From the IMG/VR virus record IMGVR_UViG_3300037325_000137, positions 1-64,000 of that record: DNA of 64,000 nucleotides; one strand, given 5' to 3'. The notes under the pieces are model-generated. The model was not told the DNA's origin. It saw nothing but the letters and a program-made list of their open reading frames with translations, and searched no databases. Of the stretch, positions 1-64,000 are shown one piece after another. Made by a program: the position numbers and the translations under genes. The DNA is from a virus. How positions within the stretch are numbered: position 1 is the first letter of the stretch; every line of letters starts with the position of its first letter.

Positions 1-44
1 TTACAACCGAAGACGGAATGATTTAAACTAAATACGGTATTAAT

Positions 45-1328
45 TAAAATATATTTACAAAAACCTTACTATTTGTAAAATAATTGTAACTTTACAGAAT
101 ATTAGACTATTTAATAATAGATGAAAGAAATACATAGGTCATATAAATTTAGGATTTACCCGACAAAGGAGCAAGAAACTCTTATGTCTAAACATTTTGG
201 GTGTTCAAGATTTGTATTTAACCATTTCTTAAATGTTCGCAAAGAACAGTACTTGAATGATAAGACTTCTTTGAATTATTATGATAATGCCAATAGCTTA
301 ACTCAATTAAAAAAAGAAGAAGACACAGAATGGTTAAAGGAAGTTAATTCACAATCTTTACAATCTGCTATTAGAAATTTAGATACTGCATATAAAAACT
401 TTTTTAATAAACAAAATCAATTTCCAAAGTTTAAATCAAAATATAATAAACAGAGTTTTAAAATACCTCAAAATGTATTCATTGAAGAAAATACTTTGGT
501 AATACCTAAATTTAAAAGTGGAATTAAAGTAAAGGTTCATAGAGGAATTAAAGGCAAGATACTATTTGCTACGATAAGTAAAAATACAACTGGTAAATAT
601 TATGTATCTGTTACTTGTGATGAAAACTATAAACCTTACTCTAAAACCAAAACATCTATTGGTATTGATGTTGGGATTAAAGATTTTGCAATACTGTCTG
701 ATGGAAAGGTATATGAAAATATTAAACCACTTAAAACTAAATTAAAGAAGTTAAAATATAACCAAAGACAACTATCTAAAAAAGTAAAAGGCAGTGAATC
801 AAGAAATAAACAAAAGCAAAAACTTGGAGTTATATATGAAAATATAACAAATATAAGAACAGATTATTTACATAAAATATCTACTGAAATTGTCAAAAAC
901 CACGACATAATAGTAGTAGAAGATTTGAATGTAAAGGGTATGATGAAGAATCACAAATTAGCACAAGCAATATCAGATGTTAGTTGGGGTACATTTTACA
1001 CTATGTTAGAATATAAATCTAAATGGAACGACAAAGAATATGTTAAAATAGATAGATGGTTTCCATCATCTAAGACGTGTTCTTCTTGTGGTTGGATTAA
1101 ACAAGATTTAGAATTGAAACATAGAGAATGGACTTGTGATAGTTGCAATGAAACTCACGATAGAGATTTGAATGCAGGTAAAAACATACTTAAACAAGGA
1201 TTAAATATAATATCTGGTTGTGGAATACAGTCGGATAAAAAACAAAAACGGAGTAAGGCGTTGCCATTAGGTGAGTCTGTGACCTCCGAAGCCCATCACA
1301 TCGGCTCTGCCGTGGGTGGGTAGTTCAC
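45..1328 (+). mobile_element. Non-autonomous IS200/IS605-family (IS1341-type, tnpB-only) element
   Basis: Left-end hairpin TTTACAAA/TTTGTAAA (54-79) follows TTAAT (40-44, candidate TAM). Right end has a GC hairpin ending GGGTAGTTCAC (1328). No tnpA. Excision restores a plausible gene end. Confidence 0.75.
121..1323 (+). CDS. tnpB: RNA-guided endonuclease TnpB
   Basis: N-terminal YKFRIYPT HTH, RuvC-I GIDVGI, RuvC-II VEDL, Zn finger CSSC/CDSC, RuvC-III DRDLNAG; 400 aa. Confidence 0.95.
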   Translation: MKEIHRSYKFRIYPTKEQETLMSKHFGCSRFVFNHFLNVRKEQYLNDKTSLNYYDNANSLTQLKKEEDTEWLKEVNSQSLQSAIRNLDTAYKNFFNKQNQFPKFKSKYNKQSFKIPQNVFIEENTLVIPKFKSGIKVKVHRGIKGKILFATISKNTTGKYYVSVTCDENYKPYSKTKTSIGIDVGIKDFAILSDGKVYENIKPLKTKLKKLKYNQRQLSKKVKGSESRNKQKQKLGVIYENITNIRTDYLHKISTEIVKNHDIIVVEDLNVKGMMKNHKLAQAISDVSWGTFYTMLEYKSKWNDKEYVKIDRWFPSSKTCSSCGWIKQDLELKHREWTCDSCNETHDRDLNAGKNILKQGLNIISGCGIQSDKKQKRSKALPLGESVTSEAHHIGSAVGG

Positions 1329-1507
1329 ATTGTAAAGCCGTTTTGATTTACGGTACTAACTATTATTCTATTAGGTGTATGAACTTTTCTCATGAATACA
1401 GGCATACCAATTATGTTTACGTGTATCTGCATCCAACTCAATAAATAGATTCTGTTTCTAAACGATTCAAACTTTGTTGACCTTCGTTCACCTCTTGTTT
1501 TTTTCAT
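1325..1507 (-). CDS. Hypothetical phage protein, C-terminus altered by the IS insertion
   Basis: Its stop codon comes from the IS right end; the frame continues ILIPYLV* at 44..23 if the IS is removed. Confidence 0.55.
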   Translation of the reverse strand: MKKTRGERRSTKFESFRNRIYLLSWMQIHVNIIGMPVFMRKVHTPNRIIVSTVNQNGFTM

Positions 1508-1698
1508 TTTAATAGTTGATTAGGTTCATGACTTATTTCCCATCCAGAAACTATACACATACTGTCTATAAAAGAAACTTCGTATTCTAAATGATTTTTT
1601 CTTTTTATTTCAGCGGATATTAATCTCTTGTGTTGTGATGGGTCTGTGAGTAGGTAAACTGTGTCACCTATTTCAAAAATAGGTTTATTATTTAACAT
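1504..1698 (-). CDS. Hypothetical phage protein
   Basis: ORF coupled to neighbours; FEIGDTVY motif common in small phage proteins. Confidence 0.6.
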   Translation of the reverse strand: MLNNKPIFEIGDTVYLLTDPSQHKRLISAEIKRKNHLEYEVSFIDSMCIVSGWEISHEPNQLLK

Positions 1699-2005
1699 GA
1701 GACAAGAGCATTGTTTTTTTGATTAGCAAATAAATAATATTGTCGTCTATTTTTTCGTGAACTTGTTTAGCGTTAACTTCTAAGCCCTGCACCTTATCAA
1801 AAGTAATATCACGTATAGAAACCTCGTGTTTTAGTAAAAAGCCGTCTAAGACTTCTAATGGGTGTCTGCCACTTATATCTGAACCAGATTCAAAGTTGTG
1901 CAAAGGATTGTTGTTGCGCCTATACTCTTTTCCTTTTACTAAAATTAATTCTTCTAGGTTAATTAAAGTCTCTTCTACTATTTGATCAAAATCTTTTTCA
2001 GTCAT
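1688..2005 (-). CDS. All-alpha nucleotide-modification-associated protein (DUF1599-like)
   Basis: L..KGKEY...NPLHNF and EKIDDNIIYL motifs. Confidence 0.55.
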   Translation of the reverse strand: MTEKDFDQIVEETLINLEELILVKGKEYRRNNNPLHNFESGSDISGRHPLEVLDGFLLKHEVSIRDITFDKVQGLEVNAKQVHEKIDDNIIYLLIKKTMLLSHVK

Positions 2006-2022
2006 TTTAATGTTTTTTTTAG

Positions 2023-2090
2023 CTCCCTATAAGTGAGTTGAACACCTATCTATTCATAAAGAAACGCATTACCAACAATGCTAATAGGGA
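2023..2090 (-). ncRNA. tRNA-like element with shortened anticodon arm (pseudo-tRNA or tRNA mimic)
   Basis: Acceptor TCCCTAT/ATAGGGA, D arm GCAT-TGTTGGTA-ATGC, T arm AGGTG-TTCAACT-CACTT; anticodon arm only 13 nt. Confidence 0.65.
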
Positions 2091-2099
2091 AAGGTTTTT

Positions 2100-2840
2100 T
2101 TAGTGATAGAGAACGGTTACTTTGTCCTCTATTTTTTTTACCTCTTCATTAATAAGCTTTTCTCTTTGATTCTCCATTAAATCAGCAGCGTCTACACTCT
2201 CTAAAGAACATAATATGCCAGAACCATTTGCATTAAAAAAGATAAAAACCTCTATTTTTTGAGTTTCTTGACCTTCAAATAAAGGTATGTTTAAAACAAA
2301 CTTTTCTGGAATGGAGCTTTTAACTACTATGTCTACAGCCGTACTTGTATTACCCCTCATATCGTCGTTGTCTTTGATAACAGCGTCTACACTAGCGGTA
2401 AAGTTTCTAAGTGATGAAACTAACTTAGAGTGATCACTAGGGCTTTCAAATAAAGTTCTAAGTAATCTAAACTTTTGAGAAAGCATCTTAGGTTCTAAAG
2501 AAACGTCAGGATTGTTAATACCTAACTGCTTAAATCTTTTAGACTCGTGAATAGCTCCGCTTATAGTATATTTAGCGACTGTATTTTTTTCATTAATAAC
2601 TAATTTAATAGTGCCATCAAATACAGAAACTAAAGCGTGGGAACTCAAAGGATCTATAATGGCTTTTCTCTTTTCAACAAATATTGAAGGAGCTGTAATA
2701 GTTCCGTTAATTGTTAAAGGTTCTGGATTGTGCTGTTGTACCGCTTGACCTTCAAGCCATACAACCTCTACGCTACTATTTTGATCAAGGATATTTTGAC
2801 CAAATCTATTTTTTACTTCTTGTTTATTATTGTTTTCCAT
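2100..2840 (-). CDS. Hypothetical phage protein (DUF2303/YfdQ-like C-terminus)
   Basis: 246-aa ORF; IPEKFVLNIPLFEG motif. Confidence 0.55.
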   Translation of the reverse strand: MENNNKQEVKNRFGQNILDQNSSVEVVWLEGQAVQQHNPEPLTINGTITAPSIFVEKRKAIIDPLSSHALVSVFDGTIKLVINEKNTVAKYTISGAIHESKRFKQLGINNPDVSLEPKMLSQKFRLLRTLFESPSDHSKLVSSLRNFTASVDAVIKDNDDMRGNTSTAVDIVVKSSIPEKFVLNIPLFEGQETQKIEVFIFFNANGSGILCSLESVDAADLMENQREKLINEEVKKIEDKVTVLYH

Positions 2841-2861
2841 CTTGTGTTTTTAATAGATTAA

Positions 2862-3359
2862 TTATTCTGCTCTTCTTAACTTCATGTCTTCACGAAGTTT
2901 TTGTTGACGCTCTTCTGGTGTAATAGGTCTTTGATCTACGCATACGCCAGAATCGTCAAACTTATACATCATACCTTTTGATGTATCGTCAAATAAGAAT
3001 AAACGACCACTTTTACTTACTGACTTAGATTTGATGACTTCAATAAGACATTGCAAATCTTTTTTAACAGGATCTAGACGACCTTTCATTTCGTCCATTA
3101 GGTCTTTTTTCTCTTGCTCTAGCTTTGAGATATGAATACTCACATCTGCAAGTCTTGATTTTCTCTCTGCTATTTCATCTGAATTTAGACGCTTTGTGTA
3201 GTCACCTTCTTCTATCCCATAACAGATAGCTTCTAGGTGTCTAGCCATTTCAATTTTAGACATTCCATCTATAGAATCGTCTAACTTTCTTCCCAACTCA
3301 TATGGGTCTTGATTTTTTGTACTCATAATTACAGTTTTAAAATTAATCTTTATTACCAA
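2862..3359 (-). CDS. Coiled-coil hypothetical phage protein
   Basis: ORF in operon with 2100..2840; true start may be the internal ATG (MSTKNQD). Confidence 0.6.
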   Translation of the reverse strand: MVIKINFKTVIMSTKNQDPYELGRKLDDSIDGMSKIEMARHLEAICYGIEEGDYTKRLNSDEIAERKSRLADVSIHISKLEQEKKDLMDEMKGRLDPVKKDLQCLIEVIKSKSVSKSGRLFLFDDTSKGMMYKFDDSGVCVDQRPITPEERQQKLREDMKLRRAE

Positions 3360-3499
3360 AAGCGTCTACACGCTTGTAAATATTATTGTTTTCTATAATG
3401 TATTTATCTTCTTTGAACTGACATCTTGGACAAGTATCTGTTACTCTTAGTTCACGTAGAAACTTTCCGTAAACTAATCCATTCGGGTATTTTAAATCA

Positions 3500-3886
3500 C
3501 TAGCCATGATATGTGTTTATGTGAGACAAATGTTTTTTAATTACTTCTTGTGCCATTTCTAAAGTCCAAACGAATTGAGCATGATAGCCTTTACCTTTTA
3601 GTGCAATGTGCATTTGATCCTGTTCTTCGTAATGCTCGTTCTTTTTTAAATCTCCATTAACTTTATAAGGAGATTCTTTTTTAACTTCTAAAAAAAGTAT
3701 AGATCCTAAATCTCCGTCTTCATAAATAGTAATGTCTGGGAATCCATTAGAGCTACGAAGTTTTTTCATTTGACCAGCTTGACCAGCGTTTAGCTTTATA
3801 CCGCTAGAGTCCGTGTTAAATATAACTGTAGGGTATGTTTCTTTTATCCAATCAGTTATTAAATTATGTATCTCTGATTCTTTCAT
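3500..3886 (-). CDS. VRR-NUC-like PD-(D/E)XK nuclease
   Basis: MKESEIH...GFPDITI...FLEVKK...Q...GY motif pattern. Confidence 0.75.
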   Translation of the reverse strand: MKESEIHNLITDWIKETYPTVIFNTDSSGIKLNAGQAGQMKKLRSSNGFPDITIYEDGDLGSILFLEVKKESPYKVNGDLKKNEHYEEQDQMHIALKGKGYHAQFVWTLEMAQEVIKKHLSHINTYHG

Positions 3887-4179
3887 GAGTAAATTTTTAT
3901 TTTTTCTTCAAACCTACTATTCTTAAATTTAACTCCGTTATCGACAAGGAACTGTCTATGGGTTTCAAGTTGATAAACCATGGTGCTATTGTTTTCTCCA
4001 TGAAAATCATGCTCTTCACGTGTTAAAGCCATAAGGTTTTCTATATGGTCTTTACCTCCACGACCCCTTCCTATTATGTGGCAAACGTCAATTGCTTTAG
4101 CACCGCTAATCTCTGACGGAACAAAGTCCGTTATGTCATAGCCTAAAGCAGTAAAATAAACCTTTGTGTGATTTTTCAT
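3883..4179 (-). CDS. HNH-like small nuclease
   Basis: DVCHIIGRGRGG.D.IENLMALTREEH. Confidence 0.6.
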   Translation of the reverse strand: MKNHTKVYFTALGYDITDFVPSEISGAKAIDVCHIIGRGRGGKDHIENLMALTREEHDFHGENNSTMVYQLETHRQFLVDNGVKFKNSRFEEKIKIYS

Positions 4180-4193
4180 AAAATGTCCATTCT

Positions 4194-4535
4194 TTATTCT
4201 TTAATCACATATTTATCTAAACTTACATCTAACCAATTTGATATAGATAAAAAGGTTTCAATATCTATTGCTTTTCCTTTTGACATTCTCCAAAAAGTAG
4301 CTCTTGAAAACCCTAGTTTTTCGGTTATATACCTCTGAGGTTTTTTTATTAAACACAACTTTATTATTATGTCATGGTGCATTTTCTTAGTGTCTAAACT
4401 GATCCTCTTTTCAATTTGAGGTTTAATGCTACGCCAACACATTTTACATTTATTAGCGTAGCCATCTTTATTACTTTTGCTTTTGTAGAATAAAGTCACC
4501 TCTTTAGCTCTGTCACAAAAATTACATACCTTCAA
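4194..4535 (-). CDS. Zn-finger plus HTH DNA-binding protein
   Basis: CNFC...CKMC followed by an XRE-like HTH (LGFSRATFWRM). Confidence 0.6.
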   Translation of the reverse strand: MKVCNFCDRAKEVTLFYKSKSNKDGYANKCKMCWRSIKPQIEKRISLDTKKMHHDIIIKLCLIKKPQRYITEKLGFSRATFWRMSKGKAIDIETFLSISNWLDVSLDKYVIKE

Positions 4536-4904
4536 TTATGGGAAAGGTGGTGCTTGTGGCTGTGCTTGTTGAGTTTGTTGACCAGCTAGCTTTTCAACTT
4601 TCCATGCTGAATTTTTGTAAAACTTTCCTGCCGTTCCGTCTTTTTTTGTGTACTCTGTTTTCTTTAAGTTAAAAGAAACAGTTACTTGCGTTCCTAAAGG
4701 ATTGTTTACTGCAAAGTCTCTAGCATTACCTATATACTCTCCGTTTTTAAAAAAATCAAAGAAACCTATTTGTGGATATTCTGGATTAGCAGCTCCTATT
4801 TCAGTAACTTCAAATTCTGCGTTTGCCCAATCTCCTTTAGCTCCTGCACCTGTTCTAATCTCTCCGATTTCTGTAATTGATCCTGTAAATGTAAGTTCAC
4901 TCAT
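4536..4904 (-). CDS. OB-fold ssDNA-binding protein (DUF3127-like)
   Basis: LTFTGSI...W...VTVSFNL...AWKVE with Q/P-rich tail ending PFP; start taken at MSELTF. Confidence 0.7.
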   Translation of the reverse strand: MSELTFTGSITEIGEIRTGAGAKGDWANAEFEVTEIGAANPEYPQIGFFDFFKNGEYIGNARDFAVNNPLGTQVTVSFNLKKTEYTKKDGTAGKFYKNSAWKVEKLAGQQTQQAQPQAPPFP

Positions 4905-4929
4905 TTTATTTGTTTTTATGTTATTTGTT

Positions 4930-5370
4930 TTATTTATCTCCGCTTGATCCGTAAGATCCGTCACCTCTATTGGTTTCGCTTAATTCCTCTACTTGCACAA
5001 AAGTTACAGAAGGAATAGGAATAATTACTAATTGCGCTACTCTTTCTCCTACTTGGTATCTTAGGTCATTATTTAAACCTATAGTCATTACTGCGGATAA
5101 CTCACCACGATAATTACTATCAATTACACCTACTGAATTTGTAAGTATTTGCTTTTTCTTGTAGATGCTTGATCTAGGAAATATTAGTCCTACATATCCT
5201 TTTGGGATTTCAACTGCAATACCGAAATTGTATTTTACAGTATCGTTGTCATCCTCAAAATCAACTACTTCAATAGCTGTTAAGTCTGCGCCAGCATCAC
5301 CTTCTCTACCAAACTTAGGCATTACAGCTCTGCGAGAAAGCCTTTTAAAATTAATATTTAGTTCACTCAT
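4930..5370 (-). CDS. dut: Trimeric dUTPase
   Basis: Motifs AGADL, PRSS, GVIDSNYRGE, RVAQLV, RGDGSYGSSG. Confidence 0.95.
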   Translation of the reverse strand: MSELNINFKRLSRRAVMPKFGREGDAGADLTAIEVVDFEDDNDTVKYNFGIAVEIPKGYVGLIFPRSSIYKKKQILTNSVGVIDSNYRGELSAVMTIGLNNDLRYQVGERVAQLVIIPIPSVTFVQVEELSETNRGDGSYGSSGDK

Positions 5371-5371
5371 G

Positions 5372-5701
5372 TTATCTATATATTTTTAATGTTGATACAA
5401 TGTTGGGTTCTACAGCTAGTGGTTGTCCACAAATTAATAAAGCTGTCCAATCTTCTTCTCTTTCTACAAAAAGTTTAATTCCGTTTTTTGTAACTAAAAT
5501 ATCTTGGGGTTTTAGCCTTGCTTGACCTTTGTATTTAATCTGGAAAGCAAAAATGTATTTGTCATCATTTTTAGCACCTATAGCTTTTTCAATCACTTTT
5601 TTTAAACCAATACTACTTTTCTTTTTTTGACTTAATACGCATTTGCATTTAGTCACAGTAGCTATACCTATAGGTTTTACAATATCTTTTTCTTCACTCA
5701 T
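5372..5701 (-). CDS. Hypothetical protein
   Basis: ORF in operon. Confidence 0.6.
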   Translation of the reverse strand: MSEEKDIVKPIGIATVTKCKCVLSQKKKSSIGLKKVIEKAIGAKNDDKYIFAFQIKYKGQARLKPQDILVTKNGIKLFVEREEDWTALLICGQPLAVEPNIVSTLKIYR

Positions 5702-5720
5702 TTTACTTTTTTTTTAAAAA

Positions 5721-5936
5721 TTACCACTCTATAATAAGTGCGTTAGTAATTATACCATCCCAATCACCTCTGTAAACCTTATATCCATTCTCAATTAATT
5801 CTGATTTTACTTGTTCACTCACATATACAAAATGAGGTATAAAGTGTTTAAAATTTCCATTTTGATTCTCCCTACTTATAGATTGATATATATTTTCAAT
5901 AACTTCGCTTTGTTTTTTTAAATGAGATGCTTTCAT
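5721..5936 (-). CDS. Hypothetical protein
   Basis: ORF; start taken at MKASHL. Confidence 0.55.
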   Translation of the reverse strand: MKASHLKKQSEVIENIYQSISRENQNGNFKHFIPHFVYVSEQVKSELIENGYKVYRGDWDGIITNALIIEW

Positions 5937-5940
5937 GGTT

Positions 5941-6156
5941 TTATTTGCTTTTAAACTTTGATTTTTTAAACATAATTTCTTCGGTAGAAACATCTAAAGT
6001 TTTTGCAATAAGCTCTACAGTATTCATGCTTATGTTGCCATTTAATCTTTGAGACATGGATGGAGTACTTATGCCTATCATTTCGGCTAATGATTTATCA
6101 GTCTTAATGCCTTTACTTGACATTACATCATCTATATTTGATTCCTCTCTTGTCAT
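5941..6156 (-). CDS. Cro/XRE-family HTH regulator
   Basis: SLAEMIGISTPSMSQRLNG...IAKTLDV; lies behind a divergent promoter pair. Confidence 0.8.
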   Translation of the reverse strand: MTREESNIDDVMSSKGIKTDKSLAEMIGISTPSMSQRLNGNISMNTVELIAKTLDVSTEEIMFKKSKFKSK

Positions 6157-6177
6157 TACTTTAATTATATTACATGG

Positions 6178-6236
6178 CAAATATAGTATTATAATTCGTA
6201 ATATTACTAATAATAATTAAAAAAAGATTAAATTTG
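6178..6236. promoter_or_regulatory. Divergent Bacteroidota sigma70 promoters
   Basis: TAnnTTTG -7 elements: minus TATATTTG 6178-6185, plus TAAATTTG 6229-6236. Confidence 0.65.
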
Positions 6237-6240
6237 TGAT

Positions 6241-6606
6241 ATGATAAAATATGGTTTTCAAATAGTAGGAGGTAAGATATTTGATAGGTATATTGACGTT
6301 TATTCAAAAAAAGTTACTTCTACTGAAAACAATTTAATATACACTATGTCTTGTGTCTCTTATAAGAGACTTTACATGTTTGAAGTATTATTAGAAAAGT
6401 ATAGCGATGCAGAAGTTTTTGAAATACTTAGAATTAACTTGTATCTAAAAAAGCAAAGGAATAATTCTGAAAATGGAGTGAGAGATAAGTATCATTATAT
6501 GTCTAATTCAATGATGGTTTACAATTACCCTATAAAGTACCTAACTCCTAGAATGTTTGAAATGTATAAAACTTGTCAAAAATTAAAACAGAAGATAGAT
6601 GAATAG
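6241..6606 (+). CDS. Hypothetical protein
   Basis: ORF directly after a TAAATTTG promoter. Confidence 0.6.
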   Translation: MIKYGFQIVGGKIFDRYIDVYSKKVTSTENNLIYTMSCVSYKRLYMFEVLLEKYSDAEVFEILRINLYLKKQRNNSENGVRDKYHYMSNSMMVYNYPIKYLTPRMFEMYKTCQKLKQKIDE

Positions 6607-6955
6607 TATAATACCTCTAATAGCAACCGATATAATATTTACAAAACATTCAATATGTTATAAAGTAAAAACAGACTCTAAGATACCTGTAAGGTTTGAA
6701 TATAGTTATTTTGGATTCTATTCTGGAAATGATATAAATGACAAAGATTTAATACCTAAATCCTCTTTATTGTGTTTTAACGCATCTTCATTTAATAAAT
6801 TTAATGATATAGTGGTATTTAAGCCACATAATGTTACACCTCAATTTTACGAAAGTCTTTACAAAAAAATAGAACCTAATACTAGTGAATATTCTAGCGA
6901 ATTAGATTCTATTTATGCAATTGGTGATGTAGTAGGATATATACTAATGGATTAA
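6599..6955 (+). CDS. Hypothetical protein
   Basis: ORF overlapping the previous one. Confidence 0.55.
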   Translation: MNSIIPLIATDIIFTKHSICYKVKTDSKIPVRFEYSYFGFYSGNDINDKDLIPKSSLLCFNASSFNKFNDIVVFKPHNVTPQFYESLYKKIEPNTSEYSSELDSIYAIGDVVGYILMD

Positions 6956-8157
6956 GTTATTTGTATTATAGCAGCGTCTTCTCCTACAAATCCATTGCTA
7001 TTGGTAACTGTTAGTCTAAAGATATAAACCCCTGTAGTTAGATCATTTATGGTAACGTTTTGTATGTTCTCATTTACTATTGTATGAGTTGTTCCTGTAC
7101 TTCCTATTTGTTGAAAAGTCCATTGAAATTGAGGATTAGTTAACGATTGTGGGTCGGTATAACTTCCGTTTATAGTAACGCTAGATAAAGTAGTGTTTTG
7201 ATCTGATAATGTAACTATTGGATTATCTGAAACCGAGTTCTCCCTCCTAAGAACCTTAACAGTATCAGATGTAGTAACTCCACTTATATTATCAGTCATT
7301 GTTATCTTAAACTCAAAATCACTACCGTTATCTAGAGAAACTATAGTTTCTTTTAAGTTAGAATTAGATATTGTTACTGATTGATTACTTATTTGTTCCC
7401 ATAAATATGTTACGTTGGTATTTCTAGAAATAGCACTTAAAGTAGTTTGATTATCTCCCATACCAATATATCTATTATATCCAGCATCTATTCTTAGAGA
7501 TTGATTTTCTATTACGGTTACATCAATACTTAAATTATCACCAACTGTTACAGTGTCAGACTGATCGGATGATATAGATGTAATTGTATTTGTTATAGTT
7601 TGACCTACAGTCACATCATTTGCTAAAGTTACCGATATATTAAGAGTAAGCGTTGTTCCTGCATTCACATTACCTACAGTCCATAATCCATTTGTAGGGT
7701 TGTAAGCGTTAGTATTTGACGAGACGAATACTAAGCCACTAGGTAGTAGATCGTTTAAGAGAACACCTGTAGCGTTTATATTACCTCTGTTTTGAACTGT
7801 TATAGTGTAAATAAAAGTTTCTCCTAGTAATGGACTTGAATTACTAACGGTTTTATTTGTAAGTAAGTCAAAAACAGGTATTTCTTGAATGTTACATATT
7901 GCGTTAATAATAGACTGTAAAACATCTAAAGGCTGAATAGGTAGTGTCGTTACTACTCCTTCACAATCTGTAATAGTTCTTCTTACAACCGATAAGCAAT
8001 GTAAATCAAGATTATCTAAGTTATAGTCTTGATTTATTAATTGACCTAAAGTAAAATTTTTAGTTTTTCCTGTTAATGCGTCAGTACCTATTACGTAATC
8101 ATTTGGATGTAAAGGATTTTTTAATGGATATATTGGTATTTTTTTTATCTTAGCCAT
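6952..8157 (-). CDS. Virion fibre/decoration protein with DUF11 and PKD/Ig-like domains
   Basis: DL..NKTVSN..P..GETFIYTITV.N.G...ATGV...D.LPSGL (DUF11); Y.W.Q and GVYIFRLTVT (PKD-like); N-terminus shared with 11957..12985. Confidence 0.75.
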   Translation of the reverse strand: MAKIKKIPIYPLKNPLHPNDYVIGTDALTGKTKNFTLGQLINQDYNLDNLDLHCLSVVRRTITDCEGVVTTLPIQPLDVLQSIINAICNIQEIPVFDLLTNKTVSNSSPLLGETFIYTITVQNRGNINATGVLLNDLLPSGLVFVSSNTNAYNPTNGLWTVGNVNAGTTLTLNISVTLANDVTVGQTITNTITSISSDQSDTVTVGDNLSIDVTVIENQSLRIDAGYNRYIGMGDNQTTLSAISRNTNVTYLWEQISNQSVTISNSNLKETIVSLDNGSDFEFKITMTDNISGVTTSDTVKVLRRENSVSDNPIVTLSDQNTTLSSVTINGSYTDPQSLTNPQFQWTFQQIGSTGTTHTIVNENIQNVTINDLTTGVYIFRLTVTNSNGFVGEDAAIIQIT

Positions 8158-8167
8158 TGTGAAGTAT

Positions 8168-8308
8168 TTACTTTTTAATTATCTTTTTAATCTTTACATT
8201 TTCTGTTCTAGCAAATGTAGCTTTAGAAGTTTCCTTAGATTTAATTTCTGTTCCTGAGTATTTTTTACCTCCGTACATCCAACTTACTTTTTTACCTTTG
8301 CTTTCCAT
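8168..8308 (-). CDS. Small basic protein (46 aa)
   Basis: MESKGKKVSWMYGGKKYSGT...; fills the gap between genes; below the ORF-track cutoff. Confidence 0.55.
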   Translation of the reverse strand: MESKGKKVSWMYGGKKYSGTEIKSKETSKATFARTENVKIKKIIKK

Positions 8309-8310
8309 GA

Positions 8311-8538
8311 TTACTTTTTATGAGTTGATTTATATTGTTTTACAGTCATACCTGATTGTTCTTTAAAAGTAGTTTTTATATCTTCCTTAGTAATCCATTG
8401 ATATACAGACATTAAAGCACCACCTAGTCCTAACAACGTTCCTATCAATATTTCTAAACTTATTTGATCGTGATAGAATATAACTATAATAGATATAACT
8501 ACTGCGACTACTATTGCGTAAATTAATTTTGTGTTCAT
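8311..8538 (-). CDS. Small 2-TM membrane protein (holin-like)
   Basis: Two hydrophobic helices and a charged tail. Confidence 0.55.
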   Translation of the reverse strand: MNTKLIYAIVVAVVISIIVIFYHDQISLEILIGTLLGLGGALMSVYQWITKEDIKTTFKEQSGMTVKQYKSTHKK

Positions 8539-8579
8539 GATTGTATTTTTATCAAATTTAATCTTTTTAATAGGTTTTA

Positions 8580-8981
8580 TTATTTTTTTAAAAATCCTTT
8601 TATTTGCTCGGGAGTTTGAATTGAGGCGATGCAGTGTCCTGATTTAAACCACTTTGTAAAATCTACTATGTTTATTATTACTAAAATTATCCAACCTAAA
8701 AGTGTTAGGGTTTTTTCTAGTTGTTTTTTACCAAGCGCGCTACTTATTGTTTCTCCAAAAACTCCAAAAGAATAACCGCCATTACCTAACGCATTATTCC
8801 AAAAATGCCGAAATAAATAATTTGCTGCTACGTCAATTTCAAAAGCCATTACAAATGATCTCTTATCTATTAATTGATACCACTTTCGACCTTTAACATC
8901 TGTGAAAAGAAACAGAATTAAGGACGCTAAACCAACGATAATAAAAAGTACCAAAGCGATTAATGAAAGTAATAAACTCAT
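8580..8981 (-). CDS. Membrane protein
   Basis: Hydrophobic N-terminus; FG..GETISSALGK...GHC motif. Confidence 0.6.
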   Translation of the reverse strand: MSLLLSLIALVLFIIVGLASLILFLFTDVKGRKWYQLIDKRSFVMAFEIDVAANYLFRHFWNNALGNGGYSFGVFGETISSALGKKQLEKTLTLLGWIILVIINIVDFTKWFKSGHCIASIQTPEQIKGFLKK

Positions 8982-9096
8982 AATTGCATTTTTTTAACGT
9001 TAAATAAAACCTCTTCTATCCATTTAATGCCTTTACATTGCTTTAACATAAAGCTATAAATTGGATTCTTTATGTCTTTTATTTTGTAGTAGGTCA

Positions 9097-9630
9097 TTAT
9101 TCAAAAATTGTAAATCCTAACTCTTTTGCGGTTTTTTCATCAAAATTAATGCTAGACAAAACAACTTCTTTTGCAATTCTGATTAATGATAAAGGGAGTT
9201 CATCGTTAAAAAGAATCTCTCCGTTTACTTTCTTAAAATACTGTTGGACGTCCATATAATCGGCATAACCATAATCTACAATATCGATAGTTTCTAAATC
9301 CCCACCGCTTAAAAGGTATGTAACTAGATTTTTTACAACTAACTTATCCTCTAACATTTCGGTGTCAGTATATGCACTCATTCTATTAGAGCTTGTTTCT
9401 GTGGTGTTGTGGTGTCCGAAAAAATTAAGAGTAAACTCTTCGATAAGCCTAGCTCTTACATAAAATTTATGAGCTACCTGAACACCTGACAAATCATCTT
9501 TAAATAATTTAAAAGAGATATCCCTAGTTAAATCAAGATCGCTATCGTTATCTCTGCAAGATACTATCGTTGCATTTCTCATTATTTGATTATCGATCCA
9601 AACTTCTGAATTTGTGTTTTTTATTTTCAT
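9097..9630 (-). CDS. Hypothetical protein (possible fibre chaperone)
   Basis: Lies downstream of the tail fibre gene. Confidence 0.5.
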   Translation of the reverse strand: MKIKNTNSEVWIDNQIMRNATIVSCRDNDSDLDLTRDISFKLFKDDLSGVQVAHKFYVRARLIEEFTLNFFGHHNTTETSSNRMSAYTDTEMLEDKLVVKNLVTYLLSGGDLETIDIVDYGYADYMDVQQYFKKVNGEILFNDELPLSLIRIAKEVVLSSINFDEKTAKELGFTIFE

Positions 9631-9640
9631 AGCTGCTTAT

Positions 9641-11344
9641 TTATTGTTTACTTATTATTTGCCAGTACGTTCCCGTATTTATAACTGTATAAATATCCCC
9701 AGATCCTAAAGTTAACGAGGTTGCATTGTCTGTCTTTACTTGTCTTATTTGCTGAGAACTAGAAGTTGCTATGGTAATAGTATTAGTAGCGTCGTAAGCT
9801 ATTACAGTATATTTTTTACCTACTGGCACACTTGCTAAAGTTGGCAAAATTACTGATACCGCCTGACTAGCTGCATCTATAATTACCTCACTATTTGATA
9901 ATGTTAAAGTTATGTCTTCTATTATTGTTATTAACGGAGATAAAAATGAGTTTGCTTTAATATTTCCAACCACTTCAATTTTTTCCGTTGCCACTGTAAT
10001 TCCTAACCCAATATTCCCACTTGGGGATATAGTCATGTTATTAGTGCTTGCGTGTGATAAATTAAATCCTATATAAGCGTAACTGTAAACTGTTCCGTTT
10101 CCAAATATTCCAATATTAAAAGGGTCATCTAAAGAATTTGTGTTAACCCCTTGAATAACATTTCTAGCATAACCACCAGACGGAAAAGATATAATTTTTC
10201 TAAACCCATTATTTCCTGATGAATTATTGGCAATATCCAAAATACTTGTAAAAGAAGTGTTTGCAGATACTGTTTGTCCCGCACCTGATTTTTGTACTGA
10301 ATTATCTGCTAAAACACCTTGCGCTTCTGTTGCTACTTCCGAAATAAATGCAACCTCTTTAAATGCGCTACCATCGTGTATATGCATTGCTGCGTTTTCG
10401 TCTAGCATTACCGAGCCTTTAACCGCATTGGTAATAGTAGATAATGCAGCGGTGAAGAACTTTTGCATACCGTTTTTAAATAGCGTGTAGGCGTCTGATC
10501 TTGCTCCTGCGTTAGTTCCTCTCCCATAATTAACAAGTCTGTCCAAAGCGTTAAATGAAAAGGCACTTTGTGGCGTGTAATCAGTGCCAAAGGATCCTGC
10601 TGAATGTTCACTATATGACCTTGCACGATTTCCATATCCCTGTGCGTGTGATTGGTTTCCGCTTGCTATAGTGTCATATCCCTCTGCGTGTGACATATCT
10701 CCACTTGCTAAAGTGTTAAATCCTTCTGCGTGAGACCTTAGACCACTTGCCACTGTTTCTTGTCCTTCGGCATGTGAAATAGAGCCACTTGCCAGCGTAG
10801 TTTGACCTTCTGCGTGAGAGTTTAGACCACTTGCCCTGCTTCCTAATCCTTGTGCGTGTGAATATTCGCCAGTTGCCTTACTTCCTGATCCCTCTGCATG
10901 TGATGCTATACCGCTTGCGGTTGTGTTTACTCCTTCTGCGTGCGAATTATTTCCATTTGCGCCTTTAGTGGTGCTTGCTTGCGTTTGAATACTTAAATCA
11001 ACTGCATTATCACCTATGTCACCATGGTTTGAAGGATTTTCACTTTTTAATCTAAAACCAGTATTACCGCCTTCGGTTACTTCAATAAGCTGTCCTCTAG
11101 ACCCTAACTCATTTTCACTAATAAAAGGATTGACTCCATCTTCTCCATCGTTTGTAAACTCTGACGTTGCTGTTGGTATCGTTACATCTTCTGGTTGCAA
11201 AGCGGTGTCTGCTATTGCACCTTGTGCTGCGGTTGCATAGTCACTACTATTAAATGGACAACATACAGGATATAGGTTTGCTGTAGTTATGTTTAAAATA
11301 CCCTTACCTACGTCTACTAGCCTATATTTTTTTTTCACTTCCAT
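9641..11344 (-). CDS. Tail fibre / receptor-binding protein with YadA-head-like repeats
   Basis: About 8 tandem 14-aa ASG..SHAEG repeats; GNIGLG..TEKIEVVGNIKA fibre motif. Confidence 0.75.
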   Translation of the reverse strand: MEVKKKYRLVDVGKGILNITTANLYPVCCPFNSSDYATAAQGAIADTALQPEDVTIPTATSEFTNDGEDGVNPFISENELGSRGQLIEVTEGGNTGFRLKSENPSNHGDIGDNAVDLSIQTQASTTKGANGNNSHAEGVNTTASGIASHAEGSGSKATGEYSHAQGLGSRASGLNSHAEGQTTLASGSISHAEGQETVASGLRSHAEGFNTLASGDMSHAEGYDTIASGNQSHAQGYGNRARSYSEHSAGSFGTDYTPQSAFSFNALDRLVNYGRGTNAGARSDAYTLFKNGMQKFFTAALSTITNAVKGSVMLDENAAMHIHDGSAFKEVAFISEVATEAQGVLADNSVQKSGAGQTVSANTSFTSILDIANNSSGNNGFRKIISFPSGGYARNVIQGVNTNSLDDPFNIGIFGNGTVYSYAYIGFNLSHASTNNMTISPSGNIGLGITVATEKIEVVGNIKANSFLSPLITIIEDITLTLSNSEVIIDAASQAVSVILPTLASVPVGKKYTVIAYDATNTITIATSSSQQIRQVKTDNATSLTLGSGDIYTVINTGTYWQIISKQ

Positions 11345-11346
11345 AA

Positions 11347-11946
11347 CTACGCTTTAGTATATTGTACCACTATTCTGTAAGGTGGTACAGGTTCTAGGTT
11401 TGTAACTATACCATTCTCGTCTAAAATTATATCTAAATCTTTGTTTAAATCACCTCTTTCTAAACTGATGGTTGTAAATGTTTGAATTTCTAAGCTATTT
11501 ATTGTGAATGAAAATGCAGGTATAACTTGTGTAGTGTTGTCTACAAATTTAATTAGAGAAACCCCAGTATCAATTATATCTACAACATCACCATCGACAA
11601 GCCCGTTTAAAATAGATGATTGACCATCATTGTTAATAGCAAATGTGCCTGAACCATCTGCTCCACCGTTTATAGAGTATTGTAAAACAACCTGTAAACT
11701 CCTAAAAACTCTAGGAAACTTTAGAGTTGTATAGTTCAGTATTATATTATAATCTGTTACTTGTTTAGGAGAGGTATTAATCTTTGTTTTAGCTCTATCT
11801 AAGTTTGTAAAGAAAGGTGCTATTGATCTAGTTGAAAACGGAGCTGATACTGCTGTCATTTCTTTTTCTACTTGGTAAACTTGTTGACCATCCCATGTTA
11901 ATCCTGTTATAAGAGTTTCTACTCCTTCTAATATATCTAATGCCAT
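11347..11946 (-). CDS. Putative tail protein
   Basis: Position in the tail cluster; beta-rich. Confidence 0.5.
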   Translation of the reverse strand: MALDILEGVETLITGLTWDGQQVYQVEKEMTAVSAPFSTRSIAPFFTNLDRAKTKINTSPKQVTDYNIILNYTTLKFPRVFRSLQVVLQYSINGGADGSGTFAINNDGQSSILNGLVDGDVVDIIDTGVSLIKFVDNTTQVIPAFSFTINSLEIQTFTTISLERGDLNKDLDIILDENGIVTNLEPVPPYRIVVQYTKA

Positions 11947-11956
11947 AATATTTTTT

Positions 11957-12985
11957 TTAACTAATTGTTATTATTCCTCCGAACGCATTTATTGTTTCTG
12001 GTGCTGCTACCTCTGAATAATCAATCCAAACTTCCGAATCTTGTGTTTGTTTATCGTAATTTAATTGATTAACATAGTTTACTATCTGATCTTCTATTGT
12101 AGCTCCTGCTACGCCATCTAAATCTAAATTATTTATATAAATAGTTCTAGAAAAATTATCATCCCTTTCACTTAATTGTTGCAATGCTTCTTGAACATTA
12201 ACTGCTGTAAGGTCGGTTATAGAGTCTAACAAAATATTTACTGCTCTAGGTGTAGTAGTATTTGAAGGGTTAGATTCATCTTCAACTAGTAAAAAATCTC
12301 CTTCAACGGTTGTTAAACCTCCTTGACCATAAGTTCCAACGTCTCCTATAAACCTATAAGTTCTACTAGGTGTTACGCTACCTTGTGAAGGATCTATAAA
12401 TCTACTCCTTATAACAAAATAAGTGTCTCTGTTGTTTATAATTTCGTAGCTCGAAGATGAAGAGTTAACAGCTATTGAAGGAAATGCTATATCTGTAATT
12501 GTTGTAATAAACTCTACCTTTGGAGGTAAGTTAGATGTAGTAAGTAATTGCGCTCTTTGTTGCGCTCTTAAAAAAAAGAAGTCACTTGATGTTGTGGTAG
12601 TTCCAGAATTTAAACCATAAGTTCCTTTACCTGATTTAAGCATCCACCATTCAACTCTAAAAGCAAATGAACCTGCGCTTTCTTGAACCGTATAAGTGTT
12701 AGATATTACATATATTTCAGAAGATGAAACGGTAAAAATTGTAGAGTTATTTACTGCATCTTGTATGTTAGAAAATACTGAGTTTAAACCTTGTAAAGCT
12801 TGAAGTTCTACAATTTTATTATTTTGATCTAAGTCTTTTATTGTTGAAAAAACATATTCCGCTATAGCTGAAACAGGGAAGTTTTTAGTCCTGTTATTTT
12901 GATCACCGTCAGTACCTATAACAAAATCATTCTCTGTTATTAAAACATCTTTAGGGTATCTTTCTGTATTTTTTATTTTAGCCAT
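11957..12985 (-). CDS. Putative tail fibre adaptor/structural protein
   Basis: MAKIK...YP...NDFVIGTDG...TKNF N-terminus; NVQEALQQL fibre motif. Confidence 0.6.
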   Translation of the reverse strand: MAKIKNTERYPKDVLITENDFVIGTDGDQNNRTKNFPVSAIAEYVFSTIKDLDQNNKIVELQALQGLNSVFSNIQDAVNNSTIFTVSSSEIYVISNTYTVQESAGSFAFRVEWWMLKSGKGTYGLNSGTTTTSSDFFFLRAQQRAQLLTTSNLPPKVEFITTITDIAFPSIAVNSSSSSYEIINNRDTYFVIRSRFIDPSQGSVTPSRTYRFIGDVGTYGQGGLTTVEGDFLLVEDESNPSNTTTPRAVNILLDSITDLTAVNVQEALQQLSERDDNFSRTIYINNLDLDGVAGATIEDQIVNYVNQLNYDKQTQDSEVWIDYSEVAAPETINAFGGIITIS

Positions 12986-13011
12986 TACGGTTTATTGTTG
13001 TGTAAATTTAA

Positions 13012-13551
13012 TTAAAAGAAACTATAATTTATTCCTATTAGGTAAACAGGTTTTTCTAAAGGAGCAAAAGTTGGTCTAGCTATTAAATTGAATTTACCTG
13101 TTATTGGAATCCTTAAATTAACCTCAAATCTGTAAAGACTAAATTCTTTTACATCGCTAATTAATGATCCAGACAAGTGGCTATTGTTTGATAAGTCTTT
13201 CCAATATTCAGTAATGAAATCATTTGCTTCTGCTAAATCATCTGTTGCTTGGTTTTGATCTTCTATAGCTTCTGATTGGTTAGATAATGCGTCAGCTTGT
13301 CTTTCGGCTATCTTAAATATCCTATCTACTAATTTTTTGTTTCTACTGTTTAAAGAGTCTATAGCAATTCTTAATAATAGGTTGTTGTCTAGCAATGAAT
13401 CTCTTTCAATAATTAAGAAATGATGTGCTTGTGCTGCATCATTTGATATTTTGAAGCTGTCTTTGTTTAGTCTCTCTATATCTGTTTGCGGATTTTGTGA
13501 TAGACTTAATAACGGTAGCATCATCAGCATTAATAAATACAAGTGTCTCAT
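13012..13551 (-). CDS. Secreted coiled-coil protein (spanin-like outer component?)
   Basis: Signal peptide, coiled coil, beta-rich C-terminus ending YSFF; overlaps 13439..13834. Confidence 0.45.
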   Translation of the reverse strand: MRHLYLLMLMMLPLLSLSQNPQTDIERLNKDSFKISNDAAQAHHFLIIERDSLLDNNLLLRIAIDSLNSRNKKLVDRIFKIAERQADALSNQSEAIEDQNQATDDLAEANDFITEYWKDLSNNSHLSGSLISDVKEFSLYRFEVNLRIPITGKFNLIARPTFAPLEKPVYLIGINYSFF

Positions 13552-13834
13552 AATATATAGGTATTTTAACAGGTGGTTTTTTTTGCTCTTTAGATAGTAA
13601 ACTGTAAAGTTCTTTTGTTAACCTACTTAGAGAATCGTTTTCTGATTTTATTTTTAGATTACTTTCTTTTTGTAACTCTAAAGCAACTTCCTTATTTGCT
13701 TTAGCTTGTTTAAGCATATCTTCATTATTGTTTGAATTATTCCACCTTGTAAATAAATAAAACAACAAGATAAGCAATACTATAAATGCTACTCCATATA
13801 CTATTATCTTGTTTTCCTTAAAGTTGAAAGTCAT
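13439..13834 (-). CDS. N-terminal TM coiled-coil protein (i-spanin-like)
   Basis: Single TM plus coiled coil, directly after the endolysin. Confidence 0.5.
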   Translation of the reverse strand: MTFNFKENKIIVYGVAFIVLLILLFYLFTRWNNSNNNEDMLKQAKANKEVALELQKESNLKIKSENDSLSRLTKELYSLLSKEQKKPPVKIPIYYETLVFINADDATVIKSITKSANRYRETKQRQLQNIK

Positions 13835-14550
13835 TATATAGATTTTAGCATTTGTATTAATTCTGGTTGTGGAAAAACATCGTCTTTGTCTTGTCTGTAA
13901 CTACCATGAGTCCACAGACCACTTTCTCCTTCTAAAGCATCTTTAGATACTTCAAATATTCTATCTCCTTTGTAAGATGTGTCTATTCCGTATTCTTCAT
14001 TCCAATGAATCAAAAGTTTTCTAGTTACTTCTAATTGCTTATCTGTATATGATTCAAAGTAATATTGACCTTTATATGGTTTGTCTAGTTTAGTTACTAA
14101 ACCATTATCTATTTTTTCATTAGTCCATGAGTAGAAACTATTTCCTTTTTTAGTCAATCTTCCCCATGAATCTAATTCACATTGTACTGCTTGCTCGTTT
14201 AAAATTTCGTTATTAGCAACATATATTTTACCATTATCATATTTTCTAAATATTCTTTTCACACCTAAATTATCAAAATCTTTAATTTTAACACCTAGAG
14301 CATGCGCCCAATACTTACTATCAAATATGGTTGATATATCTCCATTTCTTTGAGTTGCAATACATGTAGCAACCCTTTGTTTGTTTGACTTCCACCAGTT
14401 AATATCGCCTTTAGCTGATTGACCACTAGCCATGTGATGAAGTATAACAGTTTTCTTTTCTGTTTGTATTTTATAGTATTGATCATCTGGAAAGTTATAA
14501 TCTATAACTTTATGACCTTTCCATTCCCATTCCCTTTTTATAGTACTCAT
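13834..14550 (-). CDS. Endolysin, N-acetylmuramoyl-L-alanine amidase (Amidase_2-like)
   Basis: VILHH..., WAHALG, YTDKQLE, THGSYRQDKDDVFP Zn-amidase pattern. Confidence 0.85.
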   Translation of the reverse strand: MSTIKREWEWKGHKVIDYNFPDDQYYKIQTEKKTVILHHMASGQSAKGDINWWKSNKQRVATCIATQRNGDISTIFDSKYWAHALGVKIKDFDNLGVKRIFRKYDNGKIYVANNEILNEQAVQCELDSWGRLTKKGNSFYSWTNEKIDNGLVTKLDKPYKGQYYFESYTDKQLEVTRKLLIHWNEEYGIDTSYKGDRIFEVSKDALEGESGLWTHGSYRQDKDDVFPQPELIQMLKSI

Positions 14551-14554
14551 ATTA

Positions 14555-15268
14555 TTAAACTTTAGTTATATAAACACTCAATGAGCTATACTCGTAAATA
14601 CCTTCAAAAGAATGTATTTCATTTGCTTTAATTCTTATAACATCACCTTCGATATATATTTTATTTGTCACTAAGCATTTTATTTTCCCTGAATCAACAC
14701 GTATGTATTCATCTGCGTTACTATGAAATTGTGGTGTAAAAACACCTCCCATTTTCAGATACGCATTAAAGAAATGTGTTAAATTAAAAGGGCATGATCT
14801 TTTAATAATAGCTTCTTTTCCGTTCTTGCTTACATATAGTCTGTTTATATTAAAAACACTAAAATCATCCCAAGAAACATTTTCAGCTTCGTCCAAAGGT
14901 TTTTTTTTGCTAAATGCTAAAATATTTAAAGTTTTTTCTTCTTTTTTTGAAAAAGTTAATTCTTTTTTAATTAGCCTATGTAAACTAAATACATTCTCTT
15001 TTTTTTCTTTTGCTAACATGTAAAAAGCATTTGCTGCTCCCATTAAAAATATGATCATAAAAGGAAATCTTTTTGACATTGATTCTAAATTAGAAGTCTG
15101 CTCAATCAAAAAACCTATACCTGCTATTAAAGGAATTATCATGATCCAAAAGTTTTTTTTGTCCATTCCTTTTTTTGCTTTTATTAAAAAAAATACACTT
15201 CTTAATAATAATGCCACTACTAAAAAATGTGGTATTAAGTATATCATTTCGTTGTTAATCCAGTCCAT
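14555..15268 (-). CDS. Membrane protein with C-terminal cupin domain
   Basis: 3 TM helices, then FH...EYIRV.SG...GDVIRI.AN.IH. Confidence 0.65.
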   Translation of the reverse strand: MDWINNEMIYLIPHFLVVALLLRSVFFLIKAKKGMDKKNFWIMIIPLIAGIGFLIEQTSNLESMSKRFPFMIIFLMGAANAFYMLAKEKKENVFSLHRLIKKELTFSKKEEKTLNILAFSKKKPLDEAENVSWDDFSVFNINRLYVSKNGKEAIIKRSCPFNLTHFFNAYLKMGGVFTPQFHSNADEYIRVDSGKIKCLVTNKIYIEGDVIRIKANEIHSFEGIYEYSSLSVYITKV

Positions 15269-15569
15269 TTTCCTTTATCTTTTTAGTTAATTTGTTTTTT
15301 ATAATTTCTGGCAACTTTTCAATAATTAATGTTACCAAGTCAACACTTATTAGACCTCCTAATATTCCAGAAAAACCTAACCAATTCTCTTTGTCGTAGT
15401 TAATAGCTAATTCATAGCATAAATAACCTATAGCTAGAGAACATGCGTATATTAAAAAGATCTTTCTGTTTTTGATTCTTTCTTTTTCGTTTTCATGTAG
15501 TATTCTTACTATTGCACCTATACTAGATGTGATTAAAACTATCAAGATTGAATTTATATTTATTTCCAT
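15255..15569 (-). CDS. Putative holin
   Basis: 3 TM helices, basic C-terminus, lysis-cluster position. Confidence 0.6.
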   Translation of the reverse strand: MEININSILIVLITSSIGAIVRILHENEKERIKNRKIFLIYACSLAIGYLCYELAINYDKENWLGFSGILGGLISVDLVTLIIEKLPEIIKNKLTKKIKENGLD

Positions 15570-15773
15570 TTAATTTTGGTTCTTTCTTTTTTTTAAAAAT
15601 GACTCTTTTAATTTTATTAAAGATACAGTCATTATAACTCCGCTAATTGTTATGAGTAATAAATCTAATATATTCAATGCGTGAGCTTCTTTTACTGTTA
15701 AATTTACGTTCCATCCCATTATACCAGAACTTATTATAAGTATAACTATGTTTTTTATAATAGATATTATCAT
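15570..15773 (-). CDS. Small 2-TM protein (holin/antiholin-like)
   Basis: Two TM helices, basic tail. Confidence 0.5.
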   Translation of the reverse strand: MIISIIKNIVILIISSGIMGWNVNLTVKEAHALNILDLLLITISGVIMTVSLIKLKESFLKKRKNQN

Positions 15774-15779
15774 TTTAAA

Positions 15780-18185
15780 TTATTGTACTTGTTGTTGATT
15801 TGAAAATATATTATTAATTGATTTATCAAAATTAGGGTCAGTGCCACTTTTTCTCTGCTCTATTAACTTAGATTGGTTTCCTGCTCTTTGATCTTCTCTA
15901 TCGTCTTTTTTACCTTCTTGGTATGTAAGTTTGTTGGCGATTATTTGAGATTCTAATTCTATTTGCTCTAACTTTCTAATATGCTGCTCTTGTGCTAAAG
16001 CGTTTTCAGTCAAAGATTTTTTTCTAAAATGATTGTCATCTAGTTCGCTTTTTAATCTTGCTAAAGTCATTTCAGCATCTAACTCAATGGCTCTAGTTTG
16101 CTGTTTTGCTTGTTCGCTTTTAACACTAGTTTCAGCTTGCGCTTGTGCTTGTGCTTGTGTAAACCTTATTTGTGACTGTTCTTTTTTTATAGAGTTTTCT
16201 TCTACAACTATTTCCATATACTTAATAGCGTTTTTAACGTTTCGTATATTTCTAGTTTTAATATATTGAGGTGCTGTTATTTCTCCTTTACTATAAGAGT
16301 CTATTAAAGCTTGCTCAAAATCTAATCTTTGCTTGTCGTCTGGCTCAAAGTCAAAGTATATACCGAATCTACGCATAGAGAGGTTTTTGATTTCTTCTAA
16401 AACCTCTACATTACCTCTTCCGATAATGCTCATGTACATATCTTTTAATGCAGGAGTAGAAAGTACATCGTAAAGTCTGTGCGAAATGGCTGTTGCAAAC
16501 TTTAAAGAGATAGCAAAACTTGCTTTTACAAGATGATTGGTAGCGTTGTTTGAACTAGCTAGTAGTATTTTACGGACTGCAACTGCGGTTCTGTCTGATT
16601 TAGCTGTGCCATCACGCACTTCATTAATTCCTAATAATTGTCTTAGACGACCTAAATTATTAGATATTTCAACCGATAAGAAATTAAGGCTTGTATTGTT
16701 AACACCTCCGTTATTTTCTGTAATAGCTCTATTCATAGCGTCACCATCATCGTTTGTTCCTCTCTTTAAAAGAAGTCCACGACCAAAAAACATATTAAGC
16801 AAGTCTTGTGGCGTAACTTTATCAGCTCCTAACATAACATCATTAAGAGCGTCTGCATCTATTTCTACTGTGTTTGGTCTGAGTTCTCTTTTTAATTGTT
16901 GGAACTTAAACCAATCTGTTTGCAAGTCGTCTAATATAGGAATTGCTCTAGCGATCATAGAATCAAACCTTACGTTTCCTGTTTCTGAGTTTCTTTTTAC
17001 TTTAGGTGCGTAAATAATGAATGGCGACATAGCATTATTTATACCTTCGTCAACTTGGTTTTCTATAACACTCCATTGCACACATTCTTCTGCTTTAGGA
17101 ACGTATATACCTTCAAACCAAACATTATAAGGAATTTCTAACTTCTTGTTGGGGTTATTAGGTTTGTATTCTGTGTCTCTACCTTCATCATCTGTCCTAT
17201 CAATAAGTATTGTAGACTTATTGACTCTTTGCTTTTTATAAGCCCTACTTAAAGATGTTTTATAGGCGTAAGAAACCCATTCATATAACCTCTCTTCGTC
17301 TTCTTGATTGGTGTATTGCTCGTTAATTCTTGTTTTATGAGTATTGTCTAGCTTCTTAGCTTTCTCTATTATCCTTTGCTTTTGATCTTCTGGCAAGCCA
17401 CCGCATTCAGCTTCTAACTCTGCTAAAGTTCCTTCATTCCAAATTCCATGATAACGTATATCTCTACCGTCATCATACTCAAAAGTACTGTTAACATAAT
17501 CATAAGCGTCTACGTATTTAGTGATTATACCTTCGTTTTTAGAAGTAAAATGTCTTCCTACACCAAAACCTAAATCAAATAAATCTTCGTTTATTTTATC
17601 TTTAACTTTTTCAAAGTCTTGATGTTTTATAACTTCTTCGATAGCCAGCTCTTGTGCCAACTCTATCATAGGCTTATACTCTAGTTTTTTTATGCTTAAA
17701 TCGTCTTGGGTATTAGGGGTGTTTGGATCTGTTAAATCAAGACCTATATTTTTACTTACTTGCGCTGTAATGTCTTTAGTTAAAAATGCTTTCTCTAGTT
17801 TTTTGAAATAGTTTTTCTTTTCATCTACACCTAATTCATCTATTGCTTCTGCTCTAGGTTTAAACAAAGTTTCATCTATTGGATTAATAACTAAATCTTT
17901 AAAAGTAGACATCACTTTAAGAATCTTATCATACTCAATTTTGTGAGTCTTTACATCTTTTTTATAATTCTTACCTTCAATTACAAGTCTGTAATCTGTT
18001 TTTTGCTCACCTCTAGAATAAGAACGCATTTTTTGAATCCATTCTCTTCTAAAGGATAAAGCTCCGTTGTTTCCCCATTGGGAATAAATAGCTTCACCAA
18101 CTTCTTTTCCAAAATCACGGTCTAATTTTTCAGCATTGGACTGATTATCATTTGGGAAATTATTATTTTCAAGTAGGTTTGCCAT
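15780..18185 (-). CDS. Portal protein (crAss-like type)
   Basis: 801 aa next to the terminase; GINEVRDG motif; long C-terminal coiled coil. Confidence 0.85.
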   Translation of the reverse strand: MANLLENNNFPNDNQSNAEKLDRDFGKEVGEAIYSQWGNNGALSFRREWIQKMRSYSRGEQKTDYRLVIEGKNYKKDVKTHKIEYDKILKVMSTFKDLVINPIDETLFKPRAEAIDELGVDEKKNYFKKLEKAFLTKDITAQVSKNIGLDLTDPNTPNTQDDLSIKKLEYKPMIELAQELAIEEVIKHQDFEKVKDKINEDLFDLGFGVGRHFTSKNEGIITKYVDAYDYVNSTFEYDDGRDIRYHGIWNEGTLAELEAECGGLPEDQKQRIIEKAKKLDNTHKTRINEQYTNQEDEERLYEWVSYAYKTSLSRAYKKQRVNKSTILIDRTDDEGRDTEYKPNNPNKKLEIPYNVWFEGIYVPKAEECVQWSVIENQVDEGINNAMSPFIIYAPKVKRNSETGNVRFDSMIARAIPILDDLQTDWFKFQQLKRELRPNTVEIDADALNDVMLGADKVTPQDLLNMFFGRGLLLKRGTNDDGDAMNRAITENNGGVNNTSLNFLSVEISNNLGRLRQLLGINEVRDGTAKSDRTAVAVRKILLASSNNATNHLVKASFAISLKFATAISHRLYDVLSTPALKDMYMSIIGRGNVEVLEEIKNLSMRRFGIYFDFEPDDKQRLDFEQALIDSYSKGEITAPQYIKTRNIRNVKNAIKYMEIVVEENSIKKEQSQIRFTQAQAQAQAETSVKSEQAKQQTRAIELDAEMTLARLKSELDDNHFRKKSLTENALAQEQHIRKLEQIELESQIIANKLTYQEGKKDDREDQRAGNQSKLIEQRKSGTDPNFDKSINNIFSNQQQVQ

Positions 18186-18251
18186 TGTTTATATTCTAAT
18201 ATGTAAAAATAGCAATTGCTATTCTGTATTGTTGTTAATTTAGGTAATCAA

Positions 18252-20591
18252 TTAAGCTTCAAAAAACTTGATAGTCATTCCTGTGTTTTGACCTATACCA
18301 ACTACCTTTCTTTGCTTTGCCATATATTGACAACCTAGTAAAGCTAATTGATCTGCTACTGCGAGGTCAAACTTAGTACGTTTGTTTACATCAAAGCGTA
18401 TCCATTCTTTAATACGAGTTTTTGAATATACTTTACAATCTTGATCTAAGTTAACACCTATGTTATCAAATATATAGTTTTTAAGAAGCATTGCTTGGTC
18501 GTTATTACCTTGCTTTGATGAAGGAACACCACCACAATCTTTTTCAAATTGAGATAAGTCTTTCCATTTTTTATCTGGTCTAGTCATAGAATAACCTCTG
18601 TAACCGTTATCATTCATGTAATGAAGTAGTCTAGGTTTGTTATTTTCAATTAACGCAAGCATTCCAAAAAACTCACAAGCCATAATTACGCTATCGTAAA
18701 AATCTTCTACTTTGTCTGGTCGTTCACAGTATTCTAAAAAGAAAGCTCTGCTAGGCGCACCTGCCATATTCGTTTTGGTATGACCGCTTATTGTTCCGTT
18801 AGATCCGTTTTTATTTACGGTAGTTGATATATCATAACTATCTACTCCTAACGCACCGAGATCATTATTATCTGGCATTCTCAACTTACGTCCATGAAAT
18901 TCTCTGATGCTTGATTTATTACTTTGCTCTTGTGTAGGAATCCATGTTGTTTTAAACTTACCTTTTGGATTAGGTCTCCATCTTACTTTAGATTTAAACT
19001 TTTCTCCTTCGTATTCTAAATCTCCTGTATAGACTATTTCTTTTAGGTCATGGTCTAGTATTCCTTCTAAGTGGTCTAAGTGATTGTTTAAATTTTCTAT
19101 GTCAAAGTCATTGTTTTTACCACCTTCATTACGAAACATATGTTGCGTATTTCTTGGGCTATCACGTAAAAAACCGTTTATCGCTTTTTTTTCGCCTATT
19201 TCTTTAAGTTGTTCATATGTTGCATTCCAATAGGTTTCAGCACCCATTTCTAACCATTTACCTTCTTGACTTAGAATAGGCTCTTCTGGATCGTAAACAA
19301 CTGAATAACCCCATTCGTCAAAGAAACCATAAGGCTGCGTCATAGATTGGCAATAGTCTATAAAAAAAGATATAAGACCATTTGCTGTTCTTCCTGTTAA
19401 TTCGTTTCTTTCTTTTGCATTTGCGTTTTTAAACTCTGCTTCAAACTCTTTACCACCACCTTTAAAATATTCTCCTGCTGTACTTCCAAACTTTGCTTTA
19501 CCACCACCTTGCGTATGACATTTAGAGTGCCTAGATATAAATGCTGTTAAAGAACACTCTTCCCATTTACCTATTTCGTCATTAATAGAAAAAGGTTTTA
19601 CTTTAGTACTGTCGTAAGCCGTTTCTTTTGTTGGGTAAGGTGTAATGCTTCCGCTTTCTTTTCTGTCGCTCTCGTGTCTTATTTCAAGAGTAGACTTAGC
19701 TTCTACGTTAGGTAATTCAATGAGTGGTTTAAAGTATATGGGGAAATACTCCCATGACTTAACAATTTTACCGCTAAATAACTTTTCTGCTAAATCTTTA
19801 CGTTCTGAAACTATAGGTATTTCTGCGTATTTTACAATAGAAAACATATCAAGAGCTAAACTAGCTGCTTCTACTGACCAACTTGATCTACGACCTTTAC
19901 CTCTTATTTCTCCCCAACATCTACTATCTGCTACGCAAGCTTCCCAATGCCAATAAGCTTCTGTCTGAACCATTCTAAAGTCTGGGTACATATCACTTTC
20001 CGTAAGGTAGTAATGCTGTAAGAACATCCAATTTGATCCAGTTATGTAGTGAGTTTCTTGATCTATCTTTACAAAGATCCCATGTTCTCTACGTTCAAAC
20101 TCGCTATCTACAAATTCTTTATGTTTGTGTAATGAGTTATTTCGTTCTAATATAAACTTATTACGAACCTGTTGACGCTTGCTACCAGCTTTTTCCTTTG
20201 CCATTCTAGCTTTGTACCTAAACCATATATCGTCAAATTCTTTAAGGTTTGTTTCATCACGTTTCCATTTTGCATTTTTACCTTTTTTATTGTTGTTAAC
20301 TACTGTCTTAATATATTGTTTCTTAATAACTTGACTATCTTCATCTAAATCATTAATAGATCCGCTAATTGATAAGCTAGGTAGTGCTATTATTAAATCT
20401 TCTACTTGATATATTTCTCCTATTGTACCGTCTTTACTAATGCATACAAAGTTTATATCAAATTCTGGGTACTCCTTGTATTCCCATGACTTTTCTTTAT
20501 TTTTCTTATCGTATATTTTCTTAGGCACATAATCGTAAGGATTTAATTTTGTACTTATTCTGCCACGATAATTTTTAGAAACCTCTATCAT
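18252..20591 (-). CDS. terL: Terminase large subunit
   Basis: Walker A-like KGRRSSWS, Walker B INDEIGKW, GST coupling motif, RNase H-fold GVDSYD, ENNKP, DLAVAD. Confidence 0.9.
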   Translation of the reverse strand: MIEVSKNYRGRISTKLNPYDYVPKKIYDKKNKEKSWEYKEYPEFDINFVCISKDGTIGEIYQVEDLIIALPSLSISGSINDLDEDSQVIKKQYIKTVVNNNKKGKNAKWKRDETNLKEFDDIWFRYKARMAKEKAGSKRQQVRNKFILERNNSLHKHKEFVDSEFERREHGIFVKIDQETHYITGSNWMFLQHYYLTESDMYPDFRMVQTEAYWHWEACVADSRCWGEIRGKGRRSSWSVEAASLALDMFSIVKYAEIPIVSERKDLAEKLFSGKIVKSWEYFPIYFKPLIELPNVEAKSTLEIRHESDRKESGSITPYPTKETAYDSTKVKPFSINDEIGKWEECSLTAFISRHSKCHTQGGGKAKFGSTAGEYFKGGGKEFEAEFKNANAKERNELTGRTANGLISFFIDYCQSMTQPYGFFDEWGYSVVYDPEEPILSQEGKWLEMGAETYWNATYEQLKEIGEKKAINGFLRDSPRNTQHMFRNEGGKNNDFDIENLNNHLDHLEGILDHDLKEIVYTGDLEYEGEKFKSKVRWRPNPKGKFKTTWIPTQEQSNKSSIREFHGRKLRMPDNNDLGALGVDSYDISTTVNKNGSNGTISGHTKTNMAGAPSRAFFLEYCERPDKVEDFYDSVIMACEFFGMLALIENNKPRLLHYMNDNGYRGYSMTRPDKKWKDLSQFEKDCGGVPSSKQGNNDQAMLLKNYIFDNIGVNLDQDCKVYSKTRIKEWIRFDVNKRTKFDLAVADQLALLGCQYMAKQRKVVGIGQNTGMTIKFFEA

Positions 20592-20872
20592 TATCTTGTT
20601 CTTTGAGCTAGGCTGTTATTACTAGAAGTCTCTTCTTTGACTTTAGCATTTGGATTTTTAAGCTTTTCTAGCTCTTGCTCTTTTTCTTTAAGCTGAGTTA
20701 AAAGCATGTCAGCAACATCCTGTGCTTTCCCTTTACCATCAGCTACCGCTTTCCATTTGTCTTCATTTATATTTTCAAGGTCAATAGATTCTTTTAAAAT
20801 ATCCATCATTTGAGTGTGGGCTATACCTATGGCTTCAATGTTTTCTGTTAATCTATCTTGATATGTTTTCAT
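20591..20872 (-). CDS. Putative terminase small subunit
   Basis: Small helical protein directly upstream of TerL. Confidence 0.5.
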   Translation of the reverse strand: MKTYQDRLTENIEAIGIAHTQMMDILKESIDLENINEDKWKAVADGKGKAQDVADMLLTQLKEKEQELEKLKNPNAKVKEETSSNNSLAQRTR

Positions 20873-21606
20873 ATTAAATTTGCTTTTAACGCTTCTTCTT
20901 TTGTTTTATACTGCCCACAATACTTATATTTATTATCAACTAATATCCTAGAAACGTACATAATTCTTCTTTTACAAAAATAAACGCTTTTATATTGTTT
21001 AATTCTTATTTTTTTATTAGGTCTATATGTTTTAATATCCGTTCCTTGTTTTATGCTTTCTAAGGCGTTTTGATAATATAAATGAGCTTCAATTTCAGAT
21101 TTAAAATAACCTAATAATATTCTATTTTTTTTAAATAGAATTCTTGAAATCCATTTTTTACAACGTTTATTATAAGTTACTCCAACATATTTGCTTTTAG
21201 AGTATAAATGTTTTCTATCTGAATTTTTTCTTATTGTAACTATTTCTAAATTTTCAAGTCTATTATCTGACCTATCAAAATTAATATGGTTAACAACAAG
21301 CTTTGTTTCCTTTGGTTTATGATTTAAAAAAGCTATAGCAACTAATTGATGAACTTTTAAATATTTTGCTTTATTATTTATTTTCGGATTGACTAATAGG
21401 TAGCCTTTACAGTAGGATTGTTTAAGTATTCTTGTTTTAACAAGCCTATTAGATTTGTTTTTTGAATTAACATACCTTGACAATGACTTAACCCTACCTA
21501 AGTTACTTATTTGGTATCTGTTCTCATAATTAGGAATATCTATCCATTGTTCGTTTTTTAAGTCTTGTAAAGAAGTGTTTTTATGTAAGTTTGCATTGTT
21601 TTTCAT
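20869..21606 (-). CDS. NUMOD4/HNH homing endonuclease with AP2-like DNA-binding repeats
   Basis: EQWIDIPNYENRYQISNLGRVKS (NUMOD4); VHQLVA..F, VNHINFDRSDNRLENLE (HNH); YVGV...W.SRI. Confidence 0.9.
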   Translation of the reverse strand: MKNNANLHKNTSLQDLKNEQWIDIPNYENRYQISNLGRVKSLSRYVNSKNKSNRLVKTRILKQSYCKGYLLVNPKINNKAKYLKVHQLVAIAFLNHKPKETKLVVNHINFDRSDNRLENLEIVTIRKNSDRKHLYSKSKYVGVTYNKRCKKWISRILFKKNRILLGYFKSEIEAHLYYQNALESIKQGTDIKTYRPNKKIRIKQYKSVYFCKRRIMYVSRILVDNKYKYCGQYKTKEEALKANLI

Positions 21607-21667
21607 ATAAGTTAGATTTATGTGATTAATGTTTAATACCGATAGTTGTAGCTATCGGTATTTTTAT

Positions 21668-21847
21668 TTACAAATATAGTAATTTTAATACTTGACCGTC
21701 TTTTAAGGAAACAGATGTGTTACCGTCATCGTCTGTTGTTGTGTCCATTTCCTTTTTAAGTATATCAATCATTTTCTCATAACTGCTGTATAAAGCTTCT
21801 ATATGATTTTTTAGTATTTCTATTTGCTTTTGTTTTAAAGTGTCCAT
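21668..21847 (-). pseudogene. 59-aa truncated paralogue of the TerS-like gene
   Basis: LKNHIEALYSSYEKMIDILKKEMD aligns with LTENIEAIGIAHTQMMDILKESID of 20591..20872; ends in the HNH promoter. Confidence 0.5.
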
Positions 21848-21856
21848 TCTTTATTT

Positions 21857-24800
21857 TTATTTAGGTAGCGAAGGTAGTTTATTCATTGACGTACTAGGTA
21901 GTGGGGGTAGGTTATTACTACTTGACTTTCTAGGGTTCTCTTTGTAAAAGTCATCTTTGTAGTCTTGATCTAAATTACGCTCTATTATTTTCTGTAATGT
22001 AACTCCTGTTCTTTCTTCTCTAACCTTATCTACTCCAAAAAAAGATGCTCCTGCGTATATTCTAGCCCTTTCCGAAGCTGTAAATCCACCTCTATTTTCG
22101 TCATGCAACTCTTCATTAAATAAAGCTATTGTCATTGCGTGTTTTGGTAAACCTAGACCCATTCCAGTCATTTGTGTAATTAATAGTTTGGTGTATTTTT
22201 CTTTAGTTTCTGGGGTTTTAGAGTTTTGTCTTCTTTCAAAGTAGCTTTCTAACTTTTCTATTTCTTGTAAGGCAAAAACATTTCCTATTCCTCCAAAAGT
22301 AAATTCTTTTCTTAAAATTTCTTTGTCTAAATAATACTTAAAAGCATTTCCGAGTATAGGGTCGTCTAGTAATTGACCAGTCAATAACACCCTTGCTATA
22401 TCTTTTTGCTCTTCTGACATTTTATCTAATTCATCATCATCACCAGACATTAAATATCCTAATGTTTGAACAGCTCCATAAATAGCTGCTGGTGCTGCTG
22501 CTACACCGCTAATTTTAACTACGCCCCATAATGCATAGAATAACGGTTGACTAAATCCGTAATTGACAAAACCTCTTATGTTTTTACCAACTGTGTTTGA
22601 TGGCTCTAGGTGTTTGAAATCATTAACGTCATAGCCTAGTTTATCATATATAACACCTATGTTTTCATTATTAGAAGCCATTTTATTTATATGCCTTTTT
22701 AAATCTTTATATCTTAAACTACTTTCTCGCATGTCTAATATTATTGTCGATCCAAAACTTACTAATAGCCTTGCAAAAGCATCTCTTTGAACAACTGTTT
22801 TAGAGCCTTTTGTTTGACCTTGTTGAGTATTGTTAGCTATGTTTTCAAAAACTAACATAGACTCGTCTAAAACTTGTTGCTCTGTAAAGTTTGGGTTTTC
22901 TTTTCTAATTCTTGCTTTTGCAGCTGTATAAACAGGTACAACTCCCATTATCCCCATAGCGTCACCTGCTTTTATCGCATACATTCCTGTATCTAAAGCT
23001 TGATCATAAACTTCGGTTAATATATCTGTTACCATTTTAGACCTATCTCCCAAAAATTGAAAATCTTTTAATTGTCTATTTGTGTCTACCGAAGCTAAAA
23101 CCTTGACCATTTGTTCTGCACTATATCTTATTTTAAGAAATTCTGAATTTTTAAATAAATAAGCTGCTTCTGAAATGATGTTTTTATGTGCATCTAACCA
23201 TTCTTTAGCTGTTAAGTTGTTAGGTAAAGAGCTTTGTCCGTTTAGTGCTGACATCATTTGAATAGGAAGGTTAAATAATTTAGCTCCTAACGTGTATTTT
23301 GCGAAGCTACCTGTTATCGTATTAACAACTCTTTCTGCTGCTGATCTTTTACCGTCTTCGTATATCTCTGTTTTTTGAAACTTTTTAAGGTAATCTATCA
23401 TCATACCACCTTCAAGCCCAATATTTAATAAAGCTAGTTTTTCAAAAGTTTCATCTTTAACTATGTTGTTAAATTCTTTCTCTACTTCTGCGTAAGCTAT
23501 AAACCTAGACATTTCATTTATGTATTGATTTGTACTCATATCTACGGGTTGTACTATTATGGCGTGGTCGTGTTCTTTTTTAGCTTTTGAGCTTCCAGAA
23601 TGAACAGATCCATTTGAAACAATTCCGCTAAATAAATCTTGTGAAAAATCTTTTGCTGAATTAGGCTTGTCTACATTTAATTTACCAGAATAAAATTCAT
23701 CAAAAGGCATGTCTCTATAAAATATTTTTTTATAAACCTCGTTAACTTGATCGTACTTGCTTTGATAAAACTCCATTATTTTGTTTCCGTAGTCCTTTAC
23801 TTCATCTGATAGTTTGTCATTAATTTCATTTATTGCTTTTTCATCAAAACCTTGTTTAGCCAACCTAATTAAGTTTTTAGGATCTTTAGCTTTTAAAATA
23901 ACATCTAGTAAAGTGCTTACTGAAAACTTTGTTACGTCTACAGTTCCGTCTGGGTATGTTCTGTTTATGTTTTCTTGTGCTGATAAAGCCCAATCTGCTT
24001 TTGCTCTTTTAAATTTAGACCTAGATATAAATCCTAAAGACTTTTTAATTACATTAATATCTGAATCTGCAAATGATCCAAAAGCTAATTCTTTAATTTC
24101 GGTTATCTCTTTATTCCATTCAATTATTATTGAATCTCTAGTATTTTCAGACAAGTCGTATTTTGCTAGAACCTTGTCAAGACCTAGTAATGCACTTCCT
24201 TTATCCCCTGTTCTTTTAAATGCTTCTGATATGCTTCTAAAATTTTGGTAAAAACCTCTTGAATATCCTTTTAAAAACTGAATCGATATTTTAATTGCTG
24301 AACGACTTTTAGAAACATTGTCTTTTATATTAGATAATGGCTTGTCAATTTCTTTAGAGCCTAGTTGTTTTTTAGAGTCTATTGCATCGTAAGCTTCTTG
24401 ACGTTGTTGATCTAATATAGCTTTATCTGCTGCTTTTTTTGATTTTAAAATTGAACGACCTTCTGCTTTTAATTCTAAAATATAATCTAAGGAAGCATTA
24501 ATAAGCTTGTTAGCATATTTGTTGTTTTTGATTAGGGAATCTAAAAAGTCTTTAGCAACTTGAAGGTTTTTTAGGTCTTCTGCTTCCTTTTCTGTCAGTT
24601 CTATTTTAGCTACTAATTCAGTTTCCCCACTTTCTGAATTAGGAATTTCTCTTTCTGTGTAAAGTATGTCATCAATTAGCTCGTCTAATTTATTTACAAT
24701 GTCTTTTGCGTTTTGTTGTTTTTCAGTTCCTCTTTTCCCTTTTTTAGCTAATCCGTTTTTAGAAAACAATTCTTCGTATTTTGATTCAAAATCAAAGTTG

Positions 24801-27800
24801 CCATTTATTAATTTTTCAATCGTATCTATAGACCTTTCTGCTGTAAAGTAATCTATAGACCCTGCGACAATTCTACCAGATTGCTTTTTAGATCTTCCTT
24901 TAGACAGCTCTAAAATAAACTTACCTCTTAATCTTTTATTTTCAACTCCTAAAGCTATGTCTTCTGCTTTGTCAAGTACTTCTTTAAGTTTAGCTTTTTG
25001 CTGTTGCTCTAAACTTCTATTATCTCCTTTTGTTTTTGATTTTTTACCTTCAAATTTGGTTAACTCTATAAGTGAATTAAAGTCACTTAGTTTCATAAAG
25101 CCAAACATTCTATTTTCAAAGCTGTCTTTTATGTAGTCTCTTACTGCTTTTTGTGTGTCTCTAACAGAATTTGTTTTGTCTCTTATTTTTTCATCAGCTA
25201 TACGTTTTTTCTCTTCATTACGAGATTTGGATTCGTTATATTTAGTTTCTAAATCAACTGCTAAAGCGTCAATAGCACTTAAAGCGGAATCTATATTTTC
25301 ATTTGTTGATTGCTCTATAATGCTTTCAATAGATTTTATGTTATTAAAAGTAATGTTTGAAAACCACTTGCCTTTTATAACTTCGTTTAAGTATTTTTGA
25401 ATTATGATTCTTCTGCTTTTTTTATCAGTTTTTTCTCCCTGTTCTATTTTTTTAGCATTTTCTCTAGCTTGCTGTAGTTCTGTTTTATTATTATTGTACT
25501 TAGTATCTAGTTTAGCAATTAAAGCGTCTATCTCCTTAATCGCTTTTAAGCCGTTAATATCTGTTTTAGCGTCTGCTACTATTTTTACAAGTTTTTTGGT
25601 ATCTGCATCATTTGCCTGTAGAGCTTGTGCTTTAGTCAGGTTAGCATCTATATAATCTTGTAATGCTTTCTTAACACCTTTTTCTGTTTTGTTTTTTTCG
25701 TTGGTCTTTTCTATTAGCTTTTGCTTAGTTGATCTTACGGCTTCCTCTTGTTCTATAACCGACTGCATAGTTGTATTGGGAGTTGCTGCGTCTTTTCTTT
25801 TTGCTGCATCACGACTAGCTTTTGTCTCTCTTCCAGTTATGTCTTTACCGCTTAGTATTTCGGCTGCTGCAAGGTCTGTAAACTGTTTTAGGTTAAGGTC
25901 AGCTAATTTGTCAGGTTTAATGTTTGATAGCCTTAAACCTGCTGCTATTCTCTTGAATAAAACTTTAAACCATTCTTTAAACCCACCGCTTTTAGCTTCA
26001 TCTAATATTTTAACTCCTTTTTCTCCTATCGCTATTGCAAGAGCTTCTTCTAGTTTTTGCTCTGGCGTAAGGTTATCATAAGCAGTATTATTTATAACAG
26101 CGTCATGATATTCCGTACCTTCAACTAGTTTAAGTCCTTTATCGTAAACGGCTTTATGATTTGCTTTCATGTAAGTATTCCACAAGTGACCAAACTCATG
26201 AACAAGTGTGGAAGAGTTTACTTTGTCGGAGTTTATATAAACTTTTCCTTGATAAACAAAACCATTAGGCGTTCTTACAAAGTCAGCTTGTGCTTGTACG
26301 TTTTCGTAGCCTATTTCTTTTAAAAACTCTACTATCTGCTCGTCTGTAAGAATAACTACATCATCAGCAAGGTTAGTCGGTATAAGTGTTCGTATTTGAT
26401 CTGCCACTTCTTGACTATCAATAACCTCTTGTGGTATTTCATTTTGACCATCTACTTGAAATGGTAGTTCGTCCATTTCCTCACCTACTTCCTGATCTAC
26501 TTGATCTAATTCTTGATTCGCCACGTTTGCTACTGCGTCTATATTAGAGTCAGTAGATTCAAGACCTGTTAGTTCTGTAAACTTATCTTTAAGACTAGAG
26601 ACTTCTGAACTTTCTGATTTTCTTTCTGATTTAGCTTGATTTATATAATCTGTTCCAGAAGTATATTCGTTTACAAAGCCTCTAACATCATCTTCACTAA
26701 CAACATTGTCGCTACCTTGAAATCCTGTTGACTGAACATCAATTGCATCTGTTTCTTGTTGAGTGTTTTCGTCTAATTTACGTTGTGCTGCTTCTATAAT
26801 AGCACCTAAAGTTGATGCTTTTTTGTTACCTCCTTTAAATCCTTGTGATAGATCTACTATTTCATATCCTTTAGTACCGTCTCGTTTATCTACTTTTTTA
26901 AATCTAAGCTCTTTAAAGGTTTCGGCAATAGAGTTTTTCTTAGCTTCATTACTTACTTCGTCTGTATTGACTTGACCGCTTTGCTCTGCTTCTTGTTGGA
27001 TTCTTATTTGACTAGCTACTTCCGATGGATTAGTGGAATTTACTGCTATTTCTTGTGAGTTTATAGATGGGTTGTCACTAGATTCTTGCGGTGTAAATTC
27101 ATTGTTGTCAAAATTATTATTTTCAACATAAGCGTCTATAGCAGCTTTCTCATTCTGTTTAGATACTTTCTTTTCTTTATTAAATGAATTTGTTACAACT
27201 ACCTTTCCATCTTGTAAGCTAACATCTAAAACATCATTGCCAAACCTTTGTCTAATAATAGGTTTAGGAGCTATGTCTATACTTGTGTTTACTTCAACCT
27301 CTCCTTGACTTGCTGTAGGTTCAGCGGTGGGTTGTACTGCGTTATCTTTCCCTTGCTCTGTGTCTGTGTCAGATGTAGGTCGAACGTCTGCATCAGCAGT
27401 AGTATCTCCTTGCGTTTGTGTTTCATCTACTCTTGTTTCATTTCTTCCTTGTAAACCTCTCTCGCTATCTCTATTTGCTTCGATTTCGGAAGACCTCTGA
27501 ATTTCTTCATCAACTCTTTGTTCAACAATTCTTTTTGCTTTTTCATCTGTGTTTATTTTAGTTTCTAATCCTCCTTCTTTTTGTAATGCAAAGTCTAAAA
27601 GCATACCGTTAGCAAGCTCTACAGCTTCTTCTCCTTTAACACTTATAGTATCACCATTAGAGTGTGTTACAACAACTCTTTTTACATTACCATCTTTATC
27701 TGTCTTTATACTTTTAAGACCTTTTTGCTGTGTTGTTATTGTTCCTTTTTCAAAAGAATCACCATTATATTGAAAAGAACCATCTTGATTAACTTCAAAT

Positions 27801-30800
27801 TTAATTACTGTTGGTGTAATAGGCAGTGATTTTTGCTGTAAAGCATCTTGTACTGTTCCTAAAGAAAACTCTTGTTTGCCATCTGTAAAAACAATTTCGT
27901 TACCATCAAAAAACACATCACCAACAAGTTTTTCTTTGTTTATTGGATTAACATATTCTTGTTGTGATTTCTGTATTCTTTCTAAGAATGTTCCTTTTGC
28001 ATCTTGTGGTACGTTATTCGGTAGAGCAAGACTTCTTTTAACTTTATCTTTAAATATTTCAATAGAATCAGCGTTTTCAACGTCTTCGTTCTCTTCTAAG
28101 TATGCTTTGTAACTTTCTGTATGTTCTTCTGCTATACGATTAACTTCTTCATCACGATCTTTTTTAGGATCAATTTCTCCTTCAAGTCTAGTTACGGCAT
28201 CTTCTTCATTCTCTAACTCGTCAAAGTAAGTTTGATTGGAATCTGACGCTTGTGCTATTGCTGTTTGAGTATCTGTGCTTTCAGACTGTGTTTGCTCAAC
28301 TATATCTGTTCCTTCTGTATTTTCTTGTGTAGGGTTTTTAAAGTCTTCCACTCTTTCACTTAAAACTCTGCTTGCTTCTTCATTGTTTTTTATGTCTATA
28401 GATATAGTTCCGTTTGCTACTCCTTCGACAAAATTATCATCTGCTATTTTTTTATAAAGATCAGAACTGTTTGTGATAATTTCTTCTTGACCATCTATCG
28501 TAATAGTTGTTTTTACCTCTGCGGATTCTATTAACTTAGCTTTTTCAGCTTCTAAAGAAGCAAGCCTTTGTTCTAAGAAAACTGTTTCTGATACACTATC
28601 AAGAGTAAGTTCTGTTTTACTTAAAGGATTTGTAGCAGCAGATTTAATATTGGTAATTGTCAACTCTATAGCACTTGCTTGCTCACTTATTTCAACTACT
28701 CTTTTCTTATCTTGAACAGTTAAGTTATCGTAAGCTTCAAAAGTTCTTTTTATCAACTTACCATTCTCTGTGTTTATTTCTCTTATTCTACTTTGATAGG
28801 ACTGAATTATAGTTGTTTTATCTTCTTCGCTTGTTGATTCGCTTTCTGAAACCTCTTCTATTTTTCTTAGCAAAGTATTTGTTTCCTTTACGTTTTTTAC
28901 TATTGTTTTTCTAGAGTTTCTATCTCCTACTATATTACCTACAATTCCTGTTAAAGATGCAGTTCCAGACATCGCTCCACCAGCAGACATCCCTCCTATT
29001 GTTGCTTCCCATGTATTATCAAGAACGCTCTTTTTAGATCCGTCTTCGTTAAAGTTTTCTCCAAAAACATATTTATCAGTAAGGTTTGTAAAAAGTGTAA
29101 TACCTAATTCTTCACCTCCCTCACCAATAGTTCCTTTTCCAAATTCAATACCGCTATTTAAAGTTTTTTTTCTAAAGCTTTCAACCATTGCTGTTTGAAG
29201 TTTTGGCTTACCTATAGATAGTGTCGTTCTTTTTAAGGCTTTTAAGTTTCTTATTTTACCAAATTGAGCTAAAAAAAGTTCTACTCCTGCTGACGCATAA
29301 GAAACAGCCATTATTTCTGTTTCGCTAGGCTCTTGTATAGACTCTAATTGAGATTTACGTTTGTTTAATGCTGGTCTGTTTTGGATTGGTAAATTTTCTT
29401 TTAAAAGATCTTTATTTATTTGGTTTAAATCTTTTTGGTTATCAATCGTTCTTTGTCTAGTAGCTAATTCGGCACTAGCTTGTTGTGAAGCGAAAAAAGA
29501 AGCTTGACCTACGTAAGGTATCGATAATTGAACTAATGTTGGTGTTGTATCTAGAAGAGTATTTTTTACAAATTCCCCAAAATCAGCTATGCCATCTACT
29601 TGGTCTAAGGATATTTTTTCTGTTAATACGTTTTTTCTGTATTCATTAATAGTAGCTACTCTTGATAAAGCTTCTTCTCTTATTCTTATAGTGTTAGCAT
29701 CACCAGTCTCCATTTTACCAGTCTCTTCATTAAAAACAGGTATGTTAACGTTAAATAATTTTTCACCAGAATACAATAGTCCAGATCCTATTTCTGCAAA
29801 ACCAGTGCTTAAAGTTGCTTTTGTTTGAGTAGCAAAATCATAAGTTTTTTTAAGTAGTTCTTTTTCTTCTTCAAATGTCCCTAAAGAGTTTTCACTCTCC
29901 ATAGATTCATCTAAAACAGTTTGAGATTGTGCTGCTAATTCTTGACGCTGCACGACTAAACTTTCTAATTCTATTTTTTTATTTTCAAAGTCTTCTTTAA
30001 AAAGCTGTTGATCCTCTATCGTAAGATCAGGGTTATCCTTTATCGATTTGTTTATTTCGTCAAGACCGTTTGACAAAGACTCAATATTAAGGTCTATATC
30101 TGCAAATTCTTTGTTGGCTTTCGATATTGTTTTGTTTGCCTTGAATATTATGTTTTGATTTACTTGCTCTTCAATAGCAACTAACTCTAATACTTTTTTT
30201 CTTTTTTCTGGATCTAGGTCATTTAAAAACTCTGTCTTCTTTCTTTTGGTAAAAGCTGTTTCAGCACTACCACTATCTAGTTCTTGTTGTCTTTGTCTAT
30301 TTAGCTCTTTAATTTCTTTTAATCTCTCTTTTTCAAAGTTTTTGTCACTTCCGAAAATTTTTGAGAAAGAAAAGTTTTTTAAGTCATTTTCTACACTTCC
30401 TAAAAAGCCTAGTTTTTCTCTTCTATTATCTAAGGTAATTTCGCTTTTAGATTCGGTTATAGTAGACCTTTCTTCGTCACTAATATTCCTTAAATTAATA
30501 AACTCTTGATAAGAGTTCTTAGTTTCTTGATCAGTTTTAGATATTACTTCATTATATTTTTTAGCAACTAAACTTTCAGAAAAATCAGCGTCAAACTCTA
30601 TAGGTCGAAAATCTAAAGGTTGACTTTTAGGTATTGCTGTTTGTGACACCGAAGACAAAGACTCCACCTCGTTTGATATATCCGATACGCCACTTTCCAC
30701 ACTTGAAGTAACAGTCGTAGTTTCTTTTTTTTTTACTTCATCAACTTTTACAGGCTCTTGTGTTGGCTGTTCTACAAGTTCTTGATTTAAGTCACCAAAG

Positions 30801-30991
30801 TATTCACTATAAAATTTATTTGAATCTAAATCAGTTAGTTTATTTTCTTTAAGATAACTATATATTTCATTGCTTTTTTCTTCACTAGAATATTTTGTAG
30901 AAAAAGTTTCAAAATCTAAATCTGTAAGACTTTCTGATTTTAAATAGTCATAAAGCTCTTTTCTTTTAATTGGATCAGTATTGTTTTCCAT
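21857..30991 (-). CDS. Giant virion ejection/polyvalent protein with zincin-like metallopeptidase domain
   Basis: 3044 aa; LVHEFGH...EEALA; long helical and low-complexity regions; follows the tail genes. Confidence 0.7.
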   Translation of the reverse strand: MENNTDPIKRKELYDYLKSESLTDLDFETFSTKYSSEEKSNEIYSYLKENKLTDLDSNKFYSEYFGDLNQELVEQPTQEPVKVDEVKKKETTTVTSSVESGVSDISNEVESLSSVSQTAIPKSQPLDFRPIEFDADFSESLVAKKYNEVISKTDQETKNSYQEFINLRNISDEERSTITESKSEITLDNRREKLGFLGSVENDLKNFSFSKIFGSDKNFEKERLKEIKELNRQRQQELDSGSAETAFTKRKKTEFLNDLDPEKRKKVLELVAIEEQVNQNIIFKANKTISKANKEFADIDLNIESLSNGLDEINKSIKDNPDLTIEDQQLFKEDFENKKIELESLVVQRQELAAQSQTVLDESMESENSLGTFEEEKELLKKTYDFATQTKATLSTGFAEIGSGLLYSGEKLFNVNIPVFNEETGKMETGDANTIRIREEALSRVATINEYRKNVLTEKISLDQVDGIADFGEFVKNTLLDTTPTLVQLSIPYVGQASFFASQQASAELATRQRTIDNQKDLNQINKDLLKENLPIQNRPALNKRKSQLESIQEPSETEIMAVSYASAGVELFLAQFGKIRNLKALKRTTLSIGKPKLQTAMVESFRKKTLNSGIEFGKGTIGEGGEELGITLFTNLTDKYVFGENFNEDGSKKSVLDNTWEATIGGMSAGGAMSGTASLTGIVGNIVGDRNSRKTIVKNVKETNTLLRKIEEVSESESTSEEDKTTIIQSYQSRIREINTENGKLIKRTFEAYDNLTVQDKKRVVEISEQASAIELTITNIKSAATNPLSKTELTLDSVSETVFLEQRLASLEAEKAKLIESAEVKTTITIDGQEEIITNSSDLYKKIADDNFVEGVANGTISIDIKNNEEASRVLSERVEDFKNPTQENTEGTDIVEQTQSESTDTQTAIAQASDSNQTYFDELENEEDAVTRLEGEIDPKKDRDEEVNRIAEEHTESYKAYLEENEDVENADSIEIFKDKVKRSLALPNNVPQDAKGTFLERIQKSQQEYVNPINKEKLVGDVFFDGNEIVFTDGKQEFSLGTVQDALQQKSLPITPTVIKFEVNQDGSFQYNGDSFEKGTITTQQKGLKSIKTDKDGNVKRVVVTHSNGDTISVKGEEAVELANGMLLDFALQKEGGLETKINTDEKAKRIVEQRVDEEIQRSSEIEANRDSERGLQGRNETRVDETQTQGDTTADADVRPTSDTDTEQGKDNAVQPTAEPTASQGEVEVNTSIDIAPKPIIRQRFGNDVLDVSLQDGKVVVTNSFNKEKKVSKQNEKAAIDAYVENNNFDNNEFTPQESSDNPSINSQEIAVNSTNPSEVASQIRIQQEAEQSGQVNTDEVSNEAKKNSIAETFKELRFKKVDKRDGTKGYEIVDLSQGFKGGNKKASTLGAIIEAAQRKLDENTQQETDAIDVQSTGFQGSDNVVSEDDVRGFVNEYTSGTDYINQAKSERKSESSEVSSLKDKFTELTGLESTDSNIDAVANVANQELDQVDQEVGEEMDELPFQVDGQNEIPQEVIDSQEVADQIRTLIPTNLADDVVILTDEQIVEFLKEIGYENVQAQADFVRTPNGFVYQGKVYINSDKVNSSTLVHEFGHLWNTYMKANHKAVYDKGLKLVEGTEYHDAVINNTAYDNLTPEQKLEEALAIAIGEKGVKILDEAKSGGFKEWFKVLFKRIAAGLRLSNIKPDKLADLNLKQFTDLAAAEILSGKDITGRETKASRDAAKRKDAATPNTTMQSVIEQEEAVRSTKQKLIEKTNEKNKTEKGVKKALQDYIDANLTKAQALQANDADTKKLVKIVADAKTDINGLKAIKEIDALIAKLDTKYNNNKTELQQARENAKKIEQGEKTDKKSRRIIIQKYLNEVIKGKWFSNITFNNIKSIESIIEQSTNENIDSALSAIDALAVDLETKYNESKSRNEEKKRIADEKIRDKTNSVRDTQKAVRDYIKDSFENRMFGFMKLSDFNSLIELTKFEGKKSKTKGDNRSLEQQQKAKLKEVLDKAEDIALGVENKRLRGKFILELSKGRSKKQSGRIVAGSIDYFTAERSIDTIEKLINGNFDFESKYEELFSKNGLAKKGKRGTEKQQNAKDIVNKLDELIDDILYTEREIPNSESGETELVAKIELTEKEAEDLKNLQVAKDFLDSLIKNNKYANKLINASLDYILELKAEGRSILKSKKAADKAILDQQRQEAYDAIDSKKQLGSKEIDKPLSNIKDNVSKSRSAIKISIQFLKGYSRGFYQNFRSISEAFKRTGDKGSALLGLDKVLAKYDLSENTRDSIIIEWNKEITEIKELAFGSFADSDINVIKKSLGFISRSKFKRAKADWALSAQENINRTYPDGTVDVTKFSVSTLLDVILKAKDPKNLIRLAKQGFDEKAINEINDKLSDEVKDYGNKIMEFYQSKYDQVNEVYKKIFYRDMPFDEFYSGKLNVDKPNSAKDFSQDLFSGIVSNGSVHSGSSKAKKEHDHAIIVQPVDMSTNQYINEMSRFIAYAEVEKEFNNIVKDETFEKLALLNIGLEGGMMIDYLKKFQKTEIYEDGKRSAAERVVNTITGSFAKYTLGAKLFNLPIQMMSALNGQSSLPNNLTAKEWLDAHKNIISEAAYLFKNSEFLKIRYSAEQMVKVLASVDTNRQLKDFQFLGDRSKMVTDILTEVYDQALDTGMYAIKAGDAMGIMGVVPVYTAAKARIRKENPNFTEQQVLDESMLVFENIANNTQQGQTKGSKTVVQRDAFARLLVSFGSTIILDMRESSLRYKDLKRHINKMASNNENIGVIYDKLGYDVNDFKHLEPSNTVGKNIRGFVNYGFSQPLFYALWGVVKISGVAAAPAAIYGAVQTLGYLMSGDDDELDKMSEEQKDIARVLLTGQLLDDPILGNAFKYYLDKEILRKEFTFGGIGNVFALQEIEKLESYFERRQNSKTPETKEKYTKLLITQMTGMGLGLPKHAMTIALFNEELHDENRGGFTASERARIYAGASFFGVDKVREERTGVTLQKIIERNLDQDYKDDFYKENPRKSSSNNLPPLPSTSMNKLPSLPK

Positions 30992-30993
30992 TT

Positions 30994-32508
30994 TTAGTTG
31001 AATTTCTTTTGTTGATTATTCCTATCTCCAAATGTTTCATTTCGCTTTTTTTGATAAGACTTAGCTGTTTCGGTTGGGTTTGTTGACTTACCTCCTGTTG
31101 CATTATTTATAGTTCCGAAAAGAGATGTTAATGTAGTTTGGTTTTGAGTTTCTATAACTTCTTCTATAATTTTTTCTTCGGTTTTTGGTACTTCTTGAAA
31201 CGATGATTTAAAAATAGGGTTTTTACCATCGAACTCACCAGTTGGTATAGGTTGATTATTTTCGTCTAAATCAAAAATACGCTTTTGTTCTACAACTTGC
31301 TTTCCATCAGTGTTTAAGACTGGAACTTGCTCTGTTCTACTTATTACACCAAATACTCTAATTGTACCGTCTGGTTGAACGGAGTGAGCTGCATATACTG
31401 CGTCTTCACCATCAATGCTAAGGCTAACTTTTTTAGCATTTTCTTTTGGTACAAAAGCAAGTTCTCCCTCTTTAAGAGAATATATTTTTCCATTAATATC
31501 TACTTTGTTGGGAACTGTGCCATCTGTACTTATTTGGGCGTTAACAACGATTTCTTCTTCATTAAGTTTTTTGCGATCAAGAGCATTTCTAAGACTTTTA
31601 CCTTCATCTCTTTCATCTTTAAAACCACTTTCTATATATATATTACTTGCTTTTAATGCTAGTTCTTCAAAATCATCATCATCGAATGTCTCATATGCTT
31701 TTCTATCTTTATCGTACTCCTTAAAACTAAGTTCATCTGCTAATATTCTAGCGTAAATAGGGTTTTGAACCCATCCTCTAGCTCTGTCTCTAGCTGCTTC
31801 TATGTTTGCTGGTGAAGCTTTTATTCTTCCGTTATTATCTGGCTCAGATATACTTAATAATATTTCAGTTCCTAATTCTGTAAAGTTTACTGATTCTGTG
31901 TATGTTATACCTCTAACTGCTCCATTAAATTCACTAGGTGTTAATTGTATCTTTTCTCCAAAATAATCGTCAAATATATAATTACCATTTTGAGGGTCAA
32001 TATCATAACTACCTGTTTGATAAATGTTTTTAAGATGTGTATCTTGAAAGTCTACAGCATCTACAGGGCTTTTATCTTGTAATTCGACACCTTTAGCTGC
32101 TGTTGCGTCATTCGTTTTTGACATCTCCATAAGGTATTGTAGGTTTGAATTATTTCTAATACGAGCAGCAGTTTTTTCTTCTTCTGTTCCGCTTTCTATA
32201 ATTTTAAAATTATTTACATATTCTTCTGTAACAAAGTTATGAGCTTTAGCTACTAATGAATTTTGATAACCGTCACTTTCAACTATAGGGGTGTTTGCGA
32301 AATAATCGTCTCTTCTTTTATTGTAATCAAATTCTTTTTTGTACTTAAATTGAGCTTCCCTTGCAGCAGCAGCTTTTTTAGCTGCATCCTCTTTACGATC
32401 TACTGAGTTCCAATACCTAATATTTTCCTCTACTATAGCACCTATATTAGAATTTTCTAAAGGTCTAAGCTGTTGAGCTGCTTGTCCTATTACTGTTATA
32501 TCTGCCAT
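30994..32508 (-). CDS. Putative internal virion/ejection protein
   Basis: Position between the tail nozzle gene and the giant protein. Confidence 0.55.
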   Translation of the reverse strand: MADITVIGQAAQQLRPLENSNIGAIVEENIRYWNSVDRKEDAAKKAAAAREAQFKYKKEFDYNKRRDDYFANTPIVESDGYQNSLVAKAHNFVTEEYVNNFKIIESGTEEEKTAARIRNNSNLQYLMEMSKTNDATAAKGVELQDKSPVDAVDFQDTHLKNIYQTGSYDIDPQNGNYIFDDYFGEKIQLTPSEFNGAVRGITYTESVNFTELGTEILLSISEPDNNGRIKASPANIEAARDRARGWVQNPIYARILADELSFKEYDKDRKAYETFDDDDFEELALKASNIYIESGFKDERDEGKSLRNALDRKKLNEEEIVVNAQISTDGTVPNKVDINGKIYSLKEGELAFVPKENAKKVSLSIDGEDAVYAAHSVQPDGTIRVFGVISRTEQVPVLNTDGKQVVEQKRIFDLDENNQPIPTGEFDGKNPIFKSSFQEVPKTEEKIIEEVIETQNQTTLTSLFGTINNATGGKSTNPTETAKSYQKKRNETFGDRNNQQKKFN

Positions 32509-32509
32509 A

Positions 32510-33109
32510 TTAGAAGTTTCTACCTGTTCTACCGTCTACACCATCACCAACCCTTGTTCCGTTTATTGTAAGTGGGTTTGGGTCTATTTCTGTTCCATTA
32601 GCAATATCTATTGATCTACCTCCTGCTAATAGGCTGTTTGTAAAACCTCCTAAAGCACTTACTGAATCTTGTCTACCTACTTGTCTTTGCTGACCAAGAC
32701 CCATTATAGCACCCAACTCACGTTGTTCTCTAATGCTTTGAATCCTATCTTCTCCTTGCGCTATTGCAAAACTTCTGTTAACGTCTTGTTCCTCTACATT
32801 TTCGAGTATAGTATTACGTGTAAGAATATTACCATCAGAAATAGAAGGGAAAGCTCCAAGTATTCCTCTAGCTCCTAAACGTCTTGTAGCATCTATGGTG
32901 TTAGCATTTGATGACAAACTAGAATCTAATAGCCTATCTGTTCTTTCTGTAGATATTTTTATGTCTCTTTGGTTATTTACAAGCTCTTGTCTTCTTAGAT
33001 TGTTTAAAGCTTCTTCCGCATCTTTCTTTTCTTTTTGAGCTTGAAAAAATTGAATCCCGCTACTTACTAAGCCTACTGCTGCTCCTATTCCTGCAAATGG
33101 TATTGGCAT
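32510..33109 (-). CDS. Putative ejection/pilot protein
   Basis: Gly/Ala-rich hydrophobic N-terminus plus Q/R-rich helix. Confidence 0.6.
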   Translation of the reverse strand: MPIPFAGIGAAVGLVSSGIQFFQAQKEKKDAEEALNNLRRQELVNNQRDIKISTERTDRLLDSSLSSNANTIDATRRLGARGILGAFPSISDGNILTRNTILENVEEQDVNRSFAIAQGEDRIQSIREQRELGAIMGLGQQRQVGRQDSVSALGGFTNSLLAGGRSIDIANGTEIDPNPLTINGTRVGDGVDGRTGRNF

Positions 33110-33174
33110 GATATTAAATTTAATTAATCAAAGATAATCAATTTAACTCTTTTTTTAATCAAACTTTAGTAAAC

Positions 33175-33205
33175 CAAAAAACCTTGCCGAACTAGACAAG
33201 GTTTT
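33175..33205 (-). terminator. Rho-independent terminator
   Basis: AAAACCTTGTC-loop-GGCAAGGTTTTTT. Confidence 0.7.
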
Positions 33206-33250
33206 AGGTTCAAGATCAATTGAAAAGATTAAAACGAGTTCAAATATAGT

Positions 33251-36200
33251 CTAAATTTTAGACTCTATTGCTTCTACGTCTACTGCTCTTATTTCTACAT
33301 ATTCCGAACCGATATAAGTTAGTTCTATATCTAAAACATCACCTCTGATGCTTTGACCTTCAATTGATTGGTTTTTATTGTACTTTAAAAAACTTATTGA
33401 TTCATTTAAAGATGTGTTTGCTATTGTTATTTGATTATTAATAACACTCGTGATTACTGACGCTGCAAAACCTAATGATATACTAGATACTGTGTCTCCT
33501 ACGGATAAAGAGCTAGGAACTCCTTGTGAACAATTTATTAAACCGTTTACTATCTCATATGATCCTAGACCAAAAGAGCTATTAGATAGCGGTTCTGAAT
33601 TAGTATTACCCATTATTGCAGCATAAAAATAATCTTCATACTTTTCAAAATGCTCTTTAGGTATTAAAACAGAAGTTAACCTAGTTTTTATAAAAGCATC
33701 CCACGGCTTGTTACTCTGTATAGCCATAGAATTGCATATTTTAACGGTGGATGGTTCGGTGTTTTCAAAGAAATTAATCTTGCTCATAGACTGTACTCCA
33801 AAGAACTCATTATAATTCTCTGTAGCATTCATACGGTACATAACACCATTTTTCCATGCGTAGAACTCATTATTTGCGTTTAGCATAAAATCTGGCTCAA
33901 ACATGAAGTAGTTCGGAAAACCATTTCTAGTTAATTTATATGCCAAGCAAGATTGTTTGTTAGGTATATGTACCACATATTCTTTATGCTTAAAATCATA
34001 TCCAGCAACTAATTTCGTAGACTTATTGTTCGCCATAGCGTTAGAGATTTCATACTCTAAACCATATTGATTTATAGTAGTGACTCCATCGTTAGCGAGT
34101 TGTATAATGTTTCCTCTTTGCTGATCTGTAAAATATTTTCTTCCTTCTATTTTTACATAGCTTTCTGGGTGTAAAGATATTCCGTGTTCCCCACCAGCGT
34201 AAGGTCGCCAACTTCTTTCATCCAAAACATTATTTACAACACCAATAGTTTGATTTCCACTAGCATCATATATGACTTGTTTATTGTAAGGCATAGTACC
34301 AATAGCACTTTCTTGCAATATCAATAGGTTTCCGTTATCGTTATCTATTAGCTGAATACTTCCGTTTTCTTTATCTAATAAAACATAGTTAGGTGCTGAT
34401 AAATTAAACCAATTTAATCCGTTAAAATCTGAATCATCATTGTAAATATCAGACCATTGAACATCTGCGACTCTTGTTATTTCTCTATATCTATCTTTAG
34501 TATTAGATAAAACCCTTATACCAACATCTAAACCTTTTTTGTTAAATTCATCTTTAATCTTGTAGCTTTCTACTCCATTACCATAAGACCAAGCGTTAAA
34601 CCAATCTAGGGTTATAACCAAGGGCTGTGAAGGTAATGATTGTGAAATATCAGTTGAGATATTTTCTATGTCGGTTTCGTAATCGTCAGTTATTTTGCTA
34701 TGTAAATTATCTATAACCCTATATGTTTTTCCAATTTCAAAAAATATTTCTGGTGATTGATCTTTAGGCTCTGTTTCAAATATAGGAATGTTTCTGATTT
34801 GTCTGATTTCAGAAAACACATCAGAATATATGTTTCTTGTGTTTTCTTTTCTTCTATCAGAAGCTATTATTAATGAGTGAGAAATACCTTGTGGATTAAC
34901 GTCAATAAACAACTTATCTCTGTTAGCAGAATTTCCTGTTGAGTATCTTAAATCAACTTCTCTAAACCAAAAGTTTTGTTCTGACCAGTCAAAATTAGGT
35001 TGGCTTTGGATAAGAGAAAATATTTCATCACCATAAAACCATTCTTCAATATTATCATATTTTTGATTTGATTTTACCTCTATTAAAAAACTTCTGCTTG
35101 TATTACTTCTTTCTTTTGCTGAAAAATACTTTAACTTTATAGTACTTCCTGCATTTATAAAATTAGGAACGCTAAATATTGCGTGTGATCTATTGTCTTG
35201 ATCTAATAAAAAAGCTATACTTTTTTTTAGAAGCCACTTGTCGTTTAAAGAGTTTCCTGTTGTTGCAGCAAACCTTACTGAAACGTCTGAATCTAGAACA
35301 ACGTCCGAAGTATCTGTGTCTAATTCTGTCCAAACACTTGGAGGTGTTACTCCGTTTGTCTGTTGTGTTCTAAACCTAAATACGTTAGGGGTTGTAGATA
35401 CATCATGAATTTCTATTTCATACCTTAAATCTTCTGTTCCATTAAAAGTCACAGTTGGGGTTAGCGTGTCTACACCAGAATTTTTAAATTTTATTTTATA
35501 GAATGATTGGTTGTTTTGTGTTACAGGGCCTAGTCCACCACCACTTGCATCGTAATGGTCATATTTTGTAAAACTATAGTTACTTTCGTCGAAAGTTACA
35601 TCTGAATCTATTAATGATATTTTCATATACCAACCACTAGGTTGACCACCATCTTGATCGTTCAAAAAATCTTTATCTTTTCTTTCAAACTCTAATACTT
35701 TTATTTTTTCCAAAGTATTTAAAATACCTTCTCCATCTGCCTTTACTATAACGAAATCTCCCTCTTTAAATTTATCAATATCTGACTGCTCAACTTTAAT
35801 ATACCTATATACACCTTCTTGATAAAATAATGTAGGCAAGAATTGATCATACCCTTTTTTATTCTGAGTAACAAAAAATCTATAATACTTAGCCCAAAAA
35901 GGTGGTTTGTGTCTTAACTCTACTTTTATTTTATTTTCAGTATCACTAGCACTAGCAGGAATCATAATTGTATTAGTCTTACTTACTAACACTGTTGTTG
36001 ACCTTCCATGCTCGTCAGAATACACTAATCCAATCTCTACATCTCTATTTGATCTAACTGTTTTTTTAGGTTCAAGGCTAGGTTTTTGTACGGTAGTTTG
36101 ATTTCCAGTAGGATCTCCATCTGCGTCTAATTCATCTTCTTGAACGTCTATGGTATTCTCTAAAGACTCTAATATTAGATTGTAATCTATGTTTATATTA

Positions 36201-37225
36201 ACGCCATCAATATTTTTAAGGTCATATTGCTCTTTGTAATGAGCATATATAAGCCTACCTTCTATCATTGTTTGAGCTTTAACCTCTCTTGGTACGTTGT
36301 CGAAATAAGATTTTAAAACATTATCTGGTAAAGCTCTATATACTTTTGAGTTGTCAAAAAGAAATGTCTCAATGTCATTATCTTCATATTCTAAATCCTC
36401 TTTATTAAAGTCATCTATAATCCATTCAGTACTACTTTGGCTTTCTTTGTATATGAGCTGTATTTCGGTAACGTTTTTATTACCTGTAAAAAACTCTATT
36501 TGAACTTGGTTAAATTTATTAACCATCGACTTATTTGACTGCTCTGTGAAGTCATAATCAAAAGACTTAGGTTGAAAAGCAGCATTAGTAAAAGGTGCTA
36601 ATGCGCTATACTCACCATCTAAATATCTGTATCTATAAGAGAATGAAAGGAATTTTTCCTCTATATTGTTTTCTACACCTTGACCTGTTACAGTATCATT
36701 AAGAGAAATTCTAAGTTTTTGGTGTGGAGGAATAACAGCCACCATAATGTCTTCTTCCGTAAATCCGTTAAGACCGTATTCTTTTGCTCTTTCTATATTT
36801 ATGCGTCTAGGATTATTAGTCCATTCGCTAATTAATAACAATCCATTTAGTTCATTTACACCTGTTACATATCCATTGTAGTTAAACCTTAGAATGCTTA
36901 TATCGTCTTCTATTATAACCGTTGAAATATTGTTTATAACATCATACTCAACTATTTTAGATGAAACTCTATTAAATGTTGCTAATAAATAATAAACCAA
37001 ATTTTTACTTTCATCAAAATAACCGCCAACACATTTAAAATTCGCTCCTTTTGTTTCGTCGCTTACTATTAACGTACCTTTTATATTTGTGCCAATACCG
37101 TCTTTACCATCGTTTATGTGAAACCTAAGATTTTCTACGTTTCTAGTAGAACCATTTGGAACTAAAGATCTGTCTAAATCTTTTTCCATTACGCCATTAG
37201 TAAATAAACTTCTTAATTTTGCCAT
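33251..37225 (-). CDS. Tail stabilization/nozzle (muzzle) protein, P22 gp10 / crAss type
   Basis: F.NGVMEKDLDRSLVPNG..R...N N-terminus; NGVES..IKDEFN; HGISLHPES motifs. Confidence 0.8.
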   Translation of the reverse strand: MAKLRSLFTNGVMEKDLDRSLVPNGSTRNVENLRFHINDGKDGIGTNIKGTLIVSDETKGANFKCVGGYFDESKNLVYYLLATFNRVSSKIVEYDVINNISTVIIEDDISILRFNYNGYVTGVNELNGLLLISEWTNNPRRINIERAKEYGLNGFTEEDIMVAVIPPHQKLRISLNDTVTGQGVENNIEEKFLSFSYRYRYLDGEYSALAPFTNAAFQPKSFDYDFTEQSNKSMVNKFNQVQIEFFTGNKNVTEIQLIYKESQSSTEWIIDDFNKEDLEYEDNDIETFLFDNSKVYRALPDNVLKSYFDNVPREVKAQTMIEGRLIYAHYKEQYDLKNIDGVNINIDYNLILESLENTIDVQEDELDADGDPTGNQTTVQKPSLEPKKTVRSNRDVEIGLVYSDEHGRSTTVLVSKTNTIMIPASASDTENKIKVELRHKPPFWAKYYRFFVTQNKKGYDQFLPTLFYQEGVYRYIKVEQSDIDKFKEGDFVIVKADGEGILNTLEKIKVLEFERKDKDFLNDQDGGQPSGWYMKISLIDSDVTFDESNYSFTKYDHYDASGGGLGPVTQNNQSFYKIKFKNSGVDTLTPTVTFNGTEDLRYEIEIHDVSTTPNVFRFRTQQTNGVTPPSVWTELDTDTSDVVLDSDVSVRFAATTGNSLNDKWLLKKSIAFLLDQDNRSHAIFSVPNFINAGSTIKLKYFSAKERSNTSRSFLIEVKSNQKYDNIEEWFYGDEIFSLIQSQPNFDWSEQNFWFREVDLRYSTGNSANRDKLFIDVNPQGISHSLIIASDRRKENTRNIYSDVFSEIRQIRNIPIFETEPKDQSPEIFFEIGKTYRVIDNLHSKITDDYETDIENISTDISQSLPSQPLVITLDWFNAWSYGNGVESYKIKDEFNKKGLDVGIRVLSNTKDRYREITRVADVQWSDIYNDDSDFNGLNWFNLSAPNYVLLDKENGSIQLIDNDNGNLLILQESAIGTMPYNKQVIYDASGNQTIGVVNNVLDERSWRPYAGGEHGISLHPESYVKIEGRKYFTDQQRGNIIQLANDGVTTINQYGLEYEISNAMANNKSTKLVAGYDFKHKEYVVHIPNKQSCLAYKLTRNGFPNYFMFEPDFMLNANNEFYAWKNGVMYRMNATENYNEFFGVQSMSKINFFENTEPSTVKICNSMAIQSNKPWDAFIKTRLTSVLIPKEHFEKYEDYFYAAIMGNTNSEPLSNSSFGLGSYEIVNGLINCSQGVPSSLSVGDTVSSISLGFAASVITSVINNQITIANTSLNESISFLKYNKNQSIEGQSIRGDVLDIELTYIGSEYVEIRAVDVEAIESKI

Positions 37226-38055
37226 TATGCTATACCGCTATATCTTGTTCCTGTAAACTCTAATATTTCTTCTTTAGTAATCTTAGCTCCTAATAATCTA
37301 CTAGCTCTCTTAAAATATTTTTTCTTTTCTTTTTCATGAAACATTACGACATTCATTGGCACGTTTCTTTGACCTTGTAAGGAGTAATATTTTATATAGA
37401 ACTCTACAGCTCTTTCCATGTTATGATGTACTTTAATATCACAAGCTTTAGTTTCATTTAATCCAGCTGTTACAAATTCTATTACAACTTCTTTATCTTC
37501 TAAGTCTGTACTAAACTCAAAGTAATTAGCTTCTAAATTTTCTTTTACAAAGCTATTCTCATATGTTCTAGAGTCACTGCAAGGTGTTACTAATAGACTG
37601 CATTCTACCGCTATTCTACAGTGACCAATTTCTGCATTAAAAGAATTAGCTTCTAATATTTCTCCATCACAATCATAAAGCAGTTCAGCTTCGTTATCTT
37701 GTAAGTAATCACGTATAGTAGGGTTGTTATTTATATTAAGAGGTGTCAGTGTTCCACATTCATTTATAACAGAAATTCTAAACCAATCTGTCATAAATCT
37801 AGGGAATGGAAATGTAAGATTTGGGGGAACTGTAATTGATATAGCTTTCTTTTTAGATAATATATCTACATTAAATTCCTTTATAGCCATTTTGCCTAAT
37901 ATCTCTAGTGTGTAATTAGGAATATTTTTAAAATAACTGTCATCACCAGACATTAAGGATATGTTGTCTAGAATATTTTTAAGAGAAACAAATCTTCTTT
38001 CTCCAAAACGTTCTTCGTTTTCGTAGTACTGATCGTCTGTAGTAGCAAAACTCAT
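37225..38055 (-). CDS. Tail tubular/ring protein
   Basis: Gene order typical of crAss-like tail modules. Confidence 0.6.
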   Translation of the reverse strand: MSFATTDDQYYENEERFGERRFVSLKNILDNISLMSGDDSYFKNIPNYTLEILGKMAIKEFNVDILSKKKAISITVPPNLTFPFPRFMTDWFRISVINECGTLTPLNINNNPTIRDYLQDNEAELLYDCDGEILEANSFNAEIGHCRIAVECSLLVTPCSDSRTYENSFVKENLEANYFEFSTDLEDKEVVIEFVTAGLNETKACDIKVHHNMERAVEFYIKYYSLQGQRNVPMNVVMFHEKEKKKYFKRASRLLGAKITKEEILEFTGTRYSGIA

Positions 38056-38057
38056 AA

Positions 38058-38753
38058 TTATTGGATATTAGATTCTTGTGTGTCTGTTTGTTGTTCTGCA
38101 TTAGCTAATTGAGCTGCTTGAATATCTCTAATGCTTAACGCTGCCATTTCAAATACTAAGGATATTATTTCGTCTCTAGATGTTTCTGGCATATCTACGT
38201 CTTCAAAATCTTGTGCGGTAGCTTCAAATAAAGGTTTTCCATTGTCTAATACGTAAGTCCACTTTGCGTTTTTAAACCTTCTTAGATATTGTATTTTAAA
38301 CTCTGATATTGATGGAGGGTGAATTTCTAGCTTTTCACCTATTTTAGAACACTTAGGGCTACAATCATCTGGTGATACATAAATGTTTCTTTGTAAGTCT
38401 ATAAGTACAGAATAAGGGACTTTATCTATCCTTATGTTTGACATCGTAAATACGTCTAATATAAACTCTGTGTCTGTAGGAAGGTTTGAAATTCCATTTG
38501 TAGCAGTCATTGGCTGTATTTTAGAGTAATACTCTAAGAGCTGTCTAAGATATTCAGAATACTTAGCCATATTCTTACCTTCTAGATGCGAGTTACTTCT
38601 CCTTACAGAAACCTTTAATTCTATAAGGTAATCATTATATACTTTTCTAATAGCGTTATTCAAATAAAGATTAAAGTCCATAGGTTTTAAATAACCTAGC
38701 TGATCTTTATTAAGCAAACCTTGGACGGTTTTATAAATTGTGTCTATTAACAT
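38058..38753 (-). CDS. Head-tail adaptor/ring protein
   Basis: IDTIYKTV..LLNKDQLGYL.P..FN motif; module position. Confidence 0.65.
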   Translation of the reverse strand: MLIDTIYKTVQGLLNKDQLGYLKPMDFNLYLNNAIRKVYNDYLIELKVSVRRSNSHLEGKNMAKYSEYLRQLLEYYSKIQPMTATNGISNLPTDTEFILDVFTMSNIRIDKVPYSVLIDLQRNIYVSPDDCSPKCSKIGEKLEIHPPSISEFKIQYLRRFKNAKWTYVLDNGKPLFEATAQDFEDVDMPETSRDEIISLVFEMAALSIRDIQAAQLANAEQQTDTQESNIQ

Positions 38754-38814
38754 TTTTAGAGTTTAAAACAAATATAATCAACTTGATCATCTTTATTATT
38801 TAATTTAAGTAAAC

Positions 38815-38848
38815 AAAAAAGCCCAATCAAATTAATGAGTGGGCTTTT
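38815..38848 (-). terminator. Rho-independent terminator
   Basis: AAAAGCCCACTCA-loop-TGATTGGGCTTTTTT. Confidence 0.75.
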
Positions 38849-38888
38849 CAGATAAAACCATATCTATGAAAACAAGTTCAAATATAGT

Positions 38889-39275
38889 CTATTTTAGACT
38901 AATCCACTCTTCTAAAATAATTTTTCTTTTTTCGTTGTTGGTAGCTTCTGAATCATCTATTTCAAAATCATTAAAAAACTTAATATAGTCATCCTTTCTA
39001 TCTGTCGCTAAAACATTAACAGCACGTTCTAGGTCTTTATCAATAGATGAATCTATCTCTTTTGTTTTTTTAGATCTCTTCTCTAAGTCTTCACTTGTTA
39101 AAATTGTTTTACGATTATTTGAATAGACATCGTATTCAGTTCTTACATATTCAGTGCCTTCTTTGGTCTGAGTCTTCAATATGTGGTTTTGAGACACTAG
39201 TTTTTTGTCTCCACTGTCAAGAGTAAGCAATGTTTTACCGTTTGTTTGCGCTTGAATTTTTACAACTTTAGCCAT
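38889..39275 (-). CDS. Hypothetical protein
   Basis: ORF in the structural region. Confidence 0.6.
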   Translation of the reverse strand: MAKVVKIQAQTNGKTLLTLDSGDKKLVSQNHILKTQTKEGTEYVRTEYDVYSNNRKTILTSEDLEKRSKKTKEIDSSIDKDLERAVNVLATDRKDDYIKFFNDFEIDDSEATNNEKRKIILEEWISLK

Positions 39276-39280
39276 GATTT

Positions 39281-40060
39281 TTATTTTTTATGTTCTTTAA
39301 TTTTCTTAGCGACACTCGCTAATGTAGTCTGTCCTTCTTTGTCCGTTTTGAACCATGCAGCAACTTCATCCATTACACTACCTGCTTGTGTTCCTGCATA
39401 AATAGTTTCTCTTCCGTCTATCGCCCATCTAATGTTTTTACCATTATGGATTTCCAATATTGATAAGTTTAAAGCTATAGCCAAGGCTATTTTCTCATTA
39501 ATCATATTTGATTTAGAGAACTTCATAAACCTTTCTATAAATCCATCGGAATCAGCATCAATTAATGGGCGTATTGCCATTTTAATTTTATTGTTTGTGT
39601 AGCCTAAAGACATTGCACCAATAAATTCAACACCAAAAGCTCTTACTAAATTCTCTTCGGCTTCCATTAATACAGAACTAGCTTTCACTATTCTATTATA
39701 CCTCTCAATTTCAAATTTATCTTCTTCGTCAATAATATATTCTTTAAACATTTTACCTCCGTTAGCAATGTTGTGAGGTAAAGTTTCTATGTATTTAATT
39801 AACACATGGTCTTCTTCGTCAACTCTCAAAATACCTTTAATAAAAGCTTTGTTGGTTTGCTTTGCGTTTGGATCTACTTTGTCTTGTTCATCAACAAAAA
39901 TAGAATCTAGGGTCTCTACGTACCTAATGATTCTTCTTTTTTTGATTACACCCTTGACACCTTGTTTAGTCGTTTCGGTTGTAACCGTAACGTTTTGAGG
40001 TAAGTTACATGCTCTTGATTTTTTAAGAGTAACGTATGTTTTTCTATTTGTTCCGTCCAT
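39281..40060 (-). CDS. Conserved head-module protein downstream of the capsid gene
   Basis: R.IRY....SIFVDEQD motif; position after the MCP. Confidence 0.6.
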   Translation of the reverse strand: MDGTNRKTYVTLKKSRACNLPQNVTVTTETTKQGVKGVIKKRRIIRYVETLDSIFVDEQDKVDPNAKQTNKAFIKGILRVDEEDHVLIKYIETLPHNIANGGKMFKEYIIDEEDKFEIERYNRIVKASSVLMEAEENLVRAFGVEFIGAMSLGYTNNKIKMAIRPLIDADSDGFIERFMKFSKSNMINEKIALAIALNLSILEIHNGKNIRWAIDGRETIYAGTQAGSVMDEVAAWFKTDKEGQTTLASVAKKIKEHKK

Positions 40061-40104
40061 TATGTGTTGTTATTGATTAATAGTATTGAAAGCAAATATA
40101 ATAC

Positions 40105-40136
40105 AAAAATCCCTACTTATTGAAAAGCAAGGATTT
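40105..40136 (-). terminator. Rho-independent terminator
   Basis: AAATCCTTGCTT-TTCAAT-AAGTAGGGATTTTT. Confidence 0.65.
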
Positions 40137-40235
40137 AAGATTTTAATCAACAATAAAGAATGGACTTCTTATACGTGCAATATAGAACTAAACTATTATT
40201 GACATATTGCTTTTAGGTAATCAATGATAATGAAT

Positions 40236-40269
40236 AAAAAACCCCGTAACAATTAAGTTACAGGGTTTT
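40236..40269 (-). terminator. Terminator after the capsid gene
   Basis: AAAACCCTGTAAC-loop-GTTACGGGGTTTTTT. Confidence 0.8.
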
Positions 40270-40293
40270 GTTTGTTTTTATTAAACCTTTAAA

Positions 40294-41700
40294 TTACTCT
40301 GGGTTTACGATACAAATAAGTTCTGGACAAGGAACTCCGATACAAACGTCTACAGATTTTGTGATTTTAATGTTTTCACAATCATCAGTAGGTACGGCAG
40401 CAAGACCTCCTGTAATAAAGGTTCTAATCTTACCTTTTTTAAGAGCAAGTTCTTTGTATGCTGTGAACACATAAGGTACTTGTCTAGTCTCTCCGTTAAC
40501 TACAGTTTCGATAGTTCCCATTGGGATTATCATTGCATAAGGCATAGTTGCAGAAATACGATTCTTAGAGAAAGCTCCGTTACCTTCGGTTAACCTAACC
40601 TTGGTAAAGTAAAACGTGTGACCGTCTTTTTGGATTCCTCTGAAACCATACATAGCCATGTTGTCATTGTTGTTATTAACATCGTGACCCATATCAATAT
40701 TAAGAGTTCCACCAAGCAATGCTGCTATAGCTTCCATCTTTCTGTATTGGGTATTGTTAAAGCAATGAACTGTTAACTCCATGTTAGGCATTCCTAAACT
40801 ATCGTAATAGTCAGTTACCGCTTCTAAATCAGCCATTGTTTCAATGTAACCAACATGCTCTAAACCTTCACTTGTTGCTTTATCGAACAACCCTTTAGTT
40901 CCATATTTACCAGCAGCATAAGCGTCAGATCCAGTAGCAGACTCTTCTTCAATAAGAAGTGTTTTAGCTATTTTAGAATAAAGACGTTTATCAAGTTTTA
41001 ATTGATTATCGTCATACCAAAAGATTTCTTCATCATCACCAAAACAATATTGGTATTGATTAATAGAACCACTTGCTCCGATAGCATCTTTGATCTTTTG
41101 GAATTTAAGATTTATAGATTTTACCTTTCTTCTTTCAAGTAACCCTTCTGGACCACAAGTTCCTTTATCCCAATCACCACCATTTACATCAACTGTGATA
41201 TTTGTAAGAGCAGTAGTCCATCCACCGTCTAAACGAGAAAGCGCTGTAAATGTATTGGCTGACTTATCAATGGCAGTAATAACACCTAACTCTCTTTTAC
41301 CAGTGTTATCATAAACCGCTATCGTGTCGTTAAGTCTGAAAAAGAAATAATCTTCACCAGCTACATAACCTTGTATAGCTGTAGGGTCAATTGTAAACAC
41401 GTTTGCAGCACGTGCTACAGCACCGTCATCGTCAATTACAAAGTTAAAAGTTTCGTGTTCTACGAAAGTAATATAATCGGTTGTGAACATTAAGTCCATT
41501 TGGAACAATTCAAAAAAGATAATTAGGTTATCTTTTAACATGCCTAAACAGTCTGTTCTAACTAAGTCAAGAGCTTCTTTTGGAAGACCTCCCCTTTCGT
41601 TTTGCAACGCTGCCATTTCAACAGGCGTGCGGTAATTTTTTTGATCCAATAATACGGGTGCGGTATTATTAAAAGGATTCGTTGGAGCATTAACTGCCAT
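40294..41700 (-). CDS. Major capsid protein (crAss-like HK97 fold)
   Basis: 468 aa after an acidic scaffold gene; GTKGLF and YGFRGI motifs; strong terminator follows. Confidence 0.8.
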   Translation of the reverse strand: MAVNAPTNPFNNTAPVLLDQKNYRTPVEMAALQNERGGLPKEALDLVRTDCLGMLKDNLIIFFELFQMDLMFTTDYITFVEHETFNFVIDDDGAVARAANVFTIDPTAIQGYVAGEDYFFFRLNDTIAVYDNTGKRELGVITAIDKSANTFTALSRLDGGWTTALTNITVDVNGGDWDKGTCGPEGLLERRKVKSINLKFQKIKDAIGASGSINQYQYCFGDDEEIFWYDDNQLKLDKRLYSKIAKTLLIEEESATGSDAYAAGKYGTKGLFDKATSEGLEHVGYIETMADLEAVTDYYDSLGMPNMELTVHCFNNTQYRKMEAIAALLGGTLNIDMGHDVNNNNDNMAMYGFRGIQKDGHTFYFTKVRLTEGNGAFSKNRISATMPYAMIIPMGTIETVVNGETRQVPYVFTAYKELALKKGKIRTFITGGLAAVPTDDCENIKITKSVDVCIGVPCPELICIVNPE

Positions 41701-41719
41701 AATTTCTAGTTTTTAAATT

Positions 41720-42934
41720 TTAAATTAACGCTTTACCCATGTTTTTAGAGCTGCCAGATGTACTGCTTATAGTTACTCCTGCTTTACTATTTTGATTAGG
41801 TAAAACTTTTTGTTGTTTTCCTAAGTTTACATTCCTATTCTTCTTTGAAAATTCATCGATTGTAAGACTTTGTAATTGTTTAGAAAAATCAGCTAATAAT
41901 GTGTTTCTTATTGCTGGATTAGCCCATGCTTGATCTAGTAATAGCGAATCAGTATTAACACCTACTTCTCCTTCTTTTGCTTCTTGCACGTAAGATTGGA
42001 AAAGGGAATCTACTGTTTGCGTTTGTGTGGCAAGCATAGCCTTGTGTTCTTTTGAAATGGTTAAACTAATCTCATTGTCACCCAATTTCATTTTAATTTC
42101 GTTGAGTGATGCAAGTGACTTATCTCTTTTCTCCCAATAAGGTCTGTGAGCTTTTGCTGCATCCTCTTCTGTCATTGGTTTTGCATCAGCTTTCTTAGGA
42201 GTAGCAAATTCCTTTGATTTCTTTTGCATGAAGTCTAAAGCTTTGTTATAAACTTGGTTTATTTCAAGCTTCTTGCCTTTGAGATCCTTTGGACTCATTT
42301 CGTCTTCGTCTTCCTCTGTAAGTGTTAAAAGTTCGACACGAGTATCTAAATCTTCATCTGTAGAATTTGGATATTCGTATTTTAAAAACTCACGTAAAGT
42401 ATCTTCTTTACTTTCCTTACTCCAATCTTTCTGTGAGTTAAGGAAGTCTTCCATACCTCTTCCTGTTTGTTCTTCAAACTCTTTGAATTTTTGTACAGGT
42501 TCGGACAAAGTTTCTTTTCGAGAAAGTTGATCTAGGTTATCTACGTCTAGTCCTTTTGTTTTAAGATACTCCCTAACTGCTTCGTCAGTAATCACATTTT
42601 CAGTTTCCTTAGATGTATTTTCTGGACTTGCTTTTTCTTTAGGTTTTTCTTGGTTAAACGTAAGTTCTACAGGCTTATAACCTTCCTCTTCTTCTCTATC
42701 TTCACTAGGTTTTTTGTCATCAACTTTAGGAATAACCTTACCTTCTTCATCTTTAGTTTCCTTAGATGTATCAGGATTTTTAGGCTCTTCTGTTTTTTTA
42801 ATGTCATCAACCTTTACTTGTGATGGTTCTTTTTTTTCTACTGGTTTTGTTTCAGCAGGCTCTTGTTTTTGATCACCAAGAGACATAGGTTGACCCATTT
42901 GTCTATTTGGTAATACTTGTTCTTGTCCGTCCAT
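41720..42934 (-). CDS. Putative capsid scaffolding protein
   Basis: Acidic low-complexity N-terminus; TGRGMEDF; upstream of the MCP. Confidence 0.65.
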   Translation of the reverse strand: MDGQEQVLPNRQMGQPMSLGDQKQEPAETKPVEKKEPSQVKVDDIKKTEEPKNPDTSKETKDEEGKVIPKVDDKKPSEDREEEEGYKPVELTFNQEKPKEKASPENTSKETENVITDEAVREYLKTKGLDVDNLDQLSRKETLSEPVQKFKEFEEQTGRGMEDFLNSQKDWSKESKEDTLREFLKYEYPNSTDEDLDTRVELLTLTEEDEDEMSPKDLKGKKLEINQVYNKALDFMQKKSKEFATPKKADAKPMTEEDAAKAHRPYWEKRDKSLASLNEIKMKLGDNEISLTISKEHKAMLATQTQTVDSLFQSYVQEAKEGEVGVNTDSLLLDQAWANPAIRNTLLADFSKQLQSLTIDEFSKKNRNVNLGKQQKVLPNQNSKAGVTISSTSGSSKNMGKALI

Positions 42935-42954
42935 TGTGTTGTTATTGATTAGGA

Positions 42955-43010
42955 CAAATATAGAGTGATGAAATAAAAACCATGTGTTATCTCGGTAATC
43001 GTTAAATTTG
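42955..43010. promoter_or_regulatory. Divergent promoters (head operon / 43015 gene)
   Basis: Minus TATATTTG 42955-42962; plus TAAATTTG 43003-43010. Confidence 0.65.
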
Positions 43011-43014
43011 GGGT

Positions 43015-43479
43015 ATGAAAAAAATAGTTCCTTTTAATAAAAATCGTATTGTAGAAGTTGACTTTTCTGTAAATAAGAATATTGAACTAATAAAGGCTAA
43101 AGAGTTAATGACTAGTTTTTCTAGCAATGATTTTAGTTTTACAATATTTGTTCTAGAAGACTTAAGTAGCAAGTATTCATTGTCTTATGAAGACATACTT
43201 GTAATTTTGTATTTGTATGAAATTGTAGTTTTTGGTAGGAAAATTGATTTTAATGGTGGTTGGTATTTGTTAGGAAACCTAATAGATAAAGGTTTTGCTG
43301 ACAAGGATTATTCTATTAAACAAAAAGACCTATACCGATTGTCAGAAAGGGGTATAGGTCTGGTAAATGATTATTCAAAAGGTTTTGGCAATAAAGATAA
43401 ATGGATTAATGAGAATCGTAAAATACCTATTTCAGATCAAAGCATAGTTACAAGTGTAATATCTGATTACTTTAAGTAG
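43015..43479 (+). CDS. Winged-helix-like regulator
   Basis: L..LIDKG.....LYRLSERG pattern; divergent from the head operon. Confidence 0.55.
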   Translation: MKKIVPFNKNRIVEVDFSVNKNIELIKAKELMTSFSSNDFSFTIFVLEDLSSKYSLSYEDILVILYLYEIVVFGRKIDFNGGWYLLGNLIDKGFADKDYSIKQKDLYRLSERGIGLVNDYSKGFGNKDKWINENRKIPISDQSIVTSVISDYFK

Positions 43480-43501
43480 TTCTTATTGCCTATATACAGC
43501 C

Positions 43502-43798
43502 GTTAGCACACATTAAAACTATCTAATATATATTTCGCTAATTTTAAGGCTTGCTCTTTATTTAAGTAAGTATGTGCATCTCCTTGAAAATCTCCCTCTA
43601 TCTCAATCTCAAAGTCATTATCCTTGTCTACTGGGTTTATCACAAAATTATCAAGTGATAAACGTGTGCTAACACTTGGTATAGTGCATTGCTCGGTTTC
43701 GGTTTTTTTACTATCTGTATTCATAATTCAAAGTTTTTGTGTAATTAATTAAGTTCGTGCTATAAGGTCGCAACGACACCATACCATATCCGTTATTA
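43502..43798 (+). mobile_element. Solitary integron-like cassette outside the array
   Basis: GTTAGCACACATT(43502)...AACGTGTGCTAAC(43673), then arms GGTATAGTGCATTGC / GCAACGACACCATACC and GTT at 43792. Confidence 0.75.
43503..43724 (-). CDS. Cassette-encoded hypothetical protein
   Basis: Starts in the attC-like loop; stop TAA lies within the GTTA core. Confidence 0.7.
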   Translation of the reverse strand: MNTDSKKTETEQCTIPSVSTRLSLDNFVINPVDKDNDFEIEIEGDFQGDAHTYLNKEQALKLAKYILDSFNVC

Positions 43799-44011
43799 AG
43801 TAAACTCCCACTCGTCGGGAATATGTACTTCAAAACATTCTTCGTTAGTGTCATTGATTTTGGTTTTTAAAAACGAATCTCCAATGTTTTCATCATCAGT
43901 ATATGTTGCTATCCCGAGATATTTACCATCACGCCAAAGGTGGTAATCTTTACCTTATATCAAAAGTTCTTGCCTTAATCCTAATACACCTAGTTTTAAT
44001 ATACGTTTCAT
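43796..44011 (-). pseudogene. Hypothetical gene with internal TAA
   Basis: MKRILKLGVLGLRQELLI* continues in frame as GKDYHLWRDG...DEWEFT*; stop at 43955-43957. Confidence 0.5.
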
Positions 44012-44022
44012 TATTTTGTCTT

Positions 44023-44334
44023 TTAAATATTAAACAGTTTGTTGAGGTCTTCTGTTGTGATTGAATCTTTTTGTCCAGAAGCTTCAATTATGTCTTTAAA
44101 CCCTTCTAGGTCTTCTTGCTTAATTGCAAATCTAGTAAGGCTGAAATATTCATACTGCAAGCATAGACTTATTAAGTTTATTTCCTCTATTTGCACTCCT
44201 AATGTGTTTCCTTGCATTGTTAGTCTAGCAACATCTTTTAAAGTATATAGCTTATCTTCTTCTACCCAATGTGTAAAAGGAATGTCCTCTGGCTTATTTG
44301 TATCGTCAATACAAAGTAGTTTTATTTGGCTCAT
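44023..44334 (-). CDS. Hypothetical phage protein
   Basis: ORF in operon. Confidence 0.65.
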   Translation of the reverse strand: MSQIKLLCIDDTNKPEDIPFTHWVEEDKLYTLKDVARLTMQGNTLGVQIEEINLISLCLQYEYFSLTRFAIKQEDLEGFKDIIEASGQKDSITTEDLNKLFNI

Positions 44335-44516
44335 AGTTCTTTAATTTCAAGTTTAATATCTCTACAATCTACACCACATACAGGACAAAATTGAACCCTT
44401 AGATTATCTTTATAGCTTATTTCTAAATGTGGCATAAGCCTTGACTTTTTATCCTCTGTAAGCATCCACTTAAAGGACTTTTGTATTTTTTCTATGTGTT
44501 CACATTTTGGTTTCAT
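44331..44516 (-). CDS. Small Zn-ribbon protein
   Basis: C.H ... FCPVCG. Confidence 0.55.
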   Translation of the reverse strand: MKPKCEHIEKIQKSFKWMLTEDKKSRLMPHLEISYKDNLRVQFCPVCGVDCRDIKLEIKEL

Positions 44517-44520
44517 GGCT

Positions 44521-44817
44521 TTATTTTTTAATGAAAATATCTAAATAAGTTTGATTAAGTTCTTCAAGTATAACTTTAGCTTCTAATCTATTCTCTACAG
44601 GTGCGTCATTAACTTCTAACGCCATTAAGTATATTAAAGCTATTGGAATACCAATTACTTCACAAAAGCTATCTACATACTTAGACTTAATAAAATTAAC
44701 TCTGTTGTTTTCTAGTTGAGAAAGATAAGATGGTGAGCAATTAACTTGTTTAGCCATTTCGTTAAGGTTGTAACCTTTTTCTTTCCTAAGTTTTTTAATT
44801 GCTTTACCTAAGTTCAT
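44521..44817 (-). CDS. XRE-family HTH regulator
   Basis: LGKAIKKLRKEKG...SPSYLSQLENN. Confidence 0.85.
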   Translation of the reverse strand: MNLGKAIKKLRKEKGYNLNEMAKQVNCSPSYLSQLENNRVNFIKSKYVDSFCEVIGIPIALIYLMALEVNDAPVENRLEAKVILEELNQTYLDIFIKK

Positions 44818-45454
44818 ATTTATTCTCTGATTCTCTGATTCTCTTGGACTCTTTTACTTTGTGTAAAGGCTTTAGATTAGGCATTGTTTTTAAAAATTCT
44901 TTTTTGCTTTTATAAAACCAATGTGATACAGTGTATCTTCTAAATCTACTATCATAACAAACATACTGCCATTCATAAACTGGCTCTGATTTTATTATCT
45001 CATCCCATACGCCATCCCTAAATATAAGATTCCATTTACCTATGTTTCCCATCCAAAGACTACCTCCTAAAACAAAGAAGTTATCTATAACTTTTTTATA
45101 AGAATTAAAATTACTCAAACACTCATGGTTACCACTCTTATACCCTCGTCTCTTCGCTTCTGCTATAAGAGCTGTCGATACTTCTTCGTCGGTTGCTGGT
45201 ATTAAAGAATCTCTATATCCTATGCCTAACAGGTTACTCCAATCACCCTCTGCATCAAACCCGTAGTTACTAAAATTAGCGTCTTTTTTAAAACACATTA
45301 AAAACTTATTGTGTTCCATACTCTTATACCACTTACCAACCTCTAGCGTTGGCTTAAACAAAGCGGGAAAGTCTTTCTCTATCCTAGTCTTTAATGATTC
45401 ACAAGCGTCTTTGTGGTAGCTCTTAATCGTTTCTTCTGTTACTTCTATTTTCAT
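44804..45454 (-). CDS. Hypothetical phage protein
   Basis: LEVGKWYK and ALIAEAKRRGY motifs. Confidence 0.65.
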   Translation of the reverse strand: MKIEVTEETIKSYHKDACESLKTRIEKDFPALFKPTLEVGKWYKSMEHNKFLMCFKKDANFSNYGFDAEGDWSNLLGIGYRDSLIPATDEEVSTALIAEAKRRGYKSGNHECLSNFNSYKKVIDNFFVLGGSLWMGNIGKWNLIFRDGVWDEIIKSEPVYEWQYVCYDSRFRRYTVSHWFYKSKKEFLKTMPNLKPLHKVKESKRIRESENKYELR

Positions 45455-45598
45455 GGTTTTAGTTTTTAGTATTTTTTTTTATATTTTCTCTTAGTCTTTT
45501 AAATTCATTGAATTCTATAAAATCATTGTTAAATAAAAGACTTACTGCTTCTAACAAGTCTAATTGAATAGGTGTGTAATTTACCATAATATTGTTTT

Positions 45599-45991
45599 TT
45601 AATAGTTGTCTCGGATTAGGTTGAGCATATATGATTTACTTATGTTAAAACTCTTTCCTTTAGACACCCATTTGATGAATTTTGTTTCAGATCTGTTTCC
45701 TTGGTTAGAAACAATTTTTTGTGGATTTGTTTGAACTTTAAAGAAACTAAGGTCTTTATGCTCTTCTGACGCCTTACCATCTATTTCTACAACTCCTATA
45801 TCCATGAGTTCAGATAGCCTTGCTGTAACTGTTTGATGCTTCATTTTAAGAACATCACATATAGAATCTTTGTTAGGGGAAGTTAAATATTTATTGTTTA
45901 CATCTATAAACTTATAGATTCTAATAGCATCTGTTTCTTTTTTACCGCTTTCAATTTGATTCTTAAAAGCTTTATATGATTTTTCACTCAT
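45599..45991 (-). CDS. Winged-helix DNA-binding protein
   Basis: HQTVTARLSELMDIGVV. Confidence 0.65.
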   Translation of the reverse strand: MSEKSYKAFKNQIESGKKETDAIRIYKFIDVNNKYLTSPNKDSICDVLKMKHQTVTARLSELMDIGVVEIDGKASEEHKDLSFFKVQTNPQKIVSNQGNRSETKFIKWVSKGKSFNISKSYMLNLIRDNY

Positions 45992-45994
45992 GGC

Positions 45995-46228
45995 TTATGG
46001 TTCTTTAGTTGTTTTCTTATATTCATTAACAAATCGTTGAGACTCAAATATAATTTCGTCCATTTCTTCGCAAGTCAATGTTAAACTATGTTCTTGACTC
46101 ATGAAGTTAAAAAAATTTTGATATTGACTTGAGTGCCTTTGCCTGTCCATTTCTTCATTATATTGAGCTTCTGCTTCTCCTTGTGCTTGATTGTAAGCGT
46201 TGTATTCATCTTCGCTGCTATGGTTCAT
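45995..46228 (-). CDS. Hypothetical protein
   Basis: ORF in operon. Confidence 0.55.
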   Translation of the reverse strand: MNHSSEDEYNAYNQAQGEAEAQYNEEMDRQRHSSQYQNFFNFMSQEHSLTLTCEEMDEIIFESQRFVNEYKKTTKEP

Positions 46229-46564
46229 TGCTTATGGTTATTTAGTGAGTTTTATTAGTTCGTTTTTTAAATCCATTGCTGATCTTTTTAATGTTCCGCT
46301 TTCTTTGCATCCTTGAAAAGCATATTCGTCTTTGTTTGCTCTTTTTCTCATTTCACTTAATCTCTCTTGAAATCTATTGATCTCATTCTGTACTGTAATT
46401 AGGTCTTCGTATCTCATAGTCTAGTTTTAATAATTTGTTTCATTTTTTGTTTACCTGAGCAATTAGCCCAATGATTACTTATTCCGAATATTCCAGAAGG
46501 TAATATAGCTTCACAAGTTGTGCATCTATATTTATTATCTTCGATTCTTTCAAATTCCATATTT

Positions 46565-47437
46565 TTATTTTCTAAAGGAGTTTCCTTTAAATTGAATTAT
46601 GTTGAACATAGAAAATAAACGATCATAAACTCTACCACCGTATCTATTTTCAAATTGTGCTAATCCAGAATCTAGATTACCAACTTCACCATCTATAAAA
46701 TTGCAGTTTATATGAGTGATTAATTTCTTGTCATATCTTCTTTCAATAATATCTTTAAACACATCGACCTTACCATAATTACTTGCTACCTTTTCTGTAA
46801 GTACATCATCAAAACACCTTTTACCTCTTAGGTATTTAGTGTCAAATTCTTCTTTTTCATCATTTTTAGTAGATTCAAACTCATGGACTACATCATTTGC
46901 TGAAAACAATTTAAAAGTGTTTGTAGTACCTATCAAGCATTTATCCAATGCTCTCATAATAGAACTCTTGCCATTACCGTACCCACCAATAATCAACATA
47001 CCTTTTTCTAAACTTGGTTGTGATAATTCCGTTAGGTTATCGCATAGTTTAAATTTTTCAAAATTATCGGATAGATAATAAAGCAAAGGTTCAATGTTTT
47101 TAACTGTGTCTTGATTGCTATAATTAAAATCGCAACCGTTCTGTTCTTTGTAAACCTTTAAAAAGTATTTCCATATTTGACTTGAAGTAGGTATTATCTC
47201 CTTAAGTTCCTCTTTCGGTTCTCTTACTGATTTCAGATACTCTATGCGTTTAGATTCTGCTTCTGGACTCAATGCCCTTGTTTCATCAAACTCTTCTATA
47301 GATTTTAATGCACTACCAACCGTTTCGTTAGGAAATTCCTTAGAGAACATGTCAAGCTGGTTTTCGCTAAGGTTTAATAGATCATACTTTTTTAAAGCAT
47401 TGTATTTATTAAAGCCTATTTTATTTATTTCCATCAT
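46565..47437 (-). CDS. DnaC/IstB-like ATPase (helicase loader)
   Basis: Walker A GGYGNGKS, Walker B CFDDV, RYGGRVYDRL, FKGNSFRK. Confidence 0.85.
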   Translation of the reverse strand: MMEINKIGFNKYNALKKYDLLNLSENQLDMFSKEFPNETVGSALKSIEEFDETRALSPEAESKRIEYLKSVREPKEELKEIIPTSSQIWKYFLKVYKEQNGCDFNYSNQDTVKNIEPLLYYLSDNFEKFKLCDNLTELSQPSLEKGMLIIGGYGNGKSSIMRALDKCLIGTTNTFKLFSANDVVHEFESTKNDEKEEFDTKYLRGKRCFDDVLTEKVASNYGKVDVFKDIIERRYDKKLITHINCNFIDGEVGNLDSGLAQFENRYGGRVYDRLFSMFNIIQFKGNSFRK

Positions 47438-48267
47438 TGTGTTTGTCTTGGTGGTCGGTTTCCTAAAACTTTTTTAGTGGTACTATTTTTATCTGATCTA
47501 ACTATTATTTCATCTTCCCAAGATTTGTTATTAAAAAATGTTTGTGGGTCTTTTCTAAATTGCTTGTCGGGTTGACTTTTTATATAATCTAAAACGTAAG
47601 TCATTATATTTTCTTTATCACTTTGCTTTAATGTATTCCATTTCTTCTGTGCTTTTTCTTTACCTACTTTTTTGTCATAGGTTTCCCAAAAATTTTTAAA
47701 GGTTGGATAAACATTTTCCTCTACTTCATTATCAACTTCTACAGCATCAATTTTAGATTTTGATAAATCTTGCTCATTAAAAATTATTTCTAATTTTTTA
47801 TAAAGTTTGAATAAGAGTTTATTAGTTTGATTGTTTATTAGTTTACTAGTTTGATTGTTTATTAGTTTATATATGATCGCAGAACCTGACTCGATACCTA
47901 TACCACTACCTATACCACTACCTGTATCAGTACTTGTGTAGAACTCTGTCATCACATTGTCACTACCTGTATCAAATATGCACAGGTTAACAACACTCCC
48001 TATTAGTGGGTTGTAACTAGGTATATACTTTATCATACCGTTTTTATCTAACTCCTTCAAACACTTTAGATAGGTGTTGTTTGATCCTATTTTAGATAAC
48101 AGCATTACATCGTTTCTGTTGATTGAAAGCTCTAAAGGAAACCCAGCATTATTCCATAATAAAAAAAGTGCATTATATAAACTTATATGTGTAGGGTTTA
48201 ATTTTAATTTCCCCATTTCTATGTTTGCATTTTTATGCTGATTTATATAATTAACTTTCTGTTTCAT
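47434..48267 (-). CDS. Phage replication initiator protein
   Basis: N-terminal wHTH, repeat-containing linker, FWETYDKKVGK..A.KKW C-terminal domain; adjacent to the DnaC-like gene. Confidence 0.8.
   Translation of the reverse strand: MKQKVNYINQHKNANIEMGKLKLNPTHISLYNALFLLWNNAGFPLELSINRNDVMLLSKIGSNNTYLKCLKELDKNGMIKYIPSYNPLIGSVVNLCIFDTGSDNVMTEFYTSTDTGSGIGSGIGIESGSAIIYKLINNQTSKLINNQTNKLLFKLYKKLEIIFNEQDLSKSKIDAVEVDNEVEENVYPTFKNFWETYDKKVGKEKAQKKWNTLKQSDKENIMTYVLDYIKSQPDKQFRKDPQTFFNNKSWEDEIIVRSDKNSTTKKVLGNRPPRQTQ
47823..47974. repeat. Iteron-like repeats within the initiator gene (candidate origin)
   Basis: 24-bp-period tandem TAGTTTGATTGTTTATTAGTTTA x2; CCTATACCACTA x2; CACTACCTGTATCA x2. Confidence 0.55.
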
Positions 48268-48554
48268 TTTTTATCAATTTTCTCTTGTACGGCTAATCTG
48301 ATATATGCAGAAATAGATAGTTCTAATTTTTCAGAAGCAATATCTAAATCATCTTTTAAAGATTCAGACATCTTGAAAATTACTCTCTTAGTTTTTTTCA
48401 TTATTCAAATATATATAAACGTATGCAATAAAGGCATACGAAAGTTAATTATTATTAATTTATTTTTTAGGCTGGATCAATTTACTATGAGTCATTTGAT
48501 CAAGTATGTTTTACCAATCGCAGTAGGCTGTGAACGATTTTTTATTCAAAGCCA

Positions 48555-48758
48555 TTATTGTGAGTTTAGAATTTTAATGATAGCATCTATAACGTATTCT
48601 TCACGTAAGAATGATTCTTGATAATCATTTACTTCCCACCTATCTTCAATTACCTTTACTTTATATTGTGCATTTTGTGAAATAAAGCATCCTATTTTAC
48701 TTCTTTGGTCTGGTGTTGCGTTAATCCCTTCTGTTTCTAGATACTCTTTTAGTGTCAT
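48555..48758 (-). CDS. Hypothetical protein
   Basis: ORF; start taken at MTLKEYL. Confidence 0.5.
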   Translation of the reverse strand: MTLKEYLETEGINATPDQRSKIGCFISQNAQYKVKVIEDRWEVNDYQESFLREEYVIDAIIKILNSQ

Positions 48759-48892
48759 AATTTTACATAAAAAAACCCTTAAATAATCAGCTTTCGGGAG
48801 CATCATATTTAAAGGAATTTTTTAATGTGTTTCAATGCTATTAATCGTTTCCCGAATCGAACCTTAATAACTTATAAGCAAATGTAACGTAA

Positions 48893-49264
48893 TTATTTAT
48901 TATTAGAGTTGTTTTTATTGTGAATTTTATCGCTAATACCTTTAATGCTTTTAGGATCTATATCGTAAGCCATAATAATTTCTTGAATAACGGTAAAGTC
49001 ATTAAACAATTTTTTATGAATACAAGCTTCAATAAAAGATATAGAGTTATGAGATAGTTTATTGCTAACATCATTATCATCTATGTTTTCTATCTTATCG
49101 TAGTATTCTTTTTCTACTTTTTTAAGAGCTTCTATTGCACTCTTGACCTTGTACTTCAAGTCCTTTTTAAATATGCTTGTGTGGCTTACTTCTTCTAGGT
49201 AGTGTAAAGCTACAAAGGATGATATTATTGCACCAGAAGCTTGCTCTAAATCTTTTTTATTCAT
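48893..49264 (-). CDS. Hypothetical protein
   Basis: ORF. Confidence 0.6.
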   Translation of the reverse strand: MNKKDLEQASGAIISSFVALHYLEEVSHTSIFKKDLKYKVKSAIEALKKVEKEYYDKIENIDDNDVSNKLSHNSISFIEACIHKKLFNDFTVIQEIIMAYDIDPKSIKGISDKIHNKNNSNNK

Positions 49265-49296
49265 TTTTTTTATTTGTTCCGTTGTAAAATGTTATT

Positions 49297-49689
49297 TTAA
49301 ATATTAGTTTCATTCTCTATTTTATTAAATTTATCAATTCCCTTTTGGAGTTTTTTTATACTTTCTTTATGTGTAGAAATATCAGATTCATACTTTGTTC
49401 TTATTACTTTAAAGAAGTCCTCTAAAGCTTTTTGTTTTTGACTAACATCTATAATTAAACAGTAATTAAAAGCGCAGTAGTAGTTATCATTTTTACAGTA
49501 ATAAGTCCACGTTTCTTTTTTTATACTGTGAGTTCCTTTAAAAAATCTGCATTCATCAAAGTATTCTATATTAACACTAATATCAGGTTCTTTAGTAGTA
49601 TCAAATCTTTCGTATTTTAAGAAACTTACCGTTTGTTTAGTTGTAATAAGTATTACTTCTTTTTTTATTGTTTCAGCTTTTTTAGACAT
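49297..49689 (-). CDS. Hypothetical protein
   Basis: ORF. Confidence 0.6.
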   Translation of the reverse strand: MSKKAETIKKEVILITTKQTVSFLKYERFDTTKEPDISVNIEYFDECRFFKGTHSIKKETWTYYCKNDNYYCAFNYCLIIDVSQKQKALEDFFKVIRTKYESDISTHKESIKKLQKGIDKFNKIENETNI

Positions 49690-49707
49690 AATTTTTGTTT
49701 TTATTTA

Positions 49708-49941
49708 TTAATATGTTTTTATTTCTGTTCCTATTCTTTCAAAAGACTCTCTAATATTAGCTCTGTGTTGTCTTATCCACTTTCTTAGATAAAACTCTTC
49801 ATTTTCCGTTAATTGAGAAACCCCTACAATGCCTTTATTGGTTTTCTGTAAGGTTATCTCTTTATTGTCGGATCTGATTATGTAGAACGTTCTATTATCG
49901 CTTAAAGAATTGGTTATGTGAAATTCTAGTTGTTTAGCCAT
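49708..49941 (-). CDS. Hypothetical protein
   Basis: ORF. Confidence 0.55.
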   Translation of the reverse strand: MAKQLEFHITNSLSDNRTFYIIRSDNKEITLQKTNKGIVGVSQLTENEEFYLRKWIRQHRANIRESFERIGTEIKTY

Positions 49942-50245
49942 TATTTAAGTTTTTGTAAAAAGAACAATTTATTCCCCCATTAATTATAGAGTAATCAAAA
50001 ATAGATTTTAAATGAAAAAATACAATTATTCTTTTTTCAATTTCTTCATATGTTGATTTTGGTTTTAAAAAACCACATGAAACTAGACCATCTATATCAA
50101 AGGACAAATCAATATACCGTTTTTTGTCTTTTGATTTTAAAGCATTGATCAAGTCGTACATGTCTTGACACCTTTCATAATGTTCTAATTGCTCTAATTT
50201 ATTTAGATGTTGTTCGCATTGAAGTATGTATTGATTTATTGTCAT
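49934..50245 (-). CDS. Hypothetical protein (UVR-like N-terminal motif)
   Basis: EHYERCQDMYDLI. Confidence 0.5.
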   Translation of the reverse strand: MTINQYILQCEQHLNKLEQLEHYERCQDMYDLINALKSKDKKRYIDLSFDIDGLVSCGFLKPKSTYEEIEKRIIVFFHLKSIFDYSIINGGINCSFYKNLNNG

Positions 50246-50691
50246 TATTCAAAACCTATTTTAACTTGTTTTTTTGGTAAAGGAACTTCTACGTTGAAGT
50301 ATTCCAAGATGAACTCTCTGCATCTTGTGTGGTAAGTTTCTTGTTGCTTAGTGTTGTTTGCACTAGACCTTCTTACTTTTCTAAGAATCTCGCCTGTAGC
50401 TTCATTTACTAACTCTTCGTAATTAAAGTTAGATAAAAGAAATTCATGAGTTTCTGATTTACTCCATATCTCTCCCCATTCATTTTTTATGCAATTCTGC
50501 ATGATTGGAATTATAACTGGAAAGTAATACCCTAACTGCTTATTGCTTTTTTCATTCCTTTTTTTATGAAATGTTATGTGTATTAAACAATCATCCCATG
50601 CGCTACAAAAGCCTTTGATAACATCTAAGTTAGTAGTAAACTTACCGTTTTTAAGCCATGTAGTTAACTCAATTTTATTTGGTGCTTTCAT
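50245..50691 (-). CDS. NinB-like recombination protein
   Basis: KSNKQLGYYF...HEFL...RSSA....Q...Y pattern. Confidence 0.6.
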   Translation of the reverse strand: MKAPNKIELTTWLKNGKFTTNLDVIKGFCSAWDDCLIHITFHKKRNEKSNKQLGYYFPVIIPIMQNCIKNEWGEIWSKSETHEFLLSNFNYEELVNEATGEILRKVRRSSANNTKQQETYHTRCREFILEYFNVEVPLPKKQVKIGFE

Positions 50692-50950
50692 CTATAAATT
50701 TTTGATTAATTTCAAATAGATCACATATACCTTTGCATAGTTTTGATCTTCTCCAAGCGCACACAAATAAATACTCTTTTACAATTTTATCTTTAGAGTT
50801 TTCTTTTTTTATATCTCTTGTCATCGGATCATGCCCTTTACTACTAGGGCATTTATTACAACATGATTTGTGTATTTGTGTATTTCTATTAGGGAACAAA
50901 ACATCTAGCTCTTGCTCTTTTTGTAAAAAGCTTTCTATTTCAGTATTCAC
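50675..50950 (-). CDS. Cys-rich hypothetical protein
   Basis: CCNKC, CAW, CKGIC. Confidence 0.55.
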   Translation of the reverse strand: MNTEIESFLQKEQELDVLFPNRNTQIHKSCCNKCPSSKGHDPMTRDIKKENSKDKIVKEYLFVCAWRRSKLCKGICDLFEINQKFIDESTK

Positions 50951-51306
50951 GACTCCAAAGTATTTACATCTATTGCTAGTCCTTTTTCTATTAATCCGAA
51001 GACGTCGAAGTGGTTTTTAAATAAAAGTTCAATTTTATAATATGCGTTTAGCTGAATTAATGATAATGATTTATATTCATAATCAATAGGCTCACCATGT
51101 TCATCTTTTACATTGGAATTTATCAAATCAGATAAAGGTCTTAGTATTGGTTTAAATATAGTTGCTGACTTTAAAAAATAATCTGAAAATAATTGATTAC
51201 TTAATTTTTTTATAGTATTTACTTTATAATTCCTGTTTGTATTTATGATCTTAATATTTACATCGTATGGTAAATAAGGCGCTAAGTGTTTTAATTCTAG
51301 TTTCAT
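50947..51306 (-). CDS. Hypothetical phage protein (paralogue of the next gene)
   Basis: LAPYLPY...KPILRPLSDL...HFDVFGLIEKGLA. Confidence 0.7.
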   Translation of the reverse strand: MKLELKHLAPYLPYDVNIKIINTNRNYKVNTIKKLSNQLFSDYFLKSATIFKPILRPLSDLINSNVKDEHGEPIDYEYKSLSLIQLNAYYKIELLFKNHFDVFGLIEKGLAIDVNTLES

Positions 51307-51713
51307 AATGTTTGTTTTATATCTGTTGCTAAACCTTTTTCAATTAAGCCGAATAAGTCTGCGTGTTTAGATAATAATTTTATGTAATCGTGATGCAGTA
51401 GGTATCTTATATCAAAGTTTTCAGCATACCAAAATTCACTATGATAACCAGCACTAATCATATCTGAAAAGCTAACCCCATCTACATCTTCGTAAAAATC
51501 AGATAGAGGGTTTAATATTAGTTTAATTTCAGTAGTAGATTTACCTGTGCTACCACCTTCATATGTAAAATGTACCTTACCATTTAAAAAATAAAAACCA
51601 TTAAGTGTAGAGTATTCAATACCTACATAATCAGACTTGTGGTTTAATATTTTTACCTTTATTTTAAAAGGAAGGTATGTTATTATTTGTTTTTCTAGTT
51701 CTGTCATGATCAA
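51303..51713 (-). CDS. Hypothetical phage protein (paralogue of the previous gene)
   Basis: YLPF...LILNPLSD...HADLFGLIEKGLA. Confidence 0.7.
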   Translation of the reverse strand: MIMTELEKQIITYLPFKIKVKILNHKSDYVGIEYSTLNGFYFLNGKVHFTYEGGSTGKSTTEIKLILNPLSDFYEDVDGVSFSDMISAGYHSEFWYAENFDIRYLLHHDYIKLLSKHADLFGLIEKGLATDIKQTL

Positions 51714-51821
51714 TTGTTTTTTTCATATCCATCACATACTTGACAATAGATAGGTGTTTTGTGATAAGGGCAATAATCCACTATTCCGTTATCGCAATGT
51801 GGATTATCACACTCTTGTTTT

Positions 51822-53129
51822 TTATTCATTTATGATTTCGTAAGTAATATCACCACCTTCCCAATCTGGCTTTTCTACAAGTAGTTGATAGCCATTTTCA
51901 GTAGACCAAGACAAAACTTCATTTAAAGAGTTTTTATCTAAGAAGCTACAATCAAAATGCAAAGCTTTTATATCCCCAATAACTAAAGCTCCTAACTTTA
52001 ATGCTGCTATGTATTTAGAGCTTGTAGATATTTGGCTAGTAGATAATGGAAAGCCATTATATAGCAAGTTGTTATCTTCTGAAATAGTAAACTCCTTTGG
52101 CATATTAGCATTGGCAACTAGATTAGCTTTTTGCTCTAGTATTGATTTAAGATTATCCTCATGTAATTGAGTATTAGCTTTAGCTTGTAAACCTTCTTTT
52201 CTCCAATCATTAAATGTTTTAACGTCACTAGAGTAGACGTTATATTTTTCTAGTTTTTTATAAACATCTTCTATTTCTTGATCTATTTCTTGAAGACTAT
52301 TGTAAGCTGGTTGATCTAAACTGGTTAATTGCTTAGTAGGTTTAGGCTCTGGCACTTCTTTAAGTAAGTCCTCCATCCCTTTAAAATCTATAAAAGAACC
52401 TACAACACTTCCTTCATATTCTTTTAGATTCGAAATAGATTTGCTTATAAACTGAATTGATTTTCTAAGTTTTTCTTGAACATCGTTAAACTCTAATGTT
52501 TCTTTTTGATGCTCTTCATTTTCTTTAGTCCATTTGTCTTGTAAATCCTTATTAGACTTGATTAAAGCTTCTTTCTTTTCTTTAACACCATCTAAGTCGG
52601 GTTTGGATCTTTCGATTGGCTTGGTGTAATCGAAAGCTCTTAATCTTTTCAACTCTCTATTGGCATCTGCTCTTAAGTCGTATTGCTCTTTATAATCAGC
52701 ATCTAGTCTAGATGTGTCTACACCTAGAATCTCTAAAACTTTTTCGGTCTGTTTAGTGGACGAGCTGGCTATGAAGTCATCTATGCTAAATTTTTTACCA
52801 AAGTATCTTTCTCCGATAGCCTTTAGTACACCTGTGGTCATTTTGATACCTTCTTTTGTTGTAAAGGTAAAAGACTCTGTTTTTTCCGTAAAGCTCCACT
52901 TAATAACAGATCCGTCAGTAAGTTCCATTTCATTAAAGCCTTTGCTTTCTCCTTCTTTTACAATAACAGGAGGTTTAACAGATTGAAATCTATCTATTAA
53001 GCCTTTTAAAATACTTGACTTACCTTGATTATTTGCAGCAACCATCATTATTGATTGACCATCTAGGATAACTTCTTTTTGAGAAATCGCTTTAAAATTT
53101 TCGACTCTAATTGTTTTGATCTTTGACAT
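51822..53129 (-). CDS. SMC/Rad50-like AAA ATPase
   Basis: IRVENFK, Walker A ANNQGKSS, central coiled coil, degenerate signature and Walker B. Confidence 0.75.
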   Translation of the reverse strand: MSKIKTIRVENFKAISQKEVILDGQSIMMVAANNQGKSSILKGLIDRFQSVKPPVIVKEGESKGFNEMELTDGSVIKWSFTEKTESFTFTTKEGIKMTTGVLKAIGERYFGKKFSIDDFIASSSTKQTEKVLEILGVDTSRLDADYKEQYDLRADANRELKRLRAFDYTKPIERSKPDLDGVKEKKEALIKSNKDLQDKWTKENEEHQKETLEFNDVQEKLRKSIQFISKSISNLKEYEGSVVGSFIDFKGMEDLLKEVPEPKPTKQLTSLDQPAYNSLQEIDQEIEDVYKKLEKYNVYSSDVKTFNDWRKEGLQAKANTQLHEDNLKSILEQKANLVANANMPKEFTISEDNNLLYNGFPLSTSQISTSSKYIAALKLGALVIGDIKALHFDCSFLDKNSLNEVLSWSTENGYQLLVEKPDWEGGDITYEIINE

Positions 53130-53130
53130 T

Positions 53131-53886
53131 TTATTTGTTTTTATAATTTCCGTTTAACATATCAAAACCTTTTAAGTCTTGAACCTCGTAGTGTTTCCAT
53201 TCTTCTTCTAAAACAATACTTATTTTTCTAGTTACAGTCCATCCAGATTTTTCTAGCATCTGTTCTTGAATGCGTAGTTGTAGAGCCAACTTAGATAGTT
53301 TACTAGTGGCAAGGGTTATTTCTTGTGGCAAGTTTTTGAAATTTGTAGTACCATGATCATCAAAATTTACATTTACCTTATAATCAACCAAAATACATTC
53401 TTTTCTATCTTGATCTGTGACAATTAAATTATCAACTAAGGCACAAACATCATTTTCTACATCAGAAACTAAAGATTCTGGAAAGGATTGACCTCTTAAG
53501 CCTAGATTTTTTGCGTAAATAAAAAAGTCTTTTACTATGGCTTTAATAATTGGGTGCTTTATATTAAAACACCTTTCTCCATTCTTTTTTAAGTTACGTC
53601 TATAAAGTAGTTCGTATTCAATTGCTTCATGAATAGCAGTTCCAAAACCTCTAGCAATGTTTCCGCTTAATTCCCAAGCTTTTTCAATAGTTTCTTTTGG
53701 TATTTGCCAATTTACCTCACACCTATCTGCAACCTCTTCTGAATCAAATTCTTCTATATATCGTTTTGAGAACGTAGTAGCACCGCTTAGTATTCTATCT
53801 TTATAAACGTATCTATGATCTATTGGATCAAAGTTTATAATCAAGTCCTCGTTAAAGGACTTGATGTTGTTTTTCTCTAGTAGCAT
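53131..53886 (-). CDS. PD-(D/E)XK exonuclease
   Basis: GTAIHE, ES.V, VD, ILVDYK, LQL motifs. Confidence 0.75.
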   Translation of the reverse strand: MLLEKNNIKSFNEDLIINFDPIDHRYVYKDRILSGATTFSKRYIEEFDSEEVADRCEVNWQIPKETIEKAWELSGNIARGFGTAIHEAIEYELLYRRNLKKNGERCFNIKHPIIKAIVKDFFIYAKNLGLRGQSFPESLVSDVENDVCALVDNLIVTDQDRKECILVDYKVNVNFDDHGTTNFKNLPQEITLATSKLSKLALQLRIQEQMLEKSGWTVTRKISIVLEEEWKHYEVQDLKGFDMLNGNYKNK

Positions 53887-53889
53887 ATC

Positions 53890-54318
53890 TTAATCTTTAG
53901 AAGCACTTACTTTAAGATAACCTTTACCAAATTTTATTATTGGCATAGGTAATATTTCACCGTCTGTTGTTACATTACTATTTGTGTTTCCAGAAATAAA
54001 ACTGTCGTGCATTCGTTTATATTTTGTTTCCATGTCTTTCACGTAATCTTTAGCACTCATAACTTCTGGAACACCGCTATAATCGTAAGTTTTTCTACCA
54101 GAAACCAAAGTAACCTTGAAACCTCTGTAGCCGTTAGGGTGTTCGTTTGCTTGATTAGCTATATCTTCTGCGTTTTCTGTCTCAAACTGTTTAACAGCTC
54201 CTAGAATAAGGTCTGCTGTAGTTTTAAGTTCACGTAAATCGATAAGGGCATCAAGTTCAGATAACATACCGTCATCTACTTTTTGTACTGTGTCTTGTAA
54301 TTGTTGTAATAAATTCAT
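53890..54318 (-). CDS. Hypothetical phage protein
   Basis: GRKTYDYS and TTDGEILP motifs. Confidence 0.65.
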   Translation of the reverse strand: MNLLQQLQDTVQKVDDGMLSELDALIDLRELKTTADLILGAVKQFETENAEDIANQANEHPNGYRGFKVTLVSGRKTYDYSGVPEVMSAKDYVKDMETKYKRMHDSFISGNTNSNVTTDGEILPMPIIKFGKGYLKVSASKD

Positions 54319-54597
54319 AGTTTTTAGTTTTAAATTTTAGTCTCTGCAATTTTCTTTTAAATCTGCCTTGGCACATGAAGTAGAGCAAAAATCTTCTGCC
54401 GTTGGTGTACCACAATAGCTACAAGTATTATCGTGTTCAACTTCATCAAAATATTCTTGATCGTCTAAGTCTCTTGTTTCTGGCATAATTAATCTTTTCT
54501 AAATGTTGGTCTTTCTTGCTCTTGAACCCAATCCAAATAAACTTCGTTATCATTTATTTGTGAGCTTTCAAACTCTCTTTGGTCATGGTGTAACTCT

Positions 54598-54810
54598 TTA
54601 CTTCCTTTCATGATCGTATAGTGATTTAAGCCTTAAATAAAAAGGCGTGAATGTTTTTTTACCGCTATTAGCTAAAAGTATTTCTAAATGAGAATCAACA
54701 AACTTTTTCTTGTTAACTACAACTGTTGCTTCGTTTAGATTAAATGGTTCTGAATCTAATTCATGAGTCTTAAAAAACTCTACCATTTCTTTGAAGTCAG
54801 TATTACTCAA
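54598..54810 (-). CDS. Hypothetical protein
   Basis: KFVDSHL...PFYLRL. Confidence 0.6.
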   Translation of the reverse strand: MSNTDFKEMVEFFKTHELDSEPFNLNEATVVVNKKKFVDSHLEILLANSGKKTFTPFYLRLKSLYDHERK

Positions 54811-55456
54811 CTCCTTTTTTTAAATTATCAATTCTAATAGTTATTTGATTTCTTTGATCTTCTGTTAGATCATAATAAGATATAGAAGACTCTAATGCTT
54901 TAATATCTTTAGATACTATAACATTGTTTTGAAACGTAGTATCTGGAAGCTTTGGCTTATTAGCTACTAGTGTTGGTGCTTGTTTTGGTAGCTGGTGGTC
55001 GTTTGAGTGTGTAGCCTCTGTGTCGTCTATTTTCCCTACAGGCGTTAAGAAAGCATATAGCAAACAGTTCTTTAAAGCGTAAGTGGTTGCTTTTCCAGCT
55101 CCTTTATCTTGTGGGTCTACTCCATGTCCATATCCTGCTAAAACTTGACTCTCGCCAGAAGTGTGAAGTAATAAATACTTAGTTGTCACCTTAGTAAATA
55201 CTGATTGCTTTTGCTTAATACTAGTTACACCGTTCCAAACTTCTTCTTGATCCCATCTATCAATTTGAGTAGACTCTTCAATCCCGATTGGTAGAATACA
55301 AAGACCGTTTCTAACTAAAGCATCGTTAAAAATCTCTTTTACATCCGAGTCCTTAGTGCCATTATATGCTGAATTACCCTTTCCTACTTTACTGTTTTTC
55401 TCCATGCCCTTAACTTCTGACATTACCGCTACAATAGCTTCTGCTAAATTTTTCAT
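54803..55456 (-). CDS. erf: ERF-family ssDNA-annealing protein
   Basis: LLHTSGE...G.D.QDKGAGKATTYALK..L...F....DD. Confidence 0.85.
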   Translation of the reverse strand: MKNLAEAIVAVMSEVKGMEKNSKVGKGNSAYNGTKDSDVKEIFNDALVRNGLCILPIGIEESTQIDRWDQEEVWNGVTSIKQKQSVFTKVTTKYLLLHTSGESQVLAGYGHGVDPQDKGAGKATTYALKNCLLYAFLTPVGKIDDTEATHSNDHQLPKQAPTLVANKPKLPDTTFQNNVIVSKDIKALESSISYYDLTEDQRNQITIRIDNLKKGVE

Positions 55457-55458
55457 AT

Positions 55459-55701
55459 TTACTTTAGTTTTTTATAAGTTACAAATGATTCTAATTGTTG
55501 AGTAAACTTTTTACTCTCTATGACACCTTCCCAAAGATCATTAATTTGATCTGTTGTATATTCATTTCTGAATTTATCTATAAAACCTATTTTGTCGCTA
55601 TCATTTTTAGCTCCTATATTTTTTAATTCTAGCCTACAAGCTTTGACTCTATTTATTAGATCACTCATTTTATATGTTGTTAATATTAAATCCATTATCA
55701 A
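55459..55701 (-). CDS. Hypothetical protein
   Basis: ORF. Confidence 0.5.
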   Translation of the reverse strand: MIMDLILTTYKMSDLINRVKACRLELKNIGAKNDSDKIGFIDKFRNEYTTDQINDLWEGVIESKKFTQQLESFVTYKKLK

Positions 55702-55924
55702 TTAATAATTCCCCTGTAATCTTTGTGTAAAGCAACACGGATGCTTCTTTGAAAGCATTTTTTCTTACCTCATTATCCGTGTTATCTGCTTCATTAAGCA
55801 TTGAGTGAAATAAAAGTAAGTTACTTTCATAAGATATTGCGGTTACAATAAGATCTTGAATCCAAATATTAATGATTGGATATTTAGGAAGTGTTATATC
55901 AATGTAAGGTGTCCATTTAGTCAT
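55670..55924 (-). CDS. Hypothetical protein
   Basis: ORF. Confidence 0.5.
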   Translation of the reverse strand: MTKWTPYIDITLPKYPIINIWIQDLIVTAISYESNLLLFHSMLNEADNTDNEVRKNAFKEASVLLYTKITGELLIDNGFNINNI

Positions 55925-56090
55925 GACTTTCTTATTATGTTGTTTAACTTAGTCTCAACAAGATTGTTGAACGATCTGTTTTCTTTATTAGCCATTGATT
56001 TAAGCTCTTCTATTAGAACCACATCAAGCCTAAGACTAACGTGTTTTTTTGTTGCTGATGTTTTCATATCTTTTTTTTAAAGTGTTAGGT

Positions 56091-56098
56091 CAAATATA
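56091..56098 (-). promoter_or_regulatory. Bacteroidota -7 promoter element heading the recombination/replication operon
   Basis: TATATTTG (TAnnTTTG consensus) in an intergenic gap; the same motif occurs at 8553, 21671, 33129, 33241, 38769, 38879, 40093, 48406, 48879. Confidence 0.65.
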
Positions 56099-56190
56099 CA
56101 TTGTATCTTTTTATCCCACAAATTTTTTACTGTTAAAATTAGTAATTACACTAATAAAAGTTGATATAATTTAAGTTATTTGTGTGCGGT

Positions 56191-56712
56191 TTACTTATCG
56201 TTAAGATGTTTTTCTAGGAATAAGCACATATCTTTTACGAGAATAGCTTTGTGATGTTTGTCTTTTATTTTTGACTTTTGCTTGTAGGGTATGTGAAAGT
56301 TGTAAAACTGTTCAGAATCTTTATCGTAGTAGATATGACACTTAGGTTCTATAAGTCTATTGATCTTAATAGATTTTTCGTCTTCAAATATTTTATGGGT
56401 TTTTAACTCCCAATTATTATTTAAAGTGATTTTTAGATTTGCAAACTGTATAATTCTAGAAATATCATCAACTATTGATTCAGAAAATATAATTTCTAGT
56501 AGATCCCTATTTACCTTTGTATTCTCTATGATTTCATCAAGGCTTATATTTTCGTCTTTAAATCGTTTCTTAGCCACTTCAAAAATAAACGACAAACTAG
56601 ACTCTCTTTGAATTTTTACTCTCGTGTTTGTCTTTCTGGACTTGTTTCTTGCTACTTCAAGCTTTCTGTAATATTCATCTTGAAAATTAATTTCATTTAT
56701 CTTGTTTTTCAT
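56191..56712 (-). CDS. Hypothetical protein
   Basis: ORF downstream of the integrase. Confidence 0.6.
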   Translation of the reverse strand: MKNKINEINFQDEYYRKLEVARNKSRKTNTRVKIQRESSLSFIFEVAKKRFKDENISLDEIIENTKVNRDLLEIIFSESIVDDISRIIQFANLKITLNNNWELKTHKIFEDEKSIKINRLIEPKCHIYYDKDSEQFYNFHIPYKQKSKIKDKHHKAILVKDMCLFLEKHLNDK

Positions 56713-56941
56713 AAAAATCGATTATTGAATTGTGAGCCTTTAATATTTTAATTAGATTCATATAAGTGCTATTATCTTGTGTTTCTTTTATAAATATTTC
56801 TAAGAACTCTTTGTGAGTAATAGGCTTGTAATTTATAAAGAAATCATATTTAAGACTAGGATTAGATGTGATTATATTTCCTATTTCTTGAATATTGTAG
56901 GATTTAAACCTGTGACCTAAATTATTTCTAATTTTATACAT
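56693..56941 (-). CDS. Hypothetical protein translationally coupled to the integrase
   Basis: ATG overlaps the integrase stop codon. Confidence 0.6.
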   Translation of the reverse strand: MYKIRNNLGHRFKSYNIQEIGNIITSNPSLKYDFFINYKPITHKEFLEIFIKETQDNSTYMNLIKILKAHNSIIDFYEKQDK

Positions 56942-57750
56942 TAAATAGGCATTTGAATTTTGCTTAAATGATTTTTTGAAACGTGGGTGTAAATTTCAGT
57001 TGTCTTAGAGCTTTGATGCCCCGCAATAGATTGGATTATCCTTAAATCAGTACCTCCCTCTAGTAAGTGAGTGAAGCAACTATGCCTAAGCTGATGCATA
57101 TAAGCATCTTCTTTAATATACTTTTTAATTATTTTATTACAAGATGTGGCTGAATACTGTAAAGAAGACTGACCGTTAAAAAGATATTCTTTTGGTCTAT
57201 GTTTTTTAAAGTAATCCCTAAGTGTTTTTAGTAGCCCATTAGACAAAGGAACAACTCTATCTTTCTTGCCTTTAGCTTGAATTATATGAATCAATCCTCT
57301 ATTTGAATCAATGTTTTCTATTTTCAGATTTATTATTTCTGAAACCCTTAATCCGCAACTATATGCTGCGGATAAAATAGCTTTATGTTTCATGTTTTTT
57401 ATAGATAATATTTTTTCTGTAAGAATTTTTTTATCTATTATTTGGGGTAGCTTTTTTTCTTTTCTAGGTCTTGAAAAATCTACTTTATCGTATTTTTTAT
57501 TCAGAACTTTTTTGTAAAGAAACTTGATTGAGCTTATTATTTGATTTTGTTGCGATATAGAGCTGAAATTATAATTTTCTAAATAAGATTTAAAATCATT
57601 ACTATCTAGCTTAGAAGGAGACTTTTTATTGACTCTTAAAAATTCTTCAACGTAATAACTATATATTTTTACAGTATTTTTACTGTAGTTAAAATAGTTC
57701 AATTTTGAAATGAAATTCTGCAGAAAAGTGTGTTTAGTTTTGCTTAACAT
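56941..57750 (-). CDS. Tyrosine recombinase, integron-integrase-like but lacking the IntI insertion
   Basis: SAM-like N-terminus (YSKNTVKIY); catalytic R (GLRVSE), K (KGKKDR), HQLRH, GH, Y (TTEIYTHV); 269 aa. Confidence 0.9.
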   Translation of the reverse strand: MLSKTKHTFLQNFISKLNYFNYSKNTVKIYSYYVEEFLRVNKKSPSKLDSNDFKSYLENYNFSSISQQNQIISSIKFLYKKVLNKKYDKVDFSRPRKEKKLPQIIDKKILTEKILSIKNMKHKAILSAAYSCGLRVSEIINLKIENIDSNRGLIHIIQAKGKKDRVVPLSNGLLKTLRDYFKKHRPKEYLFNGQSSLQYSATSCNKIIKKYIKEDAYMHQLRHSCFTHLLEGGTDLRIIQSIAGHQSSKTTEIYTHVSKNHLSKIQMPI

Positions 57751-57799
57751 ATTGATTTATATTGATTTGTTAGTTATGGTTGATATATAGTAGTTAGCA
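57751..57799 (+). other. attI-like site
   Basis: ATTGATTT direct repeats (57751, 57761) and GATATATAGTA-G|TT at 57793 where the first cassette begins; no hairpin. Confidence 0.6.
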
Positions 57800-58084
57800 A
57801 ACATTATTCAAATAATCACAGTACATTTTTGCCTGTTCTTCGCTATGTATAAAGAACACTACCTCTATACCTTTGCCATCGAGTACCGCTTTACCTTGTT
57901 TTCTGCCAACTCTAAAAGGTGGTGTATATTTATTAGCATCATAACGTTTGCTAACACCAGATAAAATTAATGCCTCGTCTACTGCATTTTTAATAAGTCC
58001 TATACATTCTTCTTTTGCTAATGAAGTTCCTACCCAACTTTTTAAATTTTGTGCATGTTTATCAATTATTTGCTCTTTAGTCAT
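57794..58084 (-). CDS. Cassette 1 hypothetical protein
   Basis: Starts in the attC1 loop; stop lies in the GTTA core. Confidence 0.7.
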   Translation of the reverse strand: MTKEQIIDKHAQNLKSWVGTSLAKEECIGLIKNAVDEALILSGVSKRYDANKYTPPFRVGRKQGKAVLDGKGIEVVFFIHSEEQAKMYCDYLNNVC

Positions 58085-58147
58085 TGTCTATTTATTTAAT
58101 TATTGTTATTATTTATCGGCACTAATCTTATCTGCGGTACGTTAGCT
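57949..58147 (+). repeat. attC-like site 1
   Basis: TGCTAAC-ACC-AGATAAAATTAATGCC ... GGCACTAATCTTATCT-GCGGTAC-GTTAGCT. Confidence 0.8.
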
Positions 58148-58155
58148 ACAAGTGC

Positions 58156-58875
58156 TTAATTTAGTTGATTAAACAAAGTTGGTGCTTCAATCTCTTTTTC
58201 TTTTTTTTTCCCCACCCTTTCACTCGCAATATCAAAATAATCCTGTTGCATTTCAATTCCAATAAATCTTCTATTTAGGTTTTTACAAGCAACTCCTGTT
58301 GTACCACTACCCATAAAAGGGTCTAATACTACTTCGTTTTCATTAGTTGAGTTGTTTATATAAAATTCCATTAATTCTATTGGTTTTTCTGTTGGGTGTA
58401 CTTTACTCCCAATTATATTATTAAAAGAATGTACTGTTTTGCTTCCGCCAATGTCATTTATGTATTTAGATTTTCCTTTTCTAAAAAATATAGTGTACTC
58501 GCAATTCTTCATATAAAATTGAGAAGGTGTGCAGTTGTTTTTTTGCCAAACTAAAAAGTTTTGTATTTTAAATCCTGCTTTTTCTATCTCGTTTGCCATT
58601 TTTAGTAAATTAGAAGAGTTTACCATCACATAGTTTTGAGTTCCATCTTTTAGTATTCTAAACATTTCTGGCAACCATTCACTAAATTTAGGAACACTCC
58701 TCATTAGTTCTCTATTTCCTTTCAATATACCTTTTGGTCTAATACTGTTTTTGCCATTACTATCACCTCCTGTTATTATTTTATAAGGAGGGTCAGTAAC
58801 TACACAATCAATACTTTCGCTTGGTAATGTTTTTAATATTTCAAGGGCATCACCCATTTTTAAATCTATATTCAT
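58156..58875 (-). CDS. Cassette 2: DNA N6-adenine/N4-cytosine methyltransferase (beta class)
   Basis: TDPPY, HPTEKP, VLDPFMGSGTT. Confidence 0.92.
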   Translation of the reverse strand: MNIDLKMGDALEILKTLPSESIDCVVTDPPYKIITGGDSNGKNSIRPKGILKGNRELMRSVPKFSEWLPEMFRILKDGTQNYVMVNSSNLLKMANEIEKAGFKIQNFLVWQKNNCTPSQFYMKNCEYTIFFRKGKSKYINDIGGSKTVHSFNNIIGSKVHPTEKPIELMEFYINNSTNENEVVLDPFMGSGTTGVACKNLNRRFIGIEMQQDYFDIASERVGKKKEKEIEAPTLFNQLN

Positions 58876-58975
58876 AATGTTTTAATTTTATCAAATTAAT
58901 TTGCCAACGCTCAAAAAAGAAAATAAAAAGGTTCAGTTCTATTAATTAAGTTTAGGTGTTTAAAGTCGCACCAGT

Positions 58976-59032
58976 AGGTAACACTGTATAAAAGCCATTG
59001 AAAATAACGGCTCTTATACCCATCCGTTAGCA
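58976..59032 (+). repeat. attC-like site 2 (57 bp)
   Basis: AGGTAAC-ACT-GTATAAAAGCC ... GGCTCTTATAC-CCATCC-GTTAGCA. Confidence 0.8.
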
Positions 59033-59036
59033 ACAA

Positions 59037-59279
59037 TTAATTGCCCTGTAAGTAATTGTCTGCAATCCATTCTTTACTTACAAACCTATTTCCTCCACCT
59101 TTTTCAAGGCTTGTTAAAAGGTCAATTAACAGTTCCCTTCGGTTGCTAACATCGTTTAACCGTAATTGCTCGGTTACGTACTTATCTATGAAGTCTGTTA
59201 ACCATTCTACCTTTTCATTTCCAGTCATATCGTTTCTTGATACAAGTTGGTTTAATTTTTCAATCTCTGTTATTTTCAT
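59037..59279 (-). CDS. Cassette 3 hypothetical protein
   Basis: Starts in the attC3 loop; arm read as QLRLNDVSNR. Confidence 0.7.
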   Translation of the reverse strand: MKITEIEKLNQLVSRNDMTGNEKVEWLTDFIDKYVTEQLRLNDVSNRRELLIDLLTSLEKGGGNRFVSKEWIADNYLQGN

Positions 59280-59343
59280 CTGTTCTTATTTATTAAGTTT
59301 TGTTATTAATTCACGCAACTACGGTTACACGTAGCCGTTGTAG
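59144..59343 (+). repeat. attC-like site 3
   Basis: TGCTAAC-AT-CGTTTAACCGTAATTGC ... GCAACTACGGTTACACG-TAGCC-GTT. Confidence 0.8.
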
Positions 59344-59348
59344 TGCAT

Positions 59349-59645
59349 TTACATTACGTTTCGCTCGATACTTATGTTTTTATCAGTAACAACTACTATA
59401 AAGCTTGTTCTTTGCACCGCCAAAGGGGCTTTTTTTTCAAGATGTTTAAGAACGTGGTTTGCACCATTATTTACTATATCACGTCTAGTTTTTAATTGAT
59501 GAAGTTTGTTTTGTACTTGCTCAATTTCGGCTTCCAATTCTTCTTTCTCTAAAGCTATATTCACTAATATATCAGCCCCTTTTATTTCCTCGCCTTGAAT
59601 AAGGTCAGTAATTCCAGAGAAACTTAGGTCGTCAATTTTTTTCAT
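59349..59645 (-). CDS. Cassette 4 coiled-coil hypothetical protein
   Basis: ORF between cognate inverted repeats; start taken at MKKIDD. Confidence 0.7.
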   Translation of the reverse strand: MKKIDDLSFSGITDLIQGEEIKGADILVNIALEKEELEAEIEQVQNKLHQLKTRRDIVNNGANHVLKHLEKKAPLAVQRTSFIVVVTDKNISIERNVM

Positions 59646-59659
59646 AGCAAAAAAACGCA

Positions 59660-59791
59660 CTACAACACTGTATAAAAATAATAGCCTGTTGTAGTGTCTT
59701 TTTAGTGGCTATTACTCACTTATTAATTAATTGTTTAACTTAAACTTTTCGCTTATTTATTCGGCTACTATTCTTATACTAAACGTTGTAA
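59660..59791 (+). repeat. attC-like site 4
   Basis: TACAAC-ACT-GTATAAAAATAATAGCC ... GGCTACTATTCTTATAC-TAAAC-GTT. Confidence 0.85.
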
Positions 59792-59795
59792 GTAA

Positions 59796-60029
59796 TTAAG
59801 GTTCGAGATACCTCAAAGGCACTTCTTTACTCCAAAAACCACCCTTATCAATGTTCTGTACTAACGCTCTTGGTTCGTCATAATATTCTTGTGTTTTACC
59901 ATCTTGAAATATTGGATAATACACCAACATCCATCTGTCTTTTTTACCATCCATTTTATAAACGCTTTCGTTACGCTTATGATTTTTCCAAATCGGGTGG
60001 TTTAAGGCTTTTTCTAAATCTATGTTCAT
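59796..60029 (-). CDS. Cassette 5 hypothetical protein
   Basis: ORF between GTTGTAAGTAATTAA and TTAACTACTTACAAC. Confidence 0.7.
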   Translation of the reverse strand: MNIDLEKALNHPIWKNHKRNESVYKMDGKKDRWMLVYYPIFQDGKTQEYYDEPRALVQNIDKGGFWSKEVPLRYLEP

Positions 60030-60049
60030 TTCTTATTTGCTTTAACTAC

Positions 60050-60252
60050 TTACAACACTATATATAATTAATATAAAAGGGGCGCAGTCCAACTATCCGT
60101 TATTCCTTTCGGGTCAAGCCTAAGCCCCCACGGAAGGAACGTTTTACAGGCTTTGGACACCTTCAATTTCACTATCTAAAACGCTGTTGGTAAACCCACT
60201 AATTTCTGCATTTTTAACCCCTTTTAAACTAATCATATATTTTACGTTATAA
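60050..60252 (+). repeat. attC-like site 5 with a structured GC-rich loop
   Basis: TACAAC-ACT-ATATATAATTAATATAAAAGGGG ... CCCCTTTTAAACTAATCATATAT-TTTAC-GTT. Confidence 0.75.
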
Positions 60253-60519
60253 ACAATACTCTTTTTGTGTATATGGTTCAGAGTAGAAGCATTTATCAGT
60301 ACTATCAAATTTAATATTTCTATACCAAGTTATTTCTGTATTTGTTGTTTTTCCTGTTCTACTACTGCAATCACAATCTTTATGACATTGGCAACTACCA
60401 TTATCAATAGAAGTGTATTTTTTAGTAAATATTCTATAAGAAACACCATCTATAATTGTGATTTGCAATGCTTCCATTTCTATATTCAATCTTTTAGGGT
60501 TTAACAATCTTTCTCGCAT
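60247..60519 (-). CDS. Cassette 6 Cys-rich hypothetical protein
   Basis: CQCHKDCDC; stop in the GTTA core; start taken at MRERLL. Confidence 0.65.
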   Translation of the reverse strand: MRERLLNPKRLNIEMEALQITIIDGVSYRIFTKKYTSIDNGSCQCHKDCDCSSRTGKTTNTEITWYRNIKFDSTDKCFYSEPYTQKEYCL

Positions 60520-60533
60520 AACTTCCGTACAGT

Positions 60534-60628
60534 TTATAACACAGGCTATAAATAAAAGCCCTGTCAAGGTTATTGTTGTGAATCGAACTTTGTGTTTAGG
60601 GCTTCAATTCATAGCCGAGCCGTTATCT
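60534..60628 (+). repeat. attC-like site 6
   Basis: TATAAC-ACA-GGCTATAAATAAAAGCCCT ... AGGGCTTCAATTCATAGCC-GAGCC-GTT. Confidence 0.8.
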
Positions 60629-60799
60629 TTAATAATCAAACTCTTCCTCATTTAATACATCAAAGTGAATATCCTCATTTAATACATCAAAGTGAATATC
60701 CTCTATTTTGTTTTTAATAAACAGTCTTTTAATTCGATAGATAACTAAAGATAACAATGTATAAAATGCATAGCTTAATTTCGTTCTTAAATTTTTCAT
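60629..60799 (-). CDS. Cassette 7 small protein (56 aa) with a 9-aa tandem duplication
   Basis: MKNLRTKLSYAFYTLLSLVIYRIKRLFIKNKIEDIHFDVLNEDIHFDVLNEEEFDY; 27-bp repeat x2 at 60645-60703. Confidence 0.55.
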   Translation of the reverse strand: MKNLRTKLSYAFYTLLSLVIYRIKRLFIKNKIEDIHFDVLNEDIHFDVLNEEEFDY

Positions 60800-60886
60800 C
60801 TGTTCTGTTTTTAAAGTTTATAATTTATAATTAATTCAAAGTCTGTGGTGTTTAGGTCGCTACGCACCTTATACTAAACGTTGTGT
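60749..60886 (+). repeat. attC-like site 7
   Basis: GATAAC-AAT-GTATAAAATGCATAGC ... GCTACGCACCTTATAC-TAAAC-GTT. Confidence 0.8.
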
Positions 60887-60894
60887 GTAATACT

Positions 60895-61137
60895 TTATTT
60901 AGGTTCGTTTACAGCATTACTATCTACTTTTTTCCAAGGACGTTCTATCATATTACAACCTGCTTGATACCAAGTTTGTATTTGTAATTTATTACATTTT
61001 GTACACTTTCTAAAATGAGCATATCTATTATCTTCTTTTCTACCACCGTCCCAATACTTATAAGGATGATATAAATTAAAAAAACAAAGTAATTTTTGCA
61101 ATGCTTTAGGTTTGTCTATTCTTAAAACTTTTTCCAT
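60895..61137 (-). CDS. Cassette 8 small Zn-binding protein (DUF1660-like)
   Basis: LLC....H......RKCTKC. Confidence 0.65.
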   Translation of the reverse strand: MEKVLRIDKPKALQKLLCFFNLYHPYKYWDGGRKEDNRYAHFRKCTKCNKLQIQTWYQAGCNMIERPWKKVDSNAVNEPK

Positions 61138-61171
61138 TTTAATAAAGTTTGTGGCTTAAATTCCGTATTAC

Positions 61172-61267
61172 ACACAACAATGTATATAGTTTATAAGCCA
61201 ATTAATATTTGTTTTTAATTTGTAAATTTCTGATATGGCTTACAAAACCATATACTCAACGTTAGGC
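61172..61267 (+). repeat. attC-like site 8
   Basis: CACAAC-AAT-GTATATAGTTTATAAGCCA ... TGGCTTACAAAACCATATAC-TCAAC-GTT. Confidence 0.85.
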
Positions 61268-61271
61268 ACAA

Positions 61272-61577
61272 TTAAGGTTTGCGTCCTAATAACTTACTTA
61301 GCTTCATCCCCAACCACTCAGGGCAAGGTATAGCTACTACCCATCTTAAATAAGGCAATATACCTACAAAACCAATCCCCCAATGCTCTGTTGCAACTAT
61401 TGAAACTTCAAAGCTAAATGCGTCTAAAGTCCAAAATGTAAATATTAGCCATCTAAAACTAAAACTACTTGTATTGTGTTCGTCTGCTTTCCTTATTTCT
61501 ATTAAGGGTATTAATGGAAATACATTTTTGTTGTACCATTTTTCTGTTCTCATTCTTCCTGATGCTGTTTGTGACAT
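61272..61577 (-). CDS. Cassette 9 hypothetical protein
   Basis: ORF between GTTAGGCAC and GTGCCTAAC. Confidence 0.7.
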   Translation of the reverse strand: MSQTASGRMRTEKWYNKNVFPLIPLIEIRKADEHNTSSFSFRWLIFTFWTLDAFSFEVSIVATEHWGIGFVGILPYLRWVVAIPCPEWLGMKLSKLLGRKP

Positions 61578-61587
61578 AATTAAAAGT

Positions 61588-61681
61588 GCCTAACAATAGC
61601 TAAAGTTAATAGCCTCAATAGGTCTTGTTATAATTTGATGGTTAGTATTAAAGGCTACTAACCTTAGCCTAGACGTTATGA
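61588..61681 (+). repeat. attC-like site 9
   Basis: GCCTAAC-AATA-GCTAAAGTTAATAGCCT ... AGGCTACTAACCTTAGC-CTAGAC-GTT. Confidence 0.85.
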
Positions 61682-61834
61682 TGCAATTAAAATTTTAAGC
61701 ATCTCGTTTAACTTCCCTACACATTGAGCATAGTATCGTTCATTATCTTCCTGTTTCATTATTTTAGCTACTTCATAAAGGTCTGTATAAATACCAATTT
61801 TCTTTATTACAATACTTTTTAGTTCATCCATCAT
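61676..61834 (-). CDS. Cassette 10 small helical protein
   Basis: MMDELKSIV...; stop in the GTTA core. Confidence 0.55.
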   Translation of the reverse strand: MMDELKSIVIKKIGIYTDLYEVAKIMKQEDNERYYAQCVGKLNEMLKILIAS

Positions 61835-61849
61835 TAAAATTTTAAAAGC

Positions 61850-61934
61850 ACATAACAATGTATAAAATTAATGCGCTATGATAATTAGTGTTAAATTTTT
61901 AAGTATGTGGTTAGCGCACTAATCTTATACTAAC
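61850..61934 (+). repeat. attC-like site 10 (downstream GTT core apparently deleted)
   Basis: CATAAC-AAT-GTATAAAATTAATGCGCTA ... TAGCGCACTAATCTTATAC-TAAC, with no GTT at the expected position. Confidence 0.75.
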
Positions 61935-61944
61935 TGCAATGTTG

Positions 61945-62193
61945 CTATTTAAAGTTTTGCCTAAACGGCTTGTTACATTTTGGACAAGAAGTGCCTAAAT
62001 ACAAGCCTTTGATTATCGGTTCGCAACACTGTTCGCTCTGCCTTACAACAACGGGTATAGAAAATAATTCAGAAGGCATCAGTCTTTCTATCACGTCTAT
62101 TGCACTCCATATTTCTCTTGATTCATAACTGTGATGTATTGAGTCAAAGTGTTCTGCTCTTTTTTCTAGTGTTTTAATAACGTCTGCTTTCAT
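61945..62193 (-). CDS. Cassette 11 protein with C-terminal Zn-ribbon
   Basis: Starts in the attC11 loop; arm read as LFSIPVVVRQ; CC...CPKC. Confidence 0.7.
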   Translation of the reverse strand: MKADVIKTLEKRAEHFDSIHHSYESREIWSAIDVIERLMPSELFSIPVVVRQSEQCCEPIIKGLYLGTSCPKCNKPFRQNFK

Positions 62194-62253
62194 CTTTTAA
62201 GTTTTTGCGTTTTAAATCCTCCTAAATTAAATTCCATACCCAAACCGTTAGCA
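62043..62253 (+). repeat. attC-like site 11
   Basis: TTACAAC-AAC-GGGTATAGAAAATAATT ... AATTAAATTCCATACCC-AAACC-GTT. Confidence 0.75.
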
Positions 62254-62373
62254 TTAATACTCAGTACCTAAGTATTCTACTAAATAAGGGTAGTCCCAAC
62301 TTTTACTGCTACTGTAATACATTTTCCAGTAACCTCTATTATTCTTTATTATTTCAGTCCATTTACTTGTCAT
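62254..62373 (-). CDS. Cassette 12 micro-protein (39 aa)
   Basis: MTSKWTEIIKNNRGYWKMYYSSSKSWDYPYLVEYLGTEY between GTTAGCATTAATAC and GTACTAATGCTAAC. Confidence 0.55.
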   Translation of the reverse strand: MTSKWTEIIKNNRGYWKMYYSSSKSWDYPYLVEYLGTEY

Positions 62374-62400
62374 AGTTTCTATTTTTTAAGTCCGTACTAA

Positions 62401-62453
62401 TGCTAACAATATGTAAAAAACATTAAAACGATGTGTTATACTAGACGTTAGCA
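62401..62453 (+). repeat. attC-like site 12 (minimal, 53 bp)
   Basis: TGCTAAC-AATATGTAAAAAACAT...ATGTGTTATAC-TAGAC-GTT. Confidence 0.65.
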
Positions 62454-62732
62454 AACATTTATGTTGTTGCTATCTATAAAGCTTTTAGGATTTCCGCAAC
62501 CTATTAAAAACTCTGCTCCGTTACCTAATTTAAAGTAACATCTATCCCAATCATTGCTTCTATCGAAAGTAAAATTTTCACCTTTTTTTATGGTATAATA
62601 ACACCCTTTCCAACTCAAATTCTCCCTTCTATTGTTAGGTATATTACCCACATCAGTGGCTTCTATGGGTGTGCTACCATACCTACCTTTATCAATAAAA
62701 ACTCTAATATCTTCTGTTGCTTGTAAATTCAT
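62448..62732 (-). CDS. Cassette 13 hypothetical protein
   Basis: Start taken at MNLQAT; stop in the GTTA core. Confidence 0.7.
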   Translation of the reverse strand: MNLQATEDIRVFIDKGRYGSTPIEATDVGNIPNNRRENLSWKGCYYTIKKGENFTFDRSNDWDRCYFKLGNGAEFLIGCGNPKSFIDSNNINVC

Positions 62733-62744
62733 AATTAAACGATT

Positions 62745-62838
62745 TGCTAACACAACCTATACACCATAAAGCAATATAGTATTGTGCTAATATTAAACAT
62801 TGTGCTACGCTTTACGGTGCATAGCTTTACCGTTGGCG
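62745..62838 (+). repeat. attC-like site 13
   Basis: TGCTAAC-ACAAC-CTATACACCATAAAGC ... GCTTTACGGTGCATAG-CTTTACC-GTT. Confidence 0.8.
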
Positions 62839-62844
62839 GTAATA

Positions 62845-63195
62845 CTACATTAGTACCTTATCCATCATTTCATTTATGTTCTCCGCAATTTTTTCATCAT
62901 AACCTCTATTGTAAAATTCATCGCCAGTAGTCAAATGATAAGTACCTATGTTATCCAAATACTGTTTCATTTTTTCATAAGGTTCAGTATTTTCATACCC
63001 TATCAAATTAAGATAAGACCAATAACATTTAATAGAAAATTGCTCTGTGTTTGTTCCTCTATCTGTTCTTTTTTCGTTTTGTCTTTGTATCCATAAGGCT
63101 TGTTCTTTCTTGTAGTCTGTGTACTTTAAAGCCGTACTACTGCCAACAAAAAATATAGCAAATGCTTTTCGTAATCTTTGGGTAAATTGTTTCAT
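62845..63195 (-). CDS. Cassette 14 hypothetical protein
   Basis: Starts in the attC14 loop; arm read as AFAIFFVGSS. Confidence 0.7.
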   Translation of the reverse strand: MKQFTQRLRKAFAIFFVGSSTALKYTDYKKEQALWIQRQNEKRTDRGTNTEQFSIKCYWSYLNLIGYENTEPYEKMKQYLDNIGTYHLTTGDEFYNRGYDEKIAENINEMMDKVLM

Positions 63196-63261
63196 ACTTC
63201 TAATTTTTAGTTCATTTAAGTTAGAGTGTTGTTGGCACTTGCCATCTTCAAACCGTTAGCC
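63141..63261 (+). repeat. attC-like site 14
   Basis: TGCCAAC-AAAAAATATAGCAAATGC ... GCACTTGCCATCTT-CAAACC-GTT. Confidence 0.75.
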
Positions 63262-63522
63262 ACCATTTGAAAAACCGCACTCATCCAAGAAGCTTTGTCC
63301 AACAGGAGAACCTAACCATTGAATTAAGTTTACGCAAATATCTTCTTCTTTTTCGGACAACCACTCTTTAGGTTGCGTTTGTCTATCATTAGACCACCCA
63401 TTCACAATAGCACTTAGGCTTTTTCTGGCAGAACCATCATGATTGAACATTTTAATAAATTTATCGTGAAATTCTTTTTCTTTAGGATTGTCATTAAATC
63501 TGTATTCTTTATTGCCTTTCAT
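63256..63522 (-). CDS. Cassette 15 hypothetical phage protein
   Basis: NPKEKEF...IQWLGSPVGQSFL; stop in the GTTA core. Confidence 0.75.
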   Translation of the reverse strand: MKGNKEYRFNDNPKEKEFHDKFIKMFNHDGSARKSLSAIVNGWSNDRQTQPKEWLSEKEEDICVNLIQWLGSPVGQSFLDECGFSNGG

Positions 63523-63533
63523 AGTAAAACGGT

Positions 63534-63656
63534 GGCTAACAATGTATATAGCAAATAGCCTTATTAGCCATTTTAGAAACTACTTGCTTGTTTATAATTT
63601 ATTTACTTTTTACTTAATTCTGTGATAGGCTACTTGCCATATACTAAACATTGTAG
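63534..63656 (+). repeat. attC-like site 15 (core ATT instead of GTT)
   Basis: GGCTAAC-AAT-GTATATAGCAAATAGCCT ... AGGCTACTTGCCATATAC-TAAAC-ATT. Confidence 0.8.
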
Positions 63657-63750
63657 TGCATTAAAACGTTCGATTCGCCACAACAACACGCTATATAAAT
63701 AATGCTTGGTTTCGTGCTGTAATCAAAGTTTAGCGCTTTTAATGCCATAA

Positions 63751-63981
63751 TTAAATATTTTTAAAAACCCATTCACCATTTAGTTTCCAAGTTTCTTTAT
63801 CATAGTAAACTTCTACTACTATATTTTGCATTTTATTATGGCAACGTAAATTTCCACAAGAGAAGTCTACTGCTTCAATACCTAATTCATCATTTACATC
63901 AATAAAATCTTGGTTTTTACTCGTTGCTATCAACCTTACTGGGTATTCTGCTTTCTTTTTTAATACTTCTTTTAAGTTCAT
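63751..63981 (-). CDS. Hypothetical protein (probably a further cassette)
   Basis: ORF near the window end; flanking site incomplete. Confidence 0.6.
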   Translation of the reverse strand: MNLKEVLKKKAEYPVRLIATSKNQDFIDVNDELGIEAVDFSCGNLRCHNKMQNIVVEVYYDKETWKLNGEWVFKNI

Positions 63982-64000
63982 TTTTAAAAATATTTAATTA

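Follow-up and report, generated by a model that had tools for sequence, protein, structure and literature searches.

A solitary, hairpin-led gene cassette 14 kb from the recombinase-linked array of an integron-like system in a phage genome

In bacteria, the insertion of gene cassettes outside their array has been demonstrated in the laboratory for IntI integrons. Isolated cassettes of this kind (SALINs) have been proposed to arise by insertion at attG sites, which share only a loose GWT consensus, and not by the decay of arrays (Loot et al., bioRxiv 10.1101/2022.09.11.507474). Integrase-less CALINs, found with attC models, have been described in phages including Polaribacter phage P12002L; in virulent flavobacterial phages their sites flank small genes and DNA methylases, and some of the sites were recombined by IntI1 in assays (Qi et al. 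2023, PMC9892861).

The window analysed here, i.e. the whole stretch of 64,000 nt, corresponds to the first 64 kb of IMG/VR record IMGVR_UViG_3300037325_000137, a complete virus genome (G000; 78,375 bp, 127-bp terminal repeats) that was assembled from a salt-lake metagenome. Nearly all genes in the window lie on the minus strand. The closest isolate is Tenacibaculum phage Gundel_1, whose capsid protein is 48% identical and whose structural and replication genes are collinear with those of the window phage. Positions 43503-43792 constitute one complete cassette of the integron-like system of this phage. An earlier note on this DNA had described a complete unit with a hairpin and a GTT at 43792, and every element it listed was found where it had been placed. 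We consider it probable (roughly 0.65) that this solitary 290-nt unit was inserted off the array, in the manner of a SALIN, by a Xer-type system of reverse polarity.

The locus resembles a SALIN in that it comprises a single cassette off the array, with its own folded site and G|TT-type cores, potentially excisable and expressible. It differs from SALINs in that its replicon is a phage that bears an array and a recombinase at a distance of 14 kb, the enzyme belongs to the short Xer-type recombinases and not to IntI, the target resembles an att half-site (attG sites have the loose consensus only), and the cassette gene faces away from the hairpin. With phage CALINs it shares the presence of attC-like sites around small genes in flavobacterial phages, but in the present system the array has a short recombinase of its own linked to it, and the object of interest is a lone off-array cassette. 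The case differs from both SALINs and CALINs in the enzyme family, the reversed gene polarity, the start codon encoded by the hairpin, and in a phage that carries the complete system. Phage morons, small accessory genes defined by their promoter/terminator context, have to our knowledge no described insertion machinery. The solitary unit is moron-like as a small accessory gene that lies between two gene ends, neither of them broken, and possibly possesses start signals of its own; it differs from morons in having defined recombination cores and a linked recombinase family.

The features of the locus and of the array region are as follows:

43015-43479, plus strand: backbone gene of 154 aa (open reading frame, with a 35%-identical syntenic homologue in Gundel_1)
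43480-43502, plus strand: attI-like half-site forming the left flank (...GCCTATATACAGCC-G|TT), which lacks a partner arm, recognised from the sequence
43502-43514, plus strand: outer core and start box GTTAGCACACATT, with the left core GTT at 43502-43504
43503-43792, plus strand: solitary cassette of 290 nt (TT...G), taken as the mobile unit, its edges matching the unit defined by insertions and deletions among Freya isolates and by a cassette shared with Freya_10
43503-43724, minus strand: cassette ORF of 73 aa (from the ORF list), residues 18-73 of which form a conserved body ending in NVC and the stop codon
43661-43673, plus strand: inner box (R''-like) AACGTGTGCTAAC, complementary to the cassette start at 12 of 13 positions
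43674-43791, minus strand: attC-like hairpin, with arms 43678-43692 and 43770-43785 and a loop of ~77 nt
43792-43794, plus strand: right core G|TT, the putative crossover, complement of the AAC that follows the double stop of the neighbouring gene (TAATAA-C)
43796-44011, minus strand: small neighbour gene with an in-frame TAA at codon 19 (43955-43957), from alignment with nine intact homologues
56941-57750, minus strand: short Xer-type tyrosine recombinase of 269 aa (Pfam PF00589 and PF13495)
57751-57795, plus strand: attI-like site of the main array (...GATATATAGTA-G|TT), recognised from the sequence, 14.0 kb from the solitary cassette

The solitary unit is composed of a G|TT-box, an ORF on the opposite strand, a complementary box with its AAC, a hairpin and a second G|TT, as are the cassettes defined by the Freya isolates (see below). 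The triplet TTA at 43503-43505, which begins within the left core, is the complement of the stop codon of the cassette ORF. The sole mismatch between the two boxes is an A.C pair on the plus strand, equivalent to G.T on the minus strand, and it occupies the identical position in five array cassettes. Folding of the minus strand, but not of the plus strand, yields the stem of the hairpin (16 bp with one bulge). Read on this coding strand, the site has the layout AAC-N5-stem...stem-N3-GTT, with the same 2-nt offset and the same kind of G.T wobbles (A.C on the other strand) as in the array sites. The right core at 43792 ranks 21st among the 3256 GTT sites scored with a matrix derived from the right arms of the array. 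The hairpin encodes residues 1-17 of the ORF (MNTDSKKTETEQCTIPS), and its loop contains the motif ACTTTGAATT and the ATG at 43722-43724. As the loop holds the start codon and the first 17 codons, the acidic 73-aa protein could be made wherever the cassette lands. A Pfam search with this protein identified no family, it was not found in GTDB representative genomes, and its ORF reveals no similarity to those of two array cassettes with a nearly equal start box. The AlphaFold model (pLDDT 54, low confidence) was too poor for a fold search; it tentatively suggests a disordered leader followed by three strands and a helix.

Statistics of folding or repeats did not single out the hairpin. Its folding energy was no better than that of shuffled sequences (z from 0 to 1.1), the same was true of the left flank, and folding energy was abandoned as a criterion. 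A genome-wide count of 13-nt GTT..AAC inverted repeats gave 9 against 3.8 expected, and neither this count nor the folding energy is significant alone. A generic scan for AAC...stem...GTT had a background of ~20 matches per strand and was unable to single out sites, while a scan against Rfam, which has no attC model, returned nothing relevant. The solitary cassette is judged to be real because of homology, not because of energy or repeat statistics. A 137-nt hairpin module is 85.7% identical to a cassette-junction hairpin in nine genomes of Polaribacter phage Freya, and the stem is retained in three phages (the window phage, Freya and Gundel_1), where two of its pairs are compensatory and its G.T wobbles are fixed. 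The module is also present in multiple copies in other salt-lake metagenomes: in three such runs its depth is 44-156, compared with 0-5 on the flanks, its loose ends lie at the two cores (43667-43671 and 43794-43796), and the well-supported variants listed for it are all in the loop.

The 269-aa recombinase is the only PF00589 match in the whole genome. Its scores against the NCBIfam models of XerA and of the integron integrase are under the respective cut-offs (TIGR02249: 157.7 bits against a cut-off of 265, split over two stretches). The search of PDB reported the archaeal XerA (4a8e) as the top match, and aligned Vibrio IntI4 over residues 20-180 only, which implies that the IntI-specific insertion is absent. 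Classical IntI enzymes, in contrast, possess an extra domain. The main array extends from 57793 to ~64150 and consists of small genes on the minus strand, between which lie hairpin sites that have GTT cores. In several of its cassettes (59027-59337, 57794-58141) the inner box lies 130-190 nt within the annotated ORF, hence the hairpin loop includes the start of the ORF and tens of codons (e.g. stem 59339/59150). A short recombinase is linked to a cassette array in three phage lineages.

The system resembles a classical integron (class 1 and Vibrio chromosomal integrons) in that a recombinase gene stands beside an attI-like site and an array, the point of entry of new cassettes adjoins the recombinase gene (as seen in the Freya isolates), the hairpins are imperfect, with inverted repeats in the order R''-L''...L'-R', the cores are GTT/AAC, and the cassette start is complementary to its own R''. 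However, in a classical cassette the ORF has no promoter, is directed away from attI and is followed on its 3' side by attC, whereas here the hairpin is located 5' of the ORF and holds its ATG; the cassette ORFs lie on the same strand as the recombinase gene and read toward attI; and the difference between the strands is due to G.T wobbles and a 2-nt offset of the spacers, with no clear contribution from extrahelical bases.

The array alone is unable to tell whether the 5' or the 3' hairpin travels with a gene, since the hairpins are nearly palindromic. The mobile unit was defined by the Freya genomes, in which the backbone, the cassette array, a short spacer and the integrase follow one another on one strand throughout. 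Freya_2, 5, 6, 8, 9 and 10, which come from the same study and the same host, are identical except for the cassettes beside the integrase: Freya_9 lacks one integrase-adjacent cassette, Freya_8 an internal block, Freya_5 and Freya_2 larger blocks, and Freya_6 carries two different cassettes at the same point. In five junction comparisons every junction falls directly after ...AAC on the coding strand (G|TT on the opposite strand) and is located between two cassettes or at the attI-like site ahead of the integrase gene, which is the counterpart of the main-array attI-like site of the window. The piece gained or lost consists of a hairpin, an ORF and a box with its AAC, and the variable cassettes are those closest to the integrase. 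Read on the complementary strand, the arrangement is an attI-like ...GTTATAGGGGTG|TT followed by cassettes that end in ...hairpin-G|TT. The Freya isolates represent a natural record of cassette gain and loss, which the original paper does not describe as such, and they provide a natural test set that pins down both the mobile unit and the crossover point. Independently, the window cassette 59027-59337 is homologous to the Freya10_10 cassette exactly between the outer-core boundaries, while the flanks are unrelated.

We also considered that the polarity might be classical, the hairpin following the ORF on its 3' side and strands crossing over at the inner GTT. The initial grounds for this were leader swaps at the inner GTT (see below) and the likeness of two other loci, L011 and L012, downstream of the gene. 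This model was rejected as the main mode because the Freya junctions and the cassette shared between Freya and the window place the crossover at the outer core; what L011 and L012 have in common downstream is for the most part that their hairpins belong to one family. In layout the system is comparable to an integron, with genes that face the attachment site and hairpins upstream of the genes.

In array positions there are also mini-cassettes without an ORF, GTTGTAAACTGGTTGCCC...GGGCAACTTGTTTACAAC and GTTACCATTTCG...GGTAAC (at the end of the Freya_10 record and at positions 80-130 of L012), which are bare inverted repeats.

The body of the solitary ORF (residues 18-73) has 18 metagenome homologues with 82-96% identity. 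In L012 the same body forms the second cassette from the attI-like site, beside a 265-aa recombinase that is 58% identical to that of the window; in L007 and L011 it is located among other cassettes; and the hairpin type of the solitary cassette is also present in the Freya array. Gene or hairpin of the solitary unit thereby occur as cassettes in arrays linked to short recombinases, and the presence of this cassette inside other arrays, which the earlier note had proposed to look for, is borne out by L012. Among the body homologues there are at least three unrelated N-terminal leaders encoded by hairpins, and the breakpoint corresponds to the V-S codons (GTT AGC) of the inner core. At the DNA level, homology among four contexts begins exactly at the inner GTT (in the window, homology to the gene copies elsewhere starts at the inner box 43661-43673) and stops at the outer AAC. 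The combination of the type A leader with the body, as in the window, recurs in at least seven protein clusters. The occurrence of one body with different hairpins indicates that exchange takes place at the inner core too and that hairpin and gene are not indivisible; the hairpin and the body found here need not have come together, to judge from these alignments. It follows that this cassette alone, without the Freya data, could not have fixed the polarity. The earlier suggestion that the solitary unit by itself defines cassette boundaries and polarity therefore holds for their values, as the boundaries and the hairpin position (at the right end of the plus strand, upstream of the minus-strand ORF) agree with the Freya isolates and the Freya_10 cassette, and not for their independence.

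The L011 copy has a truncated hairpin, and its body continues in frame from an upstream, unrelated ORF of higher G+C (P0004, 111 aa).

The same data bear on the view that the ORF is a resident small gene and its upstream hairpin merely a regulatory element (a promoter or terminator module) in DNA that does not move. The TTTG-containing loop motif ACTTTGAATT just before the ATG and the position of the unit at the end of an operon would fit such a role, but the motif is not enriched in the window, both the gene and the hairpin are found in numerous unrelated contexts, where their edges are sharp and lie at the cores, and units of like build are gained and lost among the Freya isolates. A scan for sigma-70 promoters and terminators yielded nothing above chance. 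We regard this explanation as very improbable.

The solitary cassette lies between the 3' ends of the plus-strand gene 43015-43479, whose stop codon is 22 nt ahead of the left G|TT, and of the minus-strand gene 43796-44011; as two 3' ends face each other, the junction is convergent. It is a lone cassette that has a single att hairpin and lies 13-14 kb from the nearest array and recombinase, and no attC-like hairpin was found in the 130 nt to its left. Both the convergent position and the absence of a left hairpin had been pointed out in the earlier note. In the neighbouring gene, the premature stop replaces a Tyr that is invariant in the nine intact homologues (61-76 aa), which identifies this copy as a pseudogene. 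Members of its family are spread over very different phages, including contigs of 200-350 kb.

The left flank contains TATAC 4 nt before the left GTT, a feature found at 1.75% of the GTT sites of the genome (~1.1% outside att arms). An ungapped matrix derived from the right arms of the array placed it at rank 145 of 3256, while the array's own attI-like site ranks 2874th on the same matrix. The proposed likeness of the left flank to an attI site is thus retained in a weakened form: TATAC-N4-GTT occurs in many att right arms, but the resemblance is weak, with a chance of ~1-2% for a feature that was picked post hoc.

This flank could alternatively belong to a second landing pad that has been used repeatedly, i.e. 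a mini-array with its own attI-like half-site, in which case the present cassette would be a survivor of turnover and the broken neighbour perhaps a decayed former cassette. Apart from the resemblance of the flank to an att half-site, inspection by eye indicates that the main array of the window phage, its 75 kb cluster (see below) and the arrays of Freya, L012 and Gundel_1 all end in a TAT-containing half-site before G|TT; the family of the adjacent pseudogene is found with cassette-like boxes in the locus L026; and one related contig (run X2) diverges, its match ending immediately left of 44023. Against this, the broken gene has neither an upstream hairpin nor a complementary box, the next gene is only 11 nt away from it, and members of its family in most other contigs are ordinary genes of operons. 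Repeated use of the site is in our opinion unlikely, less so than the other two alternatives considered here. The break in the X2 contig, together with the pseudogene, does suggest that the neighbouring gene may vary as well and that the junction may be a variable spot with a history longer than one insertion.

A single off-array integration predicts an empty-site junction of the form ...TATATACAGCCG|TTATTAAGT... in relatives. Gundel_1 is the sole isolate relative and is too distant for this comparison. That it has no homologue of the stretch 43.5-46.5 kb, and only a terminator-like hairpin at its equivalent convergent junction, nevertheless agrees with an insertion. Searches of viral contigs with the 154-aa flanking gene and the capsid protein as queries revealed no close relative, and a search of metagenome contigs with the 154-aa flanking gene returned nothing. 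The exact 17-mer of the predicted empty site had four matches in IMG/VR, all of them chance occurrences in unrelated genes. In all, IMG/VR, JGI metagenomes and isolate phages contained nothing close. Contigs from related salt-lake runs revealed no joint that skips the cassette, but those of related phages (runs X2 and X3) are short and none bridges 43358-44023, so this does not count against an empty site. As no relative with an empty site was found, we infer integration at this exact site, and of the earlier claim of an off-array integration it is the complete cassette outside the array that is observed and the event that is deduced. The solitary site accordingly constitutes a weaker proof than a before-and-after pair would give.

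Another route by which the segment could have arrived is general or illegitimate recombination, with a block copied from the array of another phage and the G|TT edges reflecting the structure of the donor. Such mosaicism would agree with the lack of a Gundel_1 homologue over the whole 43.5-46.5 kb stretch, with hairpins of ~86% identity that are common to phages of different hosts and might serve as patches of homology, and with the fusion of a truncated hairpin to an unrelated upstream ORF in L011, which is no clean site-specific product. Nonetheless, the unit begins and ends precisely at GTT cores, no second hairpin, neighbouring cassette or other remains of a donor array were left on either side, and no gene was disrupted. 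The base composition gave no foreign signal. We consider this route improbable, and prefer site-specific insertion of a single cassette.

In the scheme that we favour, insertion at this site, the catalysing enzyme and expression of the protein are what we infer. A site-specific recombination at G|TT, within the short spacer that separates the converging gene ends, would have brought in the 290-nt unit. The incoming cassette would comprise, in the order of the plus strand, the start box, the small gene on the opposite strand, the complementary box with its terminal AAC, and the hairpin with its terminal G. In its circular or single-stranded form it may fold the coding-strand hairpin, through the G.T wobbles, and the short Xer-type recombinase (56941-57750), the presumed catalyst, would then swap strands at AA|C (G|TT on the opposite strand) with the half-site in the spacer. 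The predicted left junction reads ...CAGCC-G|TTAGC..., the right junction ...ATATCC-G|TTATTAAG. Translation of the acidic 73-aa protein would start at the ATG in the loop and proceed through the hairpin arm into the body, and read-through from the upstream minus-strand operon could also express the cassette gene.

The locus suggests that off-array insertion operates in nature inside a phage genome, with a much shorter family of recombinases and with reversed-polarity cassettes that bring their own translation start. If this is true, many scattered small accessory genes of phages could owe their placement to defined recombination and not to random mosaicism.

That cassettes of this system can occur outside the array, as the earlier note supposed, is confirmed by two further loci. 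Past the end of the window, at 74200-75200 (74.2-75.2 kb of the same genome), a further group of about four cassettes lies off the array, oriented the opposite way and with genes on the plus strand. It ends in the half-site TTTATCCGATG|TT on the complementary strand, and two of its hairpins belong to hairpin types of the main array. Gundel_1 (L022, MT732474), which has no gene for a tyrosine recombinase (PF00589), possesses two hairpin cassettes at 32950-33620, after the terminator of the sheath gene; one of their hairpins is a diverged copy of the hairpin of the solitary cassette, and one of their ORFs is 57% identical to the array ORF 61945-62193 of the window.

We speculate, with somewhat less than even confidence, that the 43.5 kb junction is a live secondary landing site from which the cassette may still be excised, and that in flavobacterial phages the short Xer-type recombinases distribute hairpin-led cassettes, each able to express itself, over several modules (three loci here, plus the relative that lacks a recombinase), while exchange at the inner core re-pairs bodies with N-termini encoded by hairpins. 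Such a phage-wide system would serve to place accessory genes and to provide them with new heads, beyond a single storage array.

Elsewhere in the window, a 42-nt unit is repeated six times head-to-tail at 10617-10952, within the minus-strand ORF 9641-11344 (567 aa), which probably encodes a repetitive structural or fibre protein.

Follow-up and report, generated by a model that had tools for sequence, protein, structure and literature searches.

Integrons are regarded as bacterial platforms, and IntI with its special domain is what defines them. The locus analysed here lies at the end of a 64,000-nucleotide stretch of viral DNA (positions 1 to 64,000 of record IMGVR_UViG_3300037325_000137, hereafter the window) and raises the question of whether a phage can harbor a comparable system, as a row of small genes separated by hairpins adjoins a tyrosine recombinase gene. 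A preliminary description had interpreted this arrangement as a phage-borne, integron-like system. Our analysis largely supports this interpretation: the locus is likely to represent a self-contained module for gene capture that resembles an integron, and the Gundel-like Flavobacteriaceae phage that carries it is probably virulent.

The recombinase had been termed atypical. It comprises the Pfam domains Phage_integrase and Phage_int_SAM_4, a SAM-like N-terminal domain, and the alignment revealed a complete catalytic set R-K-H-R-H-Y (R135, K160, H219, R222, H245, and Y254). The insertion of roughly 31 + 11 amino acids present in IntI1 and in the IntI protein of Shewanella phage M16-3 is absent from the aligned protein, which bears out the term atypical and sets the enzyme apart from those of classical integrons. 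This insertion is reported to be essential for integron function (Smyshlyaev 2021, PMC8138268); thus, recognition of folded sites would need another basis. The model TIGR02249 yielded 157.7 bits (cutoff 265) with a match split into two stretches, and the NCBIfam models for XerA, XerD, and IntI all scored below their cutoffs. The best sequence matches were obtained with archaeal and bacterial Xer proteins (XerA 4a8e and 5hxy; XerD 1a0p), which have a similar length and the same two-domain architecture. However, a Xer/dif resolution system was rejected on the scores, all below the family cutoffs (XerA 180.5, cutoff 220; XerD 158.7, cutoff 329.6; XerC 147.7, cutoff 335). In further contrast to Xer systems, the gene adjoins a hairpin array, and no dif-like duplex site is evident.

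The coordinates confirm that the cassette chain starts 43 bp from the recombinase start codon, where the first GTT is found at position 57793. An attI-like motif, AAC^TAnnATATATA (^ denotes the boundary), is conserved in related viral loci: in the general form AAC-N(2-6)-WTATA, it was present upstream of the recombinase in 40 of 41 loci compared to 7% of the control windows. Its location at the head of the array, adjoining the recombinase gene, is that of an attI site as the entry point for cassettes, and we ascribe to it a putative function in insertion.

The most distal boundary of the array is located at genome position 64062-64064, just outside the window. The 16-17 units counted include one empty unit (63651-63697) and one of 134 bp without an ORF of its own, in whose hairpin loop a 56-aa ORF (60629-60799) begins. 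Full hairpins are present in about 11 units, and half or mini sites follow positions 58084, 59279, 60799, and 62193. Together, half, mini, and degenerate forms account for five or six of the sites in the window, and pairing between some arms is poor (5-6 of 12). A structure detector, which requires AAC...GTT and a helix only and allows no gaps, was run on both strands of the 78-kb genome and returned 10 sites, nine of them on the minus strand at 58980-62834. One span called by the detector is probably not a true site because it overlaps the 5′ half of the gene 59037-59279; the real head of this cassette is a mini hairpin (GGCTACG..CCGTAG) before GTTGCG within 59280-59337. At the nucleotide level, Freya_8 and Freya_10 match the gene itself with about 70% identity. 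The cargo comprises one orphan DNA methyltransferase, likely with an anti-restriction function, and about 14 small genes without assigned function; three small Cys-rich proteins, previously designated Zn-ribbon proteins, gave no Pfam match.

Table 1. Features of the recombinase locus and of a solitary cassette (window coordinates)
Feature	Position	Strand	Evidence or remark
Tyrosine recombinase, Xer/IntI superfamily, 269 aa, without IntI-specific insertion	56941..57750	-	Pfam and alignment
attI-like site, sense strand ..TTTGCTAAC^TACTATATATCAACC..	57751..57795	-	Motif conservation, Freya junctions
Cassette array, 16-17 units	57793..64000, on to genome position 64064 past the window end	-	Site pattern, detector, arm test
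N6/N4 DNA methyltransferase, cassette cargo	58156..58875	-	PF01555, E = 2e-41
Short attC-like hairpin at head of methyltransferase cassette	58980..59028	-	Detector: 12 Watson-Crick pairs, 2 G.T
AAC...GTT span, probably not a true site	59148..59339	-	Called by detector; overlaps 5′ half of gene 59037-59279
attC-like hairpin	59664..59787	-	Detector: 15 Watson-Crick pairs, 2 G.T, 0 A.C; minus strand folds better than plus
attC-like hairpin, long loop	60054..60248	-	Detector
attC-like hairpin	60538..60624	-	Detector, fold comparison
attC-like hairpin; ORF 60629-60799 starts in loop	60753..60882	-	Detector
attC-like hairpin	61176..61263	-	Fold comparison
attC-like hairpin	61592..61677	-	Detector, fold comparison
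Degenerate attC-like hairpin; sense-strand 5′ AAC (plus-strand GTT 61937-61939) replaced by GCA	61854..61939	-	
Short attC-like site	62405..62449	-	
attC-like hairpin	62749..62834	-	Detector; minus strand -17.2 kcal/mol, plus strand -11.0
attC-like hairpin, degenerate; ORF 62845-63195 starts in loop	63145..63257	-	
attC-like hairpin, 5′ triplet AAT not AAC	63538..63652	-	Fold comparison
Solitary cassette, secondary site 14 kb from array	43502..43794	-	Arms GTTAGCACAC / GTGTGCTAAC

A common pattern, given here for the gene-sense (minus) strand, recurs in the intergenic regions: [3′ arm]YAAC^G(T)TTAGTATA-variable stem-loop-TATACAKT^GTTR[5′ arm]...ATG. This is the attC architecture R″(..AAC)-spacer-L″-variable loop-L′-spacer-R′(GTT..), with unpaired spacers of 5 and 3 nucleotides. 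As had been proposed, the inverted repeat matches across the gene and not across the hairpin: the five arm pairs originally quoted are all present, and in 14 cassettes the arms of the same cassette matched at 8.7 of 12 positions, compared to 4.1 across one hairpin and 4.3 for randomly paired arms. Shuffling the partners in the window 20,000 times never yielded a sum as high as the observed one (p < 5e-5). Other viral contigs provided 84 arm pairs, in which Watson-Crick pairing was 0.55-0.9 over positions 1-12; 74% contained a T.G wobble at arm position 8. The proposed crossover at G^TT holds only to the resolution of the triplet: the boundaries coincide with AAC/GTT and, judged from the sequence, the cassette start appears complementary to its own R″.

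Near-identical isolates of the Polaribacter phage Freya represent a natural experiment. They comprise seven genotypes that differ only by cassettes, the sequenced flanks being 99.7-100% identical. All junctions are located at YAAC^, with as little as 3 nucleotides of shared sequence. Five genotypes are nested at the attI-like site (F1 < F2 < F5 < F9 < F10), F6 corresponds to F5 with two new genes, and F8 to F10 minus one internal cassette. The attI-like site forms the right junction common to six of the seven genotypes, and the variation is concentrated at the site 47 nucleotides from the recombinase start. The comparison of related phages suggested in the preliminary description thus reveals gain and loss of cassettes exactly at the AAC/GTT triplet, in a phage whose enzyme shares only 37% identity with the window recombinase. 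In the Danklef phages, the recombinase gene is 5′-truncated; two isolates show 100% identity over the 12.2-kb array region, compared to 97-99% over the rest of their genomes.

These results bear on the notion that the hairpins are selfish miniature inverted-repeat elements located between genes, with no part in gene movement. The wide distribution of a repeated structured family across genomes would be expected of such elements. However, the arm pairing spans genes and does not lie inside an element, whole genes travel with their hairpins in Freya, and the sites are clustered at one locus next to the recombinase, so that we consider this explanation extremely improbable.

The hairpin stems in the window contain G.T wobbles on one strand, with 18 G.T and no A.C. 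Likewise, G.T outnumbered A.C by 341 to 51 across 284 viral sites and by 64 to 10 across 48 bacterial sites. In a set of 35 sites, 25 showed G.T at stem position 7 and 33 showed it at position 12, the remaining positions being nearly all Watson-Crick. The minus strand folded more stably than the plus strand in six of six sites, with modest z-scores of -1 to -3. In bacterial arrays the cassette ORFs are opposite the G.T-bearing strand, whereas phage cassette ORFs are located on it. Because the bacterial arrays carry their genes on the other strand, the wobble bias is a property of the DNA and not of the mRNA. The polarity tracks the site and not transcription, which indicates folded single-stranded DNA and not RNA. 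The G.T/A.C asymmetry and the fold energies are consistent with preferential folding of the bottom strand; a corresponding preference in recombination is putative. With a detector restricted to ungapped stems, no consistent bulge was observed; a bulged T is present at one bacterial site.

Could the hairpins instead be regulatory modules, that is promoters, terminators, or mRNA-stabilising structures, with genes swapped by homologous recombination between conserved sequences? The PeSL modules of T4-type phages offer a precedent, where repeated stem-loops between small accessory phage genes likewise mark the places of swapping, which Arbiol et al. in 2010 are said to have attributed to homology. 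A hairpin occupies every intergenic space of the co-directional gene row, and conserved leader motifs, e.g. ACTTTGAATTA, precede several start codons, both in agreement with such a role. However, the G.T bias is found on the non-transcribed strand in bacterial arrays, pairing of own arms across each gene is not predicted by RNA regulation, and a scan performed without Bacteroidota promoters revealed no excess of terminator-like or sigma-70-like sites. In contrast to PeSL, the window system comprises a recombinase and an attI-like site, and its strand bias indicates single-stranded DNA. Cassettes of the PeSL type (promoter plus terminator stem-loop, exchange by homology) were rejected on the short junctions in Freya. 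Regulatory modules therefore seem very unlikely to explain the array.

The gene-capture module is also conserved in other viruses. Of 43 related viral contigs, 41 contained at least one site, and 30 at least three, on the same strand in the 6 kb directly upstream of the recombinase gene, whereas none of 38 loci contained two or more such sites downstream over the same span. Sites and recombinase clade hence co-occur, a point on which the preliminary description had staked its interpretation. The order recombinase-attI-array and its spacing are kept in about 40 otherwise unrelated viral backbones, and the backbone genes that flank the window module recur at none of the 80 loci.

Homologous arrays with their own recombinases are likewise present on Flavobacteriia chromosomes, which raises the possibility that the phage array is a passive relic (CALIN) copied from the host, or is serviced only by host recombinases, with the phage enzyme acting in, e.g., lysogenic integration or genome-multimer resolution. 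Bartlau et al. interpret the enzymes of Freya, Leef, and Ingeline as lysogeny integrases, and the arrays of P12002L and Gundel_1 persist without any homologue. The Xer-like enzymes of three chromosomal loci (L139, L145, and L159) lack the additional domain and any large insertion, and are 40-52% identical to the window enzyme; these arrays and that of the window have a common site grammar, with T.G at position 8 of the arms and a G.T bias towards the bottom strand. However, the chromosomal recombinase genes adjoin their arrays with the 3′ end, and the top strand carries the cassette genes, as it does in canonical integrons. Due to this opposite gene polarity, the phage cassettes are not simple copies of host cassettes. 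The constant module layout in unrelated backbones, the focus of Freya variation beside the recombinase start, and the frozen Danklef array with its truncated recombinase gene further argue against a relic or a purely host-serviced array, which we regard as improbable.

Apart from the CALIN of P12002L, a virulent Polaribacter phage, we found no description of such a system in the literature. This CALIN consists of two sites without an integrase and is reported to be of bacterial-integron origin (Qi et al. 2023, PMC9892861). It contains the same hairpin family and a block homologous to the two-gene block of the methyltransferase and 57794-58084, in which the arms of the methyltransferase cassette differ yet remain complementary. 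The attC1 primer sequence equals a typical family hairpin; P12002L_attC1 was the only one of six sites that was not recombined by IntI1 (PMC9892861). One family hairpin of P12002L is reported to have been called by HattCI alone. In contrast, the window contains about 16 sites together with a dedicated recombinase and an attI-like site. As P12002L and Gundel_1 carry arrays without a homologue of the recombinase, the task can evidently be taken on by an enzyme of the host or of a helper.

With classical integrons, especially sedentary chromosomal ones, the module shares a tyrosine recombinase gene and an attI-like site heading an array of mostly one-gene cassettes. Further likenesses concern the sites, which in both cases are imperfectly palindromic, contain AAC/GTT boxes, unpaired spacers, and a variable loop, and favour one strand for folding, as well as the AAC/GTT boundary, a cassette start that pairs with its own end, and the probable addition of cassettes next to attI. 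Unlike classical integrons, it resides in a phage genome and displays fixed G.T wobbles in stems without a conserved bulged base, as far as an ungapped detector blind to bulges can tell; its arms pair over about 12 bp instead of about 7. Moreover, all cassette ORFs in the window are located on the folding strand and face the recombinase, and a common Pc promoter thus cannot drive them. We did not assign the module to the integrons in the strict sense, given that the IntI additional domain is absent and the cassettes are not of the promoterless type facing away from the integrase. With these two defining features lacking, it would work like an integron without being a family member as defined.

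The data are compatible with the following scheme. A minimal Xer/IntI-type recombinase would act on hairpins formed by the single-stranded gene-sense strand, recognising them by shape, namely the AAC/GTT box, the unpaired 5- and 3-nucleotide spacers, and the stem wobbles at fixed positions. It may cut in or beside the 5′ AAC, and the partner in strand exchange would be either a second hairpin or the attI-like site; as the latter is located 43 nucleotides upstream of the start codon, new cassettes would enter beside the recombinase gene. Excision could release any of the cassettes in circular form; its two arms would then be joined by about 12 bp of pairing, in which position 8 is a T.G wobble. 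Each cassette would consist of a hairpin upstream of a gene transcribed towards the recombinase, presumably from promoters inside the cassettes, and replication may resolve the intermediates. That the window enzyme is the catalyst, and the exact position of the cut, are inferred.

If this holds true, folded-DNA cassette capture evolved, or persists, without the IntI domain, and integron surveys that demand this domain miss a whole family. Turnover of small genes in phages has so far been ascribed mainly to homologous or illegitimate recombination; the layout described here suggests how such phages exchange accessory genes, and would provide a mechanism for their fast turnover. We slightly favour the broader view that the module belongs to a distinct Bacteroidota/phage integron lineage with a minimal recombinase that is devoid of the IntI domain and reads a code of G.T wobbles in folded DNA. 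Virulent phages with complete copies would acquire and shed accessory, probably anti-defence, genes within one bloom season, taking them from a pool of cassettes that mirrors the host pool in gene polarity. The Freya isolates, with a Polaribacter host in culture and seven array states already at hand, offer a tractable test system.

No close relative of the window phage was found. Single window cassettes were detected in other salt-lake metagenomes, on contigs whose ends coincide with the predicted boundaries and with other neighbours. Furthermore, the leader of the solitary cassette is homologous to the leader of a Freya_10 cassette.

The intergenic regions of the cassette array follow a common plan on the gene-sense (minus) strand: a variable 3′ arm with the end YAAC is followed by a 5-nt spacer, a stem-loop whose opening pairs are mostly GTATA/TATAC, a 3-nt spacer, and finally GTTR with a variable 5′ arm that leads to the start codon. 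From 5′ arm to start codon the distance is usually 10-25 nt, though it is longer in some cassettes and reaches about 95 nt in that of the methyltransferase. The preliminary description held that the matching arms are the two that flank a gene, not the two of one hairpin. This was confirmed, as the two arms of one cassette matched at 8.7 of 12 positions, compared with 4.1 across one hairpin and 4.3 in random pairs, and the observed sum of own-arm matches was reached in none of 20,000 partner shuffles. In unrelated viral contigs, 84 further arm pairs showed complementarity along 12 positions, and 74% of them had a T.G wobble at position 8. We scanned the whole genome with a structural detector that requires only AAC...GTT and a helix, with the same penalty for G.T as for A.C, and obtained ten sites. 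Nine of these fall within the array, each on the minus strand. Altogether we counted 16-17 units, about 11 with full hairpins and the remainder with mini or half sites, where at least 15 one-gene cassettes had been proposed before. Among the cargo genes, Pfam and PHROGs recognised the methyltransferase and otherwise just two families whose function is unknown.

Features of the window phage and their coordinates
Feature	Position	Strand	Remark
TnpB/OrfB_IS605 protein	121-1323	+	400 aa; HTH, OrfB and Cas12f-like TNB domains
Large ORF	21857-30991	-	3,044 aa
Solitary cassette	43502-43794	-	14 kb from array; arms GTTAGCACAC / GTGTGCTAAC
ORF starting in hairpin loop	43515-43724	-	reads through stem and GTT box into cassette body
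Tyrosine recombinase	56941-57750	-	269 aa
Cassette end	58141-58209		69 nt; match to 815-nt contig
Shared gene	59037-59279		
ORF starting in hairpin loop	60629-60799	-	reads through stem and GTT box into cassette body
27-nt direct repeat GAGGATATTCACTTTGATGTATTAAAT	60640-60700		two copies inside 134-bp mini cassette
Shared gene	61945-62193		
ORF starting in hairpin loop	62845-63195	-	reads through stem and GTT box into cassette body
Distal array boundary	64062-64064		genome position, just beyond the window

An ORF that starts in a hairpin loop is also present in Freya_10, an isolate of a Polaribacter phage, and two array ORFs open with similar hydrophobic N-termini. The left flank of the solitary cassette resembles the attI-like site, and its leader of about 130 nt is homologous to the leader of one Freya_10 cassette. 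The leader-encoded N-terminal peptide MNT.SKK..EQCTIPSVS is common to both cassettes; their C-terminal parts differ.

The mismatches in the stems bear on the question of which strand folds. In the window, the non-Watson-Crick stem positions read on the minus strand comprise 18 G.T and no A.C, and the ratio of G.T to A.C was 341:51 across 80 viral loci with 284 sites and 64:10 in 48 bacterial sites. The wobbles have fixed places in the stem: of 35 sites, 25 have one at position 7 and 33 at position 12. The fold was more stable on the minus than on the plus strand in six of six sites. A sequence-motif regular expression gave few matches in phage orientation at the bacterial loci, which led to the discovery of a reversed polarity there. 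The bacterial arrays with this type of hairpin, which come from an Aequorivita MAG, an Aquimarina genome and a 3.5-Mb chromosome, have their cassette ORFs opposite the G.T-bearing strand, whereas phage arrays have them on that strand itself. Since the ORF strand flips between the two, the G.T bias tracks site polarity and not transcription, which indicates that the hairpin is formed by a single DNA strand, in the way that integron attC sites fold from their bottom strand. A promoter and terminator scan, which covered sigma-70-type but not Bacteroidota promoters, gave no signal, and the hairpins were not terminator-like.

The recombinase encoded beside the array comprises the domains Phage_int_SAM_4 and Phage_integrase and was classified as an atypical tyrosine recombinase, an assignment that stands: its catalytic set is complete (R135-K160-H219-R222-H245-Y254), the alignment lacks the insertion found in IntI1 and in IntI of Shewanella phage M16-3, and all scores with the NCBIfam Xer and IntI models were under the cutoff. 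The nearest solved structures are archaeal XerA, VchIntIA (N-terminal half only) and XerD. Relatives at 55-67% identity were present in 80 IMG/VR contigs, of which 43 contain enough upstream sequence to be scored. In 41 of these 43, the 6 kb upstream of the recombinase contain at least one same-strand structural site, and in 30 at least three, so that the sites indeed co-occur with this recombinase clade. None of 38 contigs contained two or more sites in an equal span downstream. Moreover, 40 of 41 loci have AAC followed by TAnnATATATA some 30-45 nt ahead of the start codon, compared with 7% of control windows, and judging by this conservation the motif is the predicted attI-like site. The backbone genes flanking the module in the window phage were found in none of the 80 contigs; what is conserved is therefore the module and not its neighbourhood.

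Neither the phage database nor the IMG/VR recombinase relatives contained close relatives of the window phage, and variation of cassettes could consequently not be demonstrated within its own array. We therefore turned to the ten Polaribacter phage Freya isolates of Bartlau et al. (PMC8776804), with genomes of 43,978 to 48,920 bp and a recombinase 37% identical to that of the window; the comparison took in seven of the ten. Except for one region, the stretches compared show 99.7-100% identity, and the genotypes of these isolates vary by cassettes, as anticipated for related phages. All junctions lie directly after YAAC on the sense strand, and at several of them the parental sequences share nothing beyond AAC. 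The right junction, AAC followed by ACCCCTATAAC..., is situated 47 nt before the recombinase ATG and is common to six genotypes. With the cassettes lettered A to E, five genotypes can be ordered as a nested series (A; A,B; A,B,C; A-D; A-E), the pattern to be expected from gain or loss of cassettes at the attI-like site. The sixth carries two different genes at the shared right-junction site, and the seventh is devoid of one internal cassette, with a junction running from hairpin to hairpin. Of the proposed integration between G and TT, these junctions corroborate the placement to the AAC/GTT triplet.

In Danklef, the sister species of Freya, the recombinase gene is truncated at residue ~96, without its first ~95 codons, and at this point lies a cassette-type junction that reads ..GTATTACACACAAC followed by GTGCGATT.. 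(Danklef_1 locus about 5990-6100 and a second Danklef locus). This break suggests a recombination event into the recombinase gene itself. The 12.2-kb array region is identical between two isolates, the remaining genomes being 97-99% identical. We considered Danklef as a second natural experiment and rejected it, as the array is invariant and the differences in genome size lie elsewhere; owing to the truncated recombinase gene it is useful as a contrast only.

Individual cassettes recur in unrelated phages. The methyltransferase block is common to the window and Polaribacter phage P12002L, where the arms differ yet still pair; the first shared gene of the table occurs in Freya_8 and Freya_10, and the second in Tenacibaculum phage Gundel_1 and P12002L. 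Single window cassettes were likewise observed in other salt-lake metagenomes, where contigs stop at the predicted boundaries and have other neighbours; this comparison employed Logan contigs, not reads, and the joints listed are short-sided and from other organisms. In three of the runs the recombinase and the backbone were without cover, which is in itself uninformative. The source run contains an 815-nt contig at about 9x phage depth that matches the window only at a cassette end, and this depth implies a high abundance of a related cassette in a different genome from that sample.

Compared with the integron, the gene of the phage recombinase is placed like intI1, with its 5′ end beside attI and on the bottom strand, whereas the phage cassette genes are inverted relative to site polarity. 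In the bacterial arrays of Flavobacteriia the cassette genes are canonical and it is the recombinase gene that is inverted. Both layouts are alike in that all genes are co-directional. At four loci in genomes of Flavobacteriia, genes for recombinases devoid of the IntI-specific additional domain are followed directly downstream by chromosomal arrays with this type of hairpin, whose genes occupy the canonical strand. Many bacterial contigs stop less than 1 kb past the recombinase gene, which is what assembly breaks at repeats would produce. The departure from the canonical design holds for both the absent IntI insertion and the inverted cassette genes. According to Smyshlyaev et al. (PMC8138268), the insertion is essential for integron function and not fully conserved in an integron-like subgroup.

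Qi et al. (PMC9892861) reported in P12002L a CALIN, a cassette array without integrase, in which they counted two attC sites; attC1 was the sole failure among six phage sites tested with IntI1, which recombined attC2. Comparison with their primer table identified attC1 as a typical member of the window's hairpin family and attC2 as the array-end junction, and we therefore rejected the assay as a validation of window-type sites. The failure of attC1 fits a family with its own enzyme, though it is not positive evidence for one. The array-end sequence to which attC2 corresponds, about 70 nt long (YAAC followed by AACGGATAAAACAAG...AAAGTTTGAT), forms the end of two distinct P12002L arrays (3056-3137 and 11090-11194) and has AAAATCAAT in common with the attI-like regions of Freya and the window phage.

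Taken together, these data support a system that works like an integron while lacking two defining integron features, and the integron-like interpretation of the preliminary description is supported. Which enzyme catalyses the reaction, where it cuts and how the product is resolved are inferred: a folded single strand would be recombined in the manner of integrons, with a cut in or beside the 5′ AAC that would be compatible, at triplet resolution only, with cleavage between AA and C, the complement of G and TT. Cassettes would be inserted at the attI-like site and excised as circles with their two arms paired. Full-text literature searches yielded no description of the complete system of recombinase, attI-like site and array.

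The genome behind the window is a 78,375-bp viral contig from a salt-lake metagenome with direct terminal repeats of 127 bp. The best match in the phage database was Gundel_1, at 48% identity in a structural protein; this podovirus has a genome of 78.8 kb and no reported integrase. From 53 kb to 72.5 kb every gene lies on the minus strand, and the genes are tightly packed except at 57.75-64.13 kb, where intergenic spaces measure 43-228 nt. The large ORFs scanned besides the one of 3,044 aa were without a Pfam match. A TnpB protein is encoded near the left genome end.

Follow-up and report, generated by a model that had tools for sequence, protein, structure and literature searches.

To address whether integron-style capture of gene cassettes could run on an enzyme other than a canonical integron integrase, we analyzed a small tyrosine recombinase gene at positions 56941 to 57750 on the minus strand of a viral genome and the row of hairpin-bounded genes beside it. 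The window analyzed comprised the first 64,000 nucleotides of a 78,375-bp IMG/VR virus record (IMGVR_UViG_3300037325_000137), rated 100% complete, with a 127-bp direct terminal repeat and nearly all genes on the minus strand. The only sequencing run holding the whole stretch was a salt-lake metagenome. A preliminary description based on the sequence alone had proposed that the recombinase lacks the extra segment (I2 helix) of IntI enzymes, that it represents a distinct clade handling hairpin sites differently, and that integron detectors could miss it for this reason.

A tyrosine recombinase without the IntI-specific segment

The open reading frame encodes a protein of 269 amino acids (aa) plus stop, in which Pfam searches identified an N-terminal core-binding domain (Phage_int_SAM_4, residues 9 to 88, 1.1e-14) and a catalytic domain (Phage_integrase, residues 116 to 261, 3.6e-37). 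PF22823, which was also listed among the domains, is just another recombinase catalytic-domain family. The full catalytic set, R135, K163 (in KGKKDR), H219-x-x-R222, H245, and Y254, was present and invariant or nearly so in a 52-sequence alignment. Y254 (codon at 56989 to 56991, minus strand), the predicted nucleophile in TTEIYTH, was invariant both there and in an alignment with IntI proteins, and was aligned to the catalytic Tyr region of XerA, XerD, and IntI. The idea that the gene is a broken or truncated intI was rejected, as the frame and catalytic set are intact and the whole clade has the same length.

The absence of the IntI segment was shown by four comparisons. First, a phmmer search against the PDB aligned the protein to VchIntIA (2a3v) in two stretches, query 20 to 180 with IntI 16 to 180 and query 212 to 267 with IntI 260 to 315, which indicates about 48 extra residues in IntI, while Pyrococcus abyssi XerA (4a8e) aligned collinearly over 9 to 264 (1e-38). 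Second, the IntI models TIGR02249 and NF011946 matched in two stretches. Third, tblastn aligned query 10 to 269 (260 aa) to 311 codons of intI1. Fourth, a multiple alignment with IntI1, three phage-borne IntI proteins (Shewanella M16-3, Vibrio Va_PF430-3_p42, and virus Rctr41k), two XerD proteins, and relatives showed 32 + 11 extra columns in the four IntI proteins exactly between ...HRP and KEYLFNGQ. A class-level genome search for true IntI hit a small-genome clade and returned 0 of 301, and the true IntI proteins were therefore taken from a plasmid and three phage records. Overall, the protein lacks the roughly 43 to 50 residues that IntI1 and the IntI proteins of Vibrio, Shewanella, and Rctr41k phages carry between the third strand and the HxxR helix. 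At this place it has only a short loop formed by codons 185 to 200 (57151 to 57198, minus strand; RPKEYLFNGQSSLQYS). In the AlphaFold2 model (mean pLDDT 89.1), helix 171 to 184 is followed by this loop (pLDDT about 70) and then by helix 201 to 211, with nothing standing in for an I2 helix. The absence of the segment seen in the preliminary description was therefore confirmed, although the statement there that KGKKDRVVPL runs almost directly to EYLFNG is slightly loose, because 18 residues forming one helix separate VVPL from EYLFNG, against about 50 in IntI1.

Placement among XerA/IntI-like recombinases

In NCBIfam searches the protein reached no curated cutoff, scoring 180.5 against 220 for archaeal XerA (NF040815), 158.7 against 329.6 for XerD (TIGR02225), 157.7 against 265 for IntI (TIGR02249), 103 against 435 for NF011946, and 147.7 against 335 for XerC (TIGR02224). 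Foldseek ranked XerA (5hxy, 2.4e-14) and VchIntIA (2a3v, 2.9e-14) equally at the top. The protein database holds thousands of relatives, of which the best 120 were all 263 to 304 aa (117 of them 263 to 275 aa) and 60 to 77% identical, mostly from metagenomes. A scan of IMG/VR found 209 loci, of which 80 were kept, at 55 to 67% identity on contigs of 5 to 350 kb. The genes flanking the recombinase in the window had no homologues in those loci apart from scattered methyltransferases, so the backbones are unrelated and the recombinase is the only protein shared by the loci. The only DNA-level hits in the phage collection were short matches to Cellulophaga phages phi13:1 and phi19:3 and to Maribacter phage Panino. 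The 76-nt Panino match is the conserved start of a small lipoprotein-like ORF that overlaps a hairpin arm, and Panino has no true homologue (18 bits). In a genome collection with one genome per species, the best relatives were only 40 to 52% identical and mostly about 350 to 385 aa because of an N-terminal extension of about 100 residues without a Pfam match. These bacterial relatives also lack the IntI segment, and they do pass the XerA model, at 208 to 244.

A quick IQ-TREE analysis of 88 proteins placed XerC/XerD and similar proteins on one side of a branch with 99 support and IntI (99) plus all insertion-less proteins (97) on the other. The phage proteins, of 263 to 270 aa, formed one clade (SH-aLRT 100, together with two MAG contigs that look viral) outside canonical IntI and outside XerC/XerD, nested in a polytomy of the longer insertion-less bacterial relatives, in agreement with the distinct clade proposed in the preliminary description. 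When ten archaeal MAG proteins matching the XerA model were added, the supergroup of IntI, archaeal proteins, bacterial relatives, and phage clade kept 99 support, although the order inside it was weak (65 to 87). A phylum-level search for XerA found only a locus already included. Thus, the enzyme is a distinct lineage of the XerA/IntI-like branch that has never had, or no longer has, the I2 segment, and in this tree, which lacks validated XerA sequences, the insertion-less state looks ancestral rather than a loss. Notably, Smyshlyaev et al. 2021 already noted that the IntI insertion is "not fully conserved" in their integron-like subgroup but assigned no function to the members without it.

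Hairpin sites and cassette insertions beside the gene

Upstream of the gene, small ORFs on the minus strand are separated by imperfect hairpin sites on the coding strand (57951 to 63654). The conserved ends are YAAC-G..GTATA on the left and TATAC..TGTTR on the right, between which a stem that differs from site to site but stays complementary surrounds an AT-rich loop of 12 to 100 nt. To detect such sites, we wrote a small banded alignment scorer for this grammar and checked it against shuffles. At a score of 30 or more, it found 13 sites in the genome against about 0.6 in shuffles, and chance was therefore rejected as the origin of the repeats. Sites at this score in the array lie at 57951 to 58145, 59662 to 59789, 60052 to 60250, 60536 to 60626, 60751 to 60884, 61174 to 61265, 61590 to 61679, 62045 to 62251, 62747 to 62836, and 63536 to 63654, with weaker or compact sites near 58977 to 59031, 59146 to 59341, and 63143 to 63259. 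A solitary site of the same grammar lies 14 kb from the array, at 43669 to 43796 (minus strand), and is 85.7% identical over 140 nt to a cassette hairpin of Polaribacter phage Freya_10. A search of the window against Rfam found no family, and ARAGORN found no tRNA.

The association with the recombinase extends to dozens of other phages. In the 80 viral loci, 285 sites lie on the recombinase's strand within 6 kb upstream, 1 on the other strand there, and 10 within 6 kb downstream, against 12 in shuffles of all 1.2 Mb. Of 47 non-redundant loci with at least 1.5 kb of upstream sequence, 45 have a site within 3 kb and 40 have two or more, with a median of 4 and a median spacing of 396 nt. Flanking genes are not conserved, so this is not shared synteny. 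Interestingly, the bacterial relatives show the mirror arrangement, with 59 sites downstream on the opposite strand against 14 elsewhere. On a Chryseobacterium plasmid (NZ_CP041688), the recombinase is followed by co-directional, unrelated small genes interrupted by an IS110-family transposase and a group II intron, kinds of element that may target attC sites. Conversely, Polaribacter phage P12002L and phage PH101 have such sites but no homologue.

Moreover, an attI-like motif, TAAC^TAnnATATAT (the caret marks the break), lies 24 to 46 nt upstream of the start codon in most of 75 homologous loci. In the window it reads GCTAAC^TACTATATATCAAC at 57779 to 57798 (minus strand), the break falling after C57793, 42 nt upstream of the recombinase ATG, and the TAA of TAAC is also the stop codon of the neighboring ORF 57794 to 58084. 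Near-identical phage backbones differ by whole cassettes inserted exactly at a conserved ...AAC^ junction 25 to 55 nt upstream of the recombinase start codon. Four of the IMG/VR contigs (L005, L006, L007, and L011) are 96 to 100% identical from 55 nt upstream of the start codon onward and unrelated before it, with the break directly after AAC. L006 equals L011 plus one 758-nt unit, a hairpin and a 192-aa ORF, inserted at CATAAC^TATCAT, while L005 and L007 carry first cassettes different from that of L011 on 100% identical backbones. In contig L047, a 960-nt cassette ends ...GTATAAC^ and abuts the attI-like sequence, whereas in contig L063 the same cassette (99.9%) ends with the same letters but abuts further cassettes that lie between it and the recombinase, as expected if new cassettes enter next to the enzyme. 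The cultured Polaribacter phages Freya_1 and Freya_10 encode a 271-aa relative, 37% identical to this protein and closest to the phage clade. They are 100% and 99.9% identical on either side of a 4.9-kb block of about ten small ORFs, inserted at TTTACAAC^ACCCCTATAAC (ACAAC^ACCCC), 45 nt upstream of that gene. In addition, contigs of three other salt-lake runs carry single cassettes of the window's array at 95 to 99.5% identity and then run on into unlike sequence; the recombinase and backbone part had no cover in these runs, which proves nothing and was not used as evidence.

We considered whether the cassettes might move by other means, either homologous recombination between repeated promoter or stem-loop modules, as proposed for PeSL elements of T4-type phages, or a host IntI, with the recombinase as a bystander such as a Xer-like resolvase of genome dimers or concatemers. 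Within some arrays the hairpins are 95 to 100% identical over about 50 nt, which could support homologous recombination and explain some of the shuffling; the best solved-structure match is XerA, a dif resolvase; and CALIN-type phages without any homologue exist. However, the attI-like site shares only TAAC with the hairpin sites, so homologous recombination cannot make the joints that fall exactly there, and in these loci, in contrast to PeSL-type cassettes, a dedicated recombinase is always adjacent. Furthermore, the 285:1 strand bias and the one-sided position are unexplained if the gene is unrelated, canonical IntI was not found in this phage, and it is rare in Bacteroidetes (PMC9024848). 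This explanation was considered unlikely.

An RNA-level explanation, in which the hairpins are mainly processing, stability, or termination signals of early transcripts and the association reflects common descent of an early-gene module, was considered very unlikely. The stems keep pairing through G-U-compatible changes on the sense strand, and all genes and hairpins share one strand; the hairpins would also form in the mRNA. Nevertheless, RNA function does not explain whole-cassette insertions at a fixed DNA junction beside the recombinase, nor cassette sharing between unrelated phages, and the backbones carrying the module are unrelated. A dual role remains possible.

An ordinary lysogeny integrase (attP x attB) lying beside a hairpin-rich early region is the published reading for the cultured relatives Freya, Leef, and Ingeline, in which Bartlau et al. 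took the gene as a sign of temperate potential. PHROGs and GenBank annotations call the relatives "integrase," and in 11 of 80 viral loci the contig ends within 200 nt upstream of the gene, which could be a provirus border but is equally expected from population variation of the first cassette. The protein has no arm-binding domain, no tRNA or other conserved target lies next to the gene in 60 loci, and several carriers are very large (contigs of 100 to 350 kb) with phage-type tRNA clusters. In addition, this genome is a complete phage with direct terminal repeats, and the sequence that varies at the junction is phage cassettes, not host DNA. This reading also appears unlikely, although a second role in lysogeny is not excluded.

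Proposed role and comparison with known systems

Considering these results together, we propose with fair confidence that the gene encodes the site-specific recombinase of a phage-borne, integron-like gene-cassette platform. The link is strong but comparative, resting on context without a biochemical or genetic test of any clade member, and that this enzyme is the catalyst and that the sites react as folded single strands are inferences. Most likely, the enzyme binds the paired AAC/GTT boxes and the inner TATA box of a folded site, as well as the double-stranded attI-like site, and exchanges strands directly after AAC, whereby cassettes would be inserted next to the recombinase gene, excised, and reshuffled. 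Without an I2 helix it cannot hold bulged bases as VchIntIA does. Site and strand choice may instead rest on conserved box sequence, on the asymmetric spacer (about 5 nt on the left against 3 nt on the right), and on G-T wobbles that exist only on the coding strand. That hairpin sites are handled differently, as the preliminary description suggested, follows from the missing segment but is likewise inference. The suggestion that detectors could miss the enzyme fits the low IntI score and the requirement of IntegronFinder, which we did not run here, for the IntI-specific profile (PMC9024848; PMC9668308).

This proposal stands against the literature, which holds the I2 segment to be necessary for attC recombination (Messier and Roy 2001, cited in PMC9668308; PMC7790495) and treats it as the defining feature of integron integrases and the step that made single-strand hairpin recombination possible (Messier and Roy 2001; Escudero et al. 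2020). Integron papers in the library searched report almost no complete integrons in Bacteroidetes (PMC9024848) and only integrase-less attC clusters in virulent phages, and no paper describing an I2-less cassette integrase was found there. Slightly more likely than not, insertion-less XerA/IntI-like recombinases, comprising the 263- to 271-aa phage clade and the roughly 375-aa relatives in Bacteroidota, Nitrospirota, and Bacillota, form a second, widespread class of integron integrases. If so, hairpin-site cassette recombination either predates I2 or arose twice, and integrons would be far commoner in Bacteroidota and in lytic phages than IntI-based detectors report. Such enzymes would supply the missing enzyme for at least part of the integrase-less attC clusters in phages and Bacteroidota and would reveal a large reservoir of mobile phage genes, including methyltransferases and probably anti-defense genes. 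Many phage "integrases" now read as lysogeny markers would instead be cassette recombinases, which would warn against calling flavobacterial phages temperate on this basis.

Among known systems, archaeal XerA (P. abyssi 4a8e; Thermoplasma acidophilum 5hxy) aligns collinearly without large indels and is of similar size, but XerA resolves chromosome dimers at a double-stranded dif site, while this enzyme is phage-borne and tied to hairpin arrays. The clusters of attC sites lacking an integrase (CALINs) in virulent phages (Qi et al. 2023, PMC9892861) share the kind of hairpin site, as P12002L_attC1 equals our site at 30007 to 30058 of the P12002L locus (L204), and both sit in a flavobacterial phage early region with methyltransferase cassettes. 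Those phages have no homologue of this recombinase and no cognate enzyme was proposed for them, whereas here the array has its own adjacent recombinase and an attI-like site. Interestingly, P12002L_attC1 was the only one of six phage sites without a verified junction with IntI1, a hint, no more, that such sites prefer another enzyme. The insertion-less bacterial relatives annotated "site-specific tyrosine recombinase/integron integrase," such as that of the Chryseobacterium plasmid, also lie beside arrays of the same grammar, but are longer and have their array downstream of the gene on the opposite strand. XerCD acting on the folded single-stranded attP of CTX-type filamentous phages may offer a precedent for Xer-type enzymes without an I2 helix recombining a folded hairpin that mimics a double-stranded core site, although that system would involve host enzymes, one site, and a single integration event, with no cassette array. 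Integron integrases (IntI1; Vibrio cholerae VchIntIA, 2a3v) share the SAM_4-type N-domain, the larger clade apart from XerC/XerD, an attI-like site at the 5' end of the gene, and an array of one-gene cassettes bounded by imperfect hairpins with AAC/GTT boxes, in which cassettes enter next to the integrase with the crossover at AAC^ (= G^TT). In contrast to these enzymes, the recombinase described here lacks the segment with the I2 helix, has 269 aa against 320 to 337 aa, is co-directional with the cassette ORFs and lies downstream of them, has cassette ORFs on the strand that carries the G-T wobbles and site boxes more conserved in sequence, and is carried by lytic-looking phages.

Features across the genome

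Beyond the array, the structural region was found to contain six or more copies of a 42-nt periodic repeat at 10617-10952, which lie inside a 567-aa ORF (9641-11344, -), while a single ORF of 3044 aa was located in the structural module at 21857-30991 (-). In addition, a 1.1-kb stretch without ORFs was observed between the leftward early genes and a rightward gene block (genome positions 72574-73681, corresponding to 14199-15306 of L002, a locus of this genome); it may be a control or origin region. Notably, two look-alike hairpin sites, at 57951-58145 (-) of the window and at L002:16321-16517 (+) (genome positions 74696-74892), lie in inverted orientation 16.5 kb apart, with each being on the coding strand of its own gene block. 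These two sites share the arms AACGTACCGCAGATAAGATTAGT and ATTAATTTTATCTGGTGTT, and recombination between them would invert the whole early region.

Cassette contents and links to other phages

Within the array, a 239-aa DNA methyltransferase (58156-58875, -) occupies the position of the second unit, and homologues lie in the site-rich region of P12002L as well as near the recombinase in several other viral loci. A perfect 27-nt tandem duplication was also detected inside the array at 60645-60698. Interestingly, a small ORF (window 60629-60799, -, compared with the locus L163:7791-8048) starts inside a hairpin loop and reads through the right arm (MKNLRTKLSYAFYTLL...). The first 76 nt of this ORF, together with the upstream leader, are 94.7% identical to the start of a lipoprotein-like gene of Maribacter phage Panino, which has no such recombinase. 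Moreover, a solitary site at 43669-43796 (-), located 14 kb from the array, is 85.7% identical over 140 nt to the hairpin of the first extra cassette of the North Sea Polaribacter phage Freya_10. Thus, the same cassette end occurs in unrelated phages from different habitats.

Bacterial relatives of the recombinase

Relatives of the recombinase were also identified in bacterial loci (L083-L162 and L184; e.g., L116:10790-20771 and L184:9814-18798), being found in Bacteroidota, Nitrospirota, Desulfitobacterium, and some archaeal MAGs. These proteins are about 375 aa in length, have an N-terminal extension of unknown fold, and lack the I2 segment. Arrays of the same kind of site lie downstream of the gene on the opposite strand, and these loci look like an uncounted class of chromosomal and plasmid integron-like arrays.

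Follow-up and report, generated by a model that had tools for sequence, protein, structure and literature searches.

The window analysed here, 64,000 nucleotides in its whole length, is bases 1-64000 of the complete 78-kb genome of a Flavobacteriia-type phage. At 56941..57750 (minus strand) it encodes a XerA/IntI-like tyrosine recombinase of 269 residues, which matches the Pfam families Phage_integrase and SAM_4. The protein scores below every NCBIfam cut-off; with TIGR02249 it reaches 157.7 (cut-off 265) and the match is split in two stretches. In the comparison with VchIntIA (2A3V), residues 180-212 of the query stand opposite residues 180-260, about 48 residues being absent. The extra segment that is specific to IntI (the I2 helix region, between the catalytic patches) was found in neither the TIGR02249 nor the 2A3V comparison, and the best structural relative by sequence is the archaeal XerA, 4A8E.

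The recombinase gene is followed in the window by an attI-like site (57751..57795), which on the gene strand reads RYYYAAC/TAYTATATAT and was defined from a listing of about 55 loci and an information profile. In these loci the motif AAC/TATNATATAT is located approximately 45-50 nt upstream of the recombinase ATG. The recombinase side of the site is conserved and, beyond AAC, the sequence is unrelated between loci. This polarity is demonstrated, and it is that expected of an integron attI, which lies beside the integrase gene at its 5' end, is conserved as far as G/TT and varies past it.

A cassette array occupies 57793..63690 (minus strand). It is constituted by about 16 cassettes, in which attC units, bounded on the gene strand by the outer core AAC and the inner core GTT, alternate with gene bodies whose inverted-repeat ends are private. 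As in integrons, cassettes begin with a sequence complementary to their own R'': of 347 cores in related loci, 287 are complementary to the R'' of the body itself with at most one mismatch in 9, and complementarity is also found in 63 of 71 through-ORFs. Canonical integron cassette ORFs lie on the top strand, without promoters, and are read from Pc; the array departs from this, all its ORFs running toward the recombinase, antisense to the top strand as defined here by the attI-like site. The cassette genes would be on the best-folding strand, and the proposed order along a gene is outer core AA/C, 5' arm, loop, 3' arm, inner core GTT, gene body and RYYYAA, which would place the attC at the 5' end of its own gene. 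Judging from sequence, the position of the attI-like site assigns the canonical crossover to the outer core, so that each read-through ORF would lie inside one cassette. The recombinase, the attI-like site and the cassettes are taken to be the three components of one integron-like phage system.

Hairpins and the reading frames that cross them

The 16 attC units of the window fold into the imperfect palindromes required of integron sites, with R''..AAC and GTT..R' cores and paired inner boxes. The stems comprise 15-20 bp and begin 3-5 nt inside the cores; the energies of the arm pairs range from -6.5 to -15.9 kcal/mol (z from -0.7 to -4.6 with respect to shuffled arms). No clear bulged extrahelical bases were detected in these units, their asymmetry consisting in an unpaired spacer (5 nt vs 3 nt) and in G.T pairs, by means of which the gene strand folds better than the other in 15 of the 16. 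Start codons are located 25-30 nt past the 5' arm and are preceded by an A/T-rich leader.

An earlier note on this DNA had proposed that five ORFs begin in attC loops and cross the 3' arm, and all five are present on the minus strand with the peptides quoted. ORF o1 (57794..58084, 96 aa) crosses the arm as ALILSGVSKR; it comprises an N part (residues 1-43) and a body (44-96) that begins at the core Val44. Its long attC unit (57953..58143) carries the ATG (58084) and the 43-codon N part in the loop. ORF o2 (59037..59279, 80 aa, QLRLNDVSNR) has its start and a 43-codon N part in another long unit (59148..59339), supported by core position, fold and contig pieces spanning 59150-59280. The start and 48-codon N part of o3 (61945..62193, 82 aa, LFSIPVVVRQ) are held by a third long unit (62047..62249), and its body is a CxxC..CxxC piece resembling a mini zinc ribbon. 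In the case of o4 (62845..63195, 116 aa, AFAIFFVGSS), the unit (63145..63257) contains the start and a 16-codon leader. The fifth ORF (43503..43724, QCTIPSVSTR) has its start within the loop of attC unit 43673-43792 and belongs to a solitary cassette (43502..43794, minus strand) 14 kb from the array.

In these five ORFs the core is indeed read in frame as GTT (Val), the G being at + coordinates 57955, 59150, 62049, 63147 and 43673. A sixth ORF, described as using another frame (60629..60799, within 60629..60882, minus strand), does cross the core of the attC unit 60755-60880 in phase +1, the core at 60755 being read ..ACA TTG TTA.. Another ORF, 60247..60567, had been missed; its frame runs open through the core at 60540 in phase 0. 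That the site is coding sequence and DNA structure at once is demonstrated by folding, which indicates that the cores of the read-through ORFs close real hairpins. The arms are clearly paired at 58141/57955, 59337/59150, 62247/62049 and 43792/43673; those of o4 (63255/63147) pair only weakly, with three G.T pairs and one mismatch.

Roughly one array hairpin in four encodes the start and an N-terminal piece of the next protein. In such units translation would start inside the hairpin: the loop would be composed of the A/T-rich leader, an ATG and 7-65 codons, the 3' arm would provide the last 6-8 codons, the inner core GTT would serve as a Val codon of fixed phase, and the bodies would begin at the core, often without a start codon of their own. 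This fulfils the criterion for translational fusions of the attI1 ORF-11 type, namely a start and first residues located in an att site, in frame with a start-less cassette ORF. The donor is an attC and not an attI; therefore, the likeness is one of mechanism and does not imply membership of a class 1 element.

Reading phase, start codons and selection

Among 301 distinct cores from 80 related phage loci, the ORFs crossing the inner core are distributed over phases 0, 1 and 2 as 65:12:5. The bias is established and persists among arms with open frames in phase 0 and phase 1 alike (29:8), although these counts are not fully independent because the arm sequences are related. With respect to selection, bodies show dN/dS values of 0.10-0.18, and the long N parts (0.33 for o3N and 0.25 for o1N, from small samples of 17 and 45 differences) are under purifying selection as well. 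Short leaders have a dN/dS of about 1, with differences by codon position of 117:80:120. Therefore, many N parts are not domains, a word that is too strong for the short pieces, which look like start-codon donors.

All proteins considered here are ORFs predicted by gene callers, without expression or protein data, and that the fusions are translated as such is an inference. The N-terminal extensions could thus be chance open frames, the real starts lying downstream of the arm, and some bodies do begin V-M, with an ATG directly behind the core. However, there are no close in-frame starts behind the core: 59037..59150 has no in-frame start codon at all, and in the other four bodies the first is at codon 33, 16, 48 and 11. 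A start downstream of the arm, which would have refuted the earlier note, is contradicted by the body of o1 (o1C), whose most conserved residues, codons 3-19, precede any internal start. The genome has 31% G+C and its largely non-coding strand a mean stop-to-stop run of 13 codons; only 1.2% of the runs reach 73 codons by chance. Nor would chance frames show the phase bias and dN/dS values below 1 for o1N and o3N, or correspond to a PHROG family, as o3N alone does with the 50-aa profile phrog_34143. An annotation artefact is therefore very improbable and already largely refuted.

The gene strand being the sense strand, the hairpins could also act mainly in the mRNA. The loop ORFs would then serve as leaders to unfold the stem and to couple translation with the body downstream, and the in-frame fusions would be a by-product rather than a route to new proteins. 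In RNA, the G.T pairs behind the better folding of the gene strand (15 of 16 units) would be G.U pairs, short leaders evolve neutrally, and stand-alone bodies with their own ATG exist (P0043 and P0067). Moreover, an N part may stop shortly past the core: P12002L_0041, from a cultured phage, is an o3N part that ends 2 codons past it, and an ORF that escaped the earlier note (genome positions 74750..74902, + strand, outside the window) stops 4 codons past a core. However, many bodies lack any start codon, and fusion is therefore obligatory for them. The long N parts are nearly invariant across contexts besides being under purifying selection, and a role in mRNA leaves the private inverted-repeat ends and the attI-like site unexplained. 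As the main function of the hairpins, we consider it unlikely.

Mosaic homologues and exchange at the cores

When the two halves were searched separately, the homologues of o1 and o3 proved to be overwhelmingly half-matches that break at the core Val within about two codons. For o1, some 16 metagenome proteins match the N part only, the homology ending at Val44-48 and unrelated bodies following, and about 55 match the body only, behind unrelated N parts. Collinear homologues, which would have spoken against the earlier note had they been the rule, are only 9 of 84, with identities of at most 63%. The closest relatives of either half of o1 and o3 reach 96% identity, the other half being unrelated. 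Homologues of o1N show 27 invariant columns and then unrelated tails; in the case of o3, 9 proteins match the N part and 8 the body.

The same pieces recur in other combinations. For instance, bodies like that of o2 (VSNQRELL..) occur behind both o1N-like and o3N-like N parts, and one locus (L092) carries an o1N part on a third, different body. In the cultured phage protein Gundel1_62 an o5N-like N part is joined to an o3C-like body; the N-part end TEQCTIPS/V of the ORF 43503..43724 recurs in it. The 71 through-ORFs of related loci fall into 58 N clusters (70 C clusters), and one 21-aa leader is found before 5-7 unrelated bodies. Mosaic breaks at the core are thus demonstrated, and the joining of N and C parts at this point, as the earlier note interpreted it, is supported. 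Its further claim, that exchange at the second core yields the chimeras, is backed by these abundant footprints of reassortment; the mechanism of exchange at that core remains unproven.

Near-identical contig pieces from four other salt-lake samples end at inner cores (57953, 58980, 59150, 60051, 61586, 62395 and 63683), at outer cores (58151, 59025, 59337, 60244-51, 60876, 61679, 62445 and 63649) and also at start codons (58879, 59279, 61138 and 63520). In two of these samples the attC unit of o1 is a separate piece (57953-58151). Integrons and attC clusters (CALINs) have been described in phage genomes, including Polaribacter phage P12002L, one site of which recombined with IntI1/attI1 (Qi et al. 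2023, PMC9892861); only two sites and no recombinase were noted in that work, and coding read-through was not described. P12002L carries the same site family as this array. Recombinase-catalysed attI x attC and attC x attC exchange is inferred, with only indirect support from the action of IntI1 on the P12002L site and from the contig ends at cores.

The best explanation, which we consider probable, is an integron-like system with coding hairpins, in which attC units bearing N parts and bodies with private inverted-repeat ends would be separate modules that reassort in nature, with junctions at both cores. In exon shuffling, modules bordered by phase-compatible introns combine through a common phase, and here a common phase would likewise make any attC-borne N part fit any start-less body. 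Since the attI-like boundary is at the outer core, inner-core exchange is a non-canonical event. It may be inferred that the recombinase brings it about, acting on the opposite strand in its folded form (a "top-strand" reaction), or that both strands are exchanged across the core; homologous recombination or template switching within the conserved arms, or the process by which cassettes originate, could equally account for it.

Mere compaction must also be weighed. According to this, each ORF lies within one cassette, from outer core to outer core, its start having drifted into its own attC; the mosaicism would be due to homologous recombination, SSAP-mediated exchange or template switching within the conserved arms, or to an unknown process by which genes acquire lineage-specific attCs, and the recombinase would never act at the inner core. 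The attI-like boundary is the outer core, and the 97%-identical block common to loci L019 and L045 spans outer core to outer core. The attC units are homogeneous within lineages; those of chromosomal integrons, such as the VCRs of Vibrio, are likewise homogeneous. Junctions are also found at start codons and, in some members of the o1 family, 3-6 nt past GTT. In the o1 body family, moreover, the codon after Val is variable, showing no covariation with the C-terminal NVC-stop in about 24 of 60 proteins, and locus L084 has a core GTTGTG on a body whose R'' matches GTTAGC; therefore, the junction is not always at G/TT. However, homologous recombination would scatter the junctions, and in five N clusters similarity stops exactly at GTT in 16 of 16 members, the next 6 nt belonging to the body and matching its own R''. 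Body relatives at 92-96% identity already have unrelated N parts, so exchange is frequent relative to divergence, and the strong phase-0 bias needs an extra explanation. Compaction alone thus remains plausible, although we lean against it.

A bolder version of the preferred reading, that of reassorting modules, is possible but doubtful. A recombinase without the strand-reading IntI insertion would exchange DNA at both cores, on either folded strand of a cruciform, and the array would be a combinatorial device for protein assembly, in which attC-borne N modules and start-less bodies, all in phase 0, would be recombined site-specifically among co-infecting phages. If true, it would be a prokaryotic counterpart of exon shuffling at the DNA level.

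Relation to known systems

Like integrons and CALINs, the array has imperfect-palindrome sites with AAC/GTT cores, R''-complementary cassette starts and an attI-like site beside a tyrosine recombinase. Unlike them, its recombinase lacks the IntI insertion, all its genes are antisense to the top strand, so that the attC precedes its own gene, and in about one attC in four the start and N part of an ORF are encoded in a fixed phase. In class 1 integrons, a translation initiation region is provided by ORF-11 of attI1, and fused or N-terminally variable cassettes, such as aac(6')-Ib, have been described (PMC4670013, PMC8876359). In both cases a recombination site or an upstream cassette gives the start and first residues to a start-less cassette protein. 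Class 1 fusions are sporadic, tied to attI or to attC loss, and follow no phase convention, whereas here the donor is the attC loop itself and the fusions are systematic (65 of 301 cores) and involve reassorting module families.

In shufflons (Rci/sfx of plasmid R64, or hsdS), tyrosine-recombinase sites also lie in frame within coding sequences, as in this array, and serve to swap protein segments, which are inverted among a closed set within one locus. The sites of the array are instead direct repeats, the pool is open and horizontally shared, and N parts are exchanged in addition to C parts. Upstream of the recombinase homologues, the arm motifs are arrayed in the same orientation as the recombinase (282 matches vs 48 on the opposite strand, most of the latter from records fetched in reverse orientation). 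A shufflon of the Rci/sfx type, whose in-frame sites are inverted and swap C-terminal segments by inversion, was rejected on account of these direct repeats on one strand, and the array showed no alternative segments in inverted orientation. The array differs from exon shuffling in that no splicing is needed. In T4-type phages, promoter-stem-loop (PeSL) elements, conserved stem-loops between small genes, are the borders in modular shuffling. Stem-loops act as borders in the array too; there, however, the borders are DNA recombination cores with a dedicated recombinase beside them, and PeSLs are not coding.

An integron cassette is usually viewed as a whole gene followed by a non-coding recombination site. 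In contrast, here the site comes before the gene and is itself coding, a phase convention is kept population-wide, and N pieces and bodies are abundantly reassorted at the core, which would be a route to new small phage proteins from parts. How cassettes and attCs become associated is an open question for which the array is a tractable system; P12002L and Gundel_1 carry the same elements, and the matter is therefore open to bench experiments. Such arrays will be mishandled by gene callers and integron finders. The cargo of this one, which includes methyltransferase cassettes, likely consists of early, host-takeover or anti-defence genes.

A tyrosine recombinase and its array of hairpins

The virus record, whose bases 1-64000 make up the window, is 78,375 bp long, has direct terminal repeats of 127 bp and is rated complete. 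This genome has a G+C content of 31% and carries nearly all its genes on the minus strand. DNA matches point to marine Flavobacteriia phages, namely Tenacibaculum phage Gundel_1 (78.8 kb) and Polaribacter phages P12002L and P12002S. A tyrosine recombinase of 269 aa with Phage_integrase and SAM_4 domains is encoded at 56941..57750 (minus strand). This protein remains under every NCBIfam cut-off, its top matches being archaeal XerA, XerD and the integron-integrase model (in two stretches). With respect to VchIntIA (2A3V), about 48 residues are absent at the place of the IntI extra segment. Relatives with 55-67% identity are common among viral contigs.

Beside this gene, an array of imperfect hairpins extends from 57793 to about 63690 and is described here on the gene (minus) strand. 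Each hairpin begins with an outer core (RYYYAAC) and ends with an inner core (GTTRRRY); between these are, in order, a 5' arm (consensus G-N3-4-GTATA..), a loop and a 3' arm (..TATAC-A-K-T). Read along the gene, a cassette is an attC followed by a gene body. A weight matrix built from 15 arms was used to search for sites; it recovers extra sites outside its training set as well as solitary sites at 43.5 kb and 74-75 kb. Arm pairing was found in 16 units, and in 15 of these the gene strand gives the better fold because of G.T pairs. The inner core is complementary to the RYYYAAC that ends the same gene body (called R'') in 287 of 347 cores from all loci.

In related loci, 3'-arm matches form arrays upstream of the recombinase and on its strand (282 vs 48 on the opposite strand). 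A boundary RYYYAAC|TATNATATAT is present about 45-50 nt upstream of the recombinase ATG in almost every locus; the stretch from this motif to the ATG is kept within recombinase subfamilies, and the sequences upstream of the AAC are unrelated between loci. Judged by sequence, this is what an attI would look like. An attI-like boundary implies that the canonical crossover occurs at the outer-type core, that is, at G|TT on the strand opposite the genes. This polarity gives the classical order of integrase, attI and cassettes, yet all the cassette genes are antisense to the top strand of the array. The reverse model, in which the genes would lie on the top strand, crossover would take place at the inner core and a last R' would overlap the ATG of the recombinase (AT|GTTAAGC at 57747), was rejected since its GTT is not conserved in other loci; the boundary that these loci do conserve is the outer-type core, located about 45 nt farther upstream. 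The ends of all-against-all blastn HSPs (80 loci) accumulate at both cores, mainly owing to the similarity among attC units; very few shared cassettes are informative, and therefore this test cannot settle the polarity alone.

Some parts of the array are irregular. At its distal end (63650-63690) the last outer core is degenerate (ATT for GTT) and is followed by a 37-nt body devoid of ORFs and by a lone inner-core arm without partner. At 60098-60143, in the position of a gene body, there is a G+C-rich hairpin of 46 nt with GTT..AAC cores at its ends (GTTCCTTCC..GGAATAAC), which can be either an "empty" body or a terminator within the array. The neighbouring attC (60056-60246) is irregular.

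Clusters of attC sites in phages, including two sites of P12002L, were described by Qi et al. (PMC9892861), one of them having been recombined with IntI1/attI1. That report differs from the situation found here in that no recombinase, antisense genes or coding read-through were reported. In class 1 integrons, attI carries an initiation region (ORF-11), and fused cassettes occur in rare cases (PMC4670013, PMC8876359). A search of the literature did not find attC loops encoding phase-fixed N-terminal modules described. Shufflons have in-frame sites inside genes, but operate by inversion within a closed set.

Open reading frames across the inner core

It had been proposed in the earlier note that ORFs starting in attC loops read through the recombination arm in one frame, and that exchange at this second core might generate chimeric proteins. 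The five ORFs are present, with the arm-crossing peptides reported for them: o1 (57794..58084), o2 (59037..59279), o3 (61945..62193), o4 (62845..63195) and a solitary one (43503..43724). Each of the five reads the inner-core GTT in phase, as Val. We call N part the residues encoded by the loop and the 3' arm, and body those from this Val onward. The sixth ORF (60629..60799) uses, as had been stated, another frame, crossing the core at 60755 one phase off; it also contains a perfect tandem duplication (60640-60705) by which IEDIHFDVLNE is encoded twice.

The ATGs of the loop ORFs lie in the loops, separated from the 5' arm by 25-30 nt and preceded by an A/T-rich leader. No start codon was found nearby in the bodies behind the core, which, in the absence of expression data, argues against translation starts downstream of the arm. 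Frames of such length are rare by chance, since on the non-coding strand only 1.2% of the runs between two stops are 73 codons or longer.

The phase preference is general among related loci. With 301 distinct inner cores, and counting only ORFs whose ATG is 15 or more codons before the core and whose stop is 25 or more codons behind it, core-crossing ORFs in phases 0, 1 and 2 number 65, 12 and 5. Stop codons in the arm were ruled out as the cause of this bias, because, arm included, 202 of the 301 cores can be read without a stop in phase 0, 164 in phase 1 and 122 in phase 2; among those open in phases 0 and 1 alike, 29 have the long ORF in phase 0 and 8 have it in phase 1. The N parts of 71 phase-0 ORFs form 58 clusters, so that the counts are not dominated by a single family. 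As a limit of this count, the last residues of the N parts, being arm-encoded, are related among ORFs.

Both ends of a body are translated, because they are inverted repeats: bodies start with V-S-K/T.. (GTTAGCA..) and end with ..N-V-C-stop (GTT TGC TAA C), as seen at 57794-57805, 62448-62456 and 43503-43512, the TAA stop being located inside the RYYYAAC core. Outside the window, at genome positions 74448-75155, the 58141 unit's 5' arm occurs a second time, on the plus strand. There, an N-part ORF (74750..74902, ..QLILSG|VVAS-stop) terminates four codons past a core that stands opposite an inverted inner-core arm at 75155, both cores being perfectly complementary.

Homology of N parts and bodies

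When N parts and bodies were searched separately, homology was found to break at the core Val in cultured phages, in local loci and in metagenome homologues of o1 and o3. For instance, the body of Gundel1_62 is 74% identical in protein to that of o3, and DNA homology ends exactly at the TACAAC core; its N part ends in ..TEQCTIHS|V, similar to ..TEQCTIPS|V of the solitary ORF. P12002L_0041 consists of the N part of o3 (58% identical across 48 aa) and terminates two codons past the core, while P12002L_0037 joins an o1-like N part to an unrelated body. Apart from phrog_34143, a 50-aa family corresponding to the o3 N part alone, neither Pfam nor PHROGs offers a name for the five ORFs.

In local loci, between five and seven unrelated bodies are found behind one 21-aa leader (MEEVNKNTELDNTDKKLHISD|V), and two behind each of four further N clusters. 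DNA similarity ends exactly at the GTT in all 16 members of these five clusters; the six bases that follow differ among them and are complementary to the R'' of each body.

The 84 metagenome homologues of o1 comprise about 16 that match only the N part, about 55 that match only the body and 9 that align over nearly the full length, all of the latter at 63% identity or less; thus, homologues are not always collinear. The N-only proteins share residues 1 to 44-48 (75-96% identity, 27 invariant columns) and continue with unrelated sequence, the tails including o2-body-like (VSNQRELL) and o3-body-like (VVGQSEQ) ones. In the body-only proteins the match begins at query residue 29-46, which corresponds to arm-encoded residues or to the core, after unrelated N parts of 5-65 residues. 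Likewise, the 17 homologues of o3 match its N part only (9) or its body only (8). Locus L092 has the o1 N part joined to a further, different body, and its core pair is the same. A scan of viral contigs detected the o1 body in only 7 loci and the o1 N part in none; the metagenome scan gave 2 loci.

Bodies are under purifying selection (dN/dS of 0.10-0.15 for o1 against three loci and 0.18 for o3). So are the long N parts, although with few differences (0.33 for o3 against P12002L, 0.25 for o1 against L092). Short leaders show a dN/dS of about 1, with differences by codon position of 117:80:120, and two predicted metagenome proteins (P0043, P0067) are bodies that have an ATG of their own at the position of the core. 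An AlphaFold2 model of o1, of low confidence (pLDDT 63.5, pTM 0.25), gives the N part two helices and the body a β-hairpin plus a helix. N parts would therefore range from mere donors of a start codon to conserved pieces, with two helices in this low-confidence model.

Junctions in the array, in other samples and in bacterial relatives

The array is a mosaic in which attC units, some of them carrying N parts, alternate with bodies, each bounded by inverted repeats of its own. Junctions lie at both cores, and the outer one is canonical. Exchange at the second core thus stands as far as inner cores are junctions between mosaic halves, but the canonical crossover is the outer core and what makes the inner-core junctions has not been shown. 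A site-specific event at the inner core might be responsible, as a recombinase that is missing this strand-reading part of IntI could work on either of the folded strands. Such an event is favoured by the exact GTT junction in local families and by bodies of 92-96% identity that already carry unrelated N parts. However, in about 24 of 60 proteins of the o1 family the codon after the Val varies without covarying with the C-terminal NVC-stop, and in locus L084 a GTTGTG core is joined to a body with an R'' that fits GTTAGC instead; these cases speak against such an event or for additional processes. Other possible contributors are two-strand exchange across the core, recombination within the conserved arms and the unknown process by which cassettes form.

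Array 31-mers are present in many salt-lake metagenomes. Contigs of four other samples were aligned to the array, excluding joints with a side shorter than 30 nt and not counting uncovered parts; contig pieces here are assembly contigs, broken where contexts diverge. Near-identical pieces end at inner cores (57953, 58980, 59150, 60051, 61586, 62395, 63683), at outer cores (58151, 59025, 59337, 60244-60251, 60876, 61679, 62445, 63649) and also at start codons (58879, 59279, 61138, 63520). The attC unit with the o1 N part (57953-58151) is a contig piece of its own, with unlike sequence at its flanks. Nearly identical copies of the modules are found in several contexts, which does not in itself show how the junctions originated. 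The start-codon breaks constitute a third class of junction, between attC plus leader and coding sequence, and their existence argues either against a site-specific event at the inner core as the maker of the junctions there or for additional processes.

The best 80 loci from bacterial genomes (39-52% identity, with one partial match of 64%) contain few arrays, and no core-crossing ORFs were found in these. Five loci on bacterial contigs, including Aequorivita and Flavobacteriaceae (L109, L126, L132, L150 and L162), have arrays with the same 3'-arm motif, located downstream of the recombinase and on the opposite strand. Their recombinases are 44-47% identical to that of the window, the gene is inverted with respect to the phage arrangement, and almost no ORFs cross the inner core.

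In P12002L (locus L083, 1138-4016), three DNA methyltransferase genes, one per cassette, are flanked by the same family of sites. The methyltransferase cassette of the window (58156..58875) is homologous to one of them, and the core pairs differ in concert, being GTTACCTAC/GTAGCTAAC in the window and GTTGTATGT/GCATACAAC in P12002L. In another locus (L088, 1240-1700), a cassette of the o1-body family has an identical 13-nt AATGGCTTATAAC on both sides, directly beside the attI-like TAGCGTATATAAGC; this pair looks like a target duplication.
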